From a virus: a stretch of DNA of 64,000 bases. This document shows, in pieces, positions 1-64,000 of the stretch (its first letter is position 1; every line of letters starts with the position of its first letter). The translations under genes were made by a program, and so were the position numbers. Location of the stretch: IMG/VR virus record IMGVR_UViG_3300035701_000001, one strand, 5' to 3'. The notes below the pieces were generated by a model. That model did no database searches. It was not told the origin of the DNA and saw only the letters and a program-made list of their open reading frames with translations.

Positions 1-306
1 CCGCCCTTGAGCCCGGCTGAAAGAATGCGGATAATTCTGAAAGAACTGCCGCAAAGCAACCGATATGCCATCACATTCGTGTAATCGGGTCCTGTCTGGG
101 ATCCATTCTGGAGTGTCAAGGTCTACCAGGCAAAGGAGAGAAAGAAGGACAAGGTCTGGACCTGGAGGTTGTTCTGGACTTGCCCGTTGTTCCCTCGTGG
201 ACGTCGTATGTACGAAGGGGAAGCCAGCAGCGAAGCGACAGTGCTTTCGAACGAACTCTACCTTCCACTCCTCGAAGGATTGAAGACGGGTTCTCTGGTG
301 AAGTAG
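1..306 (+). pseudogene. 3' part of a third paralog of the 325/753 family, interrupted by in-frame TAA at 82-84
   Basis: Frame 1 reads PPLSPAERMRIILKELPQSNRYAITFV*SGPVWDPFW...SEATVLSNELYLPLLEGL, matching PPLSAEERLRLLLGRPP..YAL and the SLYILY-type tail of the next two genes. The 5' end lies outside the window. Confidence 0.6.
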
Positions 307-324
307 GCTTTCAGGAGCTTTTTC

Positions 325-756
325 ATGATTTCTGCGCTGGCCATCGCTTCTCTCGTCTTTGCGGCAGGGTCAGAGGGAGAAGCTTCGAGCGAGGAAGTCT
401 GGGCTCGAACGTTCGACACGGTGAACTCGCTCCGGGAACGACGAGGGATTCCCCCCCTCACCTTGCGGGAAAGGTTTTCGATGGTGCTCGGGGAACCGCC
501 GGATGAGGATTGTCGTTTCGGTATCGGGGTGGAGGGGGACGGAGACCACCCGGAATCCTATGAGATCGTACGGTACGATTGGATCAATGAACCCGAGGTT
601 CCAGGGGGCGGATACTGGAATGGAATCCTGGGATGGGCTTCCACCCATCTCTGGGACGATTGGAAGGAGATTGACGAATTCATCCGCTATCAAGCTGCGG
701 TACGAGAAGCCGAGAGCCTCGCGAAATCCCTCTACATCCTTTACCTGGACCTGTGA
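325..756 (+). CDS. hypothetical protein with N-terminal signal/anchor, paralog A
   Basis: AGGAG RBS; hydrophobic N-terminus; shares W..TF.T....R...GIPPL...ER...LG.PP with the 753 gene. Confidence 0.75.
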   Translation: MISALAIASLVFAAGSEGEASSEEVWARTFDTVNSLRERRGIPPLTLRERFSMVLGEPPDEDCRFGIGVEGDGDHPESYEIVRYDWINEPEVPGGGYWNGILGWASTHLWDDWKEIDEFIRYQAAVREAESLAKSLYILYLDL

Positions 757-1175
757 GTCCGTCGATGACCGTCCTCCTCCTTTCCATGGCTTCCCTTGTC
801 CTTTCCGCCGGATCGGACGACGAGACAGTGGATGAGGAAACCTGGGTTCGGCGGTTTGAAACCATCGACGAGAAACGAGTCGAGCACAACATTCCCCCCC
901 TGTCCGCCGAGGAACGCTTGAGACTCCTGCTGGGACGACCACCGCTCGACAGGCCCTATGCTCTTGTCATCACCTACCAGGAACACGACCGTGACGTCAT
1001 CAAAGCCAACATCCGTCAATTCACGGGAAAACTCGATGAGCCCTGCTGGGTTGCCTGGAGTGTCCATGAATTCATCACCTCGGAGTGGTCCATCTACTTC
1101 ACAGATCTGGAAGAGAAGATGAAAGGATTCGCTTCCAAGCTGTACATCCGGTACGCGAGGATCGAGGATCTCTGA
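753..1175 (+). CDS. hypothetical protein with N-terminal signal/anchor, paralog B
   Basis: GTGA overlap with previous stop (alternative ATG at 765); paralog of 325..756. Confidence 0.75.
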   Translation: MSPSMTVLLLSMASLVLSAGSDDETVDEETWVRRFETIDEKRVEHNIPPLSAEERLRLLLGRPPLDRPYALVITYQEHDRDVIKANIRQFTGKLDEPCWVAWSVHEFITSEWSIYFTDLEEKMKGFASKLYIRYARIEDL

Positions 1176-1280
1176 AGACTTTTCCGGTCAACTCTTCCAT
1201 GATTTTCCATTGGACTCCGGAGGAAGAAACCCCGATCCACCGCCTTGGCCCTGGTGGATGAAAAAAATCAGGAATCCCCA

Positions 1281-1309
1281 TTGACACGGCTTGTGTCATC
1301 TTATAGCTT
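1281..1309 (+). promoter_or_regulatory. sigma70-type promoter with palindromic operator, copy P1
   Basis: TTGACA-17bp-TAGCTT; TGACAC-GGCTT-GTGTCA; A-tract (UP-like) at about 1260-1267. Confidence 0.85.
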
Positions 1310-1333
1310 CGGGGTGTCCACCGGAGCGATTCC

Positions 1334-1735
1334 ATGGCCGAGGATTCCCCTCTCTCCACGCTTGACCCTGCCGAGCAGGCGCTTGCGTTGGAGGGCCAAT
1401 ACCTCGAAGTCTTGAAGGCCTACCGGGGTCGTACCCGGTGCTCCCTGCGCTCGGCACGGGTCCAGGTGGACGCATTTCTCCTGCAGTCCGGCCGTGAGGT
1501 CCCCAAGGGGGATCTCTCTCCTACCCTCTTCTCTCCCACCCACGAACCCCTCCGGGATGACCGAGAGCAGTCCATCCAGGACCTGGCCCGTCTGATCGGC
1601 TGGCAGTACCTTGAACGCTGCACCCGCTGCGACCGCTACAAGCTCCGCAACGAGGGATGCTGGTGGTGCCAGGGCATCGAACCCTCCTTCCTCGACCGGC
1701 TGGGAACCCGTGCGAAGGCCAAGGAAACCCCATGA
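1334..1735 (+). CDS. hypothetical protein, C-terminal CxxC...CxxC
   Basis: First gene after P1; GGAG RBS; CTRC and CWWC. Confidence 0.7.
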   Translation: MAEDSPLSTLDPAEQALALEGQYLEVLKAYRGRTRCSLRSARVQVDAFLLQSGREVPKGDLSPTLFSPTHEPLRDDREQSIQDLARLIGWQYLERCTRCDRYKLRNEGCWWCQGIEPSFLDRLGTRAKAKETP

Positions 1736-2385
1736 ATTCCTACCTTGATCCCAACCGGCGCATGGCATTGCGTGACGAATACCCTCGCACCACGAGTCAC
1801 GGGAAGGTCTTGAACGACGTGCTGGATGCGCTGGACGAAGTCGAGAAGACGATCCGAAAGGAAGAACGCAAGAACGTCGGGGACGAACTTCTGGAACTGG
1901 GCAGTACACTCCGCATCCTTCCGGACCCTTCCGGACTTCTGGGTATCGCGCTCTGTGACATCGCTTCCAACCTCCAGGCAGGGGAACCGGTTTATCGGTG
2001 GAAGAACTTCGTCGATTTGCCCGTGGAACCCTCCGAGGAACTCCCCCGTGACGAGACCACCGAGGAAACCCGCCGACTCGTCGAGAAGGTCTCCGAGATC
2101 ATCGAGGAGGGATGGGCGACCTGGTGCTGCACCCACCTCGACAATCAGGGTCGCTATTTTCTGGCCCCTCGCTGGAAGCAGTACAGCGTCTGGATGATGG
2201 TGCGAAGCGACGGATTGCTCACCCATGAACGCGGAGATGCCTTGTCCGGCAGTTGGCATCGGCTCCTCGAAGACTCCATGCGGCTTCTCGATGCACATGT
2301 TCCACTCGGTCCGGACTTGGATGGGATCTCGGACCCCACCGAACCCCCCTCGTGGGAATCGCTCTTGCAGAAGGAGACTTCGTGA
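1732..2385 (+). CDS. hypothetical protein
   Basis: ATGA coupling at both ends. Confidence 0.7.
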   Translation: MNSYLDPNRRMALRDEYPRTTSHGKVLNDVLDALDEVEKTIRKEERKNVGDELLELGSTLRILPDPSGLLGIALCDIASNLQAGEPVYRWKNFVDLPVEPSEELPRDETTEETRRLVEKVSEIIEEGWATWCCTHLDNQGRYFLAPRWKQYSVWMMVRSDGLLTHERGDALSGSWHRLLEDSMRLLDAHVPLGPDLDGISDPTEPPSWESLLQKETS

Positions 2386-2855
2386 GCCCAAACCGGAAAG
2401 ACCCCTCTTATTGTCCTTGGACGCGAAGCATCGAACGCGTGAAAGCCTCCTTGGGTTCCGAGTTCAAGGTGGAATCGTCGGATGCGAAGTCTTCGACTGG
2501 ATGTGACTTGATCCTCTCCTGGAAAGACTGTTTTCGTCCGGACAGTTTGGATTACATAGGCTCCGTGACCTTCTGTCTGAAGCAACGGAAATGGTGTGCT
2601 GGGATCTCCGTCCACGCACACCGATTCATGAGACAGGAGGATTGGTACGGGATGAACGGAGAAATACCGCATTCCGGCAGGCAATGGATCGAGAAGACGG
2701 TATGCGATATCCGGACCGCAGTCTCCCGCAGCCTCCTCGACTGCATGGATGCCTATCGGTCTCCGGAGAAAGTCCCCGAATGGGTCTATGAGGCTGCAGG
2801 GGACGAATGGAGATGGGATCGAGGCATTCCACGCAAGGTACGGAGCACTCCATGA
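2382..2855 (+). CDS. hypothetical protein
   Basis: GTGA coupling, AAGGAG RBS. Confidence 0.65.
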   Translation: MSPNRKDPSYCPWTRSIERVKASLGSEFKVESSDAKSSTGCDLILSWKDCFRPDSLDYIGSVTFCLKQRKWCAGISVHAHRFMRQEDWYGMNGEIPHSGRQWIEKTVCDIRTAVSRSLLDCMDAYRSPEKVPEWVYEAAGDEWRWDRGIPRKVRSTP

Positions 2856-3304
2856 ACGAACCCCAGATGACGGAGACCCTGACCTTCACGATCCCCATCG
2901 ACTCGGACATGGAGGACAAGATCTCGTTCTTTACGGGCATCTATCCGAATGAGGAAGGGGAGAAGTACGGCTATGCCGACGTCTTCTCGCACGACTGCAT
3001 CGGTTACTGGATGCAGGGTATCGAGAGCGACCCTGTGAAGGGCTGGCTTGGCTGGGAGTTTTTGGAAGACGAGGATCCAGAGGATGAAGAAGTCCAGGAA
3101 CGTCACGAAGAAGCCATTCGTACCTGGAAGAACGGAGAAGTCCTCCCCAAGAACTACTACTCGCTCGACCGGGAGATGGCCAAGAAGATCCTTGTCTACG
3201 GCATGGGTCGATGGGGACAGGATTTCGTGAACGGCCAGTGTGATGTGAACGACGACGACGTCGCCGTGCAAATGACGTTACTCCAGGAGGTTCGCTATGG
3301 GTGA
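2852..3304 (+). CDS. conserved phage hypothetical protein (acidic, ends D.AVQ..L..EVRYG)
   Basis: ATGA coupling; C-terminal motif resembles one I recognise from phage proteins. Confidence 0.7.
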   Translation: MNEPQMTETLTFTIPIDSDMEDKISFFTGIYPNEEGEKYGYADVFSHDCIGYWMQGIESDPVKGWLGWEFLEDEDPEDEEVQERHEEAIRTWKNGEVLPKNYYSLDREMAKKILVYGMGRWGQDFVNGQCDVNDDDVAVQMTLLQEVRYG

Positions 3305-3650
3305 ATCCAGTTCCAGTGCAGGGAAACGGCTGCGTGCCTACCGGGCCGAACACGGGATGAGTCAATCCGCATTCGCCCGGCTGATTCCTGTGCACCTGGT
3401 GACCGTCTCCCAGTGGGAGCGCGGGGTGATCACACCGTCTTCGAAACGGACCGAGAAGATCGAAGAGATCACGGGAATTCCTGCCTCGAACTGGAGGGAA
3501 CCCCTGGCTTCTTCCCCCTCTCTTCCCGATCCCCTCCTTCGCGATTCTTCGTTCGTGAAAGTCCGCAGGACGGATGGAAGCCTCCTGTTGCTCGAACCCG
3601 CCGAAGGGGAGATGTACCGGATCGCCTGGCAGGAGGTTACCGGTGATTGA
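3297..3650 (+). CDS. XRE/Cro-family HTH protein
   Basis: LRAYRAEHGMSQSAFARLIPVHLVTVSQWERG. Confidence 0.9.
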   Translation: MGESSSSAGKRLRAYRAEHGMSQSAFARLIPVHLVTVSQWERGVITPSSKRTEKIEEITGIPASNWREPLASSPSLPDPLLRDSSFVKVRRTDGSLLLLEPAEGEMYRIAWQEVTGD

Positions 3651-4962
3651 ACCTTCCGATCCCTCCGAACTTCTGCTCGGAACCTACCCGAGCCGGTGCG
3701 CGGAGTGGAGAGAACGCATCCGGATCCGTCTGCAATCCCGGAACCAGGGAAAGGAGACCGAGGTTCTCCTCCAGATCGACGAGTTCGAGAACCGGTTGAA
3801 GAACGCGGTCCCCGAGGATGTGTTCGGGACGTCCGGCCGACCGTCCCTTCTGCGGATGGCCAGTACCCTCGATGCCAAGGTCCGCGAACTCACCGATGCC
3901 TACCTGCAGATGGAAGATCTCGTGGACAACGGGCTGTACCGGATCCGAGCCCGCAACGCGAACTACGGGATCTGGAATGGCAAGAAGAAGGAATTCGAGA
4001 TCTTCCGCAAGAAATTCGAGGAAGAGTTCTTGGACTCCGAACTGCACTGGGATGCCGATCCGCACCATGGAACGGCGAAACCCGACGCATTGATAGAAGT
4101 CCCCCCTCTCTTCGAAGATGCCTCCACACGATTCGCGTACCTGAAAGGGTGGTGCGAACGATTGCAAGAAGGAGTTCCGACCATGTCCAGTCCAGAGTCC
4201 CTATCCTCGGTCTCTTCCGAGACGATCCCGGAAGCGGTCGAGGTTCCGCCTTCCGTCGACCCTCCCTCTGCAGAGGTCTCGGCTTCCGAGGAAGAACCCC
4301 CCTCCGAACCTGTACCGGAAACCGAGGTTTCACAGGTCGAGACTCCGAAGGCTGATCCTCTCCCCCTCGAACTCCGTCGGGGCGGACTCCTCCTCACCGA
4401 GTACCGGGAGAAGGAGGGGCTCACCCAGGCACAACTCGCCAAGCGCCTGTACGTCTACCAGACGCTGATCCACTGGTGGGAAAAGGGGATGAAGAGCCCC
4501 GAGCCCAAGAAGGCAGCTTTCATCGAGAAAGTCACCGGCATCCCCACCGCTTCCTGGGACTTGCAGCGCATGGCCCGTCGCAAGCCTGGTCGTCCGCCCA
4601 AGGTGAAGACCGAGGAAATTCCCGTCGAAGTCGAGAAGAAGAAGCGGGGACGTCCGCCCAAGGCAAAGGTAGAGACTACACCGGTTTCGCCGAACCCGGA
4701 GTCCGACAAGAAGGCGGACAAGAAGGCCCACCCGAAGGCCGACAAGAAGGCCAACCCGAAGACCAGGAAAAAGACCAGGAGGATCTTGTGGGAAGCCCAG
4801 ATTCGGGGCAAGAAATCCAAGATCACAACCCGGCTCATCGTGGGGCCTCCTGACATGAAGTTCGTGCTGCTGGCGCTGTGGGAAGAACCCCTGCAGGGGA
4901 CCCTTATCAGCCTGCGACAGTCGGATCCCGAGTTCTTTGTCTCCGTCCTGGATCTGCCGTGA
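3643..4962 (+). CDS. multidomain DNA-binding protein (XRE HTH + two AT-hooks + Lys/Ala repeats)
   Basis: YREKEGLTQAQLAKRLYVYQTLIHWWEKG; RKPGRPPK, KKRGRPPK; DKKA repeats; GTG start with AGGAGG RBS. Confidence 0.8.
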   Translation: MIEPSDPSELLLGTYPSRCAEWRERIRIRLQSRNQGKETEVLLQIDEFENRLKNAVPEDVFGTSGRPSLLRMASTLDAKVRELTDAYLQMEDLVDNGLYRIRARNANYGIWNGKKKEFEIFRKKFEEEFLDSELHWDADPHHGTAKPDALIEVPPLFEDASTRFAYLKGWCERLQEGVPTMSSPESLSSVSSETIPEAVEVPPSVDPPSAEVSASEEEPPSEPVPETEVSQVETPKADPLPLELRRGGLLLTEYREKEGLTQAQLAKRLYVYQTLIHWWEKGMKSPEPKKAAFIEKVTGIPTASWDLQRMARRKPGRPPKVKTEEIPVEVEKKKRGRPPKAKVETTPVSPNPESDKKADKKAHPKADKKANPKTRKKTRRILWEAQIRGKKSKITTRLIVGPPDMKFVLLALWEEPLQGTLISLRQSDPEFFVSVLDLP

Positions 4963-5255
4963 GTGAACGCCCTCCCTACGAAACCTGGACGGTGGAAGCA
5001 CTGGTTTCCGAGTGCGACCGGCTGCGTGCCGTCATCGAGAAGAACAAGGCATCCTTCCTTTCCCTCCAGGCCCTCTGCCAGACACAGCGCCAGGAGATCG
5101 AGGAACGGAAGGCCGAGCAGGAAGGGGAAGACCTCCTCGCTGCCCTGGAGGCTCAAGCCAATGTGGGGGCAGCGAAGAATCGCCGGAAGATCGGACGGGC
5201 CCTCGTGGAGAAGCTCAAGGAAAAAGGTGTTGGCAAGACCGAAGGGGAGAACTGA
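4959..5255 (+). CDS. hypothetical coiled-coil protein
   Basis: GTGA coupling. Confidence 0.6.
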   Translation: MSERPPYETWTVEALVSECDRLRAVIEKNKASFLSLQALCQTQRQEIEERKAEQEGEDLLAALEAQANVGAAKNRRKIGRALVEKLKEKGVGKTEGEN

Positions 5256-5257
5256 CC

Positions 5258-5650
5258 ATGGACGACAAGGACGCCCGCGAGATCCTCCTCCAGGTTCAGA
5301 CGTGGTGGAAGGGGCTTTCCACCGAGGAGAAGAACCAACAGATCGAAGTGGCACTGGAACGAGTCAAGGCACTCGTCGACCAGGTGGTCGAGGAGCGGGA
5401 CAAGGCCCAGGTACAGTCCCAGCAGATGCTCGAAGCCCTCGATTCGGCGGCCGACACCTCGGACCAGATCGCGGGTCAACTCAAAGCGGTCGCACGGGAT
5501 GCCTGGGCCTTGCACACGGCGGTCGACAAGCTCCCTGCTGATTCCTGGACCGATGAGATGAAGATCGCCATGCCATCCCTCGCCTCCACCCTCACGCGCC
5601 TTCATCTGCCGAAGGAAGAACTCAACGCTCCGAACGAGATGACTGCGTAG
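5258..5650 (+). CDS. hypothetical coiled-coil protein
   Basis: GGAG RBS; heptad-rich sequence. Confidence 0.7.
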   Translation: MDDKDAREILLQVQTWWKGLSTEEKNQQIEVALERVKALVDQVVEERDKAQVQSQQMLEALDSAADTSDQIAGQLKAVARDAWALHTAVDKLPADSWTDEMKIAMPSLASTLTRLHLPKEELNAPNEMTA

Positions 5651-5662
5651 GAGGAGACAGCG

Positions 5663-5932
5663 ATGTTGTGGACGAGCATGAGGATGGAGGTGAGCGAGGG
5701 AATCTTCGGCTGGATTGTCGAAGACGGAGGCGATGACGGCATCGAGATCCAGTACTGGGAACGAGAGGGGGATGTCCAGGATGGAGAGAAGGTCCAAAAG
5801 GCCACGATCTCCTGTCAGACCGAAAGCGGACAGGCCATTGCAGAAGCTCTCCTGGCCGTCGTCCTCTACCGGAAGAGAGTCGAGGAGGAATCCACCCTCC
5901 GTGAAAAGATAGAGAAGGAACAGAAATCATGA
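5663..5932 (+). CDS. hypothetical protein
   Basis: GGAGG RBS; ATGA coupling downstream. Confidence 0.65.
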   Translation: MLWTSMRMEVSEGIFGWIVEDGGDDGIEIQYWEREGDVQDGEKVQKATISCQTESGQAIAEALLAVVLYRKRVEEESTLREKIEKEQKS

Positions 5933-6108
5933 AGGGAAAACCTGGATTCCAGACCCCTCGCAACCAGCCGGATGCCCAGCCGGTCTTCCGCGTTCGTCGG
6001 GGGAAGAAGGTCCAGGTTCCCCCCGAATGGATGGGCCACACCGTACACGAGCAGACAAAGCAAAAACGACAGCCGGTGAGCCGACGGACGCGCAAGGAGC
6101 ACAAATAA
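5929..6108 (+). pseudogene. small basic protein with apparent 1-bp deletion in C5 run (6019-6023)
   Basis: Adding one C gives ...VRRGKKVQVPPEWMGHTVHEQTKQKRQ...EHK*, a coherent sequence resembling a small phage protein motif. Confidence 0.45.
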
Positions 6109-6142
6109 GTTCCGTACTTCCCCACAAAATCAAAAAGGTGCG

Positions 6143-6442
6143 GTGATGCCGAAAATCGGGGAACGGGTCGTGGCGATCAGCCACTCGGATGACGAGACGA
6201 TTTACCTGTTCGGGTTCGGTGTGTACGAGGGGGACTTCGACCCGGAAGAGGCAGGGGGACCCCTCGGGGAGATGTGCCGGGAGATGGGACGTGGAAACCC
6301 TCGCATTCGCCTGGACAACGGAAAGATCGTCTACGGCTGCGAGTGCTGGTGGCACCCCGAGGAAAAGACCACGCTCGACATGAAGAAAAAGGTTGTCCTG
6401 TTGGACATCGACGAAGAACGCAAGAAGTGCAAAGGAGAATAA
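6143..6442 (+). CDS. conserved phage hypothetical protein (NPRIRLDNGKIVYGCECWW)
   Basis: AAGGTG RBS; motif recognised from phage hypothetical proteins. Confidence 0.75.
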   Translation: MMPKIGERVVAISHSDDETIYLFGFGVYEGDFDPEEAGGPLGEMCREMGRGNPRIRLDNGKIVYGCECWWHPEEKTTLDMKKKVVLLDIDEERKKCKGE

Positions 6443-6446
6443 GGCG

Positions 6447-6782
6447 ATGGAATCAGAAGAAAACTGCCTGCTAGAACGTACCTATCTCATCCATTTCCTG
6501 GGGCAGACGTTGGGAGGTCAGGCCCATGAGCGACTGCTCGGACAGGGGGGGGAACTGGATGCCCAGATCTTTCGGCAGGAGATGAAGTACATCGTCGAAA
6601 ACGACATTTTCTGGGATCTCCTGGAAAAAACCAGCGTGGATAGCATCTCCCAGGATGTCGTGATACTGGGCACGATGCATGGAGGTGAGGCAAACGAAGC
6701 GATTCTCAAGATTGCAGCCGAGATACCAACCGTGCTGCGCGAGGCGGTTGCCCAGCGGACAAAGTCGACCGGATCCGCGTGA
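6447..6782 (+). CDS. hypothetical protein
   Basis: AGGAG upstream. Confidence 0.6.
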   Translation: MESEENCLLERTYLIHFLGQTLGGQAHERLLGQGGELDAQIFRQEMKYIVENDIFWDLLEKTSVDSISQDVVILGTMHGGEANEAILKIAAEIPTVLREAVAQRTKSTGSA

Positions 6783-6813
6783 ACGACCTGTTTCTCCATG
6801 AGGAGATTTGATC

Positions 6814-7344
6814 ATGACCGACCCGAAGTCCTTGGATCTCGCCGCCCTCCAGACCAGAGAAGCCGTAGCCACGCCAGGACCTTGGTACACCGAAGAAGAA
6901 ATGGTCCAGACGAACTGGATCGATCCGCTCTGGCCCGAAGATGACCAAGCGGGTTGGACTGTGGCAGAGTGCTACAACCTTGGCGGAAAAGAAGGGCATG
7001 GAAAGGCCAACGCGGCGTTCATCGCCCACGCCCGTGAAGACATTCCTGCGCTGCGCGCCGCACTGGAACAGGCCCAGCAGGACAACGAACGGGTCACGCG
7101 AGACAGAGACGCGAAGAGCCATGTCATCGACCGGATCGTGGATGCCTTCCAGACCGGGAAGGAGCCCGATGCGGAGCATTGGCCATTTCCTGCCCAGGTG
7201 GCCGCCCTCGTGAGAGAACGCGATGATCTCCGCGTAAAGTGGAACGAAGCCTGTGATGAACTGCGCGATCTCCTGTTGAATGTCGGCATGGCGAATGCGC
7301 GGAGAGACCACATCGCCGCTCTCCTGGTGAGAAAAAATCCATGA
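6814..7344 (+). CDS. Ead/Ea22-like protein
   Basis: TPGPW...ANAAFIAHAREDIPAL followed by coiled coil. Confidence 0.75.
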   Translation: MTDPKSLDLAALQTREAVATPGPWYTEEEMVQTNWIDPLWPEDDQAGWTVAECYNLGGKEGHGKANAAFIAHAREDIPALRAALEQAQQDNERVTRDRDAKSHVIDRIVDAFQTGKEPDAEHWPFPAQVAALVRERDDLRVKWNEACDELRDLLLNVGMANARRDHIAALLVRKNP

Positions 7345-7805
7345 CCACCCCACAGATCGACACGGAGGCCATTGCCAAGGCTTTGGGGGCCGAGCGGATG
7401 AGCAGGGAAGACCTTGTCCTGGATCGCATGCGGCTCTCCAACGAACTGGCACGGGTCCACTCGATCCTCGAACTCGTGCGCGACGAGGTCATAGGACTTC
7501 ATCAGCGCCAGGAGTCCTGCAATGAAGCAGCTTGGCATCTGAACCGGGAAGAAGAAGCCATCGACCGGGAACGGCTGAGGGGGAAGGCTTCGGCTTACGG
7601 GCACTCGGCCGAACTCATCGAAGCCGTATTGCCGAAACAGGATCACCACGAAGAACACGAAGGACACGAAGGATCGGACGGACAGGACTCCGCGCTCTCC
7701 GCGTCCTTGGCGGTGGAAAAGACCGGAAAAATCACCACGGAGGACACAGAGAACGCGGAGGATCTGGCTGAACTCCGTAAACTCCGCGATCTCCGTGTCC
7801 TCTGA
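7341..7805 (+). CDS. hypothetical protein, C-terminus extended by repeat cluster A
   Basis: ATGA coupling; tail HHEEHEGHEG...TTEDTENAE...LRDLRVL is translated repeat DNA. Confidence 0.65.
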   Translation: MTTPQIDTEAIAKALGAERMSREDLVLDRMRLSNELARVHSILELVRDEVIGLHQRQESCNEAAWHLNREEEAIDRERLRGKASAYGHSAELIEAVLPKQDHHEEHEGHEGSDGQDSALSASLAVEKTGKITTEDTENAEDLAELRKLRDLRVL

Positions 7806-7897
7806 GGTGAAAGAGAATGGCAGGATCACCACGAAGAACACGAAGGACACAAAGAATCGGACCGACTGAACTCCGCGATCCCTGCGTTCTCATCGGT
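7645..7897. repeat. nonamer-based inverted-repeat cluster A (L-R x3)
   Basis: Alternating ACCACGAAGAACACGAAGGACACGAAG-type and CTCCGCGNTCTCCGCGTCCTNNGCGGT-type 27-bp arms. Confidence 0.9.
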
Positions 7898-7915
7898 GGA
7901 AAAGGACGGTGAAAA

Positions 7916-8320
7916 GTGGGTTTTTATACCTTCGAGAAGATCAAGAGGAACCGCAAGGTCTACTGGCAGTGCGTCGTGTGCGGGCGCAACTTCCAGAAAT
8001 CCAAGACGGTCACGCATACCGTCAACCCGTTCAACCGCAACGAGCGAGGAGAGGTCCGGAGCCGAGGAGAGGTCTCCGATTGTGCCCAGGTGGAACTGGA
8101 TGCCTGGGCAAGGTCGATCCCGCCTCTGTGTGGCCATTGTCATGAGAAATGGGAACTCGTCCCCGAGATCGTCACCACGGATGGATTTGGCCATCCAAAC
8201 GGCGTTTTGCACGATGTACCGGTCTGCCGGTTCTGCAGGGCTCGGTCTGGCCATCCCCATGCGGAAGGCTGCGAAGCATTGAAAGAGAAGGAAGAAACAA
8301 TGACTTTGTCGAAGGAGTGA
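7916..8320 (+). CDS. Zn-ribbon hypothetical protein
   Basis: CVVC, CGHC, CRFC pairs. Confidence 0.65.
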   Translation: MGFYTFEKIKRNRKVYWQCVVCGRNFQKSKTVTHTVNPFNRNERGEVRSRGEVSDCAQVELDAWARSIPPLCGHCHEKWELVPEIVTTDGFGHPNGVLHDVPVCRFCRARSGHPHAEGCEALKEKEETMTLSKE

Positions 8321-8323
8321 AAA

Positions 8324-8617
8324 ATGGCCCAGAGAACGCTGGAAGACGAGTTCCTTGAAGGCCTGTTCGGAACCGGAAGGGTGATTCGCCATTTCATCCC
8401 TCCGCCCGGCACGAGCTTCGACTTCTTCCTCTGCGGAGGAGCCGGATGGGGCACCGAGAACGCACAGAACGTGACCTGTCCGAAGTGTTTGGAGAGACTC
8501 CACGCCGAGGACACCTCGGATGCCCACGCGGTAGAGAAGGCCATCGCCGAGGGAGGAGAGACCTTCTCCCACGAACAAGTCGGGGCGGAACTCGGATTGC
8601 GGAATGACGATGCGTAA
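8324..8617 (+). CDS. hypothetical protein
   Basis: AAGGAG RBS; VTCPKC. Confidence 0.6.
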   Translation: MAQRTLEDEFLEGLFGTGRVIRHFIPPPGTSFDFFLCGGAGWGTENAQNVTCPKCLERLHAEDTSDAHAVEKAIAEGGETFSHEQVGAELGLRNDDA

Positions 8618-8843
8618 GACGATCCCCCGCTGCCCGAAATGCGGAAAGGAACCCTGGCAGTACCGGGAGACCGTGACCTTGGAGTGGTTCTTCGAGGTCG
8701 AGAACGGTCAAATCGTGGACCAAGGAGCCACGGACAACGCCACGCACGGACCCCCCGTCACCGCGATGTGCACGTGCGGCCACGAGTGGACACTGCGCGG
8801 GGTGAGCCAGATCATCGAGCTACCCCTACTGGAGAAGGATTGA
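8610..8843 (+). CDS. small Zn-ribbon protein
   Basis: CPKCG...CTCGHEW. Confidence 0.65.
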   Translation: MRKTIPRCPKCGKEPWQYRETVTLEWFFEVENGQIVDQGATDNATHGPPVTAMCTCGHEWTLRGVSQIIELPLLEKD

Positions 8844-9046
8844 ACCAGCGCCGTGCCAAGAAAGATGCCTGCCATGTCGTTGCCCGGCTGATCCATTCCT
8901 ACCTGGATGTCGGTCAACCTGGAAACGACTGCCTGGATGGAATCCACGGCTGGACCCCGAAAGACGAGAAGAAGCTCACTGCTGCGTTCCAGGGACTCAT
9001 CAATGAAATGGAGCATCGGGCCGAGCTACCGGAGGATGAACCATGA
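8840..9046 (+). CDS. hypothetical protein
   Basis: TTG start in TTGA overlap; coupled downstream. Confidence 0.55.
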   Translation: MNQRRAKKDACHVVARLIHSYLDVGQPGNDCLDGIHGWTPKDEKKLTAAFQGLINEMEHRAELPEDEP

Positions 9047-9489
9047 AGCCGGAAGAAATCGACATCCGGATGACTTCCGAGGAGATCGCGACCCGGCGTG
9101 AACGGGCCCAGCGCTATGTCGATGGACGAGAGATCCACCCCTCTCTCTCGTATGTCATCGCGGCGGATGCGGTCCTCCTCTGCAACGAACTGGAAATCGT
9201 CCGCGTCGAGCGCGAGGAAGCAAGGGATCGCGCTGCCCTCCTCAGTGCCATCGTGGGAGGCATCGTGCTCGCGTTCCAGCGTGCTGGATGGACCGAGATC
9301 CCAACCCCCCCCGAACGAGCCGTCGACCTCCTGATTCGACAGCGAGATGAAGCCCATGAAGCGGCCCGATTCCATCGGGAACAGCGGGACGAGGCGATGT
9401 CCGCACTCATCCACGAAGGACACACCGAGCATTGTGCCGCACGACTCGCCTGTGGCGATGGCCAGTGTAAATGCGGGAAAAAGCAATGA
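9043..9489 (+). CDS. hypothetical coiled-coil protein
   Basis: GGAGG RBS; ATGA coupling. Confidence 0.7.
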   Translation: MKPEEIDIRMTSEEIATRRERAQRYVDGREIHPSLSYVIAADAVLLCNELEIVRVEREEARDRAALLSAIVGGIVLAFQRAGWTEIPTPPERAVDLLIRQRDEAHEAARFHREQRDEAMSALIHEGHTEHCAARLACGDGQCKCGKKQ

Positions 9490-10106
9490 CAATCCAAAAG
9501 AAACCACGAGAAATGGCTGTAGAATGCAAAGCCAATGGATGTTATCGGTTTGCCTCCAACACCCCTGAACGAACCGCATGCGAAGGGGACTGCTGGCTTT
9601 CCAAAGGGGAAGAGACGATTGAAACGGAACCGGACCCCGAAAAAATGGACATCGAGAAGGTACGGAAAAAAACGGCGTTTGTACTGGAGATGGCAGAGAT
9701 ACAGGTTTCGAATGGAGTCTCTCCGAACCTGATGTTTTTCCTGCAGCAGATCGCAACGGCCAACCTCGAATTCTGTGAAGAACTGAAGAAAGCCTACGAT
9801 GCTTCGAAAGAAATCGAACGACAAAGCCAGGAACTCCAGGCCCAGTGCAGAGAGATTTCCCAACACCCAGGTCCCCTGGATACTCCCGAGATGAGGAAGA
9901 AAATCGCTCGGACGACACGCCTGTACGAGGAGTTCCTGCAAAAATACGAGATCCTGGAAGGCATGATCTCGGAGAAGTCGATGACTCGGATCAGCAAGAT
10001 CAACTCGGTCTTCCTCGATTTTTTGTCCAAGGGAGTGATTCCTCCGGTTCCGGAACCTCCTGGCAGAAAACCGGATTCCAAGGATGAGCCGGAGAACGTG
10101 TCGTGA
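9486..10106 (+). CDS. hypothetical protein with N-terminal Cys module
   Basis: CKANGCYRFASNTPERTACEGDCWL; module repeated at 17878. Confidence 0.65.
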   Translation: MTIQKKPREMAVECKANGCYRFASNTPERTACEGDCWLSKGEETIETEPDPEKMDIEKVRKKTAFVLEMAEIQVSNGVSPNLMFFLQQIATANLEFCEELKKAYDASKEIERQSQELQAQCREISQHPGPLDTPEMRKKIARTTRLYEEFLQKYEILEGMISEKSMTRISKINSVFLDFLSKGVIPPVPEPPGRKPDSKDEPENVS

Positions 10107-10990
10107 GGAGGTATGGTTCCCCAAAGGCGTTTTCCCCTTGTCAGAGGCTCGTGGAGCCCTGTGCGGGCAGCGCCGCGCTATCCCTGCACTTCCTGGGTGC
10201 AAAACGCTCCCTGATGCCCTACCAGGGCGGGAAATGGCGGGTTCGGCACTCCCTGGCAACCCTCCTGGCTTCGTTCGGTTCCATCCCGGTGACGGACGTC
10301 GTGCTCGCGGATCCCGGTCCCTGGGGGTTGGTGCTATCCACCGTGCTCAACCCGATCTTGCGTGCGGAAGTCGTCCAGAAACTCGTCCAGATGTCCCAGA
10401 AAGATCCCTGGGGTGTCTTCCAGTCCCTGCAGGGAGCCCCGATTCCGAAAGACCCCGTTCTCTTCGCTGCCGAGTTCCTGTTTCTGCAGCGCCTGTCCTT
10501 CAGCGGAAAGGCCGTGGGACTCTACAGAGACGAGACGTGGTCTTCTCCTGGGTTCAACGCGTCGAGTGCATATGGGCTGAAAGGGACGATCAAGTTCGGA
10601 GAGATTCATCCGATGATTCCCTCGCTTGTCCGTGTACTCCAGTCCTACGACCGAGACCTGGTCCTTCCCCATTTTCTGCAGGTGCTGCACGAGGCAAACC
10701 ACTTCGATGAGACCCTCGGCAAGGACACGGTTGTCTACCTTGATCCCCCCTACGAGCACTCGACGCCCTACCCGAACGGGTCCATGACGCACGCCGAGGT
10801 CGTTGATCTGGCCACCCGCTGGCAGTCGACCGGAGCCAGCGTAGTCGTCTCGGAGTCGAAGCCCCTCCAGGAACTGGTCGATCAGGGGTGGAAGACCCTG
10901 CGACTGCATACCGGTCGAACGGACACCTCGCCGTTCAAGGGCAAGCACGAGGAATGGGTCACCTACTTCCCCCCAAAATCAAAATCCTGA
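10103..10990 (+). CDS. Dam-like (D12 class) DNA N6-adenine methyltransferase
   Basis: EPCAGSAA (motif I), PYQGGK (motif X), VYLDPPY (motif IV); start codon uncertain. Confidence 0.85.
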   Translation: MRRYGSPKAFSPCQRLVEPCAGSAALSLHFLGAKRSLMPYQGGKWRVRHSLATLLASFGSIPVTDVVLADPGPWGLVLSTVLNPILRAEVVQKLVQMSQKDPWGVFQSLQGAPIPKDPVLFAAEFLFLQRLSFSGKAVGLYRDETWSSPGFNASSAYGLKGTIKFGEIHPMIPSLVRVLQSYDRDLVLPHFLQVLHEANHFDETLGKDTVVYLDPPYEHSTPYPNGSMTHAEVVDLATRWQSTGASVVVSESKPLQELVDQGWKTLRLHTGRTDTSPFKGKHEEWVTYFPPKSKS

Positions 10991-11003
10991 TGGAGAGCCG
11001 ACA

Positions 11004-11240
11004 ATGGAGTCTTCAGACCACAGGCATATCGACGATCTTCCCCCCGAAATCCTCCAGATCGTCCGGGACTACCAGCAGATCCGCAACCTGCTCAACGACG
11101 ATACCTGCCTCATCGGTACGAACACGCCCGTCGCGTACCGCCTGCTCATCTTCCTGCAGTGGCTGGAACTGCGGGGTCCGAAGCTCGCGAAGCTCATGGA
11201 GGAGGAGTGGAGGAGGTACCGGGGGGATCAGAAGATCTGA
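11004..11240 (+). CDS. hypothetical protein
   Basis: GGAG RBS. Confidence 0.6.
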   Translation: MESSDHRHIDDLPPEILQIVRDYQQIRNLLNDDTCLIGTNTPVAYRLLIFLQWLELRGPKLAKLMEEEWRRYRGDQKI

Positions 11241-11282
11241 AAAGAATGAAAGAACTGTAAAAAACGAAGGAAATCCCAATTC

Positions 11283-11495
11283 ATGTCCGATTCCATCTGT
11301 GCCATCACGGTTGTGCTCGACCACGATCACCGCCCCGAGGAAATCCAGGGGCTCACACAGGCCCTCCTGCAGTTGCGGGGGGTTGCAAGTGTCGAAGTGC
11401 GTCCAACCGACAACCTCGCCGCCATGACGGAGCGCATCCGCTCGGATACCCGCTGGCGGGAAGCCCTGTTCAAGCTCATGACCGAAATGATCTAG
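11283..11495 (+). CDS. conserved phage hypothetical protein
   Basis: TVVLDHDHRPEE..LTQALLQLRGVASV; AAGGA RBS. Confidence 0.65.
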   Translation: MSDSICAITVVLDHDHRPEEIQGLTQALLQLRGVASVEVRPTDNLAAMTERIRSDTRWREALFKLMTEMI

Positions 11496-11504
11496 GAGGA
11501 ACCC

Positions 11505-12089
11505 ATGGAACCAATCTTGTTCGACATTGCACTCAAAATGGTGAAAGCAGGTTTGCCAAGCGTTTTCGTTCAACGTATCTACGATCTCGCCAAGGAAAGC
11601 GAAGGGGTTTCCGATTTCATGCACCTGTGGTTGCAAGCACCGGACGAGGCAGAACGCGAGTCGTGTGTGAATGCGATGCGGGAAGCGGTTGCAGACCGAC
11701 TGATCGCCCAAATCAACTCCAAGCACGAGCCAGTGGGGCTCGACGGACCGCTCAACCGGATGGCCGCCGAGGTGCACCAGACCGCTGTCGAACATGGATG
11801 GTGGGAGGGAGGAGAGAGAAGCCTGGGGGATCAATTCGCCAATTTCCACTGTGAGCTTTCGGAGGCCTGGGAGGAGTACCGCGACGGACATCCGCTCACC
11901 GAGATCCGGATTCACATCGACCCCAAGAAGGGAGAAGGGCCGGTGGGATTCCCCATCGAACTGGCGGATCTGTTGATCCGCGTCTTCGATACGGCAGCGG
12001 CGTACCACATCGATCTCGACCTCGCGTTTTGTACGAAGGCGGCCTACAACAAGACAAGGCCCTATCGTCATGGCGGAAAGAAGGCATAG
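11505..12089 (+). CDS. MazG-like NTP pyrophosphatase with N-terminal extension
   Basis: HCELSEAWEEYR...IELADLLIRVFD...KAAYNKTRPYRHGGK. Confidence 0.85.
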   Translation: MEPILFDIALKMVKAGLPSVFVQRIYDLAKESEGVSDFMHLWLQAPDEAERESCVNAMREAVADRLIAQINSKHEPVGLDGPLNRMAAEVHQTAVEHGWWEGGERSLGDQFANFHCELSEAWEEYRDGHPLTEIRIHIDPKKGEGPVGFPIELADLLIRVFDTAAAYHIDLDLAFCTKAAYNKTRPYRHGGKKA

Positions 12090-12126
12090 AACCTGTATTT
12101 CCTTGGTTTTTTCTGAGGGTTTCCCT

Positions 12127-12621
12127 ATGAACAACGTCATGATCCCGGCCTGCGACCCGGCACTCCAGCGCGCGTTTAACTGGACGGACCAGCGGGTCCA
12201 TGCTCGATACGACCTTCGCCTGGACTGGAAGCGGGTGAAGAAGGGAACCTGGGGGCGACTGAAAGACGCTCTCAAAGCCATCGACCGAGATCTCTACGAC
12301 GATTGGGACACGCTCTACTATGATGGGTACCGAGTCCGTTGGCGCCATCCACACGGCACGTTGCGCGACGTGTTCGCTGTGCTTCGGAGGAATGGAATTG
12401 AGGAGGTGCGTGGCTACTGTCTCCCATCCGGCTGGAACTGCGGCTGTATGCAGGAAGCAAAGGAGGCGGGGGCAGCACTCGATCTGGGTAGTCCTGACCC
12501 GCGTGTCCAGCCGGACTACCCCCACTGCATGTTCAAGCTGGGAGACGGAGCAGCCTGCGATGCCCAACCCGGAGAGAATGACTGGTTCGTGTGGAAGGCA
12601 GGACAGGAGGAGGTGAGGTGA
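12127..12621 (+). CDS. hypothetical protein
   Basis: GAGG RBS; Cys-containing C-terminus. Confidence 0.6.
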   Translation: MNNVMIPACDPALQRAFNWTDQRVHARYDLRLDWKRVKKGTWGRLKDALKAIDRDLYDDWDTLYYDGYRVRWRHPHGTLRDVFAVLRRNGIEEVRGYCLPSGWNCGCMQEAKEAGAALDLGSPDPRVQPDYPHCMFKLGDGAACDAQPGENDWFVWKAGQEEVR

Positions 12622-12977
12622 TGGCGGATTTCGAATGTGTCAGGAAAGAAGGTATGAACCTTGTCATCTGGTGGACGTCCAATGCCGAGGCAGATCTCAT
12701 CGGAGAAGACCCGGAGACAGTGAAGGGCTTTCCCCTGTACCTACGGGATCAGTTCCAGAGCCGACTCGGCCGCAACGGCCGGGGCCGACTCTGGATTCCC
12801 CCGCAATTCAGCCAGGAAATCAAGGGGATACCCTGGCCCGAAGGCAAAGACGAAACCCCTCTCGTCCGGTACTGTGCCAAGGCAGCAGGCATCGTCCTCG
12901 ACGTGCACGATGTCCCAGTCCTGCTAGGGTTTCCAGGTGTCGTGACGGACCTTTCCCTCCATCAGTGGCTACCCTGA
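12621..12977 (+). CDS. hypothetical protein
   Basis: TGATG coupling, GAGGTG RBS. Confidence 0.65.
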   Translation: MADFECVRKEGMNLVIWWTSNAEADLIGEDPETVKGFPLYLRDQFQSRLGRNGRGRLWIPPQFSQEIKGIPWPEGKDETPLVRYCAKAAGIVLDVHDVPVLLGFPGVVTDLSLHQWLP

Positions 12978-13032
12978 CCTCACCGATGGGAAAGTACGGG
13001 TTCGACAGGGTCGATGGACAAAGGAATTTTGG

Positions 13033-13320
13033 ATGGATTGGCTCATTTCGTTCTTTCTCGTTCCCGTGGTCCTCACGTTCCTGGTCCTCTATGGCTGGGC
13101 CTTCATCCAACTGGGGTTGCCCCTGTTCGCCTGGATGGGTCGTACCTGGAGTCGGCTTGTCGCTCCGATCACCCATGTCCTGGAGTACGGGGTGCAGACC
13201 CGGAGAGAAAAGGCAGTCGTCTGGACCCTCCTCGTAGTATCCCTTGCCTTGGTTTGGTTCTGCATGGCCTCGGGCATCCACGCTTCTCTCTACGAGCCCC
13301 CGGCGACAGTCCCTCCATGA
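13033..13320 (+). CDS. small membrane protein (2 TM)
   Basis: Two hydrophobic stretches; AAGGA RBS. Confidence 0.65.
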   Translation: MDWLISFFLVPVVLTFLVLYGWAFIQLGLPLFAWMGRTWSRLVAPITHVLEYGVQTRREKAVVWTLLVVSLALVWFCMASGIHASLYEPPATVPP

Positions 13321-13334
13321 ACGGAGGAATCAGT

Positions 13335-13363
13335 TTGACACAACCTGTATCATAAGATAGAAG
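13335..13363 (+). promoter_or_regulatory. promoter/operator copy P2
   Basis: TTGACA-17bp-TAGAAG; TGACAC-AACCT-GTATCA (1 mismatch); ATG lies 5 nt after the -10, so the mRNA may be leaderless. Confidence 0.75.
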
Positions 13364-13368
13364 AGACC

Positions 13369-13869
13369 ATGGCACTCTCCCTCCTCGACATCACGGACAC
13401 CTCGACGTTTTCCATCTACCTGCTCGTCGCGACGTCCTTTGGCGTCATCGGGGGGGCCATCCTGTTTTTCTCTGTCGTCTTCGCAGGGATGTCCTCGTCC
13501 TTCCATGACTCGGATCGGAGGATTTTCTGGTCCCAGGTACGGTGGGGAGTTGGAACGCTCCTCATGGGGGTCTTCTGGCCTCTGCTCCCGCTTGTTCCCC
13601 TCTACTGGATTCTTCGAGGCTTCCTGCGTATCTCCGGAGTGAGCCCAACGATCGGAACCTGGTGGTACCACCGTCAATTCCAGGCGGAGAAGAGGAAGGA
13701 ACAGCAACAGCGGGAACACCAGGAGCGACAGCGGCAGGAACGGCTGGAACGGAAACGCAAGGAGATCCGGATGGACGGAGCCCTGTCTCTCCCCCAGGAA
13801 GAACAGGGAATGTTGAGCCTGTGTGACGGGAAAAGACCGACAAAAACAAGCCTCTTGGCAGAGGGGTAG
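13369..13869 (+). CDS. membrane protein with charged coiled-coil tail
   Basis: Two TM segments then EQQQREHQERQRQERLER. Confidence 0.7.
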   Translation: MALSLLDITDTSTFSIYLLVATSFGVIGGAILFFSVVFAGMSSSFHDSDRRIFWSQVRWGVGTLLMGVFWPLLPLVPLYWILRGFLRISGVSPTIGTWWYHRQFQAEKRKEQQQREHQERQRQERLERKRKEIRMDGALSLPQEEQGMLSLCDGKRPTKTSLLAEG

Positions 13870-13873
13870 GTAG

Positions 13874-14050
13874 ATGGTCGACATCGTGGGAATGCGGGCC
13901 TGGTGTGACAGCGTGGAAGAGATATTCCAGCCACGAGAGAGATTGCCAAAGGGGGAGATACCCCGGCAAATCCCGGAGACATTCCTGGCTGCAACCCTCC
14001 GCTTTCTCCGCTGCTGCTGTGACGAGATGGAAAAGGAAAAAAGGTCATGA
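13874..14050 (+). CDS. small hypothetical protein
   Basis: 58 aa, fills gap, ATGA coupling downstream. Confidence 0.5.
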   Translation: MVDIVGMRAWCDSVEEIFQPRERLPKGEIPRQIPETFLAATLRFLRCCCDEMEKEKRS

Positions 14051-14415
14051 GCTTCGTACCCGATCCAGAAGAAGTCGACGCTGCAGTTCTCCGAGGTGAC
14101 GTTCAGTGGCTCAAAGATGCTTTTGAGACCGCCAACGAAGAACGGACGAGCCTGATGCACGAGTTGAGTCGGATGCGCCACGACCCAAAAGCACAGGCAG
14201 CCCATCTGCCTCCGATACCGGTCCTCCTCCGGTATGCCGATGGATCGACCGTCGAGCGCCGAATTGTCCCAGAACACACCTGGTACGGAATTCCAGGGGG
14301 AAATCCACTGGAATGGCAGGGGGAATGCCAGTGGGCCCTCTATGCATGGGACGTGGATCGAAAGGAATATGTTCACCTTTTACTGAAGTGTATGTTGATG
14401 ACCCCGGACCGTTGA
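14047..14415 (+). CDS. hypothetical protein, C-terminal WYL-like segment
   Basis: LRYADGSTVERRIVP...W.LYAWDVDRKE resembles the WYL SH3-like core. Confidence 0.55.
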   Translation: MSFVPDPEEVDAAVLRGDVQWLKDAFETANEERTSLMHELSRMRHDPKAQAAHLPPIPVLLRYADGSTVERRIVPEHTWYGIPGGNPLEWQGECQWALYAWDVDRKEYVHLLLKCMLMTPDR

Positions 14416-14447
14416 CCTATGAGACCGAGCTTCAGAAGGAACAAATC

Positions 14448-14636
14448 ATGAAAATTTACCAACGAGTCGAAGTTGTGAAGACAGGCAATGTCCCGATAGA
14501 CACCGTACTTCCAAGCGGAGACCCCTACGGAAAGTTGATCGGGATGCGGGGCGTTGTCGTGGGACTGAGCAAAGACTGCAACGGTGGGTGGATTGTTCAG
14601 TTTGATCATGGCAATGTCTATACGCTGTACGACTAG
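14448..14636 (+). CDS. small SH3-like hypothetical protein
   Basis: AAGGA RBS; GMRGVVVG...WIVQFD. Confidence 0.55.
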   Translation: MKIYQRVEVVKTGNVPIDTVLPSGDPYGKLIGMRGVVVGLSKDCNGGWIVQFDHGNVYTLYD

Positions 14637-14642
14637 CATCTC

Positions 14643-15029
14643 ATGGCAATCGAGGAGGAAAAGGCTTCGATTCCACCTGATAAGAAACGGAAGCCCGTCG
14701 GCTACGTCAACATCGAATCGGGTTCCCTGGCCATCTTGGATCAACGGGCAGTGGGTCTGTGTGCCCGGAGCCATGCCACAGATGTCTCCCCGCTCATGGA
14801 TGGGGAAGTGAACATCGGAAAACACCTCTACTACGCAGGAACTCGCACGCATATACCGATGGCGGTCCTGCTCTTCGAGGCCCTCGGAGGAGATGGCTGC
14901 TTCCCTGTCTACGTCGAGCGGAGAGAAGACGAGTTCGGGCACGTCATCCACCGAATCCTCATCGAGGTCGAGCACGGCCCCAAGGACGAGGATGAGTGGC
15001 AAAAGCGTGTGAAGGGAGAGATTCCATGA
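14643..15029 (+). CDS. hypothetical protein (DUF4241-like motifs)
   Basis: ESGSLAILD...GGDGCFPVYV...ILIE. Confidence 0.55.
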   Translation: MAIEEEKASIPPDKKRKPVGYVNIESGSLAILDQRAVGLCARSHATDVSPLMDGEVNIGKHLYYAGTRTHIPMAVLLFEALGGDGCFPVYVERREDEFGHVIHRILIEVEHGPKDEDEWQKRVKGEIP

Positions 15030-15307
15030 ACGGGTATGAGCCCTGGACCTACGACGAGCGCCAGCGGTGGTGGACGGCCCTGTACGGCGGCCTGCCCGCC
15101 GCAGTTGTATGGATGGAGGCGTTCCAGCATTGGACCGTCGGGTTCAACGGCAAACCCTTGACCTCCTTCTACACCGACAAGGATGACGAACCGATTGCCG
15201 ATCGGACTCACTTCGAGGATCCCATCGAGGCCATCGTTGCCGTCAACCGGGTCGTCTCGGCACTCGGATTCGAGACCCTTCCCGTTCCCAAGAAAGAAGG
15301 TTTGTGA
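15026..15307 (+). CDS. hypothetical protein
   Basis: ATGA coupling. Confidence 0.6.
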   Translation: MNGYEPWTYDERQRWWTALYGGLPAAVVWMEAFQHWTVGFNGKPLTSFYTDKDDEPIADRTHFEDPIEAIVAVNRVVSALGFETLPVPKKEGL

Positions 15308-16185
15308 TGGGCCTCTACGATGTGGACTACCCACTGCCTGACTTGAGCGATCCCCCTTCTGACCGGAAGGAAATGGTGCGGCAGATCATGGAGGAGGGGC
15401 TCTTCCAACCGGTCGATTTCACCTCCTGGATCTGGGAGCGGACGCTATTGACTGGCGATCCCCAGTGGTTCCTGGAGACCTCTCCGCTCCCCGACCTCCC
15501 CCTCTCCGCGATCCTCCTCGTCGCGGAGTCCGCCGTGAACGCGGAAACGGACCCCGAGAAGGCACTCGTTCTGCTCTGGCGCTACCGGGGAAGGAAAAAA
15601 GAGACGATGCGCGCCCTTGAAAAAATCGAAAAGGGTTTCGGACCCAGTACCCCATTGCAGGAGGGGAAGAGCCGGACCTCCACCGAAATTGTCCGCCTCA
15701 CCCGTCGCTGTGACGATCTCATGGGCTGGCTCGACCGTGCGCTGCAGGCCCTCGATGCGATCCACCGGGCCCATACATCGGGCGGATGCTGTGATCCGGC
15801 CTGTGCCTGCTGCCTCGAAGAAGACGAGGACTGCGACTGCGGATACTGCGATGCTTCCGAAGATGTGGCAGCCTACGCAGGCAATGTCCGTGAAACCCTT
15901 CTGCACGAGAGGTTGCAGGAACCCCGGAAGCTCACCTGGGTCTGGACCGATGGGACCTGTGGTTCCCAGGCCGACAACGGGGTCCGTGTCAAAGGTAAGG
16001 ACACGAAAGGATGGTCCGTCCTGTACGGGAACTGTCTGATCGTCGCCTTCGCGACGACCCGTACAGCCGCCAAGCTCTGTGCGGAGGAGATGGGGTTCAA
16101 AGAAATTTGGAAGAAATCACGGGAACTGGAACACAACCCCCTCGGGGACTTGTGCCATGGGTTCGGACAGGACGACGAGGAGTGA
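15307..16185 (+). CDS. hypothetical protein, Cys-rich middle
   Basis: TGATG coupling; CCDPACACC...CDCGYC. Confidence 0.65.
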   Translation: MGLYDVDYPLPDLSDPPSDRKEMVRQIMEEGLFQPVDFTSWIWERTLLTGDPQWFLETSPLPDLPLSAILLVAESAVNAETDPEKALVLLWRYRGRKKETMRALEKIEKGFGPSTPLQEGKSRTSTEIVRLTRRCDDLMGWLDRALQALDAIHRAHTSGGCCDPACACCLEEDEDCDCGYCDASEDVAAYAGNVRETLLHERLQEPRKLTWVWTDGTCGSQADNGVRVKGKDTKGWSVLYGNCLIVAFATTRTAAKLCAEEMGFKEIWKKSRELEHNPLGDLCHGFGQDDEE

Positions 16186-16227
16186 TCCTGTCCCTTTTCA
16201 CAGCAACATTTTCCTGCGAGGTTCTCC

Positions 16228-16491
16228 ATGCAAAAACGGCCTGACATCGAAGCGTTCCAGAAAACGATGTACCGTTCGAACGAACTGTTCCCCCACACGA
16301 AGATCACCAAGGACATCTTGGAGATCCTCGCCTACCTGAAGTCTGTGGAACAACAACGCGATGAAGCCCTGATCGCCGTGCGAGAGGATGGATGCCAGGG
16401 CTATCCTCATGTCTGCGAAGAATGCACGTACAACAACCCTTGCAAGCAGCGAAATGTCCTGGCTGCCGAAGACGAGAGGAACAAGCCATGA
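16228..16491 (+). CDS. hypothetical protein
   Basis: GAGG RBS; CEEC..NPC. Confidence 0.6.
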   Translation: MQKRPDIEAFQKTMYRSNELFPHTKITKDILEILAYLKSVEQQRDEALIAVREDGCQGYPHVCEECTYNNPCKQRNVLAAEDERNKP

Positions 16492-17105
16492 ACGGACCGG
16501 AAGCCGATACCCTCGTCGGGCTGGAGAAGCTGTTCGAAAGGGTAGAACGAGAGCGCGACGATGCCTTGGCCATCGTGGCGGAGTACAAAGCCGCACGAGA
16601 GGATGCACTCAACCTCCGTGAGGAAGCCCGTCGGGAACGCGATGATCTCCAGGCAAAGCTCACGGAGATATCCGGACTTTTCCGTTCCGAGGGGGCTCTC
16701 CGTATCCTGGAAGAACGGAATCGCCAGGTGACTGCCGAGGGCTGGACCCCAGAACATGACGACGGACATGTCCACGGAGAACTCGCCATCCGTGCCGCCG
16801 AACTGGCGGTGGACGGTACGGATGCCTGGGTAGACGACCCGAACTGTGACAAGGATCCCTGGGGACTTGTCCAGAAACACGGTCACTGCAGTAAAAACGG
16901 AGATCGCAAGCGGGCACTTGCCATTGCAGGGGCACTGCTGGCGGCGGAACTGGACCGCGTTCTTCGCAAAAATATCCATGCAAAAGCCGAGTTCCTCCAC
17001 GAGGAGTACGGTGTGCCCGTGGAACATGCTGTCGGGATGCTCACGGGGAAGAAGCCCATCGGTACTTCCGATGAAGAGAGCGGATCGGGGGAAACCTCCC
17101 GATGA
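16488..17105 (+). CDS. coiled coil + widespread phage ERxRQ..EGWTPEHDD domain
   Basis: EERNRQVTAEGWTPEHDDGHVHGELA...LAIAGALLAAELDR. Confidence 0.75.
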   Translation: MNGPEADTLVGLEKLFERVERERDDALAIVAEYKAAREDALNLREEARRERDDLQAKLTEISGLFRSEGALRILEERNRQVTAEGWTPEHDDGHVHGELAIRAAELAVDGTDAWVDDPNCDKDPWGLVQKHGHCSKNGDRKRALAIAGALLAAELDRVLRKNIHAKAEFLHEEYGVPVEHAVGMLTGKKPIGTSDEESGSGETSR

Positions 17106-17494
17106 CTCGTTTTTTCTGGATGGCGGGCTTCCTGACCCTGTGGCTACTGATTCCACAGGTCTGGACCCTGGGATTCGAAGCAGTGTGGTTGTGGCGTATC
17201 TACAAGAAGAACGGGAGGAAAGCGTTCTGGTCCGCCCTGGATGCCTTCCTGCACTATTTGGACAACTACCGGCAGGACTTCGGACTGACCGCTGCACGGC
17301 TCGTCGAGCAGGGCCAGATCGTTCGGCCCGCAACGTTTCTTCCCGATATCACCCCCCTTCACATGCTCCTCTGGCCCCTATACTGGCCCTACGATGTCGC
17401 AACGATTCGCTTCGTCCAGACCGTCTTGCTCGTTGTGCTGGACGAAAATTCTCGAAACAATGAAAACACTCCAACCCATGGAAAATATCCATGA
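17102..17494 (+). CDS. membrane-associated hypothetical protein
   Basis: ATGA coupling; hydrophobic segments. Confidence 0.55.
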   Translation: MTRFFWMAGFLTLWLLIPQVWTLGFEAVWLWRIYKKNGRKAFWSALDAFLHYLDNYRQDFGLTAARLVEQGQIVRPATFLPDITPLHMLLWPLYWPYDVATIRFVQTVLLVVLDENSRNNENTPTHGKYP

Positions 17495-17874
17495 GAACGA
17501 TCACGACACACCACGATAGACACGGGATCAACGACGAGACCGTCATCGAGGTCGATGACAAGGATCCGAACGCGGGGGGAGCCAGCCATCACTACGAGTT
17601 GTCCCGTCCTGTTCCTGGGTGGGGAACCACCAAGACCCACGCTCTCATCGACTTCCAGCATGGTCCCCGCCTGGACTTGAACAGCACTCCCGGCATCCTC
17701 GATGGGGCCATCCTCGCCGTCCTCATCGACCGCTACGAGTGCTTCCAGGCAGGCCCGTTCGCCTGCCGGGAGAACGCCCTCATCCTCACGAAGCTCCAGG
17801 AGGCGATGCACTGGATGAAGCATCGGGCCGATGAGCGCGCCCAGCGCAACGTGCTTGGCAAAAACGAGAAGTAA
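17491..17874 (+). CDS. tad1: Tad1-family (Acb2/Tad1 fold) anti-defence sponge protein
   Basis: GGASHHYEL...IDFQHGPR...GILD..IL..LIDR...FQAGPFACREN...LTKLQEAMHWM..RA.ER..RNVLGKN matches Tad1 as I recall it, along the whole length. Confidence 0.88.
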   Translation: MRTITTHHDRHGINDETVIEVDDKDPNAGGASHHYELSRPVPGWGTTKTHALIDFQHGPRLDLNSTPGILDGAILAVLIDRYECFQAGPFACRENALILTKLQEAMHWMKHRADERAQRNVLGKNEK

Positions 17875-17877
17875 GAC

Positions 17878-18063
17878 ATGAACCCGATCTGTGAAAAAAG
17901 CGGCTGTTTCCTGTTCTCCGATGGCACCCCCGAGCGGAAGGAATGCGAGGGCAACTGTTAACTCGAAGGACACGTATATCCGGTTCTTTTGCCCGAATCT
18001 CTCTGCTTCTTTCCGAATCTACTCCGCGAAGACGTTTCACTCGATATACCCAAGGAGAAGGTA
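17878..18063 (+). pseudogene. Cys-module gene with in-frame TAA at 17959-17961
   Basis: CEKSGCFLFSDGTPERKECEGNC*L aligns to CKANGCYRFASNTPERTACEGDCWL of 9486; the frame stays open into 18064. Confidence 0.55.
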
Positions 18064-18297
18064 ATGAAGATCACCTCTCAAGACAAGATCTCCAATCTCA
18101 TCGCAGTCAAAGACAACAAGATCCTTGGCTATCTACTGGAAATCGATCTGCGTACGTTCCATTATGTTCAACAAATTCCTACCGAAGGAAAAACCATGGA
18201 AGAGGCAGAGATCCGGAGAGGAGTCGCAGACTTTGTTCTCATTGGAGATCGGAAAAAGGCCAACAAGTTTTTCTTGAAGCATTTCAAGGAAAAATGA
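18064..18297 (+). CDS. hypothetical protein (AT-rich)
   Basis: AAGGAG RBS 6 nt upstream. Confidence 0.6.
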   Translation: MKITSQDKISNLIAVKDNKILGYLLEIDLRTFHYVQQIPTEGKTMEEAEIRRGVADFVLIGDRKKANKFFLKHFKEK

Positions 18298-18370
18298 GGA
18301 TGAACTCAATATATTCTCTTAGAGTACCGATGTTGGAAAACAAGTTATCCACATACCAAAGGACAAGTCA

Positions 18371-18862
18371 ATGCCCGATCAACGAGAAGGAGCCTGGGGA
18401 TGGGTCGAGGTGGTCGAACGACGGGTCGTCTTCCCCTCGAACTGGGAAAAAATCTGGTTGCCCGACGGAGAGGTTGTCTCCGTCGCGTACATCAACCAAG
18501 ACACCGAGGAAATCCACTTCGAAGGATCCAGCCTGGGAAGCCTCCGCCAGAGTTGTACCTGCGATGGGCTCTACCTTTCGAAGGACGGGTCCGGACAGGA
18601 TGGATACCGACTCGAACTGGATACCCCCGAGAATCCCATCGGGCACCGGTTCTGGTCCGTCCACAGGGGGGAAAAGACCATTCCCGTGCAGAAAGCCCCT
18701 CCCATACAGGAAGGACTTCCTCCGGACTGCCAGGTTCTCACCCCGGAGGGATGTCGTCTCCTGAACACCCTGCAGCCGGGAGACAAGGTACTCGTCTGGA
18801 ACGATTCCCTCGGAAAATTGGTCGAACGGAACCTTCTGTCCTTCTCCCGGAACGGATCCTAG
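18371..18862 (+). CDS. hypothetical protein ending in a Hint/intein N-terminal fragment
   Basis: Last 49 aa GLPPDCQVLTPEGCRLLNTLQPGDKVLVWNDSLGKLVERNL resemble intein block A and following strands. Confidence 0.65.
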   Translation: MPDQREGAWGWVEVVERRVVFPSNWEKIWLPDGEVVSVAYINQDTEEIHFEGSSLGSLRQSCTCDGLYLSKDGSGQDGYRLELDTPENPIGHRFWSVHRGEKTIPVQKAPPIQEGLPPDCQVLTPEGCRLLNTLQPGDKVLVWNDSLGKLVERNLLSFSRNGS

Positions 18863-18884
18863 AAGTTCCAAAGGAGATACGAAG

Positions 18885-19193
18885 ATGACAAGGACAGGAT
18901 TCCTCCTCCTTTATGCCTCGGTGACAGGCATGCTTTTCCTGTTCGCGTTCGGATGGATGGTCCAGGTCTTCTACCGTCTCGGAACCTCTGGATTCACCTT
19001 CGGCCCTGCCTGGGACTACGAGATGGACAAAGCCAGGGAAGGACTCCGCTGGGCTGGATGGACAGCCTTCCTCGGCTTGTTCTGGCCGATGGCCCTGGTT
19101 GCCGCTTTCTTGTTCCTCGTCTGGCAGATTGCAGTTCCTTGCTGGACGGGGCTCGAACGATTCTACCAGACATGGCAGGAGCCTCACCGATGA
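18885..19193 (+). CDS. small membrane protein (2 TM)
   Basis: AAGGAG RBS; two TM segments. Confidence 0.7.
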   Translation: MTRTGFLLLYASVTGMLFLFAFGWMVQVFYRLGTSGFTFGPAWDYEMDKAREGLRWAGWTAFLGLFWPMALVAAFLFLVWQIAVPCWTGLERFYQTWQEPHR

Positions 19194-19420
19194 AATTCAC
19201 CGCCCGGTTCACCTTGGGTGCCCTCGTTCGCGGTACCGTCCGGCAGAAGCTGAAAGGTTACCTCGCGGGAATCGAGGGAATCTCTTACGACCTGGATGAG
19301 GACAAGGGATTCCTGGAATCCGACTTCCTGCTCACCGTGAGCGGAGACGACGAACAGATCGTGGAGCGGGTCAAGGCGGACATCCGGGACTACTTCGATC
19401 GGGCAAGGAGGGCCGGATGA
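19190..19420 (+). CDS. hypothetical protein
   Basis: ATGA coupling at both ends. Confidence 0.7.
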   Translation: MKFTARFTLGALVRGTVRQKLKGYLAGIEGISYDLDEDKGFLESDFLLTVSGDDEQIVERVKADIRDYFDRARRAG

Positions 19421-19737
19421 ACAACAGCATTCGACAGGGCTCTGACCTCGCACGATTCCAGAGAGAAATCTACGACAACAAGGTCAAAAAGGGCTTCAAC
19501 GTCACGGACATTTACCTGGAGTTTTGTTATCTCCACGGAGAAGTGACGGAAGCCTTCGAAAGCTACCTGAAACAAAAACCGAACCAGGGAGAGGAACTCG
19601 CTGATATCGCAATCTTCCTCTTTGGACTCGCAGAGATCCTCCATGTGGATCTCGAAGCTGAGATCCTACGGAAGATGGAGAAGAACAGGAATCGCACCTA
19701 CGAAAAAGTGGGAGACGGCTTTGTCAAAAACGAGTGA
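19417..19737 (+). CDS. MazG-like NTP pyrophosphohydrolase
   Basis: LHGEVTEAFE...GEELADIAIFLFGLAEIL.VDLE.EI..KMEKN..R. Confidence 0.88.
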   Translation: MNNSIRQGSDLARFQREIYDNKVKKGFNVTDIYLEFCYLHGEVTEAFESYLKQKPNQGEELADIAIFLFGLAEILHVDLEAEILRKMEKNRNRTYEKVGDGFVKNE

Positions 19738-19753
19738 ATCCGAACCCGAAAAG

Positions 19754-19927
19754 ATGGGGATGAAGAAGAAGGAACCCAACCAGCCGACTTCCCGGTACGG
19801 TCCCTGTCCTGAATGTGGGGATGAATCCTCCCTCATCGTATGGGGCTGGCACGGCATCTACTATGATTTGCAGTGTAAGAACGGCCACGATTGGACCTAC
19901 ACATTTCCAAATAAACAGGAAGGATGA
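19754..19927 (+). CDS. small Zn-ribbon protein
   Basis: CPECG...CKNGH. Confidence 0.55.
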   Translation: MGMKKKEPNQPTSRYGPCPECGDESSLIVWGWHGIYYDLQCKNGHDWTYTFPNKQEG

Positions 19928-19953
19928 TTCCGATGGAGACCAGAGGATAAAAG

Positions 19954-20544
19954 ATGAAAAAACACCTTACCTGGGCCGAAATCGCACACAGAGCAGAAAG
20001 TCCCGTTCCAGAAGAAGGGCCGATCCGAACGATCTTCTGGCACTTCTATGGCCAGACGGGGGGTTTCCCGCGCATCCACTCCTGTCCTGCCTTTCTCGCC
20101 ACAGGTGTCATCGACTACGTCCGACAGCGGCATGGCCTGGAGCCAGTCGAAGTCCTCTGCAACGAGTCGCTTACGATGGATCCAGGAGGAACGCTCTGGG
20201 GAGCGGACCATCCTCACCGCACGGCAAGTTTCGGGGAAGGAGAACAGTCTTACCCCCTTTCCATCCACCCCTACCATGCAGAGACTCTGCTTTCCTGGAT
20301 CCCTCAATGCCTGGGCGAACCTGAATACCGGAGAATCTTCGAAGGGGTCCCCTGCCTGAGGGTACCGTCCTTCCCGGCGCAGATCACGGTGTTTCCCCTT
20401 TCGGACTGTGAGGCAATCCTCGCCTTTCTCGATACGCTCCTCCCGGAACACGATGCCATCTGCAAAGAAGCCAAGCATCCTACCCAACGTCTGGGGGGGC
20501 CGAAGATGGAACCACGAATCCAGATGCGGAACCGGAGACCCTGA
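19954..20544 (+). CDS. hypothetical protein
   Basis: Long ORF with GAGG RBS. Confidence 0.65.
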   Translation: MKKHLTWAEIAHRAESPVPEEGPIRTIFWHFYGQTGGFPRIHSCPAFLATGVIDYVRQRHGLEPVEVLCNESLTMDPGGTLWGADHPHRTASFGEGEQSYPLSIHPYHAETLLSWIPQCLGEPEYRRIFEGVPCLRVPSFPAQITVFPLSDCEAILAFLDTLLPEHDAICKEAKHPTQRLGGPKMEPRIQMRNRRP

Positions 20545-20545
20545 A

Positions 20546-21421
20546 ATGCACCCGTACGACCAGAGTCCTTTCGTCGTCCCCCTCTCCCAGGATGACCTCT
20601 CTACCCTCGCACTCCCCCAGGGAAACTACGGAAATGGAGTGCACATCTCCCGCATGAACGGGAAGTGGCACCTCGAACCGGGAACGAATGAATGGAGGCC
20701 CCCTCGCAGGAAACGGAAGAGGGAATCCACCGTCCGGACCCTTGGGAGCCTGATGCGGGACATGCGGTCCGACCCCCAACCCATTCCCCTCGACTTGGAC
20801 GAGGTTGTCCTCTCCCCGCACCCGGCGGATCGCTGGGAGGTGGTCGGGCACTGGAACTTGGCAGGAGCCTGGAGAATCCGGGGAACGGAGGACTGGCCAT
20901 TCGGCGGACAGAAGAAGACCTGGGAAGAAGTCCAGGAAGAACCAAGTCCCAAACTCGTGGCCTGCCTGCCGGACGGAACGGTCTTCGTCCCACGCATCCC
21001 CTCTTTCCAGGAGGCCGAAGCCTGGGTCATCGCCCAGGACCTGTCCGTTCCGGAAACCCAGTGCGACTGCGGAAAGGTCCACTGGGGAGCGGGCAAGGTC
21101 GTTGGACTTCTCGTGAGTAACCTCGGATTCCCTGGCAAGCTGCCGATCCCGAACGTGAACCTGATCGTACAGGAACACTGCCGCAAGAACTTCCATGGCA
21201 AGTGCCCCGAGATGGTCCTGGACTTGCGGATTTGCGCATGGCTCCACTGCGTGGAACCCGGAGGGATGAGCCCCCTCGAATGGATGCGGACACGGGGAGA
21301 TGAAGAAGCGCGTACGGAGGCGGAGCGGATCCTCGAAGCAACCCGGAAGGCACAAGAGGAAAACGAGGCACAGTGGGCTCTTTTGCGCGCCCGACTTTCA
21401 AATGGGAAACCCCTGGCATGA
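20546..21421 (+). CDS. hypothetical protein
   Basis: GGAG RBS; CDCG and HC..CP motifs. Confidence 0.65.
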   Translation: MHPYDQSPFVVPLSQDDLSTLALPQGNYGNGVHISRMNGKWHLEPGTNEWRPPRRKRKRESTVRTLGSLMRDMRSDPQPIPLDLDEVVLSPHPADRWEVVGHWNLAGAWRIRGTEDWPFGGQKKTWEEVQEEPSPKLVACLPDGTVFVPRIPSFQEAEAWVIAQDLSVPETQCDCGKVHWGAGKVVGLLVSNLGFPGKLPIPNVNLIVQEHCRKNFHGKCPEMVLDLRICAWLHCVEPGGMSPLEWMRTRGDEEARTEAERILEATRKAQEENEAQWALLRARLSNGKPLA

Positions 21422-21440
21422 ACAGGCCAAACTTCTCGGA

Positions 21441-21687
21441 CTCCGCGTCCTCCGCGTCCTCTGCGGTGGAAAAGAAGGGCAGGATCACCACGAAGAACAC
21501 GAAGAACACGAAGGATCGGTCCGAACTCCGCGTTCTCCGCGTTCTCTGCGGTGGAAAAGAAGGGCAGAATCACCACGAAGAACACGAAGAACACGAAGGA
21601 TCGGACGGACCAAACTCCGCGTTCTCCGCGTCCTCTGCGGTGGAAAAGAAGGGCAGGATCACCACGAAGAACACGAAGAACACGAAG
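21441..21687. repeat. nonamer-based inverted-repeat cluster B (R-L x3)
   Basis: Three near-identical 73-bp units CTCCGCGTYCTCCGCGTYCTCTGCGGT-GGAAAAGAAGGGCAGRATC-ACCACGAAGAACACGAAGAACACGAAG starting at 21441, 21526 and 21615. Confidence 0.95.
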
Positions 21688-21701
21688 AAGGAAACCAAGG
21701 C

Positions 21702-22139
21702 ATGAACGACCTGGAACGACGTGGCAATTTTTGCCGGATCTATCAGTGCTCATCCTGTGGTACGGTACTGGCGGATGGCCCCATCGAAGAAACGTACTGG
21801 CTGACGCGAAAACGGAGAATCCAGGCGTGGGTATTTGGGTTGATCTCCTTCGGAGTCCTGCTTCTTCCTCTTTTTGAAAGAAATCCGAATGGAAAACCTC
21901 CCAAATTCGACAGGCCCCCCTCCTTCTTGATCTGCCCTCGGTGCGGAGCCGACAACGACAAGCTGGAGATGAAGTTCGCGGCTTGGGTCTCGACCTCCCA
22001 CTGGTTTCTGCCCTGGACCTGGGGACGGGGATCCTGGCTCTTGCGGGAGGATTTCCAGAGGCTTCTGACCGGAGAAGACGAGAAGCCGGAAGGAGGAGAA
22101 CTGACCTTGATGAAGGGAGGGAAGAGAAAGTCTGTTTGA
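21702..22139 (+). CDS. Zn-ribbon membrane protein
   Basis: CSSCG, one TM segment, CPRCG. Confidence 0.65.
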   Translation: MNDLERRGNFCRIYQCSSCGTVLADGPIEETYWLTRKRRIQAWVFGLISFGVLLLPLFERNPNGKPPKFDRPPSFLICPRCGADNDKLEMKFAAWVSTSHWFLPWTWGRGSWLLREDFQRLLTGEDEKPEGGELTLMKGGKRKSV

Positions 22140-22164
22140 CACAGGCCGTGTCATCCAGTAGATT
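22136..22164 (+). promoter_or_regulatory. promoter/operator copy P3
   Basis: TTGACA-17bp-TAGATT; TGACAC-AGGCC-GTGTCA. Confidence 0.88.
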
Positions 22165-22181
22165 TCCCCTCGGAGGTTCCC

Positions 22182-22520
22182 ATGAAGATGCAGCGCTTCA
22201 TCATCCGATTCGTCTCCGAATGCGAGATGACCGTCTACGCCCCCGAGGGGACCGATGCGGAGGACATCGAGGAGATCGCCACAGAAATCGCCCAGTCTCC
22301 CTCCATCCATGGCTGGGATTTCCCCGAGTTCCAAGTGGACGTCCATCCACGGGACCTCGTCGATCTTTCCGAGTCCGACCGGCTACGGTCGGAACCGAAC
22401 GCCCACGGGTTCCGAGCCGTCCTGTCCGGCCCTCTCGCGGACAAAGACACCGTGGTCCTTTCGGATGGGAAAGACGATCTCGTGGCGCCGGAAGACGCCA
22501 CGTGGTGGGAAGCACCATGA
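22182..22520 (+). CDS. acidic hypothetical protein
   Basis: GGAGG RBS, first gene after P3. Confidence 0.7.
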   Translation: MKMQRFIIRFVSECEMTVYAPEGTDAEDIEEIATEIAQSPSIHGWDFPEFQVDVHPRDLVDLSESDRLRSEPNAHGFRAVLSGPLADKDTVVLSDGKDDLVAPEDATWWEAP

Positions 22521-22750
22521 AGTGGAAGAAAGTCCAACGGGAAGAGTCCAAGCTCGTCCTGCCCGCTCGGGTCTATAAAGCAGGACAGTGGATGGCCATT
22601 GTTGGCTTCCTCCTCCTCGCCTTTTCTTCTTGGATTGGACCCTTCCTCGACTCCTGGCTTCCCCGCTGGACTGCCCTCCTTCCCTCTCTCCTTCTCTTCG
22701 TTGGGCTCGGTGTCCACTTCCTCTGCGTTCCCGAGGAGAAGGAACCATGA
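22517..22750 (+). CDS. small membrane protein (2 TM)
   Basis: ATGA coupling. Confidence 0.7.
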   Translation: MKWKKVQREESKLVLPARVYKAGQWMAIVGFLLLAFSSWIGPFLDSWLPRWTALLPSLLLFVGLGVHFLCVPEEKEP

Positions 22751-22983
22751 AAAAAGGGGATTGGATGTGGAACAAGCCCTGGAGACTCGGGCTCATGGTT
22801 CTCACCTTCGGACTCTTGTTCGGAGGATGGGGGTGCATCTACCTCGTTCTTCTCCCAATCAAAGGAGGAGAGGGAGAAGCCGTCGCGTTCGTCGGCTGGC
22901 TTCTCCTCTGCTCTGCCCTCGGGAATGGACTGGCCCGGTTCGGAGAACGAAAGGGGCTAGACGGAGAAAAGGAGGAGCCCTGA
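22747..22983 (+). CDS. small membrane protein (2 TM)
   Basis: ATGA coupling. Confidence 0.7.
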   Translation: MKKGDWMWNKPWRLGLMVLTFGLLFGGWGCIYLVLLPIKGGEGEAVAFVGWLLLCSALGNGLARFGERKGLDGEKEEP

Positions 22984-23216
22984 TACCCGGAAAACCCATC
23001 CTCTCCCCCTGGAGAATCCTCCTCACGTTCCTGTTCTACGGATCGGTTCTCGTCCTGTTCGGGCTCGTCCTCTTCACCAACTTCCTCGCGGATTCAGAAA
23101 CAGGAAGGCTCGGGTGGATCCTCCTGGTCTTCTACGGGTGCGGCTTTCTCATCCAGAGACTCATCCGACTCGGAAGACGGATGGGATTCGAGGAAGAAGA
23201 AGGAGTGGAATCCTGA
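22983..23216 (+). CDS. small membrane protein (2 TM), apparent ATA start
   Basis: GGAGG 7 nt upstream of TGATA where TGATG is expected. Confidence 0.55.
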   Translation: MPGKPILSPWRILLTFLFYGSVLVLFGLVLFTNFLADSETGRLGWILLVFYGCGFLIQRLIRLGRRMGFEEEEGVES

Positions 23217-23304
23217 TGCCTGCACGAATGCCCGGAAGGGACTGCCTTCGAAGACCTTCTGGTTGTCTGTCTAGTACAAAGTCGTCCATCCGGAGGATAG
23301 GCAC

Positions 23305-23589
23305 ATGCTGGAAGTAATCTCTTGGATGTTGGAAAACCCAAACTGCGTGGTCAAAGTTCTGGTGCAAGGAACAACAGTTAAGATCGAACTCCCCGTTCTC
23401 GACTTGGGGGTGTGGGTCCGAAACGGTGTCCTAACCCATCCGGGAAGCCACCAGTTCACGCACAGCGGTGAAGAGGAACTCGTGCTGTTCAGATGGGATG
23501 AAAGTGCTCATCCTACGTTTGCCCGCGAGTTCGCTACCCTTTGCTGTGTGAACGGCATCTTTCAGTTCTGTCCCCCTATGAACGGGTGA
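23305..23589 (+). CDS. hypothetical protein (possibly 5'-degraded)
   Basis: GGAGG RBS; the upstream frame continues through a TAG at 23272-23274. Confidence 0.5.
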   Translation: MLEVISWMLENPNCVVKVLVQGTTVKIELPVLDLGVWVRNGVLTHPGSHQFTHSGEEELVLFRWDESAHPTFAREFATLCCVNGIFQFCPPMNG

Positions 23590-23686
23590 TGGAGACCGCA
23601 CACGACGTCCTCTTCGCAGGTGGACAACAGGAAGACGACCGGGGCAGAAACCTGGAACTCGACGGAGAAAAAGAGGTGAAATCCTG

Positions 23687-23851
23687 ATGCCTGCACGCTG
23701 GAAATCTTCAGAACGGTGGTTCTTCGCGGCCGTCATCGCCATCGTCATCCTGGGGTCCACCCTCGTCCACTGGATCGACCAGGCCTGGCCCGATCCACCT
23801 CCCTGTGACTGTTCCTGCGAAGAGTTGGCCCCCGGAGCGACCTCCCCATGA
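23687..23851 (+). CDS. small single-TM protein
   Basis: MPARWKSS..TM..CDCSC; GAGGTG RBS; ATGA coupling downstream. Confidence 0.55.
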   Translation: MPARWKSSERWFFAAVIAIVILGSTLVHWIDQAWPDPPPCDCSCEELAPGATSP

Positions 23852-24258
23852 TGGCCGAGCTTGCCCTGGCCGCAGGATGGGGACTCCTCCTCGGGGTCCT
23901 GGTGGGCCACTTCTGGCCCCGCCACAAGGATCCATACAACCCATTGCACCCTCCGGTTTGCATCGGACAGGTCTGGAGGGATGCTGAGGGCAACGAGGGT
24001 GCCGTGTACGAGTTCGACTTCGACGATGTCCTGGTGGAATGGAAGAACCCCTCTGACTGGGGGACTTCTGTCAGCCCCTATTCCCCCATGACTCGTCGCA
24101 AGGGGAAACCTGCATCCCTGCGGGGACTATGTACACTCGCACGGGATGAACGGGGAAACGAGCCCGAGTTCCATCGGATGGAGAAAGCTTTACCAGGGGC
24201 TGGTGATCTCACACTCCTCCAGAATCCCGAGAAGAAAAAGCTCCGCGAGGTGCGATGA
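23848..24258 (+). CDS. N-terminal TM hypothetical protein
   Basis: Coupled at both ends. Confidence 0.65.
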   Translation: MMAELALAAGWGLLLGVLVGHFWPRHKDPYNPLHPPVCIGQVWRDAEGNEGAVYEFDFDDVLVEWKNPSDWGTSVSPYSPMTRRKGKPASLRGLCTLARDERGNEPEFHRMEKALPGAGDLTLLQNPEKKKLREVR

Positions 24259-24593
24259 TGAATTCCCGTTCTCCCGGCGTCGGAAATCCGCTCACGTTCT
24301 GCTGCTGGAACTGCCGACGGAACAACCGAAAATTCGAGAACCCCATTCCGGATGGCCGAATCGACCAGGTCCTGATCATCGGCAAGACCCGGAAGAACCA
24401 TGCCCTCCTCGGTCGAGAAGCCTCTTCCCCAAGGATGCGGAAAATCCGGGTCCAATACCGCTGCCTGGACTGTGGGCATGTCGGATGGTCTGCGCATGTC
24501 GACCTCGTGAACCGGTTCGAGCAATGGCAGGCAACAATTCCCCAGGAATCCATCCCCTTTCCGAAAAAAGAAGAGAGGAACGAAACTTTATGA
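24255..24593 (+). CDS. Zn-binding phage hypothetical protein
   Basis: CWNC...YRCLDCGHVGWSAH. Confidence 0.7.
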   Translation: MMNSRSPGVGNPLTFCCWNCRRNNRKFENPIPDGRIDQVLIIGKTRKNHALLGREASSPRMRKIRVQYRCLDCGHVGWSAHVDLVNRFEQWQATIPQESIPFPKKEERNETL

Positions 24594-24871
24594 GCCATGA
24601 ACCGCCGAGTGATCTGGACCGTCTGCAGGCATCCCTCCAGGGCATCGAGGAGGCAATCCAGGATCAGACAAAGGTAATTTCAGAGCTTCATCATGGATTC
24701 CATACCGCTCTTGCCGAGGAATACCTGGAACGTGCGGTGAGTGCCGAAAGGAAGTGGAAGGAACTCGATGCCAAGCTGCGGAACCTGGCCGGGAAGTGGA
24801 AGAAAGCAAACTGCAACACATCCTTCGATGTCTGTGCTTGTGAATTGCTCTCCTTGTTGGACAAGTCATGA
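24590..24871 (+). CDS. hypothetical protein
   Basis: ATGA coupling. Confidence 0.6.
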   Translation: MSHEPPSDLDRLQASLQGIEEAIQDQTKVISELHHGFHTALAEEYLERAVSAERKWKELDAKLRNLAGKWKKANCNTSFDVCACELLSLLDKS

Positions 24872-25164
24872 CCTGTGAAAACTGGACCCCAAGCCTCTGG
24901 CGTACTCTCATCGGCGAATACCTGGAGGTCAAGCCAAGTCTCGTCGCAAACCGGATGACACCCAACGACATGACGGCACGGCAACAGGTGGGCCTCTACC
25001 TCAAGTCCTTCGGAGGCAACGCCCTCGTGACGTTTCGCTCCCTGCCTCGTGACGTGCAACGGGGATACCAGAAGCAGTGGCCCGAGTTCGAGGGGCTCCT
25101 GGAGCAGTGCATCCAGGAAGGACCCGGAAATCCGATGCCGCCTCCTGTCGATTCGGAGATCTGA
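24868..25164 (+). CDS. hypothetical protein
   Basis: ATGA coupling. Confidence 0.6.
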   Translation: MTCENWTPSLWRTLIGEYLEVKPSLVANRMTPNDMTARQQVGLYLKSFGGNALVTFRSLPRDVQRGYQKQWPEFEGLLEQCIQEGPGNPMPPPVDSEI

Positions 25165-25324
25165 CAGAGAGATTCACAAAAATGCAAGCAGAACATCTTG
25201 AAACCGGACGTGTCCTCGGGTAGAGGAGGGTGGAAACGCAACTTCCACGGAGGAACAGGCCATGTACAGACCCGGATGCGTGAGACAGGCTCCGATGATG
25301 CCCGCGATAGGCATGGGGGACTCG

Positions 25325-25564
25325 ATGAAGAGTGCCAACCTCGCGAAGGTCGAGAACGGCTTCATCGTGACCCTCTGCTACCCGAAGAAGTTCGAGCCTT
25401 CTGCCGAAGAGCGAAAGCTGATGGAGAAGTACGCCGGATCATGCGAGGGGCCTCCGCTCGGACTCGGAGAACTCGACTTCGGAAACCAGATGGTCGAAGA
25501 GACCCATGTGGCCAAGACCTGGGACGAGGCGGTGCAGATCCTGGCCACCTGCATGGCCACCTGA
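25325..25564 (+). CDS. hypothetical protein (VENGFIV motif)
   Basis: GGGGGA RBS. Confidence 0.6.
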   Translation: MKSANLAKVENGFIVTLCYPKKFEPSAEERKLMEKYAGSCEGPPLGLGELDFGNQMVEETHVAKTWDEAVQILATCMAT

Positions 25565-25578
25565 CAAGGCGAGCCGAT

Positions 25579-25836
25579 CTCCGCGTTTTCCGCGTTCTTT
25601 GCGGTAGAAAAGAACGGAGGGATCACCACGAAGAACACGAAGAACACGAAGGATCGGATGGGCCGGACTCCGCGTTCTCCGCGTTCTCAGCAGTAGATTT
25701 CCTCTCCGGATTTCTACCACGAAGAACACGAAGGACATGAAGGAAGACGGAGGACCCTCTGATCTCCGCGTTCTCCGCGTTCTCAGCGGTAGAAAAGACT
25801 GAAAGAACCACCACGGAGGACGCGGAGGACACGGAG
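25579..25836. repeat. nonamer-based inverted-repeat cluster C (R-L x3)
   Basis: Same arms as clusters A and B with more variable loops; intergenic. Confidence 0.92.
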
Positions 25837-25883
25837 AGCACACCAGTCCAAACGGTTTCTCGACCTCTTGCCCATGAAACGGT

Positions 25884-25912
25884 TCGACACAGCCTGTGTC
25901 ACAGGGTAGAAG
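25884..25912 (+). promoter_or_regulatory. promoter/operator copy P4 (drives paralog array)
   Basis: TCGACA-17bp-TAGAAG; CGACAC-AGCCT-GTGTCA. Confidence 0.78.
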
Positions 25913-25932
25913 AGGGGAGAGGTTTCTCTCCA

Positions 25933-26502
25933 ATGTCCAAAACGAAGGACAAGACCCAGAAAAACAAGGTCCGAAAGGACAAGACCCGGTTCGTCTCCGT
26001 GCTCTTGCACCCTCCCAAGGGAGATCCACAGGGACTCTTGAGGGAAGGACCACTCGGGGCTCGGCCCCCCATGGCCTGGCTCTCGAAGACGAGCGAACGA
26101 AAGCACGAGGAGTGCCTGGATTGCGATCCCTGCTTCGAACTGCACCGGGAAGGCTATAGCCATTGCACGGTGTGTGAAGAGGAATGGCCGTGCAGCCAGG
26201 TGGGTAAGGTCGAGGTTCCTGCAAGCAAACAGTGGAAGCCCTGCGAGGGGTGCCCCCCCGAGAAAGAACGGTGGAGACCCTGTGGAGGGTGCCGGGGAGA
26301 TGCCATCGTGCTTGCCTGGGAAGGCCAGGTCATCGAGGGGGGCTGTACGTGGCTCACCATGAGATACCCATCGAGAATGTTCAGCACCCTTTACGTAGAT
26401 GTTGTCTTCATGCTCAAAGAGCAAACCGATTTCAGTTCCCTTCGCGCGGTGGGAGAGGTTGTCCTGCTCGATGCGAACGGCAAGGAGGTGTTCGGTGACT
26501 GA
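25933..26502 (+). CDS. array paralog 1 (GPCGARPP/LVLAWEG/LDAxGKE family)
   Basis: GLLREGPLGARPP...IVLAWEG...VLLDANGKEV; Cys-rich insert. Confidence 0.85.
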   Translation: MSKTKDKTQKNKVRKDKTRFVSVLLHPPKGDPQGLLREGPLGARPPMAWLSKTSERKHEECLDCDPCFELHREGYSHCTVCEEEWPCSQVGKVEVPASKQWKPCEGCPPEKERWRPCGGCRGDAIVLAWEGQVIEGGCTWLTMRYPSRMFSTLYVDVVFMLKEQTDFSSLRAVGEVVLLDANGKEVFGD

Positions 26503-26917
26503 CCCCTCCGCCATCCTGCTCGTTGCCACATCCGAACACGGCAAAGCCCTGTTGCGAGAGGGGCCGTGTGGAGCACGCCCCCCGATGGTCGTGCTGGGAG
26601 GGAAGGGCCGAGACGGTCCGGCACGGTGGCTTCCACGCGACCAGGCAGACTGGACAACGACCAATCGGAGATGTCCCATGTTGGGGCGGGATTTCGGCGG
26701 GGGCCATCGTGCCGTTACCGCTCTTGTTCTCGCCTGGGAGGGGGAAAACGTCCCCGAAGGCTGGGACCGCCTCACCCGTGTCGCGCCGAAGGTCTATCTG
26801 TCCCGTCTGAACTTCTTTCCCGACGGTGCGCTCGCCTGTGCGCGTGCGTACGAACGGGCCGGATTCGGGACCGTCGTCTGCCTGGGAACGGACGGCAAGG
26901 AGATGTCCGATGGCTGA
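26495..26917 (+). CDS. array paralog 2
   Basis: GTG start in GTGACTGA overlap; EGPCGARPP, LVLAWEG, CLGTDGKEM. Confidence 0.85.
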   Translation: MTDPSAILLVATSEHGKALLREGPCGARPPMVVLGGKGRDGPARWLPRDQADWTTTNRRCPMLGRDFGGGHRAVTALVLAWEGENVPEGWDRLTRVAPKVYLSRLNFFPDGALACARAYERAGFGTVVCLGTDGKEMSDG

Positions 26918-27443
26918 CCCCTCCGCCATCCTGCTCGTCCCTACACCCGAGTATACCGAGGTTCTCTTCCGTACTGGCCCCTGTGGAGCCCGACCTCCAC
27001 TGGTCGGTCGCTTTGCGGTCGCAGGGACCGCGAAGTGCCCTCACTGCCAGAAAACGCTTCGCTACAGCCCCCCTCCAACCGAGCAGACCTCCGATCTCTG
27101 GTGTTGCGATTCCTGCGACCAGTCGTGGTACGAACGGCAGATCTACGACTTCTCGGAGCATCGCTGGGAAACCTACCGGGGCTGGAAACCGGTTCCCATG
27201 CAGTGGGATCGCTGTGCACTGGTCCTTGCCTGGGAAGGCAAACCGTTGGAAGAAGGCCTTTTCCGTGCAGTCCGTGCACTGGGAAAGGACCATGGAAGGC
27301 TCGAACGGATCCAGGCGTACCTGAACTGCATCGAAATGAGGGGGATTCCCGATCTCCTGGAAACCTGCCAGTACCATAGGCTTGATACGTTGGGCACGTT
27401 GATCCACCTCGACGCGGAAGGCAAGGAGGTCTCCGGTGGCTGA
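26910..27443 (+). CDS. array paralog 3
   Basis: ATGGCTGA overlap; TGPCGARPP, CPHC..CDSC insert, HLDAEGKEV. Confidence 0.85.
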   Translation: MADPSAILLVPTPEYTEVLFRTGPCGARPPLVGRFAVAGTAKCPHCQKTLRYSPPPTEQTSDLWCCDSCDQSWYERQIYDFSEHRWETYRGWKPVPMQWDRCALVLAWEGKPLEEGLFRAVRALGKDHGRLERIQAYLNCIEMRGIPDLLETCQYHRLDTLGTLIHLDAEGKEVSGG

Positions 27444-27861
27444 CGTCCATGCCCTCTTGCTCGTCCCCCCCAAGAGAGATCCGAAGGGCCTGCTCCGCGA
27501 AGGACCCTGCGGGGCAAGGCCTCCCAATGTCCACTGGACGACCTGTCCGGTGCACGGGCGCAGTGCCCTGGTCTCCAACGACAAACTTCCACCCGCACCT
27601 TGCCCTGAGTACGCCTGCGGACCCATCCACACCCACGAGGCCCTCGTGCTTGCGTGGGACGGACAGCCGGTGGACGAGGGAATCGACCGGGCCGTCCGGG
27701 TTTTGGGTTTTCACCGGAGCCATGTCTACAAGATCGTGATGGCCCATCTGGGACTGCTGAAAGGCCCCGAGAACCTGCTGCGCTGGTTGCGGGACGATTC
27801 GGTGAATCTCGGTACGCTCATCCGGCTCGACGAAGATGGAAAGGAGATCTCCGATAGCTGA
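27436..27861 (+). CDS. array paralog 4
   Basis: GTGGCTGA overlap; CPVHG insert. Confidence 0.85.
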   Translation: MADVHALLLVPPKRDPKGLLREGPCGARPPNVHWTTCPVHGRSALVSNDKLPPAPCPEYACGPIHTHEALVLAWDGQPVDEGIDRAVRVLGFHRSHVYKIVMAHLGLLKGPENLLRWLRDDSVNLGTLIRLDEDGKEISDS

Positions 27862-28270
27862 CCCCTTCGCCGTCCTGTTCGTTCCCACCGAAGAACATCG
27901 GGAAGCCCTGCTGCACCGTGGCCCGTGCGGAGCCCGGCCGCCGATGGCACAAATCAACTCTCTTCTCGTTGGTGACAAATGGGTGCCGATCTGGGTCGAG
28001 GTGACGTATGAGTATAGACCTGGATTCGCACTCGTTCTTGCCTGGGAAGACAAGTCCGTTCTCGAAGGGCTGGAACGACTGCACCACCATGCAACGGAGT
28101 TCTCCCTCGCTGAGAAATGCCGATGGAAATGGAACCTGAAGGCCCCTTCGGACTGGATGGTCCCTGACCAGGTTTTCGAAGTCGTACAAGTCGCCCGGCT
28201 TGCCGAGGAAATGGGGCTTGGAACCGTTGTCTGCCTCGATGCGGAAGGCAAGGAGATCTCCCATGGCTGA
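27854..28270 (+). CDS. array paralog 5 (ATA at the homologous start; alternative ATG at 27836)
   Basis: ATAGCTGA overlap after AAGGAG; HRGPCGARPP, LVLAWED, CLDAEGKEI. Confidence 0.8.
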   Translation: MADPFAVLFVPTEEHREALLHRGPCGARPPMAQINSLLVGDKWVPIWVEVTYEYRPGFALVLAWEDKSVLEGLERLHHHATEFSLAEKCRWKWNLKAPSDWMVPDQVFEVVQVARLAEEMGLGTVVCLDAEGKEISHG

Positions 28271-28697
28271 TCTCTTCGCCGTCCTGCTCGTCCCCTCTCC
28301 CGAGCACCTGGAACTCACGCTCGATGGTCCCTACGGAGCCCGGCCCCCAACGGCCCGTGCCTTCACGTGCCCCGTGCACGGTCGGGGCCCCTGGTACGTC
28401 CACAACTACGCGCTGAGCACACGCTGCTGCAGTTCCGTGAAGGCAGATTCCACCTGTACGAAAGATTGTCCTCCCACCGTCGGCCTCGTGCTGGCCTGGG
28501 ACGGAAAACCCATCGAGATGGGCATGTTCTATGCAGTACGCGCTCTCGAAAAAGCCATCGGTAGACGCCACGAAATTTTTGTGTCCTGGCACTGTGTCGA
28601 CATGGACAACGTGAGGAATCTGCGACATGACTGCCTTGGCCATGAACTTGGAAAGTTCCTCAGTCTAAACGCCGATGGACGGGAGATGAACCCATGA
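28263..28697 (+). CDS. array paralog 6
   Basis: ATGGCTGA overlap; DGPYGARPP, CPVHG insert. Confidence 0.85.
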   Translation: MADLFAVLLVPSPEHLELTLDGPYGARPPTARAFTCPVHGRGPWYVHNYALSTRCCSSVKADSTCTKDCPPTVGLVLAWDGKPIEMGMFYAVRALEKAIGRRHEIFVSWHCVDMDNVRNLRHDCLGHELGKFLSLNADGREMNP

Positions 28698-29764
28698 GCG
28701 ATGTGGGAACTCCCATTCTACTGACGCGAGACGCCTTCCGAACTGCCGTGTTCGAGCGGGACCAGTACCGGTGTGTGCTCTGCGAAAAACCAGCCGCCGA
28801 TGCCCATCATATCCTCGACCGTCGTCTCTGGCCCGACGAGGGCTACTACCTGGAAAACGGGGCCTCGGTCTGCCCCGAGCACCACATCCTATGTGAACAG
28901 ACCGTAGTCTCCTGCGAGGAACTCCGGGAACGGTGTGGTATTACCCACGCCATCCTTCCTCCGCACCTCTACGATGACGGGGACTCCCACTATGACAAGT
29001 GGGGCAACCCGATCCTCTCGAACGGAATGCGGATGCGGGGGGAACTGTTCTTCGACGAGTCCGTCCAGAAAGTCCTCGTGGAAGGAAGGGTTCTCGGCCT
29101 CTTCACCCAGTACGTGAAATATCCGAGGACGTACCACCTCCCCTGGAGTCCTGGAGTCACAAAAGACGACCGGGTGCAGACCGATCTTTCGGCCTTCAAG
29201 GGGCAGGAGGTGGTGGCAACCGTCAAGATGGACGGGGAAAACACGACTTTTTACCGGAACTATATCCACGCCCGGTCCCTGGAGTACCGGCCACGGGTAG
29301 ACCGCGACCGGGTGAAAGCCCTCCATGCGGTCCTTTCCCACGAGATCCCTTATGGATGGCGCATTTGCGGCGAAAACCTCTGGGCAGAGCACAGCATCCG
29401 CTACGAGCACCTTCCGTCCATCTTTCAGGTCTTCTCGGTCTGGGACGATCAAAACCACTGCCTTCCGTGGGACGAAACGGTGGAATGGGTAGCCATGCTC
29501 GATCTACATATGGTTCCAGTGCTGTACCGAGGCCCTTGGGATGAAGCCCGTGTCCGGTCGCTCTATGTCCCGACGTTTCAAGACGAAGCGTGCGAGGGGT
29601 TCGTGATTCGAGTCACTGCAGGGTTCCGCTATGGGGAATTCCGCCGGAAAGTCGCCAAGTACGTCCGGGAGGGGCATGTCCGGACACAGGCCCATTGGAC
29701 CCGTTCCATCCGACCCAATGGTCTTCGGATCGATACTGAAGGAAAGGAGACTCCCCATGTCTGA
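28694..29764 (+). CDS. HNH endonuclease-RNA ligase fusion
   Basis: N-term VFERDQYRCVLC...AHHI...NGASVCPEHH (HNH); C-term KYPRTYHLPWSPG, KMDGEN (I), CGEN (III), EGFVIR (IV), AKYVR (V). Confidence 0.9.
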   Translation: MSDVGTPILLTRDAFRTAVFERDQYRCVLCEKPAADAHHILDRRLWPDEGYYLENGASVCPEHHILCEQTVVSCEELRERCGITHAILPPHLYDDGDSHYDKWGNPILSNGMRMRGELFFDESVQKVLVEGRVLGLFTQYVKYPRTYHLPWSPGVTKDDRVQTDLSAFKGQEVVATVKMDGENTTFYRNYIHARSLEYRPRVDRDRVKALHAVLSHEIPYGWRICGENLWAEHSIRYEHLPSIFQVFSVWDDQNHCLPWDETVEWVAMLDLHMVPVLYRGPWDEARVRSLYVPTFQDEACEGFVIRVTAGFRYGEFRRKVAKYVREGHVRTQAHWTRSIRPNGLRIDTEGKETPHV

Positions 29765-30152
29765 TGTGTGGACCATCCTGCTCATTCCAAAGAAAGAGGA
29801 CCCGTTTGGAATCCTTCGGAGAGGACCGTTCGGAGCCCAGCCCCCGACTCTGATGAACTTCTCATCCAACCCGACCTCGAACAAGTCGGGGAGATGGGAC
29901 TGCTCGGTTCACATTCCAGATCAGCCAGGTTGGAAATCTCCACCGGAAGCACTCGTCCTCGCCCACGAAAGGGGTGTGGTCGAGGAGGGGGTTGTCTGGC
30001 TCGCAATGCGGTGTCCACCGATTGTCTACGGAAACCTGTACGGCCCGATCTTCGGCATGCTCAAGGAAGGATGGGTGTACGAACCGCTTGAGGAGGTGGG
30101 TACGGTCCTCCTGCTCGACCGGGAAGGGAAGGAGATCCAGCCGAGAACATGA
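29757..30152 (+). CDS. array paralog 7
   Basis: ATGTCTGA overlap; RGPFGAQPP, ALVLAHE, LLDREGKEI. Confidence 0.85.
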   Translation: MSDVWTILLIPKKEDPFGILRRGPFGAQPPTLMNFSSNPTSNKSGRWDCSVHIPDQPGWKSPPEALVLAHERGVVEEGVVWLAMRCPPIVYGNLYGPIFGMLKEGWVYEPLEEVGTVLLLDREGKEIQPRT

Positions 30153-30189
30153 AACGGGAGATCCTGTTCGAATTCTTGGGAGGTGTCCG

Positions 30190-30687
30190 ATGGGTGACGG
30201 GAAGGCGATTCTGCTGATTCCAGCCAAGGGAGACCCGTTGGATCTGCTGGCAGAAGAGGGACCCTGTGGGGCTCTTCCGCCCAGAGCATGGTGCCACCGG
30301 ACTCCTGCTCGGGTCCACGAAGCATGCCAGGACTGCGATGATCTGCGTGATCTGCACCAGGGAGAGGACGGAGACTGGTGCTTCCACTGCACGGAGTGCC
30401 ACGAGCGATGGCCCTGTCTGGAGGCTGGTAAGGAGGTCGAGCCTCCCTCCGAGACATGGGAACCGGGTGGACGGTTTCCCGATGCCCTCGTGCTGGCCTG
30501 GGATGGAAAAACACTGGGTTACGGCTGCCTGTGGCTCGCAGAAAGAGCCGGTCACGTGGTGCCTGGCTTGATCCGAGGCAAGGTTGACTTCCTGCTCTCA
30601 GGTATCGGAGACATGCCGGGATTCCTCGGGGAGTACGGAACCGTCGTCCTACTGGATGTGGAAGGCAAGGAGGTTTCCCGTGGTTGA
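30190..30687 (+). CDS. array paralog 8
   Basis: GGAGGTG RBS; EGPCGALPP; insert similar to paralog 1. Confidence 0.85.
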   Translation: MGDGKAILLIPAKGDPLDLLAEEGPCGALPPRAWCHRTPARVHEACQDCDDLRDLHQGEDGDWCFHCTECHERWPCLEAGKEVEPPSETWEPGGRFPDALVLAWDGKTLGYGCLWLAERAGHVVPGLIRGKVDFLLSGIGDMPGFLGEYGTVVLLDVEGKEVSRG

Positions 30688-31111
30688 TGTGCACTCGGTC
30701 CTGCTTGTTCCGTCTCCCGAGCATGTCAAAGCACTACTGTGCTGTGGACCTTGCGGAGCCCGTCCTCCAATGGCACACCGTGCTGTACGCCCCATGGGTG
30801 CAGACTTCGAAATGTTCTGGTGTGGAGCACAACTCACTGAGACTCCGTGGGGAACTGGATTTGTTCTTGTCCTTGCATGGGAAGGGGAGACGGTTCCCGA
30901 AGGAATGGATCGTGTGACTCGCTGCGTTGAAAAGAAGGGACAAATGGTGGATTCAGAGCACGAAAAGCACAACAACCTTTTTGCTGCAAACTGGATACAT
31001 CAAGCGAATTTTTCGGATTTGAACAACAAGAAAAGCGGTGTACCTGCATTATTGCTCCAGTTTGGAACCCTCGTCTTTCTCGATGCGAACGGCAAGGAGA
31101 TTCAGCCATGA
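30680..31111 (+). CDS. array paralog 9 (AT-shifted codons)
   Basis: GTGGTTGA overlap; CGPCGARPP, LVLAWEG, FLDANGKEI. Confidence 0.85.
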   Translation: MVDVHSVLLVPSPEHVKALLCCGPCGARPPMAHRAVRPMGADFEMFWCGAQLTETPWGTGFVLVLAWEGETVPEGMDRVTRCVEKKGQMVDSEHEKHNNLFAANWIHQANFSDLNNKKSGVPALLLQFGTLVFLDANGKEIQP

Positions 31112-31518
31112 CGAAACGGCTTCTCTGTGCCATTCTGCTGATTCCCGCCCTGGAAGATCCGCTGGGACTTCTCCAGGAAGGCCCCTGTGGAGCCAGGCCT
31201 CCCCTGGCAATGAAGCCGGACTGCGAAATCCACGGGGCCCAGTGGATCCTCGGCAAGGAAGTTCCCTGCTGCCAGAACGCAGGACACAGCATTCTCATGG
31301 GAAACTGCGTGGAGGCCCTTGTACTCGTCTGGGACGGCAAACCGGTCCGCGAAGGGTGCGGGAAGCTGGAAGAAGCCTGGATGCCCTATGTGGCCGTCCG
31401 CTGGATTGACCAGGTTCTCCTGGAGATCCTGCAGGGAACCTCACGCAAGTCTCTCGGGGAAGATTGCCCCGGAACGCTCGTGTTCCTCGATGCCGAAAGG
31501 CGGGAGATCACTCCATGA
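31108..31518 (+). CDS. array paralog 10
   Basis: EGPCGARPP, CEIHG insert, FLDAERREI. Confidence 0.85.
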   Translation: MTKRLLCAILLIPALEDPLGLLQEGPCGARPPLAMKPDCEIHGAQWILGKEVPCCQNAGHSILMGNCVEALVLVWDGKPVREGCGKLEEAWMPYVAVRWIDQVLLEILQGTSRKSLGEDCPGTLVFLDAERREITP

Positions 31519-31925
31519 CTACTACTCCTGTCCACGCCGTTCTGCTCACCCCGGAGAAGGGGGACCCTCTCGGCCTGCTCCACGGGGAACCGTGCGGAGC
31601 CAAACCCCCCATCGCGTTTCGCGTGGACTGCAAGATCCACGGGGTTGGATGGTTCGCGGCCAACGAGAAACCCTGCTGCCTGAACGCGGGAATCCACCTC
31701 ATGGCAGGAGAGTCCACGGAAGCTCTGGTCCTCGTCTGGAAGGGAGAACCCGTTCCGATGGGGATGGACCGGGTACGTCGCTGTGGGCTCGACATCGAGG
31801 ACGACGAGGTCCTTCGGAACGCAGAAGATTGGGCGACCATCGGAATCATGGAGGGGACCGTCGTTCTGCTCGATGTACGGGGGACCAAAGGCCCTCCCAC
31901 TCACTGCAGCCGAACAGAACCGTAG
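31515..31925 (+). CDS. array paralog 11
   Basis: GEPCGAKPP, CKIHG insert, GTVVLLD with diverged tail. Confidence 0.85.
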   Translation: MTTTPVHAVLLTPEKGDPLGLLHGEPCGAKPPIAFRVDCKIHGVGWFAANEKPCCLNAGIHLMAGESTEALVLVWKGEPVPMGMDRVRRCGLDIEDDEVLRNAEDWATIGIMEGTVVLLDVRGTKGPPTHCSRTEP

Positions 31926-31937
31926 AAGGTAAATTCC

Positions 31938-32405
31938 ATGAAGAAGACCTCTGCTTCGACAATGAAACGGTCCGCTCTCCTCCTGGTCCCGGATCCGGGC
32001 TTTCCCGAAGGCCTGCTCCGGGAAGGACCCTGTGGGGCAAAGCCACCCGTCCTCGCCCGTGCGGAAGGCCTTGCCCTCAAGGAATGGGTCGATACGGGCT
32101 GGGGGCCGGACTTTACCGACCTCGGACCAGGATTCCGCAACCTCCAGCGGGCGCTCGTCCTCGTCTGGGAAGGAGAACCCGTTCCCGAAGGGATGCACCG
32201 GCTGGCGGATTGCCTGACTTCCCTGCTGGAAAAAAATCCGAACATGACCCCCTTTACGTTCCTGACACAGGGGATGTCCGGCCCGATGGTGCTCGGCAAG
32301 TGCGCCGAGCAGGCGGGGCTCGGAACCCTGGTGCTCCTCGACGAGGAAGGCAAGGAAATTCCGAGAACTGCTGACCTGGAAAGGATGGAAAGGGTGGTTT
32401 CATGA
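31938..32405 (+). CDS. array paralog 12
   Basis: EGPCGAKPP, LVLVWEG, LLDEEGKEI. Confidence 0.85.
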   Translation: MKKTSASTMKRSALLLVPDPGFPEGLLREGPCGAKPPVLARAEGLALKEWVDTGWGPDFTDLGPGFRNLQRALVLVWEGEPVPEGMHRLADCLTSLLEKNPNMTPFTFLTQGMSGPMVLGKCAEQAGLGTLVLLDEEGKEIPRTADLERMERVVS

Positions 32406-32683
32406 AGGATAACCCAGCCTGGATCGCAGCCATCCTGGCGAGCATTCCCCCGGCAGGGATCGTGGCCAACACCGAATACCCGATTCGTATAGGAGAGACG
32501 GAAGCCGTTCCTCCGCCGGACCCGACTCTTCCTCTGGACTTCTCGACCGCTGCCACGCCAAGACCCCGAAAGGGGTCCTTCCATCGGCCCGGCTTTGACG
32601 AAAAGGCCTTCTGGGAGAAGGTCGAGCACCGCCGGAAGAAGAACAAGGTGGCTCGCAAGGCCCGCAGGAAAAACAAGAAGTAA
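32402..32683 (+). CDS. small basic hypothetical protein
   Basis: ATGA coupling; Arg/Lys-rich tail. Confidence 0.6.
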   Translation: MKDNPAWIAAILASIPPAGIVANTEYPIRIGETEAVPPPDPTLPLDFSTAATPRPRKGSFHRPGFDEKAFWEKVEHRRKKNKVARKARRKNKK

Positions 32684-32696
32684 CGGGAGAAACACC

Positions 32697-33110
32697 ATGC
32701 CTATTGACCAGGCAGTCCTCGACGAAGCTATTGCAGCATTCCATGGAGCCAAGAACGCCAAAAAGGAAGCGGACGATGCGTTGTGTCTTGCACGGAAGCG
32801 CATTGACCTGGCCTACCAGGAAGTACAGCAAGCTCGCATCCGATGGTGCGAGGCCATAAAAGGATCTGGACAAGAAGCCGCTTTCCTCGTTCCATGGGAA
32901 CACATTGCCTGGAGTGATTCCAAGAAACAGTGGCAACCCATGGGAGGTTCCCACTGCATGCAGGCCATCGAGGAATTCGTCCTGCTCGCAGGCGTTCTCG
33001 GAACCTCCGTTTCCTTCGAGTTCAACGGAACGGTACTGTCCGTGGACTCTGGTTCGAACCCGAGCAGGATCGAGGTTATCTACTGGGAAAAACGGGGTGT
33101 GTCATGGTGA
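32697..33110 (+). CDS. hypothetical protein
   Basis: GGGAG RBS. Confidence 0.65.
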   Translation: MPIDQAVLDEAIAAFHGAKNAKKEADDALCLARKRIDLAYQEVQQARIRWCEAIKGSGQEAAFLVPWEHIAWSDSKKQWQPMGGSHCMQAIEEFVLLAGVLGTSVSFEFNGTVLSVDSGSNPSRIEVIYWEKRGVSW

Positions 33111-33631
33111 TGACCGACCTCTCTTCTCTTCCCGATCTCACGGAAGAGGAAAAGGACCTGGCCTCCGTTTCCCCCATTCGGGCCATCAAGGCGGTTCGAG
33201 CACGGACAAATCTCAGCCTCTGGGAATCGAAGCGCCGCATCGACACCTACCTGGATTCCAGGAAATGCCTTCAGCAAGAGTTTCCACTCTTGTTCTTCAA
33301 CGGACAGACCTACAACCTGCGGGAGTTGGAGGTCCAACTCCAGGTATTGCGGCGGCTTGTCGAGGCCGATTCCGTCCGGTGTCCTTCAATCGGACTCCCT
33401 GTGTGGGAACGCTACCACTACGATGGAGACTTCACCGGAATACTCGCTGAGGGATGGAAGTTCGGGAACGTCTTGTATACGAGTCAGGAATGGCCCCATC
33501 CTCCCCCCAGCATTCTCATCCAGATCGTGGTTCTCGACCTCTCCCAGTTCTTCCCCGTCACCGTGAACAGCCCCGAAGACCTCGATCTCCGGGCGCTCCA
33601 TGCCGTCGCCTTGCACCGGATTGCCTCGTGA
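33110..33631 (+). CDS. protein with N-terminal ribosomal L7/L12-CTD-like helical motif
   Basis: PIRAIKAVRARTNLSLWESKRRID resembles KIxAIKxVRxxTGLGLxEAKxxVD. Confidence 0.6.
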   Translation: MTDLSSLPDLTEEEKDLASVSPIRAIKAVRARTNLSLWESKRRIDTYLDSRKCLQQEFPLLFFNGQTYNLRELEVQLQVLRRLVEADSVRCPSIGLPVWERYHYDGDFTGILAEGWKFGNVLYTSQEWPHPPPSILIQIVVLDLSQFFPVTVNSPEDLDLRALHAVALHRIAS

Positions 33632-34113
33632 ATCCGACCCCCCACAGGGAATGGTTCTTGGAGAGGGTCCTCGGTCCCCTGTTCGAACCAATCCTCCTCT
33701 CTCTCGTCGACTGGGAAGAAGAAGTGGACAAGGCCACCTCAATTCTCCTGGTTGCGACCCTTCGATTCCTTGCAAAGGTACAGAGGGAGTACCTCGATGC
33801 GCGGCGCAAGGAGGCTCTCTTACCGGATCAGACGACGATGACCTTCTGTTGGAAGGAGGACAAACCGGGACTCGTCTACCTGGAAAGCGTCCAGAAGGCT
33901 CCGATGATTGCAGAGAACGTCGTCTGGATTTCGAAGCGGACTTCCCATATGGCCAACCCGGTAAACTTGCAAGACCTGATCCATTCCGAAGTCGAAGTCC
34001 ACTGTTCCTTCCTCCTCCTGCTCCCCACCGTCCAGGAGAAGGTGGAGAGGTCGGTGTACAAATTGATCCGTCACAAGCTCGATTACCCTCATGTGCTGGA
34101 GTCGATTTCATGA
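33628..34113 (+). CDS. hypothetical protein
   Basis: GTGA/ATGA coupling. Confidence 0.6.
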   Translation: MNPTPHREWFLERVLGPLFEPILLSLVDWEEEVDKATSILLVATLRFLAKVQREYLDARRKEALLPDQTTMTFCWKEDKPGLVYLESVQKAPMIAENVVWISKRTSHMANPVNLQDLIHSEVEVHCSFLLLLPTVQEKVERSVYKLIRHKLDYPHVLESIS

Positions 34114-34418
34114 GCCATGCAAGCGATGTTGCGACGTGGATCCGGGAGACAGAGAAGCTGCGCGTCGTGTCCTGGACTCCTTCTCTCGAAGCCGAACGTC
34201 TCATCGGTATCTACGAAGTTGCCAAGCGCAGGATTCTCGCAGGGCGGTTCAACGGAGGCAACCTCTCGACAGATCAGCAGACGGGAAGCCTGCTTGTCAT
34301 CTACGGACCCAACGCCCTTGCCGCGCTGGATTTGCAGCCCGAGTCCCTCCGGAAGACGGGGGAACGGCAATGGCCTGGCCTGCGGGAACGGATTGTGAAG
34401 GCCTTGAAGGAAACGTGA
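34110..34418 (+). CDS. hypothetical protein
   Basis: ATGA coupling. Confidence 0.6.
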   Translation: MSHASDVATWIRETEKLRVVSWTPSLEAERLIGIYEVAKRRILAGRFNGGNLSTDQQTGSLLVIYGPNALAALDLQPESLRKTGERQWPGLRERIVKALKET

Positions 34419-34452
34419 TGAGTTTACGGGATTTTTCCCGAGGGAGAAGGGC

Positions 34453-35058
34453 ATGAATCTGAACATCGAAAAGACACAGGTCATCGAGAATGCACGGGTT
34501 CTCCAGGGGTTGTTGGAAAGAGCCCATGAAGCTGGATTCGGCCGATGGGTTTCCCATGCCGAGAACCAGGTTTTCCAGGATGAAACAGAGTGGATTCCCG
34601 ACATCCTCTCGTTCACCTACCGGGGAACACAGTTCTTCGCTCGGGTCGAAGAAACCGAGGTGGTCGTGGAGCACGCCGATGAAAACCGCCAGCATCCCGA
34701 GGTAGGACGAGTGGTCTTCTCCTCCCAAGAACCCCTGGACATCGTGAATGTCGTCCTTCGGATCCAGGCCCTGCTGAACCCACTCATCCCCTTGGACATC
34801 TGTCTCACAAAAGAGGGGGATACCCTCGGGTTCCGGTACGACAAAGGGGCGGATACGGAGCCGATCCGCACCGAGTATCCCTATACACTCCACGTTTTTG
34901 CATTCCACAGAGTCTGCGGCGGTGAGGTTTTCGCGTGCCGTACGTCTCCGACCCACATCGCGATGTGCTGCAAGGCCTGCTACCTGCGTGTCGTCCTTCC
35001 GGACACAGTCTTGACATTGGGGGACTTGAGGGCATGGGCAGTTAGGAACAGTTCATGA
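34453..35058 (+). CDS. hypothetical protein, C-terminal Cys cluster
   Basis: GGAG RBS. Confidence 0.65.
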   Translation: MNLNIEKTQVIENARVLQGLLERAHEAGFGRWVSHAENQVFQDETEWIPDILSFTYRGTQFFARVEETEVVVEHADENRQHPEVGRVVFSSQEPLDIVNVVLRIQALLNPLIPLDICLTKEGDTLGFRYDKGADTEPIRTEYPYTLHVFAFHRVCGGEVFACRTSPTHIAMCCKACYLRVVLPDTVLTLGDLRAWAVRNSS

Positions 35059-35558
35059 CAAAAGCCAATCCCATCGACGGGGTCTGGTTCATCCTGGCTC
35101 ACCTGGGCAAGGGACCCCTTCTGCCTGAGGACATTCCCCAGGATTACTACCTCGTCTGCACGACGATTCTCGATGGGAACTGGCCCGTCGCCCTGTGGTT
35201 CCCTCAAACGGTACGAACCTGTCCGAACGATTTGAACACCCGCAATCAGACCGACCGTTGGGCATCGGAATGCCTGGAATGGTGGAACCGGGGAACGCAG
35301 AGCGGAAAACCCTTCGATCAATGGGTTGAAACTCCACCTCACAACTTCCTTTTCGCGGATTCCAACCTTCCGGGAAACGTGTTCTCCTTTGACAAAGAAG
35401 GAAGTTTGGACCTGAAACTCATCCAGAAGATCTCCGTGCACTTCGTCTGCCTGTTGCGGAGTGTATGGCCTACGTGGTGCATCTGGGGAGATGCCGAGGG
35501 AATTCCCGTGCACCCAAGCTGGAAGACTGCCACGTTCCATGAGGAGGACATCGAATGA
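35055..35558 (+). CDS. hypothetical protein
   Basis: ATGA coupling. Confidence 0.65.
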   Translation: MTKANPIDGVWFILAHLGKGPLLPEDIPQDYYLVCTTILDGNWPVALWFPQTVRTCPNDLNTRNQTDRWASECLEWWNRGTQSGKPFDQWVETPPHNFLFADSNLPGNVFSFDKEGSLDLKLIQKISVHFVCLLRSVWPTWCIWGDAEGIPVHPSWKTATFHEEDIE

Positions 35559-35779
35559 AAACGCGCGAATCCCTGCAGATCACCGACTCCGAAGTCATCG
35601 ATCTCCTCGATGAAATCCACGAAGAAGCACGGCTGGGCGTGCAGTTCCTCCAGGCTAAGATCGATGTGTTGGAGTCCGTGCTGTCCGAGGACGTGTTCCA
35701 AGGTCTTTCGAACGCCCAAGCCAACCTGGACCGGATCGAACGCGCCTCGAAGCGCGGAGAGAGGAAGAAGACGAGATGA
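35555..35779 (+). CDS. small helical hypothetical protein
   Basis: ATGA coupling, GAGGAGG RBS. Confidence 0.65.
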   Translation: MKTRESLQITDSEVIDLLDEIHEEARLGVQFLQAKIDVLESVLSEDVFQGLSNAQANLDRIERASKRGERKKTR

Positions 35780-36327
35780 CAACCCCAGATCTGACCCTTC
35801 CGGGGACGATTCCTAACCTGTTGCACCGCACAAGCCCGGTCGTGCTTGATTTCGACGGCAAGCTCGTACTCGGTGTCATCGTCGGGACGGACGACCGCCC
35901 GGAGAATCAGCGAGTGGGCCCGTGGCTGGTGGCGACGGTCGAGGACTGGCCGGACTTTCCCCTCGAAGTCGAGGACATGACTCGCTCGTGCAGCGAAGCC
36001 GAGCTTTCCTTGGACCTCACCCACGAGACCGGACGGGCACACGCACGGAAATGGCTGGCAAGGCGTTTTAACTTGCCCACCGAACAAGGAACGCGGTGGC
36101 GACAGCATAGGAGAGAGTATATCGAGGACCCCAGGTGGGTCATCGAAGGAAGTAACGCCAATTCCTCTCAGGATTTCGGGTGGCCGAAGTTCGGAAACCT
36201 GCTTGTTCCATCCCTTGCCGGTCTCGACCCTGACGATCCTCGAACACTGACCGATGGCTCCAAGTGGGTCGATGTCGAAGCTCTCCACCGAGTGTGCCTG
36301 CAGGTTGCAAGTCTGGAGACCCCATGA
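35776..36327 (+). CDS. hypothetical protein (LDLTHETGR motif)
   Basis: ATGA coupling. Confidence 0.65.
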   Translation: MTTPDLTLPGTIPNLLHRTSPVVLDFDGKLVLGVIVGTDDRPENQRVGPWLVATVEDWPDFPLEVEDMTRSCSEAELSLDLTHETGRAHARKWLARRFNLPTEQGTRWRQHRREYIEDPRWVIEGSNANSSQDFGWPKFGNLLVPSLAGLDPDDPRTLTDGSKWVDVEALHRVCLQVASLETP

Positions 36328-37274
36328 TGTGTTGCAAGTCTGGAGACCACGAAATGACAACGCTTTTTCCATGGTGTGACCGACGTATCTCCGGGATCAG
36401 CCAGGGGAAGTACATCCAGCGGTTTGACTCGGCCGGAGGTGGACACCTGGTTGTCTGTATTCCCATTGAACTGAAGCACCTGCAGCCACTCATCGACCAG
36501 GAATTGCAGACAGCCGGGTTTCAAGTCGAAGAGCCCGTCGAGAAGGAAAACGATTCTCCAGCCCCTGCCGGACAGAAGGTCTTGTACGGACAGGAGTACA
36601 ACGACGCAATGCTCCGTGGGTGTCCGAAGTGTCATGCAGCCCCTGGACAACTGTGTGCGGATCGGGGTGGGAGATTCCTGCAGCGAAGCGTTTTCCACGA
36701 AGAACGCGCACTCCCTTCCAAACCAGATCCTGTCTTTCGGACATCGGAAACCCCCTCTCCTCTGTCGAGCGTGATATGTCCCACATGCAAGGCCAAGCCC
36801 GGAGAACCCTGCTGGGAACAAGACATTCCTGGCATCACAGGACGTAGGGCCCTGACCTTGTTTCATACGGCTCGTTACGAGACAGCATGTCGTGCGGCTC
36901 GTCATCCCATGCCAGAACCGAAAACAGGCAAGGGAATATCGAAGGAAGAGGATACAGGGATCTGTATCCGGTCCCTTCCCGATGACTTGCGGGCTGATGG
37001 ATGGTCCGTCGCCGTGCACAACGACTATCACCAGGATGGCAAATGCTTCACGTTCTGGTTGTTCACAAAGGGCAACCGGGCTGTGAAAGGAGAAGGGTTC
37101 ACCGATGCGGAAGCCCTGGACCAGGTTCGCAAGGGGGTGGTCATTCTCTCGATGTCCTGTCCCGCATGCCATTCTCTTCCCGGAGTCCCCTGCTACGCGG
37201 ACATGGATTATCCACCCGGAAGTATCCATCCCGAGCGCACCGAAGCCTACTGGAAACGGCCTGTTGGACCATGA
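36324..37274 (+). CDS. multi-Zn-finger protein with phage GWSVAVHNDY domain
   Basis: Three CPxC.A.PG..C...HxxR modules; LRADGWSVAVHNDY...TFWLFTK...KGEG.TDAEAL; alternative start 36354. Confidence 0.75.
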   Translation: MMCCKSGDHEMTTLFPWCDRRISGISQGKYIQRFDSAGGGHLVVCIPIELKHLQPLIDQELQTAGFQVEEPVEKENDSPAPAGQKVLYGQEYNDAMLRGCPKCHAAPGQLCADRGGRFLQRSVFHEERALPSKPDPVFRTSETPSPLSSVICPTCKAKPGEPCWEQDIPGITGRRALTLFHTARYETACRAARHPMPEPKTGKGISKEEDTGICIRSLPDDLRADGWSVAVHNDYHQDGKCFTFWLFTKGNRAVKGEGFTDAEALDQVRKGVVILSMSCPACHSLPGVPCYADMDYPPGSIHPERTEAYWKRPVGP

Positions 37275-37528
37275 CCTGTTCCCCCCGGTTTACAGGCTTC
37301 GTCGTCTGCCTTCACCATGCCCACGACGACCGTCGGGGTCCCGGTGGGGTCTCTTTGGGCTCGGGAGTGCTGAGAAAATGGCCCTGCGCAGGCGGGGAGG
37401 TTCCCTGGGAACATCGGCAGACGGACCCCTCGTGGAAAATGGCCCGCTGGCCCTGTATCCATCGGCCGGATGAACCCCCTCGGGAAACCTGTCCTGCCTT
37501 CCTACGAGAAGAAGACTTCAAACCCTGA
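37271..37528 (+). CDS. hypothetical protein
   Basis: ATGA coupling only. Confidence 0.4.
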   Translation: MTCSPRFTGFVVCLHHAHDDRRGPGGVSLGSGVLRKWPCAGGEVPWEHRQTDPSWKMARWPCIHRPDEPPRETCPAFLREEDFKP

Positions 37529-37652
37529 TCTTCACGTGAAGACGCATCAAGAGCCCAAGAAAAACCAGAGACCGAGACCAGGACCTCACCGAGGGAAACC
37601 TCTGTTGAAACGCCTAGAAACAGAGTGGATATCCAATCTTGAATAAAATTGT

Positions 37653-37681
37653 TTGACACAGCTTGTGTCATCGAGTAGAAG
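37653..37681 (+). promoter_or_regulatory. promoter/operator copy P5
   Basis: TTGACA-17bp-TAGAAG; TGACAC-AGCTT-GTGTCA; AT-rich upstream. Confidence 0.88.
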
Positions 37682-37713
37682 GAAGAGGCTGGTTCTCATC
37701 CAGGGAGAAGACC

Positions 37714-38325
37714 ATGGCCTCGAAGATCGTTCCCGCCGAAGAAGGAAAAAACCTGGAACCTGGCTGGTACTGGGTCCATTGGAAGGATGGTCACGATGCC
37801 TGTGCTGTCGTGAGCATCGGATCGGATGGGACTCGCTTCATCGTTCCAGAGGATTGGTGCAAACCCAGGACCGACTTCGACTGGCAGAGAGACATCGAGT
37901 CCATGGAGTTTCTTGACTTCGAATCTCGTGGAGAGGACGGGCTCGTCCCGCACGACATCGGAGTGATCCTCACCGACGAGTGCGAGTTCATCGTGAACCG
38001 GGACATCGAGCCAACGACTCCTCTGGAGAAGGCGGTCGTGAAGCTCATCGACGAACGGGACAGCCTCCACACGAACATCGAGAACATCCGGCGTGATCTG
38101 AGACAGGCCAACGAGACACGAGGGGTGCTGGCCGCAGAAGCTGCCAACCTCCTCCGCGAAAACAAGGTTCTCCAGGAGCGATGGAAGGAGGCGGTCGAAC
38201 TGCTGCGGGAATGGCACGATGACGCCAACAACTGCCCTCAGGCCCTCTGCGAGGGGTGTCCCCTTTTCGCGTGGTGTGAAAAGGTGGAAACCTTTCTCGA
38301 TGCCGTTGACAAAAAGCAGGGATGA
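37714..38325 (+). CDS. hypothetical protein with coiled coil
   Basis: GGGAG RBS; first gene after P5. Confidence 0.7.
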   Translation: MASKIVPAEEGKNLEPGWYWVHWKDGHDACAVVSIGSDGTRFIVPEDWCKPRTDFDWQRDIESMEFLDFESRGEDGLVPHDIGVILTDECEFIVNRDIEPTTPLEKAVVKLIDERDSLHTNIENIRRDLRQANETRGVLAAEAANLLRENKVLQERWKEAVELLREWHDDANNCPQALCEGCPLFAWCEKVETFLDAVDKKQG

Positions 38326-38328
38326 ACC

Positions 38329-38598
38329 ATGAAAGTCCGCTGTCCCTTCTGCTCTGCGATGTTCAATGCTCCAAAGGAGGCCTTGGACAAGGACAAGCTC
38401 ATGGTTCACTTGCAGATGGAGTGGAAGAAAAAGTGGGACAACCGCTTCGAACAGGCAAGCCATACGCCGAACTACCGGGAAGCCTACATGGATGGGGCTC
38501 TCGACATCTTTGAGGTCTTGCTGACCTTCGAAGAGGACTTGCAGCTTCTTGATTCCATGACGGCTCTCCTGGAAACCATGAAACGAGGGGAAGGCTGA
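38329..38598 (+). CDS. hypothetical protein (CPFC...H)
   Basis: Possible C2H2-like motif. Confidence 0.6.
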   Translation: MKVRCPFCSAMFNAPKEALDKDKLMVHLQMEWKKKWDNRFEQASHTPNYREAYMDGALDIFEVLLTFEEDLQLLDSMTALLETMKRGEG

Positions 38599-39023
38599 TG
38601 GTTCAACGGCCGGACATCGAGGAAATCCGCGAACGCGCTCAATCCTGGAGGAAGCATCCGGTGGATACCGACCGGGACATCGGAATCCGCTATCTCTGTA
38701 CGGACTGCCTCTCGCTTTGCGACTACCTCGAATTCCTTGAAGGTGAACTCAAAAAAACACGTGAGAATGTCGGAGAGTTGACCATTGCACTTCTGGGGGT
38801 CAAGGAAGGGCACGAACAGAAATCAGAAGTCGTCCTGGCCCACGTCGACCTCCACTGTGAACACCGGGCCTGCTTTCCTCCCTTCGATGAGGTCAAGGCA
38901 CGCTCCATGACGGCAGACCAGGTACGAGAGGCCTACCCCCGGTTCGTCGGGGTCTGCCCTACCTGCGGGGAAAACGTCATCGCGTATGCGTCCATGAACC
39001 ACTACCATAGGGGAGACTGGTGA
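38598..39023 (+). CDS. hypothetical protein
   Basis: TGATG coupling; CEH..C, CPTCG. Confidence 0.65.
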   Translation: MVQRPDIEEIRERAQSWRKHPVDTDRDIGIRYLCTDCLSLCDYLEFLEGELKKTRENVGELTIALLGVKEGHEQKSEVVLAHVDLHCEHRACFPPFDEVKARSMTADQVREAYPRFVGVCPTCGENVIAYASMNHYHRGDW

Positions 39024-39727
39024 TGGGCTATGACCTTGCCATCCGGACTCTTCCCCTGCGGGACGACTCAATCATTCCCGTCGACTTCTTCAACGATTCC
39101 CACAGGACTCTCCTTGAGATTCTCGGCCGTACGCTCCCTTTTGAACCGGTCGAGCATGAGGATACTGTGTGGAGATGCACCGAGTGCGGACGCACCCGTC
39201 GTTTTTCTGTCTCCGTCCTGGCCTACACCCAAAAAGAGTTCTGGTTCCGGCCGAATGCAAACGACAAGGACCTTGCCTGCAACAACGTCGTCTTTCTGCA
39301 AACCTGGGAACACGATGGTCAAGCCCATTGGGACCGTTGGGGTTGGACAACACCCCGTGTGCGGAGCGCCGAGCATGGGCCCCGCTGGACCCCACCTGCG
39401 AAGGCAAAGCTGTTGCGCGAAGTTCCCGGATGCTGCCCTGGTACGACCTGGGACTGGCCCGAGGCGGACCGGGCCGCCGAACAGGTGGCTTTCCTCGCAC
39501 TCCTGCCGTTCTGGGTCGAGGCCTACCGGGCGTTGCAGCAGGGGATCCAACAGGAACCGAATGGTTGGACACAGGGAGGACTTCCCTTCCCTTCCGAATG
39601 GATGAGGGACTCCCTCGCACCCATCGTGCTCTACCATCGCCTCCAGCGCCTGGAGCATGCGATGGCCGAGGTGGTCAACAAGATGAACCAGGCCGGGCAT
39701 TCCCTCTCGTTCGGAACCCAGAGGTAG
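39023..39727 (+). CDS. hypothetical protein
   Basis: TGATG coupling; CTECG. Confidence 0.65.
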   Translation: MGYDLAIRTLPLRDDSIIPVDFFNDSHRTLLEILGRTLPFEPVEHEDTVWRCTECGRTRRFSVSVLAYTQKEFWFRPNANDKDLACNNVVFLQTWEHDGQAHWDRWGWTTPRVRSAEHGPRWTPPAKAKLLREVPGCCPGTTWDWPEADRAAEQVAFLALLPFWVEAYRALQQGIQQEPNGWTQGGLPFPSEWMRDSLAPIVLYHRLQRLEHAMAEVVNKMNQAGHSLSFGTQR

Positions 39728-39730
39728 ACC

Positions 39731-40084
39731 ATGAAAGCAACGGGACTCGAACTCAAGCAATTCTACCAGGACTGGCCTCCTGGCAAGGACTTCTATATCG
39801 ACGAATCCGGGTTCGAAGACGAAAACGGGAACTGGATCCTGGAGCCGGACACGATCTACGAGATCAAGAACCTCGGATTTCTCGGCTGGCAAGGACAGGG
39901 TGGCTGGAAGAACGAACCGAAAGACGAACGCCTGTACACCCTCGAATACTGGTTTGAGAAATGGAAGGTTGGCCACGTCGATACGATGCTCACCGTGACC
40001 CTGCCGGACGACGAAGTCGAAGCGTTCCGCATCCTCTGTGTGGAACACGGATGGAAGGTGTCCGGATGGAAGGTGTCGGAATGA
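39731..40084 (+). CDS. hypothetical protein
   Basis: GAGGT RBS. Confidence 0.7.
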   Translation: MKATGLELKQFYQDWPPGKDFYIDESGFEDENGNWILEPDTIYEIKNLGFLGWQGQGGWKNEPKDERLYTLEYWFEKWKVGHVDTMLTVTLPDDEVEAFRILCVEHGWKVSGWKVSE

Positions 40085-40386
40085 GCTACGAAGTCCGCCG
40101 CTGCTGCGAACCCAACTGCACCGCCACCCAGGTGGGGGGCTCCTACAAGAACAAGGACTGGTACCGCGTGTTCAGCGGATTCATGCGGCACGCCTGCCCC
40201 GAGCATGCCGAGAAATGGCGGGCAAACGACCAGGCCATCTGCGCCTACGAAAAAGAACGCGACAAGGCCTACGACACCTTCATGGACGACGCCAGTGACC
40301 GTTTCCACGCGCAGTACGAGGCCGAACACGGCAAACGCCCGGAGACATTGCCCGCCCAGAACAGCATAGTCGAGAGGAAACCATGA
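40081..40386 (+). CDS. hypothetical protein (CCxxxC...ACPEH)
   Basis: ATGA coupling. Confidence 0.65.
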   Translation: MSYEVRRCCEPNCTATQVGGSYKNKDWYRVFSGFMRHACPEHAEKWRANDQAICAYEKERDKAYDTFMDDASDRFHAQYEAEHGKRPETLPAQNSIVERKP

Positions 40387-40799
40387 GTTCAAACGAGGAA
40401 AAACCAGAGTCTTCTTCCACGACGGACTACCCAGGGTATCCGCTGCGGCTGGGGGATCTACCCATCGGAATTCCGTTCGAGATGCTCAACTACGACGGGA
40501 TGTACAAAAGGGTCCAGACCCAGCAACACCTCCAGACCTACAGCGAGCACCGGGGGACGAAGATTCTTCCGTTCAATGACGACGGATACCACGTTCCCAT
40601 CGTCGAAGAGAAAACGGGAAACCTGATCTGGATGTCCAAGATCAAGCCCTGCCGAAAGCCTGTGAATCGCTGGGAGTTCGAGGTGTCCCCCGAGTGGGAG
40701 GGGTACAACACGAAACAACCGGCTGGAGAGGGTTGGACCCCGTTTGCCCTGATCGGATCGCGCATGGTCTGGCGGCGTTGTACCGGAGGAACCCCATGA
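40383..40799 (+). CDS. hypothetical protein
   Basis: ATGA coupling. Confidence 0.65.
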   Translation: MSSNEEKPESSSTTDYPGYPLRLGDLPIGIPFEMLNYDGMYKRVQTQQHLQTYSEHRGTKILPFNDDGYHVPIVEEKTGNLIWMSKIKPCRKPVNRWEFEVSPEWEGYNTKQPAGEGWTPFALIGSRMVWRRCTGGTP

Positions 40800-41428
40800 A
40801 CCACGTCTTCTTCTCCCCTGTGGATCTACAAGCACTCGGTGGACGTATCGAGGGAGACCCGTTCGAGGTGCGAGCCTGCGATGTGGTCGAGGTCGGATGC
40901 CGGGATTGCCCTGCCTCCACGGTTTGTGATGGGGATTTCTCGGGGACTCTCTCCCCCCTGGTGCTGCCTGAGAGCGGGGCACTCGTTCTGCGCGTGTTGT
41001 GGCGAAGAATGCAGTTCCCGCAACCGTCAGATCCGATGTATGTACCTGAATTCAAACAAACCAAGCGGTACCCAGAGGGAAGTAATTGGTGTCTAAAATA
41101 TCACGGTGAAACAACCCCTTTCTGGGTAGAAGGATCTGTTCTCGACCCCTGCGAAGCTCTCGCGGCGGTACTGCATGACGAAGCCGAGAAAGCAAGGAAG
41201 GACCCACACAAAGAAGATTTATCCGACTCGAAGAAGACCCATCCCGAGCGCGCGGGGAATCCCTGCCCCCACTGCAGTACTCCCATCACCCTGCAGCAAG
41301 GAATGTTTGCCTGGAAAGGGAAGACCTTCAGCGGGCTCGTCTGCACAACCTGCAACGCGCTGTGGGACAACCCCGAAGACAGCTTCCTGCAGACGGCCAT
41401 GAAAAACCCGATGGGGGCAGAGCCATGA
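40796..41428 (+). CDS. Zn-ribbon hypothetical protein
   Basis: CRDC, CPHC..CTTC. Confidence 0.65.
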   Translation: MNHVFFSPVDLQALGGRIEGDPFEVRACDVVEVGCRDCPASTVCDGDFSGTLSPLVLPESGALVLRVLWRRMQFPQPSDPMYVPEFKQTKRYPEGSNWCLKYHGETTPFWVEGSVLDPCEALAAVLHDEAEKARKDPHKEDLSDSKKTHPERAGNPCPHCSTPITLQQGMFAWKGKTFSGLVCTTCNALWDNPEDSFLQTAMKNPMGAEP

Positions 41429-42261
41429 ACCGAGACTCGGAAATCGAGCGCATCGCGAAGCTCTTGCACAAAATCCGCGAGGCCTGGTGCTTTGCCACCT
41501 GCGATGAGTACGTTGCGCGAGACTGGGAGACAACTTCCGAACCCCATCGCGCTGAGTTCCGTGACCTCGCGGTGCAATTCCTGCCACAGGTGAACCAGGA
41601 CCTGGAAATCGAGCGCATCGCGAGGCTTCTACACGAAATCCGAGAGGAATGGACCTTCGATTTCTCGGATGAACACATCGTGCGGAGTTGGGAAACGATC
41701 TCCGAGTCCCGTCGCGCAGAGTTCCGAGACCTTACGGCGCAGTTTCTTCCACAGGAAAGTCCAAGTACACCGGTACGGGTAGAAGTTGTCTACCCATGGG
41801 ATGTGTCCTGTCCTACTTGTGGGGCTGTGAAAAGAAGACCCTGCATTGATGTTTTCCATCACATGTCGATGCCGACGTTCCATCCTTCTCGTATACAAGC
41901 TGCACTCGACAAATCCAAGGGAAGTACCCAGGAAAAACCCTCGAAATCCCGTGTCCCGTCCTTCGCAGAAAGAGAGGGTGGAATCGAGCACTGTCCGGTG
42001 TGCGGGAAGCCGTCCGATCATGCGGTCATCAAGACCACTATCGGTGGAAAAACCGAATACCTGTGTTTTTCGCCCTGGAGAGAGGGGGAGCCAACCGAGG
42101 ATGTCGACGAGGCATTGGTCTGGAAGGGAAATGAAGCCGTGGTTGCGTGGAAAGTAGGGTGCAACTGGAGCTACAACGACGAATATACTCCGGAACCATG
42201 GACTCCCGGCTGGTCTTGGAAACCACTACCCCCTCCCCCCACACTGGATGAAGAGGAATAG
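41425..42261 (+). CDS. modular protein: 2x 55-aa helical repeat + Zn modules + DUF551-like C-terminal domain
   Basis: 165-bp internal duplication; CPTCGA..C..HPSR; WREGEP...W.W.PLPPPP. Confidence 0.75.
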   Translation: MNRDSEIERIAKLLHKIREAWCFATCDEYVARDWETTSEPHRAEFRDLAVQFLPQVNQDLEIERIARLLHEIREEWTFDFSDEHIVRSWETISESRRAEFRDLTAQFLPQESPSTPVRVEVVYPWDVSCPTCGAVKRRPCIDVFHHMSMPTFHPSRIQAALDKSKGSTQEKPSKSRVPSFAEREGGIEHCPVCGKPSDHAVIKTTIGGKTEYLCFSPWREGEPTEDVDEALVWKGNEAVVAWKVGCNWSYNDEYTPEPWTPGWSWKPLPPPPTLDEEE

Positions 42262-42266
42262 TCCCC

Positions 42267-42581
42267 ATGTCCGTCCAAGACGAAATCAATGCCAAGTACG
42301 ATGCAAAGTGGTGGGTGATCGCCCTCGAACTCTCCACGGACTGCACCCGTGTCCTGGCTCTGCGGACAGGGACGATGAGGGAATACAAGAAGCTTTCCGA
42401 AGCCCAGCGTGCTCATGTCATCCCTGTGGTCAACTGGATCGGTACGGACGTCACCGAGTCCCGCAAGGAAGCCAATGCACAAATCCGAAAGAACTTCCCC
42501 GGTCTGCTTCGTCTGATCGAACATCCGATGCTGGATCCGTTCACGACAGATCCAGAAAAAACGGAAGGGACCTCTCCATGA
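42267..42581 (+). CDS. hypothetical protein
   Basis: GAGG RBS; coupled downstream. Confidence 0.6.
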   Translation: MSVQDEINAKYDAKWWVIALELSTDCTRVLALRTGTMREYKKLSEAQRAHVIPVVNWIGTDVTESRKEANAQIRKNFPGLLRLIEHPMLDPFTTDPEKTEGTSP

Positions 42582-42814
42582 TCGACTCGGAAAAAGAGAA
42601 CACCGTCCGCGTGAGCTTTTACTGCACGGCCGAGCAACTGCGCGTCATCCAGAAGGCCGCGTCCCTCATGGGCATCCCCTACCAGTCCTACATCAAGCTC
42701 CTGGCCTATCGGATGGCCATGGGTGAACTTCTCGCGGCCAAGAACGTTCATTCCCTCGAAGAAAACATCGAACATCCCCCCGAAATTCCTCTGATTCCAG
42801 AAGGTCCGAAATGA
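42578..42814 (+). CDS. ribbon-helix-helix (CopG/BrnA-like) DNA-binding protein
   Basis: VRVSFYC..EQL..IQKAASLMGIPYQSYIK. Confidence 0.7.
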   Translation: MIDSEKENTVRVSFYCTAEQLRVIQKAASLMGIPYQSYIKLLAYRMAMGELLAAKNVHSLEENIEHPPEIPLIPEGPK

Positions 42815-43047
42815 GCCTGCAGCCAGGAGAACTCATCGAGATCCTCGATCCCCTCCGCAAGGAATGGATCCGGGGGAAGACGACGAGACGGCTCTCCATC
42901 CGTGACGTTCGCCTCGACCATTCCCCCCGTATCGTCTGGGAGGTCTTCGTTCTCTACAACGGGTTCTCGGAGTTGTGGAGCGTGGAGGAAGACGACACGT
43001 CGAACTGGCGCAGACCTCCAAGCGAAGAGAAGGATGGAGAACCATGA
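42811..43047 (+). CDS. small hypothetical protein
   Basis: ATGA coupling. Confidence 0.6.
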   Translation: MSLQPGELIEILDPLRKEWIRGKTTRRLSIRDVRLDHSPRIVWEVFVLYNGFSELWSVEEDDTSNWRRPPSEEKDGEP

Positions 43048-43319
43048 AAGATTGGAAAAACTTGGCTTTTTACATGGTCATTTCCCTTGTCATGGTAGGA
43101 CTTTCCGCAGGGGTCTGGTCCCTGGTCCTGTCCTTCGCAGAGATGGTGAGATCCTCCGAACACGACTGTAGGAGCCAGGTCATGGTCATGGCAGTCACTG
43201 AGCACAGCAAGAGTGCCTGGACAGGATGTGAAGTGAACAAGACGCTGACCGTCGAAACGCTCCCGGATGGGTCGTCCGTACTCGTGCAATGCCTCTGTCC
43301 AACGGGAGGAACCCCATGA
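43044..43319 (+). CDS. single-TM protein
   Basis: N-terminal TM; ATGA coupling. Confidence 0.65.
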   Translation: MKDWKNLAFYMVISLVMVGLSAGVWSLVLSFAEMVRSSEHDCRSQVMVMAVTEHSKSAWTGCEVNKTLTVETLPDGSSVLVQCLCPTGGTP

Positions 43320-43582
43320 CCGAACCCGAAGACAAGCCCCTCCTGTCCGTCCATCTGCATAACGAGGACCTTGTGCTCAAGATCCAGTATCTCTGGGTCG
43401 AACCCGAGGTCTGGGGCATCGCGCTCGCAGACATCCTGCGGAACGTCGCGGTCGCTTACGCAGGTGAAGACATCGTAAAACGCGAGAAAATCGAGGCAGT
43501 CATCTGGAAGATGATGCGGTCCGAAATGCACCGGCAGACGAGTGCCCTGCACGTGCTTTCTCCGAAAGTGGAAGAACAATGA
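43316..43582 (+). CDS. hypothetical protein (DUF5076-like W..PE.WGI.LAD)
   Basis: WVEPEVWGIALADILRNVAVAY. Confidence 0.6.
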   Translation: MTEPEDKPLLSVHLHNEDLVLKIQYLWVEPEVWGIALADILRNVAVAYAGEDIVKREKIEAVIWKMMRSEMHRQTSALHVLSPKVEEQ

Positions 43583-44025
43583 CGGATCAAGGATATCCAA
43601 GGCTGAACCTCGAAGAGGTCAAGGTCATCGTGTTCGTTCCCCAGGAGGGGGACCCGTTGGGCCTGGTGAAGGATGGGGAACATGGAGACCGGCCACCTCG
43701 AATGTCGAGGTTGATCTTCGGTGGAAGGGAGGACAAGACCGTCCAATGGAGGTCAGTCGGGGCTAGAGACCTGGTCCTCAGCTACGAACCTCCCAAAGTC
43801 AATTCGTACTACTCCATCCTGGGGCTCCTCCTCCTGTATAAGGGCATTCCCGTCCAAATGGGGCTGTGGATCCTCACAGCGACGATAGCCTGCAAGGACA
43901 GGCCCGAGTTGCTTTCCGTCTACTCGAAGAAGCAGGCGAATCAGATCGCACAACTGGCCCAGACTTGTGGAATGGGAACCGTGGTCTACCTCGACGCCGA
44001 GAACAGGGAGATCGAGTCGACATGA
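43579..44025 (+). CDS. orphan member of the 25.9-32.4 kb array family
   Basis: VFVPQEGDPLGLVKDGEHGDRPP...LVLSYE...GTVVYLDAENREI. Confidence 0.8.
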   Translation: MTDQGYPRLNLEEVKVIVFVPQEGDPLGLVKDGEHGDRPPRMSRLIFGGREDKTVQWRSVGARDLVLSYEPPKVNSYYSILGLLLLYKGIPVQMGLWILTATIACKDRPELLSVYSKKQANQIAQLAQTCGMGTVVYLDAENREIEST

Positions 44026-44714
44026 ACGATTCACCCGACAGCAAGGTTCATGAATGGGCATGGCGTTTCAACGTGATGAATGACAGACGCATCACGCTGT
44101 ACTGCGGCGATATCATGCGCGGCTGGATTGACTGGTATTGGAAGGACTGGGACTGCGGGGAATACGAGCCGACCCAAGGCATCCTCCGCTGGCAGGCCGT
44201 GCTACTGAACGAGAACGGCTTGATGCACCCGCTGAACACAGGCACCGAGAAACGCGTATTCGACACGGCCTTCACGGCTGCGTGTGCCCTGGAAGTGGCA
44301 TTGAACCTTCCCGGCATCTCGTACGAAGGCGCCTACGAAGCCTGGAGGAACGACTTCGAGGCGACCCTTGCTATGCGGCGTGCAAAGGTTGCCTGGGAGA
44401 AGGATCATCCCAAGCCCGAGAAGAAGGTAGAACCTGAGTCCAAGCAATCCGCGCCTATCTTCCATCGCCACTGCTCTCACGTCCTCGTCTGCAAGCACAT
44501 CACCGTCGCCGGGTGCCCGGCAGACTGCGAACGATACCTGGACGAGTGCAAGGTCACCTCGACTCCTCTGCCTGCCAGTCTGCCCCACGTCTGCCCCCTC
44601 TGCCACGGAGAGGGCACGCGTACCATTCGATATGGCTTTGCGTTCGATGGCGTGCCGTGTCGTCCATGCAACGGGACGGGGATCGTCTGGTCCCCGAGGG
44701 AGGTAAAGCCATGA
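44022..44714 (+). CDS. hypothetical protein, C-terminal DnaJ-type CxxCxGxG Zn finger
   Basis: CPLCHGEG...CRPCNGTGIVW. Confidence 0.7.
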   Translation: MNDSPDSKVHEWAWRFNVMNDRRITLYCGDIMRGWIDWYWKDWDCGEYEPTQGILRWQAVLLNENGLMHPLNTGTEKRVFDTAFTAACALEVALNLPGISYEGAYEAWRNDFEATLAMRRAKVAWEKDHPKPEKKVEPESKQSAPIFHRHCSHVLVCKHITVAGCPADCERYLDECKVTSTPLPASLPHVCPLCHGEGTRTIRYGFAFDGVPCRPCNGTGIVWSPREVKP

Positions 44715-45013
44715 ACGATGTCATCCGCATCACAGATGATCGTCTTGACAAGTTGCGAGTTGCGTTTGCTCACTATCAATACCATGTAGTATTCTCGTCC
44801 AAGCATGACGGATACACGCAGGTCTTCGGCTTCTGTTGCGGCATTCCGGTAGATGGAAAGATCGTAGTCAATCGCATCTTCTGCTTGGAACTGGAATGGG
44901 GCGAGTGGAAGGCACTTGACAGTGGGCTGGCGAACTGGCTCAAGGCCACAGGGCGTGCGCTTCTGGTGGAACAACTGCGAGAAAGCCTCGCCGCTCTGGA
45001 GGTGAGACCGTGA
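44711..45013 (+). CDS. hypothetical protein (AT-rich)
   Basis: GGAGGT RBS; coupled. Confidence 0.6.
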   Translation: MNDVIRITDDRLDKLRVAFAHYQYHVVFSSKHDGYTQVFGFCCGIPVDGKIVVNRIFCLELEWGEWKALDSGLANWLKATGRALLVEQLRESLAALEVRP

Positions 45014-45375
45014 GCGCCTTTCTCGTCTGCGACGGCTGGTGCAGCTTGGTCGGAGTGGACAAGGAGCATGACCCTCCCTACCTACCTGTCGCCACCAATC
45101 CCAACGCCGCCTACGCCGCAGGCTGGGAACCGATGGTCCATGCAAGTGCCGTTCCTTCCATCGCCCGACAGGTACTCCTCAATGCACATCCAGCAGAAGA
45201 AGCGTGGTGCGATTTCTGCCCTGCATGCCAGGAACGGGCCAAGGCAGAGGGGTACGTTACGGGCTCGTCGGAGGTCATCAGGAAGCTGAAGGCGTGGTGG
45301 CTGTTCGCGGTCGTGTTCACGTCGTTCTGGCCGCTGCACATGTTCTTCCGCTGGATGGAGGGAGGATGGCCCTGA
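45010..45375 (+). CDS. hypothetical protein, C-terminal TM
   Basis: GTGA coupling. Confidence 0.55.
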   Translation: MSAFLVCDGWCSLVGVDKEHDPPYLPVATNPNAAYAAGWEPMVHASAVPSIARQVLLNAHPAEEAWCDFCPACQERAKAEGYVTGSSEVIRKLKAWWLFAVVFTSFWPLHMFFRWMEGGWP

Positions 45376-45405
45376 TCTCGACAACGGCATTCGTCTGAGA
45401 ACGGT

Positions 45406-45434
45406 TTGACACAATGTGTGTCATGAGATAGTCT
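45406..45434 (+). promoter_or_regulatory. promoter/operator copy P6
   Basis: TTGACA-17bp-TAGTCT; TGACAC-AATGT-GTGTCA. Confidence 0.88.
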
Positions 45435-45453
45435 GACGAGAGGAAGGTGGGGA

Positions 45454-45717
45454 GTGGATCGAGGTCGCAGCAATGACTATCCACCCGACAACGGGGCCCC
45501 GTACTGGCACTGGAAGTGGAACTGGGTATGCCTGGACTGCAGGACCCATGCCCGCAGAACGGTGTTCGATGGGATTCCCACGTGTCCGAAGTGTCGGAAA
45601 CCCATGGTCTCGATGCCCCGCCGGATGAGAATGCCGAAGAGAAACGACCCGATGTGGGGGAAGGCCTGTGTCCAATATGGAATGGTCTTCTGGCCCTGGA
45701 ACAGGAGAAGCCGATGA
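45454..45717 (+). CDS. Zn-ribbon protein
   Basis: VCLDCR...CPKCRKPMV. Confidence 0.65.
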   Translation: MDRGRSNDYPPDNGAPYWHWKWNWVCLDCRTHARRTVFDGIPTCPKCRKPMVSMPRRMRMPKRNDPMWGKACVQYGMVFWPWNRRSR

Positions 45718-46157
45718 GCTACCGTGACGAGCATTGGTGGTTGAGAAACGGCGGAGATCCTTGTAACGACGGAAGCATCCGCATCGACACGGGCGAAGGG
45801 GAATTCGGAACCACCATCGTGTGGTTGAAGAACACCTACGGGGTGAATGGCTGCAAGGATGGCTGGGAGGAGAAGAAGACCGTTGCCCGCTACATCTGCG
45901 AGGCGGTCAACGCGTATCAGAAGACAGGAAACGGGGCACAACCGGACCAAGAACTCGACGTGGTCGTCGTAGGACACGATCCACTCCTCCGCAAGAAGGT
46001 GACGTGCCCAAAGTGCGGAGCGATTCTCTCCTACCTGCCAAAAGCCGTGAAGAACACCCGGATCACGATCAACAGTACGGGTGGATACACAGGAGAAAAT
46101 GCAGTCTGTCCCTTTGTTCCATGCCCTTGTGGACACCCCGTCATGGTGAAAATATGA
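45714..46157 (+). CDS. hypothetical protein with Zn ribbon
   Basis: VTCPKCGAILSY...VPCPCG. Confidence 0.65.
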   Translation: MSYRDEHWWLRNGGDPCNDGSIRIDTGEGEFGTTIVWLKNTYGVNGCKDGWEEKKTVARYICEAVNAYQKTGNGAQPDQELDVVVVGHDPLLRKKVTCPKCGAILSYLPKAVKNTRITINSTGGYTGENAVCPFVPCPCGHPVMVKI

Positions 46158-46468
46158 GAAGTCCCCTCCTGGACACCCTGGACCTTTTGACGATGCAGTC
46201 CATCCGGGAAACCGTGAAGAAGGCCCTGCCTACCGACCTCTATACCCAGAAGAAAACAGAGGCTTGCAAGTCGTTCCGCCTTGTCCTGGCACACTTGCCC
46301 ACGTTGAATCGCCTGCAAGTCGTCCAGAAGGTCGCGAGCCACGCTGCGGCCCGGCCAAACATCGACGAATCCACCGTGGCTTTGATCCTTGCCACCGGAC
46401 TCGATTGGATTGAGGAGGAAAATAAGGAATGTCCACAACATCCAAGTACAACGGTAGATACCCCATGA
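46154..46468 (+). CDS. hypothetical protein
   Basis: ATGA coupling. Confidence 0.6.
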   Translation: MRSPLLDTLDLLTMQSIRETVKKALPTDLYTQKKTEACKSFRLVLAHLPTLNRLQVVQKVASHAAARPNIDESTVALILATGLDWIEEENKECPQHPSTTVDTP

Positions 46469-46478
46469 CGGTGAAGCC

Positions 46479-46724
46479 ATGATTCCCCATTTCGAACGGG
46501 TCCAACTGCGGGCGCTCCTGACCAAGGACGAGAAGGGAGAATGCTTCTACAACGGCTACTGTGTGCTTCCAGACAAGCACAAGGGGCCATGCGTGGACTT
46601 GGAAGAAGTCGCCCTTCGCCTGCTCGACGCACTGGACGAGGCCGACCCCATCCTGCCTTCGAACCCCATCACCAGCCTGTACGCGAATGCGAAACCGAAA
46701 TCCGAGGAGGGAGAAACCCGATGA
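46479..46724 (+). CDS. hypothetical protein (C.L...H.GPC; RLLDA.DEA module)
   Basis: Shares module with 48506 and 49008. Confidence 0.6.
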   Translation: MIPHFERVQLRALLTKDEKGECFYNGYCVLPDKHKGPCVDLEEVALRLLDALDEADPILPSNPITSLYANAKPKSEEGETR

Positions 46725-47377
46725 GCCAGCCCACGACCCCTGCCACGGTCTCCGAACGCCTGGCCGCCGAGATGCACACCCTCTGGGCTCAATGGGCCCG
46801 GCACATGCTCGGTGTGCTGGCCCCCGTCCTGGAAGACGGACTCGGACTCCATCTCCCCGGAGAACCGATGCTTGGGGGGAAGAGAACCCCTGGCATGGAT
46901 ACGGCACAGGAAACCTTCCTGCTCTGGAAGCGCCAGATCGATACCCCCTACACGGATCTCTCCGAGGCGGAGAAGAACCCTCACCGGGCCCTCGCCAACC
47001 GCGTTTTCGATCTCCTCGACAGAACGAAGGCTGTCGACCTGGAAAAGGTCGCGGCGACTCTCGGTGCCGAGCACCTGTCCACCACTGAACTGGCGCTGGA
47101 CCGGATGAACCTCATGAACCGGCTGGCACGGGCCGAAGGGCTGCTGGCCGAACGGCAGGAATGGAACAAGGGAGAACCACCCAAGGGGACGGACGAGGTG
47201 CTGATTGCAAAAATCAGATCTGAAGGCAGCCGTTATCCACCGCATCCACTCGTCGTTTGGCGTGATGGAAACGCAATGAATGGAATGTATTGGCGTGGAA
47301 GAGACTTCGCGGATCGGTGGAATTCCGACTGGTTTTGGAAGCCCGTTCCCCCGCCTCCTACGGAGAAAGAAAAGTAG
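46721..47377 (+). CDS. RyR-repeat-like N-domain + DUF551-like C-domain
   Basis: EMHTLWAQW...TPYTDLSEAEK; WNKGEPP...WFWKPVPPPP. Confidence 0.75.
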   Translation: MSQPTTPATVSERLAAEMHTLWAQWARHMLGVLAPVLEDGLGLHLPGEPMLGGKRTPGMDTAQETFLLWKRQIDTPYTDLSEAEKNPHRALANRVFDLLDRTKAVDLEKVAATLGAEHLSTTELALDRMNLMNRLARAEGLLAERQEWNKGEPPKGTDEVLIAKIRSEGSRYPPHPLVVWRDGNAMNGMYWRGRDFADRWNSDWFWKPVPPPPTEKEK

Positions 47378-47833
47378 ATGGAAACGAACACGGTCATCGA
47401 GCGCCTTGCCGATGAGATGCACTCCATCTGGGCGAACTGGACGACGTACCTGGTCTGCAAGCTGAAGCCCAAGCTTACCACGGTCCGACTCCCAGAGGAC
47501 TTCGAAGCGATGCCCGAAGCTGATGCCTGCCTGCAGCGATGGGCACGGCAGATCCGGACCCCGTATGCGGACCTCTCCGAGAAGGAAAAGGACTCCGACC
47601 GAGAAATCGCTCGCCGTATCCTGCACGCGATGGGATGGGAGTGGAGAGAGGGGGAGCCGCCCGAAGGCTTCGACCGAGTGCTGGTGTGGATGGAGTCCCA
47701 TGGAGTCGTGATGGGAAGGCACAAAGAAGACTGGGTGATCGCAGAAGCTCCCCTGGTGAAGGAATCCCCCTGGTCCCCTGACTGGCTCTGGATGTCCCTG
47801 CCCCCGCCTCCCATACCGAAGAAAGAGGGGTAG
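47378..47833 (+). CDS. RyR-repeat-like N-domain + DUF551-like C-domain
   Basis: EMHSIWANW...TPYADLSEKEKDSDR; WREGEPP...WLWMSLPPPP. Confidence 0.75.
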   Translation: METNTVIERLADEMHSIWANWTTYLVCKLKPKLTTVRLPEDFEAMPEADACLQRWARQIRTPYADLSEKEKDSDREIARRILHAMGWEWREGEPPEGFDRVLVWMESHGVVMGRHKEDWVIAEAPLVKESPWSPDWLWMSLPPPPIPKKEG

Positions 47834-47838
47834 TCACC

Positions 47839-48072
47839 ATGTCCATCCACGCGACCTACACCCAAGACCCCGACAAGGCCGTCTGTGGCGTGCGGATCAG
47901 CGGTAAGGAAGGCCAACAGGCTGCAACCGTCTTGGCCGACCTGACCTGTGACCGGTGCATCCTGCGTGTGCTGCGGACCCTACAGAAGCTCGATCCAACC
48001 TTCGATGCATCGAAGTTCGCGGAAGTCTCCTGGCCCGCCGGACTGGGTGGGGTTCCGGGGGTGTCGTGGTGA
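47839..48072 (+). CDS. small hypothetical protein
   Basis: AVCG...LTCDRC. Confidence 0.55.
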   Translation: MSIHATYTQDPDKAVCGVRISGKEGQQAATVLADLTCDRCILRVLRTLQKLDPTFDASKFAEVSWPAGLGGVPGVSW

Positions 48073-48168
48073 ATCCCCGTGAGGAACACACCGCGTGGTA
48101 CGAGGATCGTCCTCGGCATCTCTGGGACAGCCCCATGAACCCAACCTCCTCGTTGTTCTCTCTCGGAA

Positions 48169-48348
48169 CTAGGAGGACTTGTCCTCGCGCGAGTCTCCGG
48201 AGTGGTTCCAGTTTGCATCCGAGATGCCATGGCATGGTCCACCGGGTTCATATGCCTCGGCAAGGGTACCGGTCCAGTCCCCACTGGAATCCGTCTTGGA
48301 ATCGTCTTTGGAATCGAACTTGTCGTCTTTGGAATCGGGGTCGGACAT
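48169..48348 (-). CDS. 59-aa acidic peptide, the only credible minus-strand gene
   Basis: CAGGAG-6nt-ATG; MSDPDSKDDKFDSKDDSKTDSSGDWTG... Confidence 0.45.
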   Translation of the reverse strand: MSDPDSKDDKFDSKDDSKTDSSGDWTGTLAEAYEPGGPCHGISDANWNHSGDSREDKSS

Positions 48349-48505
48349 TGGGTTCTCCTGTTGCGCTGGAAATACCCAGCGGGAATCTGCTAACCAGGAC
48401 ACAACTCCGGACTCATCTTTTCCGAAAACCAACCAGAAATCACAGGGACATCCGGCAAGATTTCCTTGGTTTTTCTCATACGGCAGTCCAACGGGAAGCA
48501 ACTCC

Positions 48506-49021
48506 ATGACCGTCACACCTGAAGAGCGGGCTCAATGGCGCGAACTGCTGACCTACAAGGTCCTGGCTGTCGCCTGTCCCGACTGCGGGGCGGCATCGCA
48601 CGTACCTTGCACTCCTTGTCATGGAACCAAGTTCGAACGCGAGTACCTTGAAATGGGTTCTTCCCATGAAAAACGGATCCACGCATCCTTCTTGATGTCC
48701 CCGAACTGGGCTGACGTGGCAAAGAGATTGCTCGATGCGATGGACGAGGCAGACACATGGCAATCCGGGGAACCGCCCCAGGACATCCACGAGATACTGG
48801 TCGCTGAACCCCACAAGATCTACGGCAGAGGCCACCGTGTCCACTACGAATGGTCCACGGATGGCCTGGGTTCGTACAAAATCTACGGCAGGGGCCACCG
48901 TGTCGATTGCGAATGGTCCGTGGATGGCCTGGGTCCGTACCCCTGGTCCCCCGACTGGCTCTGGATGTCCTTGCCCCCGCCACCCGATGGGAAAAAGGAA
49001 GGTCCTGATGGGAATCAGTGA
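48506..49021 (+). CDS. Zn module + DUF551-like C-domain with 63-bp internal duplication
   Basis: CPDCGA..PC..HEKR; WQSGEPP; KIYGRGHRV..EWS.DGLG x2 (48815, 48878); WLWMSLPPPP. Confidence 0.75.
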   Translation: MTVTPEERAQWRELLTYKVLAVACPDCGAASHVPCTPCHGTKFEREYLEMGSSHEKRIHASFLMSPNWADVAKRLLDAMDEADTWQSGEPPQDIHEILVAEPHKIYGRGHRVHYEWSTDGLGSYKIYGRGHRVDCEWSVDGLGPYPWSPDWLWMSLPPPPDGKKEGPDGNQ

Positions 49022-49397
49022 GGAGGAGATCAGGCGCTGGCAGCAGCTTATGGGGTCCATTGAACTCTGCGGAAAGCCCATCAACACCCCCTGTTATTCG
49101 GTTGGCTTTCTCTGTAACAAGGACAAGGGACACGAGGATGCCTGTGGGGTCGTTGCAAACTGGCGTACGTTCGCCTCCCGTTTGTTGGAGGCATGGAACG
49201 AGGCCAATACGTGGCGGTCCGGAGAACCGCCCGAGGGCAAGGACCGGGTACTTGTGTGCTGGAAAAGCTGTCTTCCAACTGGTAAACGTGTAGATATTTT
49301 ATTTCGCGCACCGTGGAACCAGTGGGATGACGGTCATCGTTCCTATGACTGGAACCCCAACTGGCATTGGATGCCCCTGCCTTCACCCCCTGTTTGA
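49008..49397 (+). CDS. DUF551-like C-domain protein
   Basis: WRSGEPP...WHWMPLPSPP. Confidence 0.75.
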   Translation: MGISEEEIRRWQQLMGSIELCGKPINTPCYSVGFLCNKDKGHEDACGVVANWRTFASRLLEAWNEANTWRSGEPPEGKDRVLVCWKSCLPTGKRVDILFRAPWNQWDDGHRSYDWNPNWHWMPLPSPPV

Positions 49398-49408
49398 AAG
49401 GAAAACTC

Positions 49409-49786
49409 ATGCTCTACACGGATATCCTTCGCATTTTTCTCGACTGGCTTGGAAGCAAAAGCTACCAACTCATCCTTCTCGACAAGCACGGGGAAGCCGA
49501 GGAGACAATGGACCCAGAAGATGCCATCCTTGCTTTCTTGCACGACGTTTCGGACAATGGATGGAAATCCGGGGAACCGCCCGAGGACATAGACAAGGTA
49601 CTGGCGTTCGGAGTCGCTTGGGACACCGGAGAGCCCCTCCTGGAAGTCCTGCGCCGCCACAAACAAGACTGGACCGCCCACAAGGGGCTGACCGTCGGGT
49701 CGTCGTTGATCCGGAAATGGCAATCCGATTGGCTCTGGATGCCACTGCCTGAGATTCCATCTAAAACGGAGGACAAGAAGTCATGA
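49409..49786 (+). CDS. DUF551-like C-domain protein
   Basis: WKSGEPP...WLWMPLPEIP. Confidence 0.75.
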   Translation: MLYTDILRIFLDWLGSKSYQLILLDKHGEAEETMDPEDAILAFLHDVSDNGWKSGEPPEDIDKVLAFGVAWDTGEPLLEVLRRHKQDWTAHKGLTVGSSLIRKWQSDWLWMPLPEIPSKTEDKKS

Positions 49787-50130
49787 ACCCCACTCAAATC
49801 GCACTCACCTTCCTCCACTGGCTGGAAACCAAGGAGTACGTTTTCATCGCGCTCGACGCGGACAAAGCCAAGGATGCGCGGATGACGACCGAGGAACTCC
49901 TCGATGCGTTCCGTATGGAACATCCCGAGGCCCATGACGACTGGCAGTCCGGTGTTCCTCCCCTGGGTATCAACATCGTGCTGCTATGGGGTCCCCACGA
50001 GAGCAACCCGATGATCGCGAAACGACGGGAAGGCCGATGGTGGCGGCCCGAGTACAGGGACTGGCTCACAGACTGGGAGTCCGGTTGGTACTGGATGCCC
50101 TTGCCCCTGCCACCGGAGGTGTCCAAATGA
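49783..50130 (+). CDS. DUF551-like C-domain protein
   Basis: WQSGVPP...WYWMPLPLPP; N-terminus paralogous to 49409. Confidence 0.75.
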   Translation: MNPTQIALTFLHWLETKEYVFIALDADKAKDARMTTEELLDAFRMEHPEAHDDWQSGVPPLGINIVLLWGPHESNPMIAKRREGRWWRPEYRDWLTDWESGWYWMPLPLPPEVSK

Positions 50131-50495
50131 ATTGGGTCGCTGACATCGAAGAAGTCGAAGAGATGCTTCGCAACAAAGAGTTCGAACAAGTTGTAGAGAC
50201 GTACCGGTACGTGCTCTACAACCTGACAGGCAGAGACAAGTACGAAAGCTTCCCAGGATCGGAAGAACGATACGCAGCCCTCTTACGGTCTTCATGGAGA
50301 ACCGGAGAACCGCCCGAGGGCACAAACTGGGTGTTGATCTGGAAAGTGAAAGTTGGTTGTTACGAATTTTCGGAAAGAGACAAGTGGGACGCCACCGGTC
50401 TATGGAAGACAGGCAACGAAGAGGACCCGGCAGGTCCTTGGAATCCCGACTGGTACTGGATGCCCCTGCCCCCGCCTCCCGTGAAGAAAGGCTGA
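50127..50495 (+). CDS. DUF551-like C-domain protein
   Basis: WRTGEPP...WYWMPLPPPP. Confidence 0.75.
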   Translation: MNWVADIEEVEEMLRNKEFEQVVETYRYVLYNLTGRDKYESFPGSEERYAALLRSSWRTGEPPEGTNWVLIWKVKVGCYEFSERDKWDATGLWKTGNEEDPAGPWNPDWYWMPLPPPPVKKG

Positions 50496-50498
50496 CCC

Positions 50499-50861
50499 AT
50501 GGGCACCTGGACCACCGACGAAGCCGGACTTATCCGCATCGAAGCCTGGATCCGGGACGGAGAGAACCTGGCTCGCTCCGCCATCCAGGCGGACGGGCAG
50601 AGGGATCTGTTCGGCTACGCACTGCGTGCCTGCAAGGAGGTCATCCCCACCCTCCTCACCGCGTTACGCGAAGCACGGTCGTGGAGAGAAGGGGAACCCC
50701 CGGACGGGATCAACGAGGTCCTCATGAACAGCAGAGGGAACCTCGGAATTGCCTGGCGGGATTCCAAGGGATGGTTCGGTTCCATTTCCTGGGATCCGGA
50801 CTGGCGCTGGGCTCCCATCCCGGAAGGGCGTTGGGCTTCCATCCCGGAGACGAAGCCATGA
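50499..50861 (+). CDS. DUF551-like C-domain protein
   Basis: WREGEPP...WRWAPIP. Confidence 0.75.
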   Translation: MGTWTTDEAGLIRIEAWIRDGENLARSAIQADGQRDLFGYALRACKEVIPTLLTALREARSWREGEPPDGINEVLMNSRGNLGIAWRDSKGWFGSISWDPDWRWAPIPEGRWASIPETKP

Positions 50862-51061
50862 CCGGTTGGAAGACAGGGGAACCACCGAACGGCACGGACC
50901 AGGTCCTGGTCTATGACGGACAGGGGGAGTTCTTTGTCGCAACCTGTGTCGGACACGAACTCTGGATCGGAAACGGGCTGCGTAACTGGCCGTCTGGCTG
51001 GTACTGGATGACCCTGCCTGTGCCCCCCAAGGACGATACGACGAATGGAGAAAAGAAATGA
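50858..51061 (+). CDS. stand-alone DUF551-like domain
   Basis: MTGWKTGEPP...WYWMTLPVPP. Confidence 0.75.
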   Translation: MTGWKTGEPPNGTDQVLVYDGQGEFFVATCVGHELWIGNGLRNWPSGWYWMTLPVPPKDDTTNGEKK

Positions 51062-51267
51062 AGATCTACCTCCAGTTCTACCAGGAAGGAGACCGGTTGG
51101 TCATCTCAGGACTGGGACCCGAAGACCCGGTTCCGAACATCGGAGATCGCATCGAACGAAACGAGGGCCTGTACCGGGTGGCAGGACGGGTCTTCAAACC
51201 GTATTGCGACCAGATCCTCCTCCTCATCGACCGTACCTCCATCCGCGTGGAAGGAGGGATATTGTGA
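51058..51267 (+). CDS. small hypothetical protein (VPNIGDRI)
   Basis: Coupled at both ends. Confidence 0.65.
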   Translation: MKIYLQFYQEGDRLVISGLGPEDPVPNIGDRIERNEGLYRVAGRVFKPYCDQILLLIDRTSIRVEGGIL

Positions 51268-51524
51268 GCATTTCCGAGAAAGCCGAGGAGAAGGCAACGC
51301 TGTTGCGGAGCCTGCTCGTGATCGAGATGCGGAAGTCCGGGCTCGGACAGGTCGAGATCGCAAAACGGGCAGGGACCTCGCAGTCCACCGTCGCCCGCCT
51401 GTGGGCAGGACAGGCCATGCCCGGCCTTGCAGAATTCATCGCGTATTGCTGGGTGCTCGGCCTCAACCCGACTGAGGTACTGCAGAGCGTAGACACCCGA
51501 CTCCCCAAGGAGACACCTTCGTGA
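51264..51524 (+). CDS. XRE-family HTH protein
   Basis: MRKSGLGQVEIAKRAGTSQSTVARLWAG..PGL. Confidence 0.85.
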   Translation: MSISEKAEEKATLLRSLLVIEMRKSGLGQVEIAKRAGTSQSTVARLWAGQAMPGLAEFIAYCWVLGLNPTEVLQSVDTRLPKETPS

Positions 51525-51901
51525 ACCGAATCGACCAGCACCTTCTGCTCGACCGGGCCGTGCTCGTTTTGCAGCAATTCGATACCCTCACCGAGGAAGA
51601 ACAGGACTACCTGTCCGATCTGCGGGAAGCTCTCTGGAAGCAGATGGACGGCAAACAAGCCGAAGAGTTGGAAGCCCGATGGAGGGGGCTGCAGACATCG
51701 GTTGGGTGGAGGAAGGGGGAACCGCCCGAGGGAACGGATCATGTGATGTGTTGGAGGGATACACGCATTTCGATTCTACACAAGATGAACAGGTTCAAAG
51801 GTGAGAAGTTCGCATATTGGGAGGGGGGGAGAAGTGCAACGGCATGGAATCCCGACTGGTTCTGGATGCCCCTGCCTTCTTCTCCGGAGAAAAAATCGTG
51901 A
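51521..51901 (+). CDS. DUF551-like C-domain protein
   Basis: WRKGEPP...WFWMPLPSSP. Confidence 0.75.
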   Translation: MNRIDQHLLLDRAVLVLQQFDTLTEEEQDYLSDLREALWKQMDGKQAEELEARWRGLQTSVGWRKGEPPEGTDHVMCWRDTRISILHKMNRFKGEKFAYWEGGRSATAWNPDWFWMPLPSSPEKKS

Positions 51902-52278
51902 AACTGCCCAAGACACTGTACTGGGTACGGCCCAATGCCTTCTCCCTTGTCGAGAGGCTGCCGGAAGACATCCTTGCAAAAGCAGATCCCACCGTGGATC
52001 CAAGCTGGCATCGCTGGATGAAGGTCGAGTTCGACGAGGGCAGTGTCGAGTACTTCTGCGGGGATTTCCAGTGTCAAGGAGCATGCCATCTTCCCAAACT
52101 GGTAGCGCACGTCGAGGAACGGAACGGAGACCTTGTCGTTTCCCATCGAACCATGTGCTCTGCTTTATGTGGAATCGAACAGGCGTTTGGAAGGCCTCTT
52201 CCTGATTCCTGGAAGGGAGAAGTCCGTGAATATCCCGTGGAAGCCTGGGAACACCTCAGGAAGTTCTGGTGGGTCTGA
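51898..52278 (+). CDS. hypothetical protein
   Basis: GTGA coupling. Confidence 0.6.
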   Translation: MKLPKTLYWVRPNAFSLVERLPEDILAKADPTVDPSWHRWMKVEFDEGSVEYFCGDFQCQGACHLPKLVAHVEERNGDLVVSHRTMCSALCGIEQAFGRPLPDSWKGEVREYPVEAWEHLRKFWWV

Positions 52279-52772
52279 TGATCACCTTGCCAAAAAGCTG
52301 GAAATCCATGCCCCAACCGAATGAGGACTCGCGAGAATATCGTCTGCCCACAAGGGGCTGGACAACGGACGTGGGAGAGTACACACGGGCCTGGGACCGT
52401 CTGGTTCAGGCAGGAGCCCGTATTCTGGACCTCGAACCCCTGGGGTGTGATCCGGGCGTCTGTTTTCACACAGGGGTCGGCGCTCATCCGGTTGCGGGGT
52501 TGTCCCCCCAGACCATCGAACGGCTCATTGAACTGGAATCCCGAGCAGCCCCTTCTCACTCCCCGCTCGAAGTGACTGCGGACGAAGAACGTGACCGCAT
52601 CGTGGCCTTCCTGAACAAGAGAGGAGACAAGCTGGCCCGTGAGGGGGAACACGACCGGGCATTGGCCCTTCGCAATGCAGCCCATCTTCTCTCTCGAAAT
52701 GGCCACAGGACTGCATCCCAATCCGCTCTCGAATCCTCGACCCCTCCCCTCGATGGAGAGTTCAAACCATGA
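52278..52772 (+). CDS. hypothetical protein
   Basis: TGATG coupling. Confidence 0.6.
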   Translation: MITLPKSWKSMPQPNEDSREYRLPTRGWTTDVGEYTRAWDRLVQAGARILDLEPLGCDPGVCFHTGVGAHPVAGLSPQTIERLIELESRAAPSHSPLEVTADEERDRIVAFLNKRGDKLAREGEHDRALALRNAAHLLSRNGHRTASQSALESSTPPLDGEFKP

Positions 52773-53386
52773 CCTCCACACCCGAACGTCTGGCGCTTCT
52801 GCGCGCCGCCTACACCCGCCACCATCTGCCCCTGCGGGGGGTCCAGACACTGGGTGGCTGGTTCTGTACCCAGGTTGACGTGGCAAACTCCGTGTGGGTT
52901 CACGAACTCCGGAGCGGAGCGCGCTACCTCGCAACGGTACTCATGAAGACGAGTTCCGAGGTCACGAGCATCTTCGGTCCGACTGGACTGGCTGGGGTAC
53001 GTCACGGTTCCGATGGTTCCCTTGCTCCGATGGGAGAATGGGAAGGGGAACTCGATGACCCACGCAAGGCGTTGCTCGATGGAGATCTCCTGCCCGACCT
53101 CTCCGACCCGCTGACCTTCCACCTGGCTTTGCGCGAGCTTGCCGAGGCAGACGGCGTTCCCAACCGGCCGCACAGCCCCAACATCGGGTTTGGCTGGACA
53201 CAGGGATCCGCCGATCAGCGCGCTGAAAGGAGCGACGAACGGGGAGAATGTCCCCCGTTCTGGACGCTCGTCGTGATGGATCCCAATGGCTGGACCTCAC
53301 GGCACTACTTTCACATCGACACGGACGATCCCATCGACGCCCTGCTCCAAACCCGCATCCAGGTACACGAGGAATCAAAGAAATGA
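52769..53386 (+). CDS. hypothetical protein, paralog of 55193
   Basis: RLALLRAAY...LLPDLSDP.T..LAL..LA...TDDPIDALL. Confidence 0.7.
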   Translation: MTSTPERLALLRAAYTRHHLPLRGVQTLGGWFCTQVDVANSVWVHELRSGARYLATVLMKTSSEVTSIFGPTGLAGVRHGSDGSLAPMGEWEGELDDPRKALLDGDLLPDLSDPLTFHLALRELAEADGVPNRPHSPNIGFGWTQGSADQRAERSDERGECPPFWTLVVMDPNGWTSRHYFHIDTDDPIDALLQTRIQVHEESKK

Positions 53387-54222
53387 CCTTGCCTCGGGTC
53401 GAAAGCTGCACCGTGATGAGCGGCAGGAATCCCCACCGAGTCCTGTCCGGAGACCTCCGGGGTTGGATGGCATACCAGGGAGACTTGCGCCTGACGGCAT
53501 GGATCGAGGTGGACGCAAGAAAGGCACGGCTCACCGCTTCCAATATGGAGGCCAACGTGCTGCAGCGTTGCGACTTGTCCGAAGCGGATCTGTCCGGTTC
53601 CTCGCTTCGCGGGGCGGCGTTCCTCGACTGCACCCTGAAAAAAACCACCTGGAAAGGTGCTGAAATTACATCGGCCACCTTCATCGGATGTGATCTCTCG
53701 GGATCCGATTTCGTGGGCGCGGACCTGGAGTGGACAACCCTGTACGACTGCGACCTATCCTTCGTCTCTTTCTGGCGCTGTGGCCTGAAGGACACGCACC
53801 TCTACTCCTGCCATGGCCCGGCCCTCTACCTGCGGTCGGACCTGGAACTGCTGCGGGAAGTCTCGGGAGGACGACTTCGGGCCTACAGGTGGGAAACCCC
53901 AGAGGGTGCCTGGCGTTCTCCTCCCTATGAAGTCGGGAAAACTTACCACGCTGCTCTCAACCGCAACCGTCGACTCGGCTGTGCTCCCGGCATCCATGCT
54001 GCAACTCTCGACTGGTGTATCGACATTGCGATGCGAGAAACCCACTGGAACGGAACCGGAGAAGCCCCGTTCCGCATCCTGGAAGTCTCGGCTTCTCCCG
54101 CCGAAGTCATCGTTCCCTTCACGCGAGCACGACTGCGGTGCTCGGACCTTACCGTGGAACGAATCGTACCCCAGGAAGAATGGCTGCATTCCCTCGAAAC
54201 TTCAGACGAGGCGACTCCATGA
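53383..54222 (+). CDS. pentapeptide-repeat protein
   Basis: CDLSEADLSGSSLRGAAFLDCTLKKTTWKGAEITSATFIGCDLSGSDFVGADL; C-terminal YEVGKTY...CAPGIH. Confidence 0.9.
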   Translation: MTLPRVESCTVMSGRNPHRVLSGDLRGWMAYQGDLRLTAWIEVDARKARLTASNMEANVLQRCDLSEADLSGSSLRGAAFLDCTLKKTTWKGAEITSATFIGCDLSGSDFVGADLEWTTLYDCDLSFVSFWRCGLKDTHLYSCHGPALYLRSDLELLREVSGGRLRAYRWETPEGAWRSPPYEVGKTYHAALNRNRRLGCAPGIHAATLDWCIDIAMRETHWNGTGEAPFRILEVSASPAEVIVPFTRARLRCSDLTVERIVPQEEWLHSLETSDEATP

Positions 54223-55196
54223 CCTACCCCCCACCCTCTTGTCTACAAGGCTCTGTCAAACCAATTCCTGAACACCCCCCCATCGTATCGGACAAGCCCC
54301 TGCTCCGGATGAAGCTCGAACTGGTACGGGGCTGCCCGTATACGTGTGGTGCCTGCAATCCGCCGAAGGACTGGCTTCCTATGTCCACCGAGAAGGTCTA
54401 TGCAGCCGTCCGGTCCTTTGAGATGGCCCGGATGACGCAAGAAGATGTCTTTCCAATGCTTCACTTGCACGGATGGGGAGAACCCTCCCTTCGTCCAGAT
54501 CTGGTTGACGTCGTTGCCAGGATTCGGGACATGACCCCGGCCCTCCTGGTGCTAAGCACCAATGGCGCGGTTCCCGAACGCATTGCAACCCTCCCTGTGG
54601 ATCGCCTTGTTCTTGGCCTGGACTCTCTCGACCCGACCATGCATCGAAAGACCCGTGGCTGGTCCCTCGACAACACCCTGCGTCTGCTTTCGGTCGTAGA
54701 TCTCTCTCACGTCACCCTCACATCCCTGGTTCACAGGGAAAACACAGCAGATATCCTTCGGATCTCGGACCTTTTCTCCACTTCGATCCGGCATGTGGTG
54801 CGACGATACGACGAGGATTTGATTGGGGGAACAGGGAACTACACAGGGCCGGACGTCGCGGACCCGTCATTCTTGAAAAAGTTCTGGAAGTGCCTAGAAG
54901 AGCGTGGATATGACGTTTCCGAAATCGGTTCCTCGGACGGAGAGGCCCGCCGGGGGGAATGCACGGTCGGCTACGATGGCCAAGTCTATCGGTGCCTTTC
55001 CCACTGGTCGACGACAAGCCCCGTGGACATCCCGGTGTACGATGCCCTCACTCTCGGAATGCCCACGGGGTGTACACGTTGCTTCTGCTGTAAACCCCGG
55101 TTGGCCGTTCGGCCAACTGCCCGAGAACCGAAGCCGTGGGATGGAGAACCCGTAAAGAAAATGGACTTTGATACGAAGGAGTTGAAAAGACAATGA
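54219..55196 (+). CDS. radical SAM enzyme with Cys-rich (SPASM/twitch-like) C-terminus
   Basis: CPYTCGAC (CxxxCxxC), GWGEPSL, STNG, GLDS; CTVGYDGQVYRC...CTRCFCC. Confidence 0.9.
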   Translation: MTYPPPSCLQGSVKPIPEHPPIVSDKPLLRMKLELVRGCPYTCGACNPPKDWLPMSTEKVYAAVRSFEMARMTQEDVFPMLHLHGWGEPSLRPDLVDVVARIRDMTPALLVLSTNGAVPERIATLPVDRLVLGLDSLDPTMHRKTRGWSLDNTLRLLSVVDLSHVTLTSLVHRENTADILRISDLFSTSIRHVVRRYDEDLIGGTGNYTGPDVADPSFLKKFWKCLEERGYDVSEIGSSDGEARRGECTVGYDGQVYRCLSHWSTTSPVDIPVYDALTLGMPTGCTRCFCCKPRLAVRPTAREPKPWDGEPVKKMDFDTKELKRQ

Positions 55197-56071
55197 CCCA
55201 TGAAGGAGTTCACGTCTCCATGACCACACCCACTTCCCAACGCCTCGCTCTGCTGCGCGCCGCCTACCCCGAAGGGTACCTCGCCCAGGAAGGAGCCAAG
55301 ACCCTGCGCGGCTGGCGTTGTTCGGATCCGAAACCGCCTGCCCATTTTCTCATGGAGACGATGTTCCTGCCGCCCGGTGCGTGTTGGCTCACCCGCGACA
55401 CGCACACGTTCACGACAAGTCTGCAAGGTTGGAGCCCGGCCGACATGGAGACCGGACTGTTGCCAGATTTGACCGATCCCGCCACCTGGGCACTCGCACT
55501 GCTCGACCTCGCGAATGCATTGGAGTGGAAAGAACCCTGCAACCTGACATGGCGCTGTGCACAGAAGAAGGACGGCTTGTTCACCTGGGCAATCACCAGC
55601 CATCCCTCTGACATGACAGCGATACTGACCCGGTTCCTGTCGGCCTGCTTCACCGCAGACGACAAGGGGCTGAAGGCACTACAGGACGTGGAGTCCTGCC
55701 GGGGATTCGATCTCGGTACCGATGACCCCCTCGACGCCCTGTTGGCTGCACGGGCTTCCCTGTATGAAAAGGAAATTCCAAAGGGTATTCCCGATGTCTC
55801 GACCCAGACCATGTCCTCCAAAACCTCGGCCAACGGCTATGACCAGAAACCAAAAAACGAAGCCGACCGTATCCTTCTCGCCATCCTGCGGGGGGAACGA
55901 GAGGATCACGACGAGTCTTTTCTGCACGTAGACCTTGCCAACCTGAAGGCCAGAGGCATCACGCCGACGATCAACCCCTTCTGCAAGTTCTGCGGATCCT
56001 ACGACGTGCTCGGACACGGAGGGGCCTGCAAGCCTTGCGTTCGGAAACGACATCCCACGGAGATTCCATGA
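55193..56071 (+). CDS. hypothetical protein, paralog of 52769
   Basis: RLALLRAAY...LLPDLTDPATWALAL..LA...TDDPLDALL. Confidence 0.7.
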   Translation: MTHEGVHVSMTTPTSQRLALLRAAYPEGYLAQEGAKTLRGWRCSDPKPPAHFLMETMFLPPGACWLTRDTHTFTTSLQGWSPADMETGLLPDLTDPATWALALLDLANALEWKEPCNLTWRCAQKKDGLFTWAITSHPSDMTAILTRFLSACFTADDKGLKALQDVESCRGFDLGTDDPLDALLAARASLYEKEIPKGIPDVSTQTMSSKTSANGYDQKPKNEADRILLAILRGEREDHDESFLHVDLANLKARGITPTINPFCKFCGSYDVLGHGGACKPCVRKRHPTEIP

Positions 56072-56472
56072 ACAAGCTCACGAAGGAAAACCGCAAGGAA
56101 CTCGACCTGGCCCGTGACACCCTGCAACAAGCCGAGGCAGATGTCGCAGCCGCTGTCGAGGAATACAACGCCGCCCTTGCCCTTGCCTGGACAGAGGTAG
56201 AAGTAGCTCTGGAGAAGCTCTACGAAGCCCGAGGAGATGCCTCCTCGGTGATCTCGTCCTTCGTCCAGCAGATGGAGGACTACGCCTCGGAACGCTCCGA
56301 GCGGTGGCAGGAAGGGGAGGCCGGGCAGTCCTACGAAGCGTGGAAGAACAGCTTCGAGGAAATCACGATGGATCTCGAAGCAGACCCTGTGGAAGTCCCA
56401 ACGCCCCTCGATGTGGGAGATTGGCTGGAGGGCTACGAAGCGATGAGCGGTCTCTCGGACAGCCCGGAGTAG
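56068..56472 (+). CDS. conserved phage helical protein (RSERWQE motif)
   Basis: DYASERSERWQEGEAGQSYEAW. Confidence 0.7.
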   Translation: MNKLTKENRKELDLARDTLQQAEADVAAAVEEYNAALALAWTEVEVALEKLYEARGDASSVISSFVQQMEDYASERSERWQEGEAGQSYEAWKNSFEEITMDLEADPVEVPTPLDVGDWLEGYEAMSGLSDSPE

Positions 56473-56488
56473 AGACAGGAGGCCCCTC

Positions 56489-57160
56489 ATGCGGCGTGGA
56501 ACCCTCTCCCTTCTCCTCGGAGCCCACCAGGTCGTCCTGCATCCGGTGTGCGTGGCCATGGCCTGGCATCGGATCCATGGACAATGGCCTCGTTGGGAGG
56601 AAGCCATCGCCATCCTCGTGCACGACTGGGGCTATCTCGGATGCCGGATGATGGATGGTCCCGATGGAGAACGGCATCCCGAAGCCGGGGCAAAGATTGC
56701 GAAGAAGATCGTCGGCTGGCTGGGAGGAGAAGAACGAGGACTCCAGGCTGAGACACTGGTCCGAGGCCATTCCAGGACCTATGCGAAACTCACTGGAATT
56801 CCCCCTTCGAAGCTCATGGCTCCGGACAAGCTGGCCCTGTGCTACGTCCCCTCCTGGATCTACGTCCCCGGAGCGCGATGGACGGGAGAAATGGCGGAAT
56901 ACCGAGACAACTGCACGGCCTACTACGAGCGGACCGGGGATGGAGTCCCTCGGACTGCCTCGGACTGGGAATGGTTTGCCTGGGGCTGCGACTACATGGA
57001 ACGCGCGGCACAGGGGAAAGCCAGTCTCGTCACAAACAGGTCTTGCTCCGCAATCTCCGCGTCCTCTGCGGTGAAGAAAGACGAGGGACTTGTCACGGAG
57101 GACACGGAGGACACAGAGAAAACGGAAAGTCCGCAGAACGGACTTGTAAAAACGGATTGA
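56489..57160 (+). CDS. HD-domain phosphohydrolase-like protein, tail extended by repeat D
   Basis: GAHQ...ILVHDWG...HPE...GHSR...PDKL. Confidence 0.75.
   Translation: MRRGTLSLLLGAHQVVLHPVCVAMAWHRIHGQWPRWEEAIAILVHDWGYLGCRMMDGPDGERHPEAGAKIAKKIVGWLGGEERGLQAETLVRGHSRTYAKLTGIPPSKLMAPDKLALCYVPSWIYVPGARWTGEMAEYRDNCTAYYERTGDGVPRTASDWEWFAWGCDYMERAAQGKASLVTNRSCSAISASSAVKKDEGLVTEDTEDTEKTESPQNGLVKTD
57046..57118. repeat. nonamer-based inverted-repeat unit D (single R-L)
   Basis: CTCCGCAATCTCCGCGTCCTCTGCGGT...TCACGGAGGACACGGAGGACACAGAG. Confidence 0.85.
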
Positions 57161-57185
57161 CACACTGTGTGGCACAAGGCATCCT
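57157..57185 (+). promoter_or_regulatory. promoter/operator copy P7
   Basis: TTGACA-17bp-CATCCT; TGACAC-ACTGT-GTGGCA (1 mismatch). Confidence 0.7.
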
Positions 57186-57212
57186 TGTGACGCTCTCCGG
57201 AGGGATTGCCCC

Positions 57213-58193
57213 ATGACCGACAAGCACAAAACCCTGCAGGCCTGGGAGAAGAACCGGGGACGGGGGACCTCGGGCCTGTACTGGCAGCGGTGTGACGACG
57301 TCGGGCACATCGTCGTCCGGATCCCCGTCGAGATGGAGGATCTGCGCGGAGCCCTCGACGGGGTGCTTCCTTCCTTCCAATTCGAGGTGAACGACCCGGT
57401 TCCAAATGTCTGGAGTGGACGATGGACCCAGGCTCCCATCGAGTCCGGACAAGACAACCACCGATGTGGTCTCTGTGGGAAAAGAAGGGAAGAGGTGAGG
57501 AAATTCTTCGTGGAGAACGACCAGTGCGTCATCGGGGTGTGCGACGAGTGCGTCCGGTTCATCTACGAGAACCTGCTGGAGCCGGGCGACAAGACCCATC
57601 CCCGTGAAACGAACGCCCAAGAAGAAGGACTTCCGAAGGAGAAGGAAGCGCCCGCCACAGAGCCCCCGCCGCAGCCGTTCCCACCCTGCTCCTGCTGCCT
57701 GCGGCTGAGCTATTGCAAGCACAAACCCCCGGAACACTGCATCGCGTACCTCTGTGCCCTGGACCCCGTCGCGTTCGATCCGTTGAGCGTTCCCTGTTCT
57801 CAGCACCTGTGTGGTGCAAAGAAGGGAGAGTCCTGTACTGAACTGGTGCCCATGGACTCGGAGGTCGGATGTGTTCTGACCTCGAAGACCCGCGAAACTC
57901 CCCATGCTTCTCGCATCCAGAAAGCCAAGGAAAAAAGGCGGGGAGATATCGAAGAAACCATTCATAGAATGGGAGCACTGTCTCCGCATACCACGATTCA
58001 TGGGGTATTCGACCCGCATACGGCCGAGCCCTACAAAAAATCAAGAACTCCAGAAAAGACAGAGAAGCGTCCCTTCGCCTGTCCCATCTGCGAGGGGACC
58101 GGCCATTTCGGTTACGAGCCCACGACGGTGCCGATGCCGAGTCTTTGCCGGTCTTGTGATGGGACAGGAATCGTCTGGGGGCCTCCTCGATGA
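57213..58193 (+). CDS. multi-Zn protein with ClpX-type C4 finger and DnaJ-type C-terminal finger
   Basis: CGLCGKRREEVRKFF...VCDECVRFIYE; CGAKKGESC..HASR; CPICEGTG..CRSCDGTG. Confidence 0.78.
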   Translation: MTDKHKTLQAWEKNRGRGTSGLYWQRCDDVGHIVVRIPVEMEDLRGALDGVLPSFQFEVNDPVPNVWSGRWTQAPIESGQDNHRCGLCGKRREEVRKFFVENDQCVIGVCDECVRFIYENLLEPGDKTHPRETNAQEEGLPKEKEAPATEPPPQPFPPCSCCLRLSYCKHKPPEHCIAYLCALDPVAFDPLSVPCSQHLCGAKKGESCTELVPMDSEVGCVLTSKTRETPHASRIQKAKEKRRGDIEETIHRMGALSPHTTIHGVFDPHTAEPYKKSRTPEKTEKRPFACPICEGTGHFGYEPTTVPMPSLCRSCDGTGIVWGPPR

Positions 58194-58390
58194 TCCATCA
58201 CATCCGACTGACCCCCGAAGAAGTCCAGGAGGCCATCAAGCTCTACCTGGCTTCGATGAAGGGATTTTCCTGCAGAACTGCCGAGATCACGTTCTGTCAG
58301 CGGAGCCGGTCCACAGGAGATCCACGAGATCCGGACTTTTCAGTGTTTGACGGAGCGGAGGCCGTCGTGGCAGAGCGAGAAAAGGAATGA
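58190..58390 (+). CDS. small hypothetical protein
   Basis: ATGA coupling. Confidence 0.6.
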   Translation: MIHHIRLTPEEVQEAIKLYLASMKGFSCRTAEITFCQRSRSTGDPRDPDFSVFDGAEAVVAEREKE

Positions 58391-58596
58391 CCGAAGAAAT
58401 AAAAACCAGGTTCGACCGGAACGGGTTCCCGGTCTTCGATGACTTCGAGTACAAGAAGCCAAAGGGCGGTCAGTGGCAGAAGTGCAAGGATTGTGGTGGA
58501 ACGGGTCGAAAATACGAGTTCATGGACGACTGCTATCGCAATTGCTCGGTCTGTCATGGCACCGGTACGGTCTTCAACCGAGGGTCCAAGACATGA
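58387..58596 (+). CDS. DnaJ-type Zn-finger miniprotein
   Basis: CKDCGGTG...CSVCHGTG. Confidence 0.7.
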   Translation: MTEEIKTRFDRNGFPVFDDFEYKKPKGGQWQKCKDCGGTGRKYEFMDDCYRNCSVCHGTGTVFNRGSKT

Positions 58597-58958
58597 AACC
58601 GGATGGAGAACGACATCGTTGTCCCAGCAAGAGAAAGAAGCAGGATGGGGAACGCTGGCGGGCTCCCAACAAGAGACGGCCCGCTCAACCCGTGCCTGTC
58701 TGGCAGAACGTCCTTCGCAACGTCCGGAGACAGGCAGAGGAATCCAACGGGTTCTTCCAGGATGTCCCATGGTTCTGGATGACTTCGAACGGGAACCCAC
58801 GTTGTGTGCGGTGCGGAACGCGCCTCACGTCCGAACAGGCGAGGAACTTGTTCTCCGCTGGGGTTTACCTGCGGGTCGGGGCTTGTTCGGATTGCCTGGC
58901 AGAGGTTCTCGAAGAACTTGAAAAGGAGAATCAGGAGTCAGTAGAAAAAGTACTGTAG
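58593..58958 (+). CDS. hypothetical protein (CVRCG...CSDC)
   Basis: ATGA coupling. Confidence 0.55.
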   Translation: MKPDGERHRCPSKRKKQDGERWRAPNKRRPAQPVPVWQNVLRNVRRQAEESNGFFQDVPWFWMTSNGNPRCVRCGTRLTSEQARNLFSAGVYLRVGACSDCLAEVLEELEKENQESVEKVL

Positions 58959-58999
58959 AACGCCTGGTTTTGATTTCATAAAAAAACGCTCGAAACCGT

Positions 59000-59028
59000 T
59001 TGACACAAGATGTGTCATCCGATAGGCT
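59000..59028 (+). promoter_or_regulatory. promoter/operator copy P8
   Basis: TTGACA-17bp-TAGGCT; TGACAC-AAGAT-GTGTCA; A-tract upstream. Confidence 0.88.
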
Positions 59029-59034
59029 TGGATC

Positions 59035-60756
59035 ATGAGTCCGCAGGAGGACCCCATGAGCGAGATGCCCGCCGTCGAGTTCGAAGTCGAGAAGACCGCG
59101 CCCCGGAAGTACTGGGTCCGCTGCACGAAGGCAGACGGCGAGGTCTACCTGGCCTATCAGGGTGTCATCGGAGAAGGATGGACCTTCGAGAAGGCGAATC
59201 AGGAAGCGAATGCCTACCTGCAGCAGTGGCCCGAACTCTCCTGCGAGGTCGTCGAGATCGACGAGGCGGGCCACGTCATCGAGCCGAGCCAGGAAGAGGA
59301 GGGACCAACCGCCTCCTTCACGGTCGCCCGTGTCCACCTCGGTCAGGTCCAGGGAAAGGCCATGGAACTCGGTGTGGACGTCGACGTCCAGCCCATGGAC
59401 CCCGCCCGCCTGCACGTCCTGTGGAGCCGGGGTTCCAGCCGTTTCGTACCCTGGCAGAGACTCCAGGATTCCGACCCGAAAAAGGCCGAACGCGTGCGCC
59501 TCGCGGCCGAGGGGTACGCCGAGATCACCCTGCGCGCTCCTGCCATCGAGGACCGGGTCATCGGAGTTGCGACCCTCGAAGGGGCCGATGACCAGAACAA
59601 GCCCCTCATCCGGTTCGTGGGCGTGCCGGGAGAGGAGAACATCTGGGGCGGAGATCGCATCCGGGACTTCACGTTCGCACGCTGTGACGTCTGCGGAGCC
59701 AAGCACCACCGCCACAAGGTGTTCCTGGTCCAGCACAAGGACACGGGGGCCATCCGCCAGATCGGTGGGGTGTGTGCCTCGAACCTGGACCTCGCCAAGA
59801 AGCTCTCGAAGATCCTGAAGGCCCTGAAACAGTTCGAAGCCTGGCTGCGGGACATGGGCAGTGAGTTCGAGGGCGGGCGTTGTTCGAGCTTCCACCCTGG
59901 CTGGGACGTCTACGAAGTCCTCGTGCTCGCAGAAATGGCCCTCACCCGGCATGGATACGTCTCGGGCAAAGCGGCGTACGAGAACTCGGGCCTTGTCTCG
60001 ACCAAAGAGACCGTGGCCGAGTGGACGGGCATCCTGCACCCGGTGGGACAGCTCACCCGTGAGAAGATCCGGGCTCGGGACGAACTGCAGGCCGAGGTCG
60101 AGGCCTTCGCCACAAAGGACGTCCAGAAGTTCTACGACGAGGCGAAGGCCTTCGTGGATGCCAAGTTCACAGAAGACCCCACAAACGAGTTCGCCTCGAA
60201 CCTCCGCACGGCCTTCTACACCGGCTCGATCAAGATGCTCGGGTTCCTTGTCTGGATCCCGGCCGGACTCGCGAAGATCCGCTCCCAGCAGGCTGTGAGG
60301 AAAAGCGGTCCCTGGACCCCGTCCGTCCCGAAGACCGGAGCCGAGTTCGAGGCCTACTGCCAGGAGTGGGACAAGGAGACGGTTCTCGCATCCCTCGGAA
60401 TCGACGAGAAGAAGGCTGCCAAGGAGATGGCCCGTGCCGAGATCACGAAAGGACTCTTCTCCAAGATCGAGAAGCACGTCCCCGGCATTTGGAAGGTCTG
60501 CCGCATCGGGCATTACGAAGGCCAGTTCGGGACGACCTACTTCTTTTCGCTCGTGCGCGAGCAGGATGGAGCGGAGATCACCTGGAAGTCTTCCCGTGGC
60601 TCGACCGAAGACGGCGGGGCCATCCGTGAGAATGACCGCCTCCTCATCGACTCGGCCACGGTAGGTGAGATTCCACCGCCCCGCACCGGTCACAACGGAA
60701 AGACCTACCAGGACGGCCGGCTCATCCAGCGGGCCAGGGTCCACACCACTCTCTAG
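59035..60756 (+). CDS. large conserved phage protein with Zn motif and probable C-terminal OB fold
   Basis: CDVCG.KH.R.KVFLV..D.G..RQIG..C; YEGQFGTTY...ITWKSS; alternative ATG at 59056 with AGGAGG RBS. Confidence 0.8.
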   Translation: MSPQEDPMSEMPAVEFEVEKTAPRKYWVRCTKADGEVYLAYQGVIGEGWTFEKANQEANAYLQQWPELSCEVVEIDEAGHVIEPSQEEEGPTASFTVARVHLGQVQGKAMELGVDVDVQPMDPARLHVLWSRGSSRFVPWQRLQDSDPKKAERVRLAAEGYAEITLRAPAIEDRVIGVATLEGADDQNKPLIRFVGVPGEENIWGGDRIRDFTFARCDVCGAKHHRHKVFLVQHKDTGAIRQIGGVCASNLDLAKKLSKILKALKQFEAWLRDMGSEFEGGRCSSFHPGWDVYEVLVLAEMALTRHGYVSGKAAYENSGLVSTKETVAEWTGILHPVGQLTREKIRARDELQAEVEAFATKDVQKFYDEAKAFVDAKFTEDPTNEFASNLRTAFYTGSIKMLGFLVWIPAGLAKIRSQQAVRKSGPWTPSVPKTGAEFEAYCQEWDKETVLASLGIDEKKAAKEMARAEITKGLFSKIEKHVPGIWKVCRIGHYEGQFGTTYFFSLVREQDGAEITWKSSRGSTEDGGAIRENDRLLIDSATVGEIPPPRTGHNGKTYQDGRLIQRARVHTTL

Positions 60757-60766
60757 GAGACAGCCC

Positions 60767-61039
60767 ATGACCCAGTCCTTTCTTCCCTTCGATGCGTCCA
60801 ACCGCGTGGGTACCTGTCGCTGGTGCGGAGACCGACTGCAGGACGGAGGATTCGCGGAAGACAACTGCTTCTGCACGATGGAATGCGGTTACCTCTTCGG
60901 CCTCACCCATGCACAACAGGGCCATTTCCTGTGCCGTACCCCCGTTCCGAATCCCGAACCCACGGAATCCGACGAGGGGAAGGTCGACCAGCCCCAGGAG
61001 GAGTCGGAAGACGTCGCATCGGACAGGGACACAGAATGA
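60767..61039 (+). CDS. MYND/TRASH-like Zn-finger protein
   Basis: CRWCG...FCTMEC. Confidence 0.6.
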   Translation: MTQSFLPFDASNRVGTCRWCGDRLQDGGFAEDNCFCTMECGYLFGLTHAQQGHFLCRTPVPNPEPTESDEGKVDQPQEESEDVASDRDTE

Positions 61040-61356
61040 CCCTGGTTCTCTCGAACCGGCGAAGGCTCCTGCTCGCATTGCGCCGTCGTGTGCAGGCTTA
61101 TCGCCACTTCGACGTCCTCGACTTGGAAGAGGGACGAGTCCAGTTGACGTGCCGTACCTGCGGAGCCGTGACCACCGAGACACCGGGAGACGGAACGAAG
61201 ACCGGTTCCGTGGAAGGACCCGGTGCCCGGTTGCTTGCCCACTGGTGGGCCACGGGAAATGGAGTCTCGGGAGTCTGCAAGGCCTGTACGGAGGCAGAGC
61301 GTGACGAGCGGTATCCACTTCCTCTCCTCGACAAAAACCCGAGGAAACGCCCCTGA
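61036..61356 (+). CDS. Zn-binding hypothetical protein
   Basis: CRTCG...CKAC. Confidence 0.6.
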   Translation: MTLVLSNRRRLLLALRRRVQAYRHFDVLDLEEGRVQLTCRTCGAVTTETPGDGTKTGSVEGPGARLLAHWWATGNGVSGVCKACTEAERDERYPLPLLDKNPRKRP

Positions 61357-61386
61357 ACTCCAACCAGATTCCCTGGAGGACATCGC

Positions 61387-61662
61387 ATGCATGACAAGAA
61401 GATCTTCCCGACCACGTTGGCCTTCTCGACCTCCCAAGCCGAAATTCGCGTGGACTATCAACCCCAGCGCACCTGCAGGTACCAGGCCCTCTTGCGGTCC
61501 AAGACCTCCGACGAAGAGTCCGACGACCCCAGGACACCCCTGATCTCGGTACGAGGGGACAGCCCGCTACAGGTGCTCCAGATGCTGCAACATGAACTGG
61601 ACGAAGTCCGAGTCACGTGCGACGAAGCGATGGCCTTCGTCAAACCCCTCATGAACAAATAA
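61387..61662 (+). CDS. hypothetical protein
   Basis: GGAGG RBS. Confidence 0.6.
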   Translation: MHDKKIFPTTLAFSTSQAEIRVDYQPQRTCRYQALLRSKTSDEESDDPRTPLISVRGDSPLQVLQMLQHELDEVRVTCDEAMAFVKPLMNK

Positions 61663-61672
61663 CGAGGCCCCC

Positions 61673-61948
61673 ATGCGCTCCTACGATCCCCAACGACGCG
61701 GAGTCGTCCGTTCGAACGTGCTTACCCGTGTCCGTGCTCCTGCCCCTGGCCTCTGCCGAAGCTGCAACGAGGAGACCTATCTGCGGGAACGCGGAACGGA
61801 TGCCCCTTTCTGCTCCCTGCTCTGCCGGAATCAATTCTGGGCACGGCGCGGGGAGAACCCCAGAGAGCTTCCGCTGCGCTCGGGGGACATCCTGACCCTC
61901 TCTCCGGGCGGAATGGTGATGAGAGCGCAGGAGAGATGTTTCTCATGA
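61673..61948 (+). CDS. Zn-finger hypothetical protein
   Basis: CRSC...FCSLLC. Confidence 0.6.
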   Translation: MRSYDPQRRGVVRSNVLTRVRAPAPGLCRSCNEETYLRERGTDAPFCSLLCRNQFWARRGENPRELPLRSGDILTLSPGGMVMRAQERCFS

Positions 61949-62466
61949 GAAAAGAGGAAATGGAAAAAACAAAGGAAGAAACCACCCTCATATACGAACT
62001 TCAGCGGAAGATCTGCGGACGTCCTGGATGGAAATGGGAGGAGGGCATGCACGCCGAGCATCCAGGGCTCGGGCGATTCCTCGTCCACGACGTCATCCAG
62101 GATGTCTCGACTCATCCACCCATCTACGGACTGATGTGCTGCCCGTCGAACAACTCGATCCCGTATTGGGTCAAAGGAGAGGAGTGCATCCCCGTCTTCA
62201 CCCCGAACACGCTCGGCTGCCTTGCCCATCAAGTCGAGTGCGCCTGGAAGGAAAACCTCGGGGTCGACGGGGTGCACGTCGAGATCAAACGAATCTTCGA
62301 TCCCACGAACGCCCTGGGGATTTCCTTTGCCTGGATGCTCGTGAACGGGATCGGAGAACCCCTCCCTCTCTCTCTCCCTCTCCACCCTTCCTACCCAAGC
62401 AAAGAACAGATGCTTGTCGAGGCCCTGATCTACGCGACCGAGTTCCCCCAGGAGGAGGCTTCGTGA
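61945..62466 (+). CDS. hypothetical protein
   Basis: ATGA coupling, AGGAG RBS. Confidence 0.65.
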   Translation: MRKEEMEKTKEETTLIYELQRKICGRPGWKWEEGMHAEHPGLGRFLVHDVIQDVSTHPPIYGLMCCPSNNSIPYWVKGEECIPVFTPNTLGCLAHQVECAWKENLGVDGVHVEIKRIFDPTNALGISFAWMLVNGIGEPLPLSLPLHPSYPSKEQMLVEALIYATEFPQEEAS

Positions 62467-62714
62467 AAGTCCCTCTTCCCAAGGTCGGACGCGCCTGGAT
62501 CTGGAAAAAGGGCATGCCGGACGAAAAAGTCCTGCTGCTCACCGGGATCCGCGTCGTCGACACGGAAGACCCGTCCTCCCCTTCCTTCTGGGCCCACTGG
62601 GGAGATGGTTCCAAGGATCTCTATGGAGGACCCTATGGAAGTCGATGGCCCCCGAGGGGAGCCAAACTCCAGCCTCTGCATCTCCCTCCGCGTTCGAAAG
62701 GAAAGTCCCCATGA
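62463..62714 (+). CDS. hypothetical protein
   Basis: GTGA coupling, GGAGG RBS. Confidence 0.55.
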   Translation: MKVPLPKVGRAWIWKKGMPDEKVLLLTGIRVVDTEDPSSPSFWAHWGDGSKDLYGGPYGSRWPPRGAKLQPLHLPPRSKGKSP

Positions 62715-63318
62715 CCACCAAAGAGAAGGATCTCGACTCCATTCGGACCCCCGTGACCGAAGCCCAGCACTCCGACATCTGCGACAACGTCCGCCTGCGG
62801 ACGATCTTCGACTTGCTCGACCGCATCACCGGATTTCCCGATGAAGTCGGACATGTACGAGACGAAGTGGCTCACCTCCTCACCGCCTCGTGGAAGAAAG
62901 TGGATGGGCACCTGTACGGGACGGAGGGGTACGGGGACTTGGTTTCGAGGACGTCGAGGCCTACCGCCGGGCCTATGAGGAACGTGACAAGGAGTTTCCG
63001 GAGGACCGCGATTGCATCTCCTGGGAGAAAAACCCGGTCATGACCTGTTTCGTGCTCTCTGATCCAGTCGTCGTCCTCTCGTGGAAAAAGCCGAATGGAC
63101 AGTACGTGTCCAGTTCCTTTGTCCTGGACAACGTGGAGTTCGAGAAGAAAGACGGCAAGCGGATGTACTCGGAGACACTGCTGCCGAAGTCCGAACCAAG
63201 AATGCTCATCTCCTGGGAACAACTGGGCCTATGGGTCAAGAGGAAAGATCCAGAGGCTCCAGAAGAATCGGACCCGGAAGAATCGACCCCAGAAGAATCG
63301 GATCCGGAACCCAAGTAA
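62711..63318 (+). pseudogene. gene with apparent -1 frameshift in G4 run (62933-62936)
   Basis: One extra G joins ...HLYGTEGY-G-G-LGFEDVEAYRRAYEE...; GTG at 62890 lacks an RBS; 15-bp EESDP repeats at the 3' end. Confidence 0.55.
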
Positions 63319-63322
63319 TCGT

Positions 63323-63351
63323 TTGACACAGCGTGTGTCACGCGGTAGCTT
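63323..63351 (+). promoter_or_regulatory. promoter/operator copy P9
   Basis: TTGACA-17bp-TAGCTT; TGACAC-AGCGT-GTGTCA. Confidence 0.88.
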
Positions 63352-63378
63352 ACTCCAGGACTTGGACCTGGAGGCTCG

Positions 63379-63678
63379 ATGACCCACGAGACGATCAAGA
63401 CCCTGCGGGAATTCCTGGGACTTTCCCAGGATCAGTTCGCCCGGCTTCTCGGGGTGCACCCGATGACCGTGAGTAAGTGGGAGCGCAACGTGGCCTTCCC
63501 ACCCGACTACAACATCCAGCAGATGGAAGCGCTTCGCGAGGCCTGTTCTGACCTCCGGACACGGGAGATGGACGCATTCCATACCCTCGTCCAGCGGGGA
63601 TTGTATGTCCAGGCGCTTGGAATCCTCGTCACGAAGGGAATCCAGAACACGTTGCACGGAAAAGGGAAAACTCGATGA
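63379..63678 (+). CDS. XRE-family HTH regulator
   Basis: IKTLREFLGLSQDQFARLLGVHPMTVSKWER; GGAGG RBS; first gene after P9. Confidence 0.9.
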   Translation: MTHETIKTLREFLGLSQDQFARLLGVHPMTVSKWERNVAFPPDYNIQQMEALREACSDLRTREMDAFHTLVQRGLYVQALGILVTKGIQNTLHGKGKTR

Positions 63679-63962
63679 GCACCCGTGATTCCCTCCGCAA
63701 CTACGGTCTTCCCAACGTCACCCCCATCGGGAAACCGACCTGGAAGAAGGCAGTTCCTCTGGGAGGTCACGACCCCCTCTGTCCGAACTGCGGGGCCTGG
63801 CTCTGCGAGATCGAAGTCCTCGTGAAGACCCCCCTCGTGAGAGGAGGGGAAGGGCTCTGCCGCTACCTCGGATGCCCGGCTTGCCCATTTGCTTCTCCAT
63901 CGGTCACGACCTCGATGCCTACGGTGTCCATGAAACCAGAAGTAGAGCAAAAACCGAGATGA
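63675..63962 (+). CDS. Zn-binding phage hypothetical protein
   Basis: CPNCG...GCPACPFASP. Confidence 0.7.
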   Translation: MSTRDSLRNYGLPNVTPIGKPTWKKAVPLGGHDPLCPNCGAWLCEIEVLVKTPLVRGGEGLCRYLGCPACPFASPSVTTSMPTVSMKPEVEQKPR

Positions 63963-64000
63963 CCTCCAAGAAAACGATTTTCAAGAAACTATCGGATATC

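Follow-up and report, generated by a model that had tools for sequence, protein, structure and literature searches.

A tandem array of 12 intact genes in this large phage encodes members of an undescribed family of small soluble proteins that is restricted to phages. Sequence comparisons indicate that the family combines a constant core of three blocks with two variable segments, V1 and V2, each of which moves independently of the other among genes and genomes, the breakpoints falling inside the constant blocks. We tentatively propose that this phage, by expanding the family 12-fold, has acquired a library of modular binders that aid host takeover or counter-defence.

Organization of the array

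The window analyzed here is the whole 64,000-nucleotide stretch of DNA, which is part of a contig of ~204 kb. A first-pass annotation had described twelve genes of 130–190 aa in the region 25933–32405, and these were identified as 12 intact + strand open reading frames of 131–189 aa (g1–g12), which are co-oriented and mostly overlapping. The 13th copy, at which that annotation had hinted, was located downstream (g13). The features are as follows.

25575–25850, intergenic, upstream of the array, no strand: three tandem hairpin-forming repeat units of 88–90 bp
25884–25912, +: promoter-like motif; -35 TCGACA, palindrome GACACAGCCTGTGTC, 17-nt spacer, -10-like TAGAAG; 21 nt before the g1 ATG
25933–26502, +: g1, 189 aa; Lys-rich N-terminal extension; Cys-rich V1 (g1/g8 type); family Cys replaced by Leu
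26495–26917, +: g2, 140 aa; GTG start; L057 ortholog 86% identical
26910–27443, +: g3, 177 aa; V1 a zinc-ribbon-like insert, CxxC...CCxxC, with weak zinc-ribbon Pfam matches; L040 ortholog 95% identical
27436–27861, +: g4, 141 aa; V1 of the TCPVHG type; L010 ortholog 92% identical, omega 0.12
27836–28270, +: g5, 144 aa; start at an upstream in-frame ATG
28263–28697, +: g6, 144 aa; V1 of the TCPVHG type; family Cys replaced by Tyr
28694–29764, +: HNH endonuclease–RNA ligase fusion, 356 aa; non-family gene inside the array
29757–30152, +: g7, 131 aa, the shortest member; family Cys replaced by Phe; used for an AF2 model
30190–30687, +: g8, 165 aa; Cys-rich V1 (g1/g8 type); L032 ortholog 92% identical
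30680–31111, +: g9, 143 aa; GTG start
31108–31518, +: g10, 136 aa; V1 with C.IHG...PCC.NAG
31515–31925, +: g11, 136 aa; V1 type as in g10; lacks the GKE(I/V) end
31938–32405, +: g12, 155 aa; final member of the array
43579–44025, +: g13, divergent solitary 13th copy; HMM score 62 bits; GEHGDRPP in place of GPCGARPP

The array genes are translationally coupled, as suggested earlier: neighboring genes overlap by 4, 8 or 26 nt, except for gaps of 37 nt between g7 and g8 and 12 nt between g11 and g12. The conserved C-terminal Gly-Lys-Glu codons (GGC AAG GAG) of the preceding gene constitute the Shine-Dalgarno site of the next. For g5, the upstream in-frame ATG was chosen because the canonical coupled start position, which is ATG in the relative L010, is ATA here. 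The tail of g11 diverges from that of its L032 ortholog exactly at the synteny break.

The array is split between g6 and g7 by the embedded HNH–RNA ligase gene (Pfam RNA_ligase, 2e-30; phrog_24030, 1e-128), the product of which is 45–58% identical to jumbo-phage proteins. This gene is absent after the g6 ortholog in L010, and in L059 it adjoins a different paralog, downstream. It places an RNA-repair ligase in the operon of the array genes.

The 88–90 bp hairpin unit upstream of the array is also present at 7.7, 21.4 and 57 kb; the motif search gave 12 matches as compared to 0 expected, and the folds have z scores of −6 to −8. The element called promoter P4 in the first-pass annotation proved to be a genuine repeated motif, TTGACAC-N4-TGTGTCA-N5-TAGNNN, which was spotted by eye and then confirmed by a pattern search. 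It occurs in 8 copies in the window, compared to 0.2 expected, each of them 20–50 nt ahead of a start codon. A scan with the sigma-70 consensus found no promoter. We infer that the TTGACAC-N4-TGTGTCA motif, which has a TTGACA-type -35 element, acts as a promoter. Since the next copy lies at 37655, the transcription unit would probably span the array plus about ten genes downstream of g12.

Constant core and variable segments

In the alignment of the array proteins (A1), the three common blocks noted earlier were observed, and the family HMM scored all 12 copies at 81–122 bits. The N block consists of a strand followed by a rigid Pro/Gly-rich loop (LL.EGPCGARPP), and the middle and C blocks read ALVLAW[DE]G.PV.EG and GT.VLLD..G[KR]E[VI], respectively. 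The GPCGARPP block has five residues that are invariant in the array (P, G, A, P and P), ALVLAW has two (V and L), and GT.V.LD also has two (G and L); family-wide, P11 and P30 are conserved at 100% and G23 at 97%.

Two cassettes are mounted on the core: the insert V1, in many cases rich in Cys and His, and the helical V2. The alignment of blocks and cassettes thus bears out the proposed conserved scaffold with variable parts, and the insert subfamilies were also recovered: g1 and g8 share the Cys-rich HE.C.DC...WPC, g4 and g6 TCPVHG, and g10 and g11 C.IHG...PCC.NAG. V1 can house an entire domain, as seen for the relatives P0214 (present on 10 contigs) and P0215, in which an RNA polymerase alpha-CTD (PF03118) lies inside V1 (E 3e-11, 43 bits, and E 6e-15, 55 bits, respectively; gathering cutoff 23.8). 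In the Pfam search, PF03118 was absent from all of the window paralogs. The family proteins are mildly acidic (median pI 5.4, with 72% below 6), and neither a signal peptide nor a membrane segment is visible in the array protein sequences.

Extent of the family and predicted fold

The family comprises 853 representatives at E ≤ 1e-3, and was seen on phage-like contigs only. Most phage contigs hold one or two copies, and arrays are confined to this lineage. Rather than being peculiar to this genome, the family is a phage gene found widely in single or double copy; what sets the genome apart is the 12-fold array alone. A motif scan of 185,579 bacterial and archaeal reference species gave 34 pattern matches, 0 of which were confirmed. 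In cultured phages, tblastn with a consensus-like member gave no match, and the same was true of the co-occurring second family.

The first-pass annotation did not recognize the family, and the searches agree with this. None of the paralogs matched Pfam-A, PHROGs, NCBIfam or PADLOC at E ≤ 1, except for weak zinc-ribbon noise in g3 and g8; the best match of the family profile to PDB sequences has an E of 1.4. The ESM Atlas features provided nothing usable for the family, a literature search for an earlier description returned nothing relevant, and no relative of the family was detectable among anti-defence or host-takeover proteins.

Two AlphaFold models were obtained with high confidence (pLDDT 83.7 and 88.9, pTM 0.80 and 0.82, respectively). 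With Z ≥ 6 or TM ≥ 0.5 taken as a whole-domain structural match, no structural neighbors were found for either model by VIA (exhaustive, PDB; Z of 2.3 and 2.7), by Foldseek (E ≥ 0.37) or in searches of BFVD and the ESM Atlas (atlas TM ≤ 0.40). KilA-N, Bro-N and ORF6N gave no Pfam match, and the only shape matches, ORF6N (TM 0.40 over 79 residues) and Bro-N (TM 0.29), are below the useful level. In these models the core forms a domain that is predicted with confidence and for which no structural neighbor is known. The models are predictions, and the lack of a match is not proof that the fold is new.

Age of the paralogs and selection on the cassettes

The paralogs are ~30% identical to each other and their synonymous sites are randomized, indicating that they are old. 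The randomized synonymous sites also indicate that no gene conversion occurs among them; the same-codon fraction at identical residues is 0.36–0.37 in the N and middle blocks, and gene conversion was ruled out. In the FastTree topology of the core columns, the copies fall into three separate groups, g1/g7/g8, g10/g11 and g2–g6/g9/g12, with members from other phages between them.

Between orthologs, both the scaffold and the variable parts are under purifying selection, with pooled omega values of 0.21 and 0.26, respectively, and an overall range of ~0.04–0.3. The values are 0.10–0.15 for g3, g4 and g8, 0.04 for the N block and V1 of g6, and 0.06 for V2 of g5. These values indicate that each cassette is held by purifying selection between orthologs, with no hypermutation. 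The description of the genes as hypervariable is therefore wrong if it is taken to mean fast point mutation, given old paralogs and orthologous cassettes with omega as low as 0.04–0.06.

Cassette exchange in relatives and across the family

The recombination shuffling that had been postulated is evident in related phages. The array genes recur, at 72–97% nucleotide identity, on independent contigs that come from a different data set, and the array relatives exhibit differing gene orders and chimeric genes with breakpoints inside the conserved blocks. In g5, almost no differences from L010 are seen in V2 and the C block, whereas V1 is unrelated. For g6, the N block and V1 are 95–97% identical to those in L010, whereas V2 is 39% identical. 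Across the family, ~200 discordant pairs were found, consisting of 112 pairs with V1 identity ≥ 70% and V2 identity < 35% and 89 pairs of the reverse kind, and the chimeras are sharp. Some of the chimeric combinations could be short-read assembly joins at conserved blocks. No dedicated recombinase for cassette exchange was identified.

Genomic context

The family genes sit in strings of small phage genes of the early/replication module, and their neighbors include methyltransferases, HNH genes, an Acb5-like gene and DNA polymerase A. One relative is two genes away from the Acb5-like gene, and one array relative is preceded by a small HTH gene of the XRE type (L032, 1468–1740). For a family member in L007 and the adjacent WRWMPGM-family protein, complex prediction scored 0.17, compared to the mark of 0.32.

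Proposed function and alternative explanations

For the modular-binder library, to which we assign a little under an even chance, the array proteins would be made together and early in infection, a timing suggested by the promoter-like motif. Through its own V1/V2 surface, each protein would recognize a different target, belonging either to the host or to a competing element. The constant core would supply stability as a frame and might also offer a docking site common to all members. A fuller version of this proposal, which is possible but doubtful, is that the family represents a new architecture and fold, in which the three blocks serve as frame and recombination joints for two freely reassorted recognition cassettes, including whole domains such as the alpha-CTD. 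Large phages would then stack the combinations in one early operon, as a cytoplasmic combinatorial binder library kept by a host arms race.

Part of the evidence would suit the binding of nucleic acids no less than that of proteins, namely the zinc-ribbon-like and alpha-CTD inserts and the frequent proximity of DNA polymerase A. The array might be read as a set of nucleic-acid-binding regulators, such as transcription or replication accessories, with differing specificities. The core would then serve for dimerization or polymerase docking, and the various DNA or RNA sites would be read by V1. V1 of g1, g3 and g8 is zinc-ribbon-like, with CxxC/CxxxC pairs, and Pfam zinc-ribbon families appear weakly (E 0.017–0.4), the alpha-CTD in V1 of two members is a helix-hairpin-helix domain, family genes directly adjoin DNA polymerase A in L005, L006, L011 and L078/L079, and zinc-finger DNA-binding proteins of phage type are abundant in the window. 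However, the proteins are mostly acidic, many members lack a Cys-rich or recognizable DNA-binding insert, the searches matched neither a family nor a fold that binds DNA, and the alpha-CTD doubles as a protein-docking domain. We consider this reading unlikely. An enzyme, with a catalytic or cofactor site formed by the N-block loop with Cys25, Arg28, Asp120 and Glu125 and with substrates chosen by V1 and V2, is slightly less probable still. These residues are conserved family-wide at 89%, 87%, 92% and 90%, respectively, and the loop is modeled at pLDDT above 90. The very strong conservation of the N-block loop, P11, P30 and G23 included, might mark an active site or a ligand site instead of a frame, which would count against the binder library. 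In the array, however, Cys25 is kept in 9 of the 12 members, being replaced by Leu, Tyr and Phe in g1, g6 and g7, and Arg28 in 8 of the 12, the replacements being Gln in g7, Leu in g8 and Lys in both g11 and g12. Genes without the candidate residues are intact, and under purifying selection where orthologs exist; the positions that never vary are occupied by Pro, Gly and Leu, residues of a typically structural kind, and no enzyme fold or family was matched. The incomplete retention of Cys25 and Arg28 would be more in keeping with a frame than with an active site.

If the array were a product of neutral or selfish tandem duplication, or an artifact of assembly, its copies would have no distinct role. 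Unequal crossing-over can expand tandem repeats, and junction sequences of 70–150 bp with 71–89% identity are found between copies, but all 13 of the 13 copies are intact, their divergence shows that they are old, their orthologs in other contigs have omega well below 1, and the independent data set contains the same genes. This explanation is very improbable.

Comparison with known systems

Tandem multigene families are found in large DNA viruses, such as MGF360/505 of African swine fever virus, the ankyrin/F-box genes of poxviruses and the BRO genes of baculoviruses. Like the array, these families consist of diverged paralogs with conserved and variable parts, their copy number and content vary between related viruses, and host manipulation has been proposed for them. 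They differ in that no sequence or fold similarity was detected and in that the host here is bacterial. To our knowledge, the exchange of two internal cassettes at conserved joints is not a feature of the MGF360/505, poxvirus or BRO families.

The immunity proteins of polymorphic toxins (SUKH and Imm families) reportedly also form arrays. These too are tandem, small, soluble and diverged paralogs, diversified by recombination, each of which is thought to neutralize a different partner. In contrast, no Pfam immunity family was matched here, the array family was found on phage-like contigs only and not in the 185,579 bacterial and archaeal genomes, and no toxin genes or domains were recognized among the flanking genes scanned beside the array. 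Phage anti-defence islands (acr-aca loci and anti-CBASS Acb genes) likewise consist of small early phage genes in accessory regions, but these genes are unrelated rather than paralogs on one scaffold, and no known anti-defence family was matched.

The target proteins of DGRs resemble the array proteins in that they are phage proteins with a constant frame and a localized variable region, whereas the variation in the array appears as whole-cassette exchange with each cassette under purifying selection. DGR-type mutagenesis was rejected: comparison of 25565–32500 with the window gave just junction matches of 40–150 bp (71–89% identity), with no template/variable pair. No reverse transcriptase domain was found in the 40 window open reading frames scanned with Pfam. 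In cassette-based variation systems, such as Neisseria pilE/pilS and mosaic phage tail fibers, conserved segments likewise act as recombination joints for variable segments, which are drawn from a reservoir of several copies, silent or active; in the array, however, all copies are complete coupled genes that are probably expressed, and the proteins look cytoplasmic rather than surface-exposed.

Implications

Regardless of function, the family numbers at least 853 clusters, so that a considerable gap exists in current phage annotation. If the modular-binder proposal is true, the family would represent a display scaffold of natural origin, compact at about 120 aa and with two sites, that is widely used by uncultivated phages against many host components. 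It would also exemplify cassette shuffling within small cytoplasmic phage proteins, constitute a candidate new fold, and offer a new entry point to host-takeover and anti-defence targets.

Constant blocks and variable inserts of the paralog array

The array lies on a contig of ~204 kb and comprises twelve paralogous genes (g1–g12), with an embedded ligase gene and a solitary, divergent copy (g13) further downstream.

25933-32405, plus strand: paralog array, twelve genes encoding 131–189 aa
28694-29764, plus strand: HNH + RNA ligase gene, 356 aa, between g6 and g7
43579-44025, plus strand: g13, thirteenth, divergent family copy, matched by the family HMM

Alignment of the twelve copies confirmed the three shared blocks described in the first-pass annotation, and its grouping of the inserts into subfamilies (g1/g8, g4/g6 and g10/g11) was correct. 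The N block consists of a hydrophobic strand followed by LL.EGPCGARPP, the middle block is ALVLAW[DE]G.PV.EG, and the C block is GT.V.LD..GKE[IV]. V1, a variable insert, separates the N block from the middle block; V2, also variable and largely helical, separates the middle block from the C block. The overall pairwise identity is just ~30%. Adjacent genes share overlaps of 4, 8 or 26 nt, apart from two short gaps, and the codons for the C-terminal Gly-Lys-Glu are fixed as GGC AAG GAG, which is the ribosome-binding site of the following gene. The canonical coupled start of g5 (27854) is ATA in the window and ATG in the metagenome contig L010, and both have an in-frame ATG at 27836, 18 nt further upstream.

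Distribution and conservation of the family

A profile search of 1.84 billion representatives yielded 853 family proteins at E ≤ 1e-3, of which 410 reached E ≤ 1e-10, nearly all of them single-domain proteins of 115–180 aa, and none carried a name or a Pfam domain. The three blocks are kept family-wide (P11 and P30, 100%; L63 and L65, 99%; G23, 97%; D120, 92%; E125, 90%; W45 and W67, ~90%; C25, 89%), and V1 and V2 have no consensus. Members were not found in 50,697 cultured-phage records or in 185,579 prokaryote species, each represented by one genome. Members are carried by phage-like contigs of marine, sediment and groundwater metagenomes, in strings of small co-directional genes, near genes for SNF2 helicase, PD-(D/E)xK nuclease, DNA polymerase A, DnaB, ThyX, dCMP deaminase, DNA methyltransferases and HNH proteins and an Acb5-like gene.

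Nearly all of the 79 loci examined carry one or two copies. Arrays of at least three copies were seen there only on short contigs of one JGI sample (L010, L032, L040, L057 and L059), the DNA of which is 72–97% identical to parts of the window array. This confinement to related contigs indicates that the expansion to twelve copies characterises this phage lineage.

A second small-protein family, likewise unannotated, accompanies the array family at 29 of 76 loci, often as its immediate neighbour, upstream or downstream. It is marked by the conserved motifs WRWMPGM, PDLTDPATLGCLL and, at the C terminus, EAEALVAALEAAP, separated by variable stretches, and it matched neither Pfam nor cultured phages. 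A predicted complex of an adjacent pair from L007, one member of each family, scored 0.17 against a mark of 0.32, which speaks neither for nor against an interaction.

L007:4429-4827, L043:8411-8806, L061:19-381 and 26 other loci: second-family members
61936-62466 in the window: second-family member (weak match, E 5e-4)

Exchange of V1 and V2 between family members

The proposal that the array is shuffled by recombination was supported by differing array content in relatives, by chimeric genes and by discordance of V1 and V2 across the family. L032 carries only g8–g11 (92–99% identical in protein), flanked by unrelated DNA. There, in a single instance, a 91-aa XRE-type helix-turn-helix gene (L032:1468-1740) precedes the g8–g11 block, a layout that recalls the regulator genes of anti-defence operons. 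L010 carries g4-g5-g6 and then, instead of the ligase, a 73-aa gene; in L059 the ligase stands behind a different paralog and is preceded by other family members. Either the ligase gene is a mobile insertion, or the array has been shuffled around it as a fixed point. L040 has, in this order, g3, a g5-like gene, and a gene combining a g5-like V1 with a g2-like V2.

In these related contigs, the breakpoints of chimeric single genes fall in the constant blocks. The g5 copy in L010 has a 100% identical V2 and C block and an unrelated V1 of different length, and the g6 copy there is 95–97% identical in its N block and V1 and 39% in V2. The gene behind g3 in L040 starts with the N block of g4 (90% DNA identity to codon 30) and continues as g5, as unequal crossing-over between N blocks would give. 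DNA similarity between array copies is limited to 40–150 bp at the gene junctions (71–89% identity), and these junctions are likely substrates of recombination between copies.

Among 285 family members, 112 pairs have V1 at least 70% identical but V2 less than 35% identical, and 89 pairs are of the reverse kind, counts in which concordant pairs are under-represented because the databases are clustered. In the family alignments, similarity falls abruptly from ~100% identity to nil, precisely at the middle block or the edges of the blocks, and one V2 recurs behind differing V1s. Short-read assemblers can produce mis-joins at conserved blocks, but many of the discordant cases consist of a replaced cassette with identical sequence on either side.

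Age of the duplicates and selection on the inserts

In the N and middle blocks, paralogs use the same codon at identical residues in just 36–37% of cases. This indicates that the blocks are conserved as protein, that the array duplicates are old, and that gene conversion has not homogenised the paralogs.

Nei-Gojobori omega between orthologues on related contigs was 0.12 for g4, 0.14 for g8, 0.15 for g3 and 0.30 for g2, and in the pooled data scaffold codons gave 0.21 and variable codons 0.26; the embedded ligase gave 0.08. Constraint on individual cassettes can be very strong: the N block and V1 of g6 showed dS 0.52 and dN 0.022, and the V2 and C block of g5 showed dS 0.25 and dN 0.016. These low values indicate that the inserts are functional and paralog-specific, and hypervariability in the sense of hypermutation was not borne out. 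The first-pass annotation had held that an invariant array in relatives together with purifying selection across the inserts would speak against its binder library; purifying selection was found, and the array is not invariant.

V1 as an insertion site and the predicted fold

A search for longer relatives revealed two proteins, P0214 and P0215, in whose V1, between GARPP and ALVLAW, the RNA polymerase alpha C-terminal domain is inserted in full (PF03118; 43 and 55 bits, respectively). P0214 is present on 10 contigs, Tara Oceans among them. Another long member, P0216, has an extra N-terminal domain followed by a Cys-rich V1 of the g1/g8 type. These sequences show V1 to be a true insertion site.

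Confident AlphaFold2 models built from family alignments (g7: pLDDT 83.7, pTM 0.80; a minimal 121-aa member: pLDDT 88.9, pTM 0.82) place the three constant blocks in a small sheet and V2 in helices. Foldseek returned no structural neighbours for either model in PDB or BFVD (E ≥ 0.37), a search of the ESM Atlas gave TM ≤ 0.40, and exhaustive alignment to 48,161 PDB representatives gave best Z values of 2.3 and 2.7, against the 7–8 usual for orphan models. These models suggest, but do not prove, a new fold.

Promoter-like motif, upstream repeats and other genes of the window

Eight copies of a palindromic motif, gTTTGACAC-N4-TGTGTCA with TAGNNN 5 nt further on, lie in the window (0.2 expected), each 20–50 nt upstream of a start codon.

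25884-25912: array copy of the motif, 21 nt upstream of g1
1283, 13337, 22138, 37655, 45407, 59001 and 63325: other copies
25575-25850, 21441-21700, 7688-7960 and 57046-57130: tandem 88–90 bp hairpin repeat units, intergenic

The motif can be parsed into a -35 element (TTGACA), a spacer of 17 nt and an atypical -10 element, and is predicted to act as a promoter with early timing; it probably serves as the main early or middle promoter of the phage, or combines a promoter with an operator bound by a dimeric regulator. With one copy just before g1 and the next at 37655, the array would head a transcription unit that probably continues beyond g12. Three hairpin repeats stand upstream of the array motif and recur at three other intergenic sites. 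In the unit at 21.5 kb, the minus-strand RNA folds at -49 kcal/mol (z -8.3, with G-U pairs), whereas the plus strand, on which the genes lie, folds much more poorly (-31, z -2.3). The repeats could be terminators or insulators ahead of the next promoter, or a mobile repeat.

The embedded HNH endonuclease-RNA ligase fusion is 45–58% identical to its closest relatives, which are proteins of jumbo phages of Ralstonia, Salicola, Caulobacter and Acinetobacter (RsoM2USA, SCTP-2, CcrSC and ME3). The window also holds a further expanded family, of zinc-finger proteins, and a pentapeptide-repeat protein that is a possible DNA mimic.

36264-37274, 41362-42261, 48179-49021 and 57213-58193: four Phage_zn_bind_8 proteins, up to three domain copies each
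53248-54222 and 54015-55196: pentapeptide-repeat protein beside a radical SAM protein

Function of the array proteins

The family proteins are small and mildly acidic, and neither signal peptides nor membrane segments are seen in their sequences. The main alternative, that they form a set of factors binding nucleic acids, would agree with the zinc-ribbon-like and alpha-CTD inserts and with the position beside DNA polymerase A, but the acidic pI weakens this reading, and we consider it unlikely. An enzyme with variable specificity modules is somewhat less probable still: only Pro, Gly and Leu positions are truly invariant, and candidate catalytic residues are missing from some intact array members (9 of 12 retain Cys25, and 8 of 12 retain Arg28), which argues against a fixed active site. 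That the array is a neutral duplication seems very improbable.

A frame with two swappable modules fits these data better than an enzyme does, and we therefore favour, tentatively and at a little below an even chance, a binder library serving host takeover or counter-defence. Viral multigene families and cassette exchange are known as general ideas. The array family matched no sequence family, fold or described system, and a small cytoplasmic protein of phages in which two internal cassettes swap independently, with an unmatched fold and twelve copies in one operon, is to our knowledge undescribed. In such a library, a stable frame would present two exchangeable recognition modules. The proteins are probably made early, under a host-type promoter, and here their operon also holds an RNA-repair ligase.

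Follow-up and report, generated by a model that had tools for sequence, protein, structure and literature searches.

An intact HNH-RNA ligase gene inside a phage paralog array and the family-like codons at its 3' end

In the phage DNA analysed here (the window, a stretch of 64,000 nucleotides), an intact gene for an RNA ligase with an N-terminal HNH domain lies between copies 6 and 7 of an array of 12 tandem paralogs, and its reading frame ends in 11 codons that come from the paralog family. We consider it probable that this enzyme, to which an RNA-repair function is assigned from its family, arrived in a lineage-specific block with its 3' joint in the last codons of a family gene, that these codons were kept as the initiation region of copy 7, and that the peptide they encode is incidental. 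The locus is an unusually clear case in which a foreign gene, whose enzyme can be identified, lies in a paralog array and still bears the last codons of the neighbouring family. The features referred to below are as follows.

25933..32405, + strand: array of 12 tandem paralogs, translationally coupled (alignment of members)
28263..28697, + strand: paralog copy 6; the ligase starts within its stop (ATGA overlap), and an SD-like GGGAG for the ligase lies in its tail
28694..29764, + strand: HNH-RNA ligase ORF, 356 aa, intact (PF09414, phrog_24030, invariant columns, AF2 model)
28702..30178, + strand: block specific to this phage when compared with close relatives, made up of codon 3 onwards of the ligase, copy 7 and a 26-nt spacer (limits of similarity to the relatives L001 and L030)
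28727..28897, + strand: HNH (beta-beta-alpha-metal finger) domain, residues about 12-68 (PHROG HNH, IscB HNH profile match, invariant residues)
29207..29665, + strand: nucleotidyltransferase (ligase) domain, residues 172-324 (Pfam, invariant residues, Foldseek)
29729..29764, + strand: family-derived tail, last 11 codons and stop (junction profile, PWM, homolog alignment, pLDDT)
29757..30152, + strand: paralog copy 7, the most divergent array member, with no ortholog among the fetched loci

Identity and relatives of the enzyme

The protein matches PF09414 (RNA_ligase) over residues 172-324 with an E-value of 2.2e-30 (106.5 bits, cut-off 27) and phrog_24030 'RNA ligase' over residues 9-337 with 1.4e-128. 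At its N-terminus, eight PHROG HNH families match residues 13-76 (5e-6 to 7e-3), and the HNH part of a 31-sequence family profile found the HNH domain of IscB in the PDB (E=0.002); Pfam PF01844 was not reported for the window's copy and is precomputed for some homologs. All invariant columns of the 31-homolog alignment are retained, which includes C27, C30, H38, H39, N55, C60 and H64 in the HNH domain and K178, D180, G181, E182, E227, E301, G302, K322 and R325 in the ligase domain. Motif I is KMDGEN (residues 178-183, with the codon of lysine K178 at 29225-29227), and E227, E301-G302, K322 and R325 belong to what we take to be motifs III, IV and V. The original prediction had placed an HNH-RNA ligase with a KxDGxN motif between paralogs 6 and 7, and the ORF, its domains, its motif and its position were all verified.

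Because PDB sequence searches gave no ligase match (the single protein matched nothing, and the 31-sequence profile matched in its HNH part only), the ligase fold is seen through a predicted model. The AlphaFold (AF2) model of the protein, with a pLDDT of 91.4 and a pTM of 0.86, was matched by Foldseek to NgrRnl (6vt4, E=1.2e-6) and T4 Rnl2 (2hvr, E=5e-6) with probability 1.0, while T4 Rnl1 (5tt6) ranked 46th with E=4e-3. PF09414 was the sole Pfam family at E<=0.1, and NCBIfam returned a single sub-threshold match, DRB0094. From the profile matches and the modelled fold, the gene product is best described as an intact ATP-dependent Rnl2/Rnl5-like ligase with an N-terminal HNH nuclease domain, not an Rnl1. 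T4 Rnl1, to which the gene had first been compared, was the wrong reference. The T4 Rnl1/Pnk system, which repairs tRNA against PrrC, does share with the window's ligase a phage ATP-dependent RNA ligase and a presumed counter-defence role; it differs in that the window's ligase has no PF09511 match, in the weaker match to the 5tt6 fold, and in that the window showed no kinase/phosphatase partner: a Walker-A kinase screen, a weak test for Pnk, gave matches only in non-coding-like frames, and no tRNA was found.

More than 7,000 related proteins are in the databases, the nearest non-identical one at 64% identity, and the identical architecture is present at 45-58% identity in jumbo phages RsoM2USA and SCTP-2, the Caulobacter CcrSC group and Acinetobacter ME3. 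Enzymes of this type are frequent in large phages and presumably mend RNA, for instance tRNA, that host nucleases have cut. By analogy with this family, the window's ligase would seal nicks in RNA repair and may have an anti-defence role. Among the fetched loci, the closest ligase homologs (L006, 3356-4630, and L005, 5905-7947) differ in their neighbours: one has an RtcB ligase two genes away, and another adjoins a gene with an mCpol domain. Such neighbours would suit a role of the ligase family in RNA repair or conflict. No array-family genes occur in the contexts of these two homologs.

Fusion of an HNH domain to an Rnl2-family ligase has been described previously (PMC7824862). With the HNH-Rnl2 fusions of jumbo phages (phrog_24030; Ralstonia phage RsoM2USA, Salicola phage SCTP-2, Caulobacter phage CcrSC), the window's ligase has in common the two-domain architecture of residues 9-345, at 51-58% identity; unlike them, it adds 11 C-terminal residues that derive from an unrelated neighbouring family, and it is coupled translationally on both sides within a paralog array. 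The nick-sealing ligases Naegleria gruberi Rnl5 and T4 Rnl2 share its nucleotidyltransferase fold and the KxDGxN motif I, but are only 14-19% identical to it, and the window's ligase is without the OB domain (Rnl5) or the Rnl2 C-terminal domain and carries an HNH domain and a linker of about 100 residues at its N-terminus. The codon-position GC of the gene (0.65/0.41/0.70) is normal for this phage, and its composition thus gives no hint of recent transfer.

The paralog array and its junctions

The array family is recognized by the signature LL.P...GPCGARPP / LVLAW.G / LD..GKE and found no match in Pfam and PHROG searches. A database search returned about 100 relatives in metagenomes, with only 5 loci of the family in IMG/VR, and among the relatives searched, arrays of it are confined to contigs of one metagenome. 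In a fairly confident model of a family protein (pLDDT 82), the conserved segments LLLVP (N-terminal) and L.RLD (C-terminal) are predicted beta-strands, and a fold search with this model found no solved fold (best Z 2.7). When the family HMM was run against the six-frame window, the ligase ORF was not matched: the N-terminal GPCGARPP and central LVLAW blocks are absent from it, and its resemblance to the family is limited to the last 11 codons. Outside the array, 11 kb beyond it, a divergent 13th member is encoded at 43579-44025 on the + strand (family HMM 1.2e-12); its tail is matched by the junction profile with E=2.2e-6, and its GPCGARPP block has decayed to GEHGDRPP.

Genes in the array are joined either by an 8-nt start/stop overlap of the form RTGNNTGA (n=7, one with ATA at the start position) or by an ATGA overlap (n=3). 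The ligase has one of each: the junction with copy 6 is of the ATGA type, and that with copy 7 is of the 8-nt type (ATGTCTGA), which is common to 6 other array junctions. The geometry of translational coupling is present at both ends of the ligase. A scan for promoters and terminators found no promoter-like sites in 25000-33000 and terminator-like sites at background level; since no such signal stands out within the array, the ligase is likely expressed within the coupled operon. At the junction between copies 4 and 5 (27854), ATA stands in place of ATG/GTG (ATAGCTGA), so that copy 5 starts either at the ATG at 27836, with a 26-nt overlap, or at a non-standard start codon; the relative L001 has ATG at the equivalent position.

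Relatives and the two ends of the ligase ORF

Comparison with two relatives places breakpoints on both sides of the ligase and copy 7. Copies 4, 5 and 6 have orthologs at 86-89% DNA identity on the contig L001 (JGI 3300032156), whose similarity to the window stops at 28701, which is 8 nt into the ligase ORF. The original prediction had suggested looking at the neighbours in related phages, and in L001 the slot after the copy-6 ortholog is indeed filled by a different, unrelated gene of 73 aa. L030, from the same metagenome as L001, is 96.8% identical to 30179-31873 (copies 8-11); its similarity starts at the SD of copy 8, upstream of which L030 has an HTH gene and a non-coding stretch. In the 63 fetched loci, the best match to copy 7 is 35% identical and no ortholog of it was found, nor did the relatives include a donor or an ancestral paralog upstream of a copy-7 ortholog. 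The segment 28702-30178 is missing from the recovered relative contigs and, on these limits of similarity, is specific to this phage among the sampled relatives; as these are short metagenome contigs, the ligase may yet be present in the genomes they come from. In a second assembly, SRR11719878, the protein is identical and the arrangement matches, with gene calls differing at copy 9.

At the C-terminus, the alignment with more than 100 ligase homologs ceases at residue 345 (...PNGLR), beyond which the homologs have 0-18 variable residues before their end, and the window's ligase has the peptide IDTEGKETPHV. The motif D.[ED]G[KR]E occurs in 46 of 107 family proteins (last 20 aa) and in none of 119 ligase homologs (last 16 aa), so that the comparison called for by the original prediction found the tail unique to this copy; nor did any recovered relative have the ligase in this slot with another tail. 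Residues 351-356 are disordered in the model (pLDDT 46). Within the tail DNA, the SD of copy 7 (29741-29749, GGAAAGGAG) is separated by a 7-nt spacer from the stop/start overlap of 8 nt (29757-29764). When 13 family-to-family junctions from the window and two relatives were built into an nhmmer profile, it matched 29730-29759 in register with the copy 7 start (E=0.0012 in 128 kb). The match to the junction consensus is short, 29 of 41 nt, and its subtype, ...P-x-V with ATGTCTGA, is also found in the relative L002. Of what had been noticed at the outset, the 8-nt overlap was verified, and the resemblance of the D..GKE terminus to the family is greater than chance would give.

If the tail is family DNA, then the head might be as well, and the ligase could have replaced the interior of a paralog in frame, with the first approximately 9 and the last 11 codons as paralog remnants. 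The start M[SAT][DEK][VI] is found in 35 of 107 family proteins and in none of 119 ligase homologs, of which only 7 have [VIL]LL near the start, and a foreign 175-aa gene of L002 also has a family-like head. Against these stand the DNA data. A head profile that finds copy 7 has no match at 28694; the Ser codon of the ligase is AGC, whereas copy 7 and the family gene of one relative have TCT and codon 2 of other family heads encodes Ala, Thr or Val; and similarity to L001 ends 8 nt into the ORF. MSD- starts are found also in ligase homologs and, in a related phage, in unrelated genes with an ATGA overlap; the LL comes from the LLTRD of the ligase family itself, and the head of the L002 175-aa gene scores just E=0.67. 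We consider whole-body replacement unlikely and treat the head as the ligase's own; the likeness of its MSDVGTPILL to family starts, which had been read as homology, has no support at the DNA level.

Could the tail, on the other hand, have converged on the family sequence or matched it by chance? Any gene placed before copy 7 must end in a stop that overlaps the copy 7 start and must supply an SD at a set distance, AAG GAG is Lys-Glu and an SD at once, and the spacer is unlike that of the family (-0.6 bits, p=0.096). These constraints were removed by scoring the tail with a PWM from which the SD and the start/overlap positions had been left out. The tail still scored 13 bits, which was reached by 14 of 127,918 positions, mostly true family tails, and the 20 nt upstream of the SD alone scored 13.6 bits, reached by 13 of the 127,918 positions, true family tails included (p about 1e-4). 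Of the 46 sites that have GGAG and RTG in register, only the true family junctions rank above the ligase tail. Copy 8 is not preceded by a family gene, and its leader scores -21.6 bits over the equivalent 20 nt; thus a family leader alone is insufficient to give the tail signal. Convergence or chance is slightly less probable still than replacement, and the sequence comparisons indicate that the tail is family-derived beyond what the need for a ribosome-binding site explains.

Free-standing HNH homing genes are frequent in phages and the ligase gene is lineage-specific here, yet it is very improbable that it is a self-mobile element that cut and invaded the array: HNH and ligase are conserved together at about 60% identity in thousands of proteins with an invariant linker region, which argues for one enzyme, copy 7 is also within the inserted block, and no flanking direct or inverted repeats of note and no target duplication were found around the ligase.

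Proposed origin and the junction as a site of recombination

We propose that two sub-arrays of the paralog family are separated by a lineage-specific block, which holds the ligase and the divergent copy 7, and that the 3' joint of the ligase falls within the 3'-terminal part of a family gene. The ligase would have lost its native stop, the ORF reading on through the last 11 family codons, and recombination within the paralog 3' end would have kept the RBS and the overlapping start of copy 7. We infer both this order of events and the reason why the tail was retained: the 11 codons would have been kept because, as DNA and RNA, they form the translation-initiation region of copy 7, and the family-like peptide on the ligase would then be a by-product, probably without function. 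The original prediction had gone further and proposed capture as a cassette via homology of the junctions. The foreign nature of the gene and a 3' end that is the junction stood, while the 5' end and a homology-driven mechanism did not; since similarity to the junction at one end fits insertion into a paralog and replacement of a paralog equally, cassette capture is only partly supported. The chimeric tail is an ordinary recombination scar and not a new kind of system, and the enzyme belongs to a known type. The retained tail nevertheless pins the recombination joint to within a few bases and indicates that the initiation region of the next gene survived the event. It also suggests that the family's ...GKE C-terminus can travel as a DNA signal and not as a protein function, so that annotators should not take the tail as a shared protein motif.

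PeSLs of T4-type phages are mobile regulatory cassettes with an intergenic promoter and stem-loop (PMC2839356, PMC4122927). The array resembles them in its short repeated expression signals at gene boundaries, in its hyperplastic region, and in the coincidence of these signals with breakpoints of insertion, deletion or replacement between close relatives. It differs in that the repeat lies inside coding sequence (the last 11 or so codons, the SD and the overlapping start) with overlapping junctions, in that no promoter- or terminator-like signal is outstanding, and in that the repeat is present at only one ligase end. For breakpoints at repeated expression signals, PeSLs are the closest described counterpart.

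Several observations bear on whether the junction is prone to recombination. The right end of the similarity between L030 and the window falls exactly at the LLD codons of the copy 11 tail, which matches the position of the ligase joint. In a relative, the copy content of the array differs, and foreign genes of 175 and 183 aa (sizes as in the ENA contig) interrupt it. A 126-aa family member of L002 (869-1249) is a mosaic, its 5' part being similar to window copy 5 (74%) and its 3' part to copy 2 (80%), which indicates recombination between array members. The family tail is also carried by ORFs without the N-terminal block, one of 132 aa at L003 2769-3167 (= L045 about 8450-8849) and one of 72 aa at L013 792-1010, and in L013 the junction is duplicated, nearly verbatim, on both sides of the ORF; these ORFs may be simply degenerate family members. 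Such signs of a hotspot are suggestive of a cassette mechanism, short of proof. We put forward only tentatively, as a rather doubtful extension, that the coding junction of about 40 nt (tail, SD and overlapping start) is a recurrent recombination site at which large phages swap, delete or capture ORF bodies in a coupled operon, the ligase being one captured cassette. If true, PeSLs or integron cassettes would have a counterpart here that lies in coding sequence.

Two foreign genes were tried as further junction carriers and were non-significant, the 175-aa gene of L002 (E=0.67) and the 73-aa gene of L001 (E=3.3), and neither is counted as a junction carrier here. At copy 11, the tails of the window (31873-31925) and L030 (3766-3845) are wholly different despite 96.8% identity. 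The window's copy 11 tail has lost the GKE/SD signal and is followed by a 12-nt spacer and then copy 12. Elsewhere in the window, the + strand at 53248-55196 has genes for a pentapeptide-repeat protein (53248-54222) and, at 54015-55196, for a radical SAM protein, among ORFs otherwise without matches, and an HTH protein is encoded at 3574-4962.
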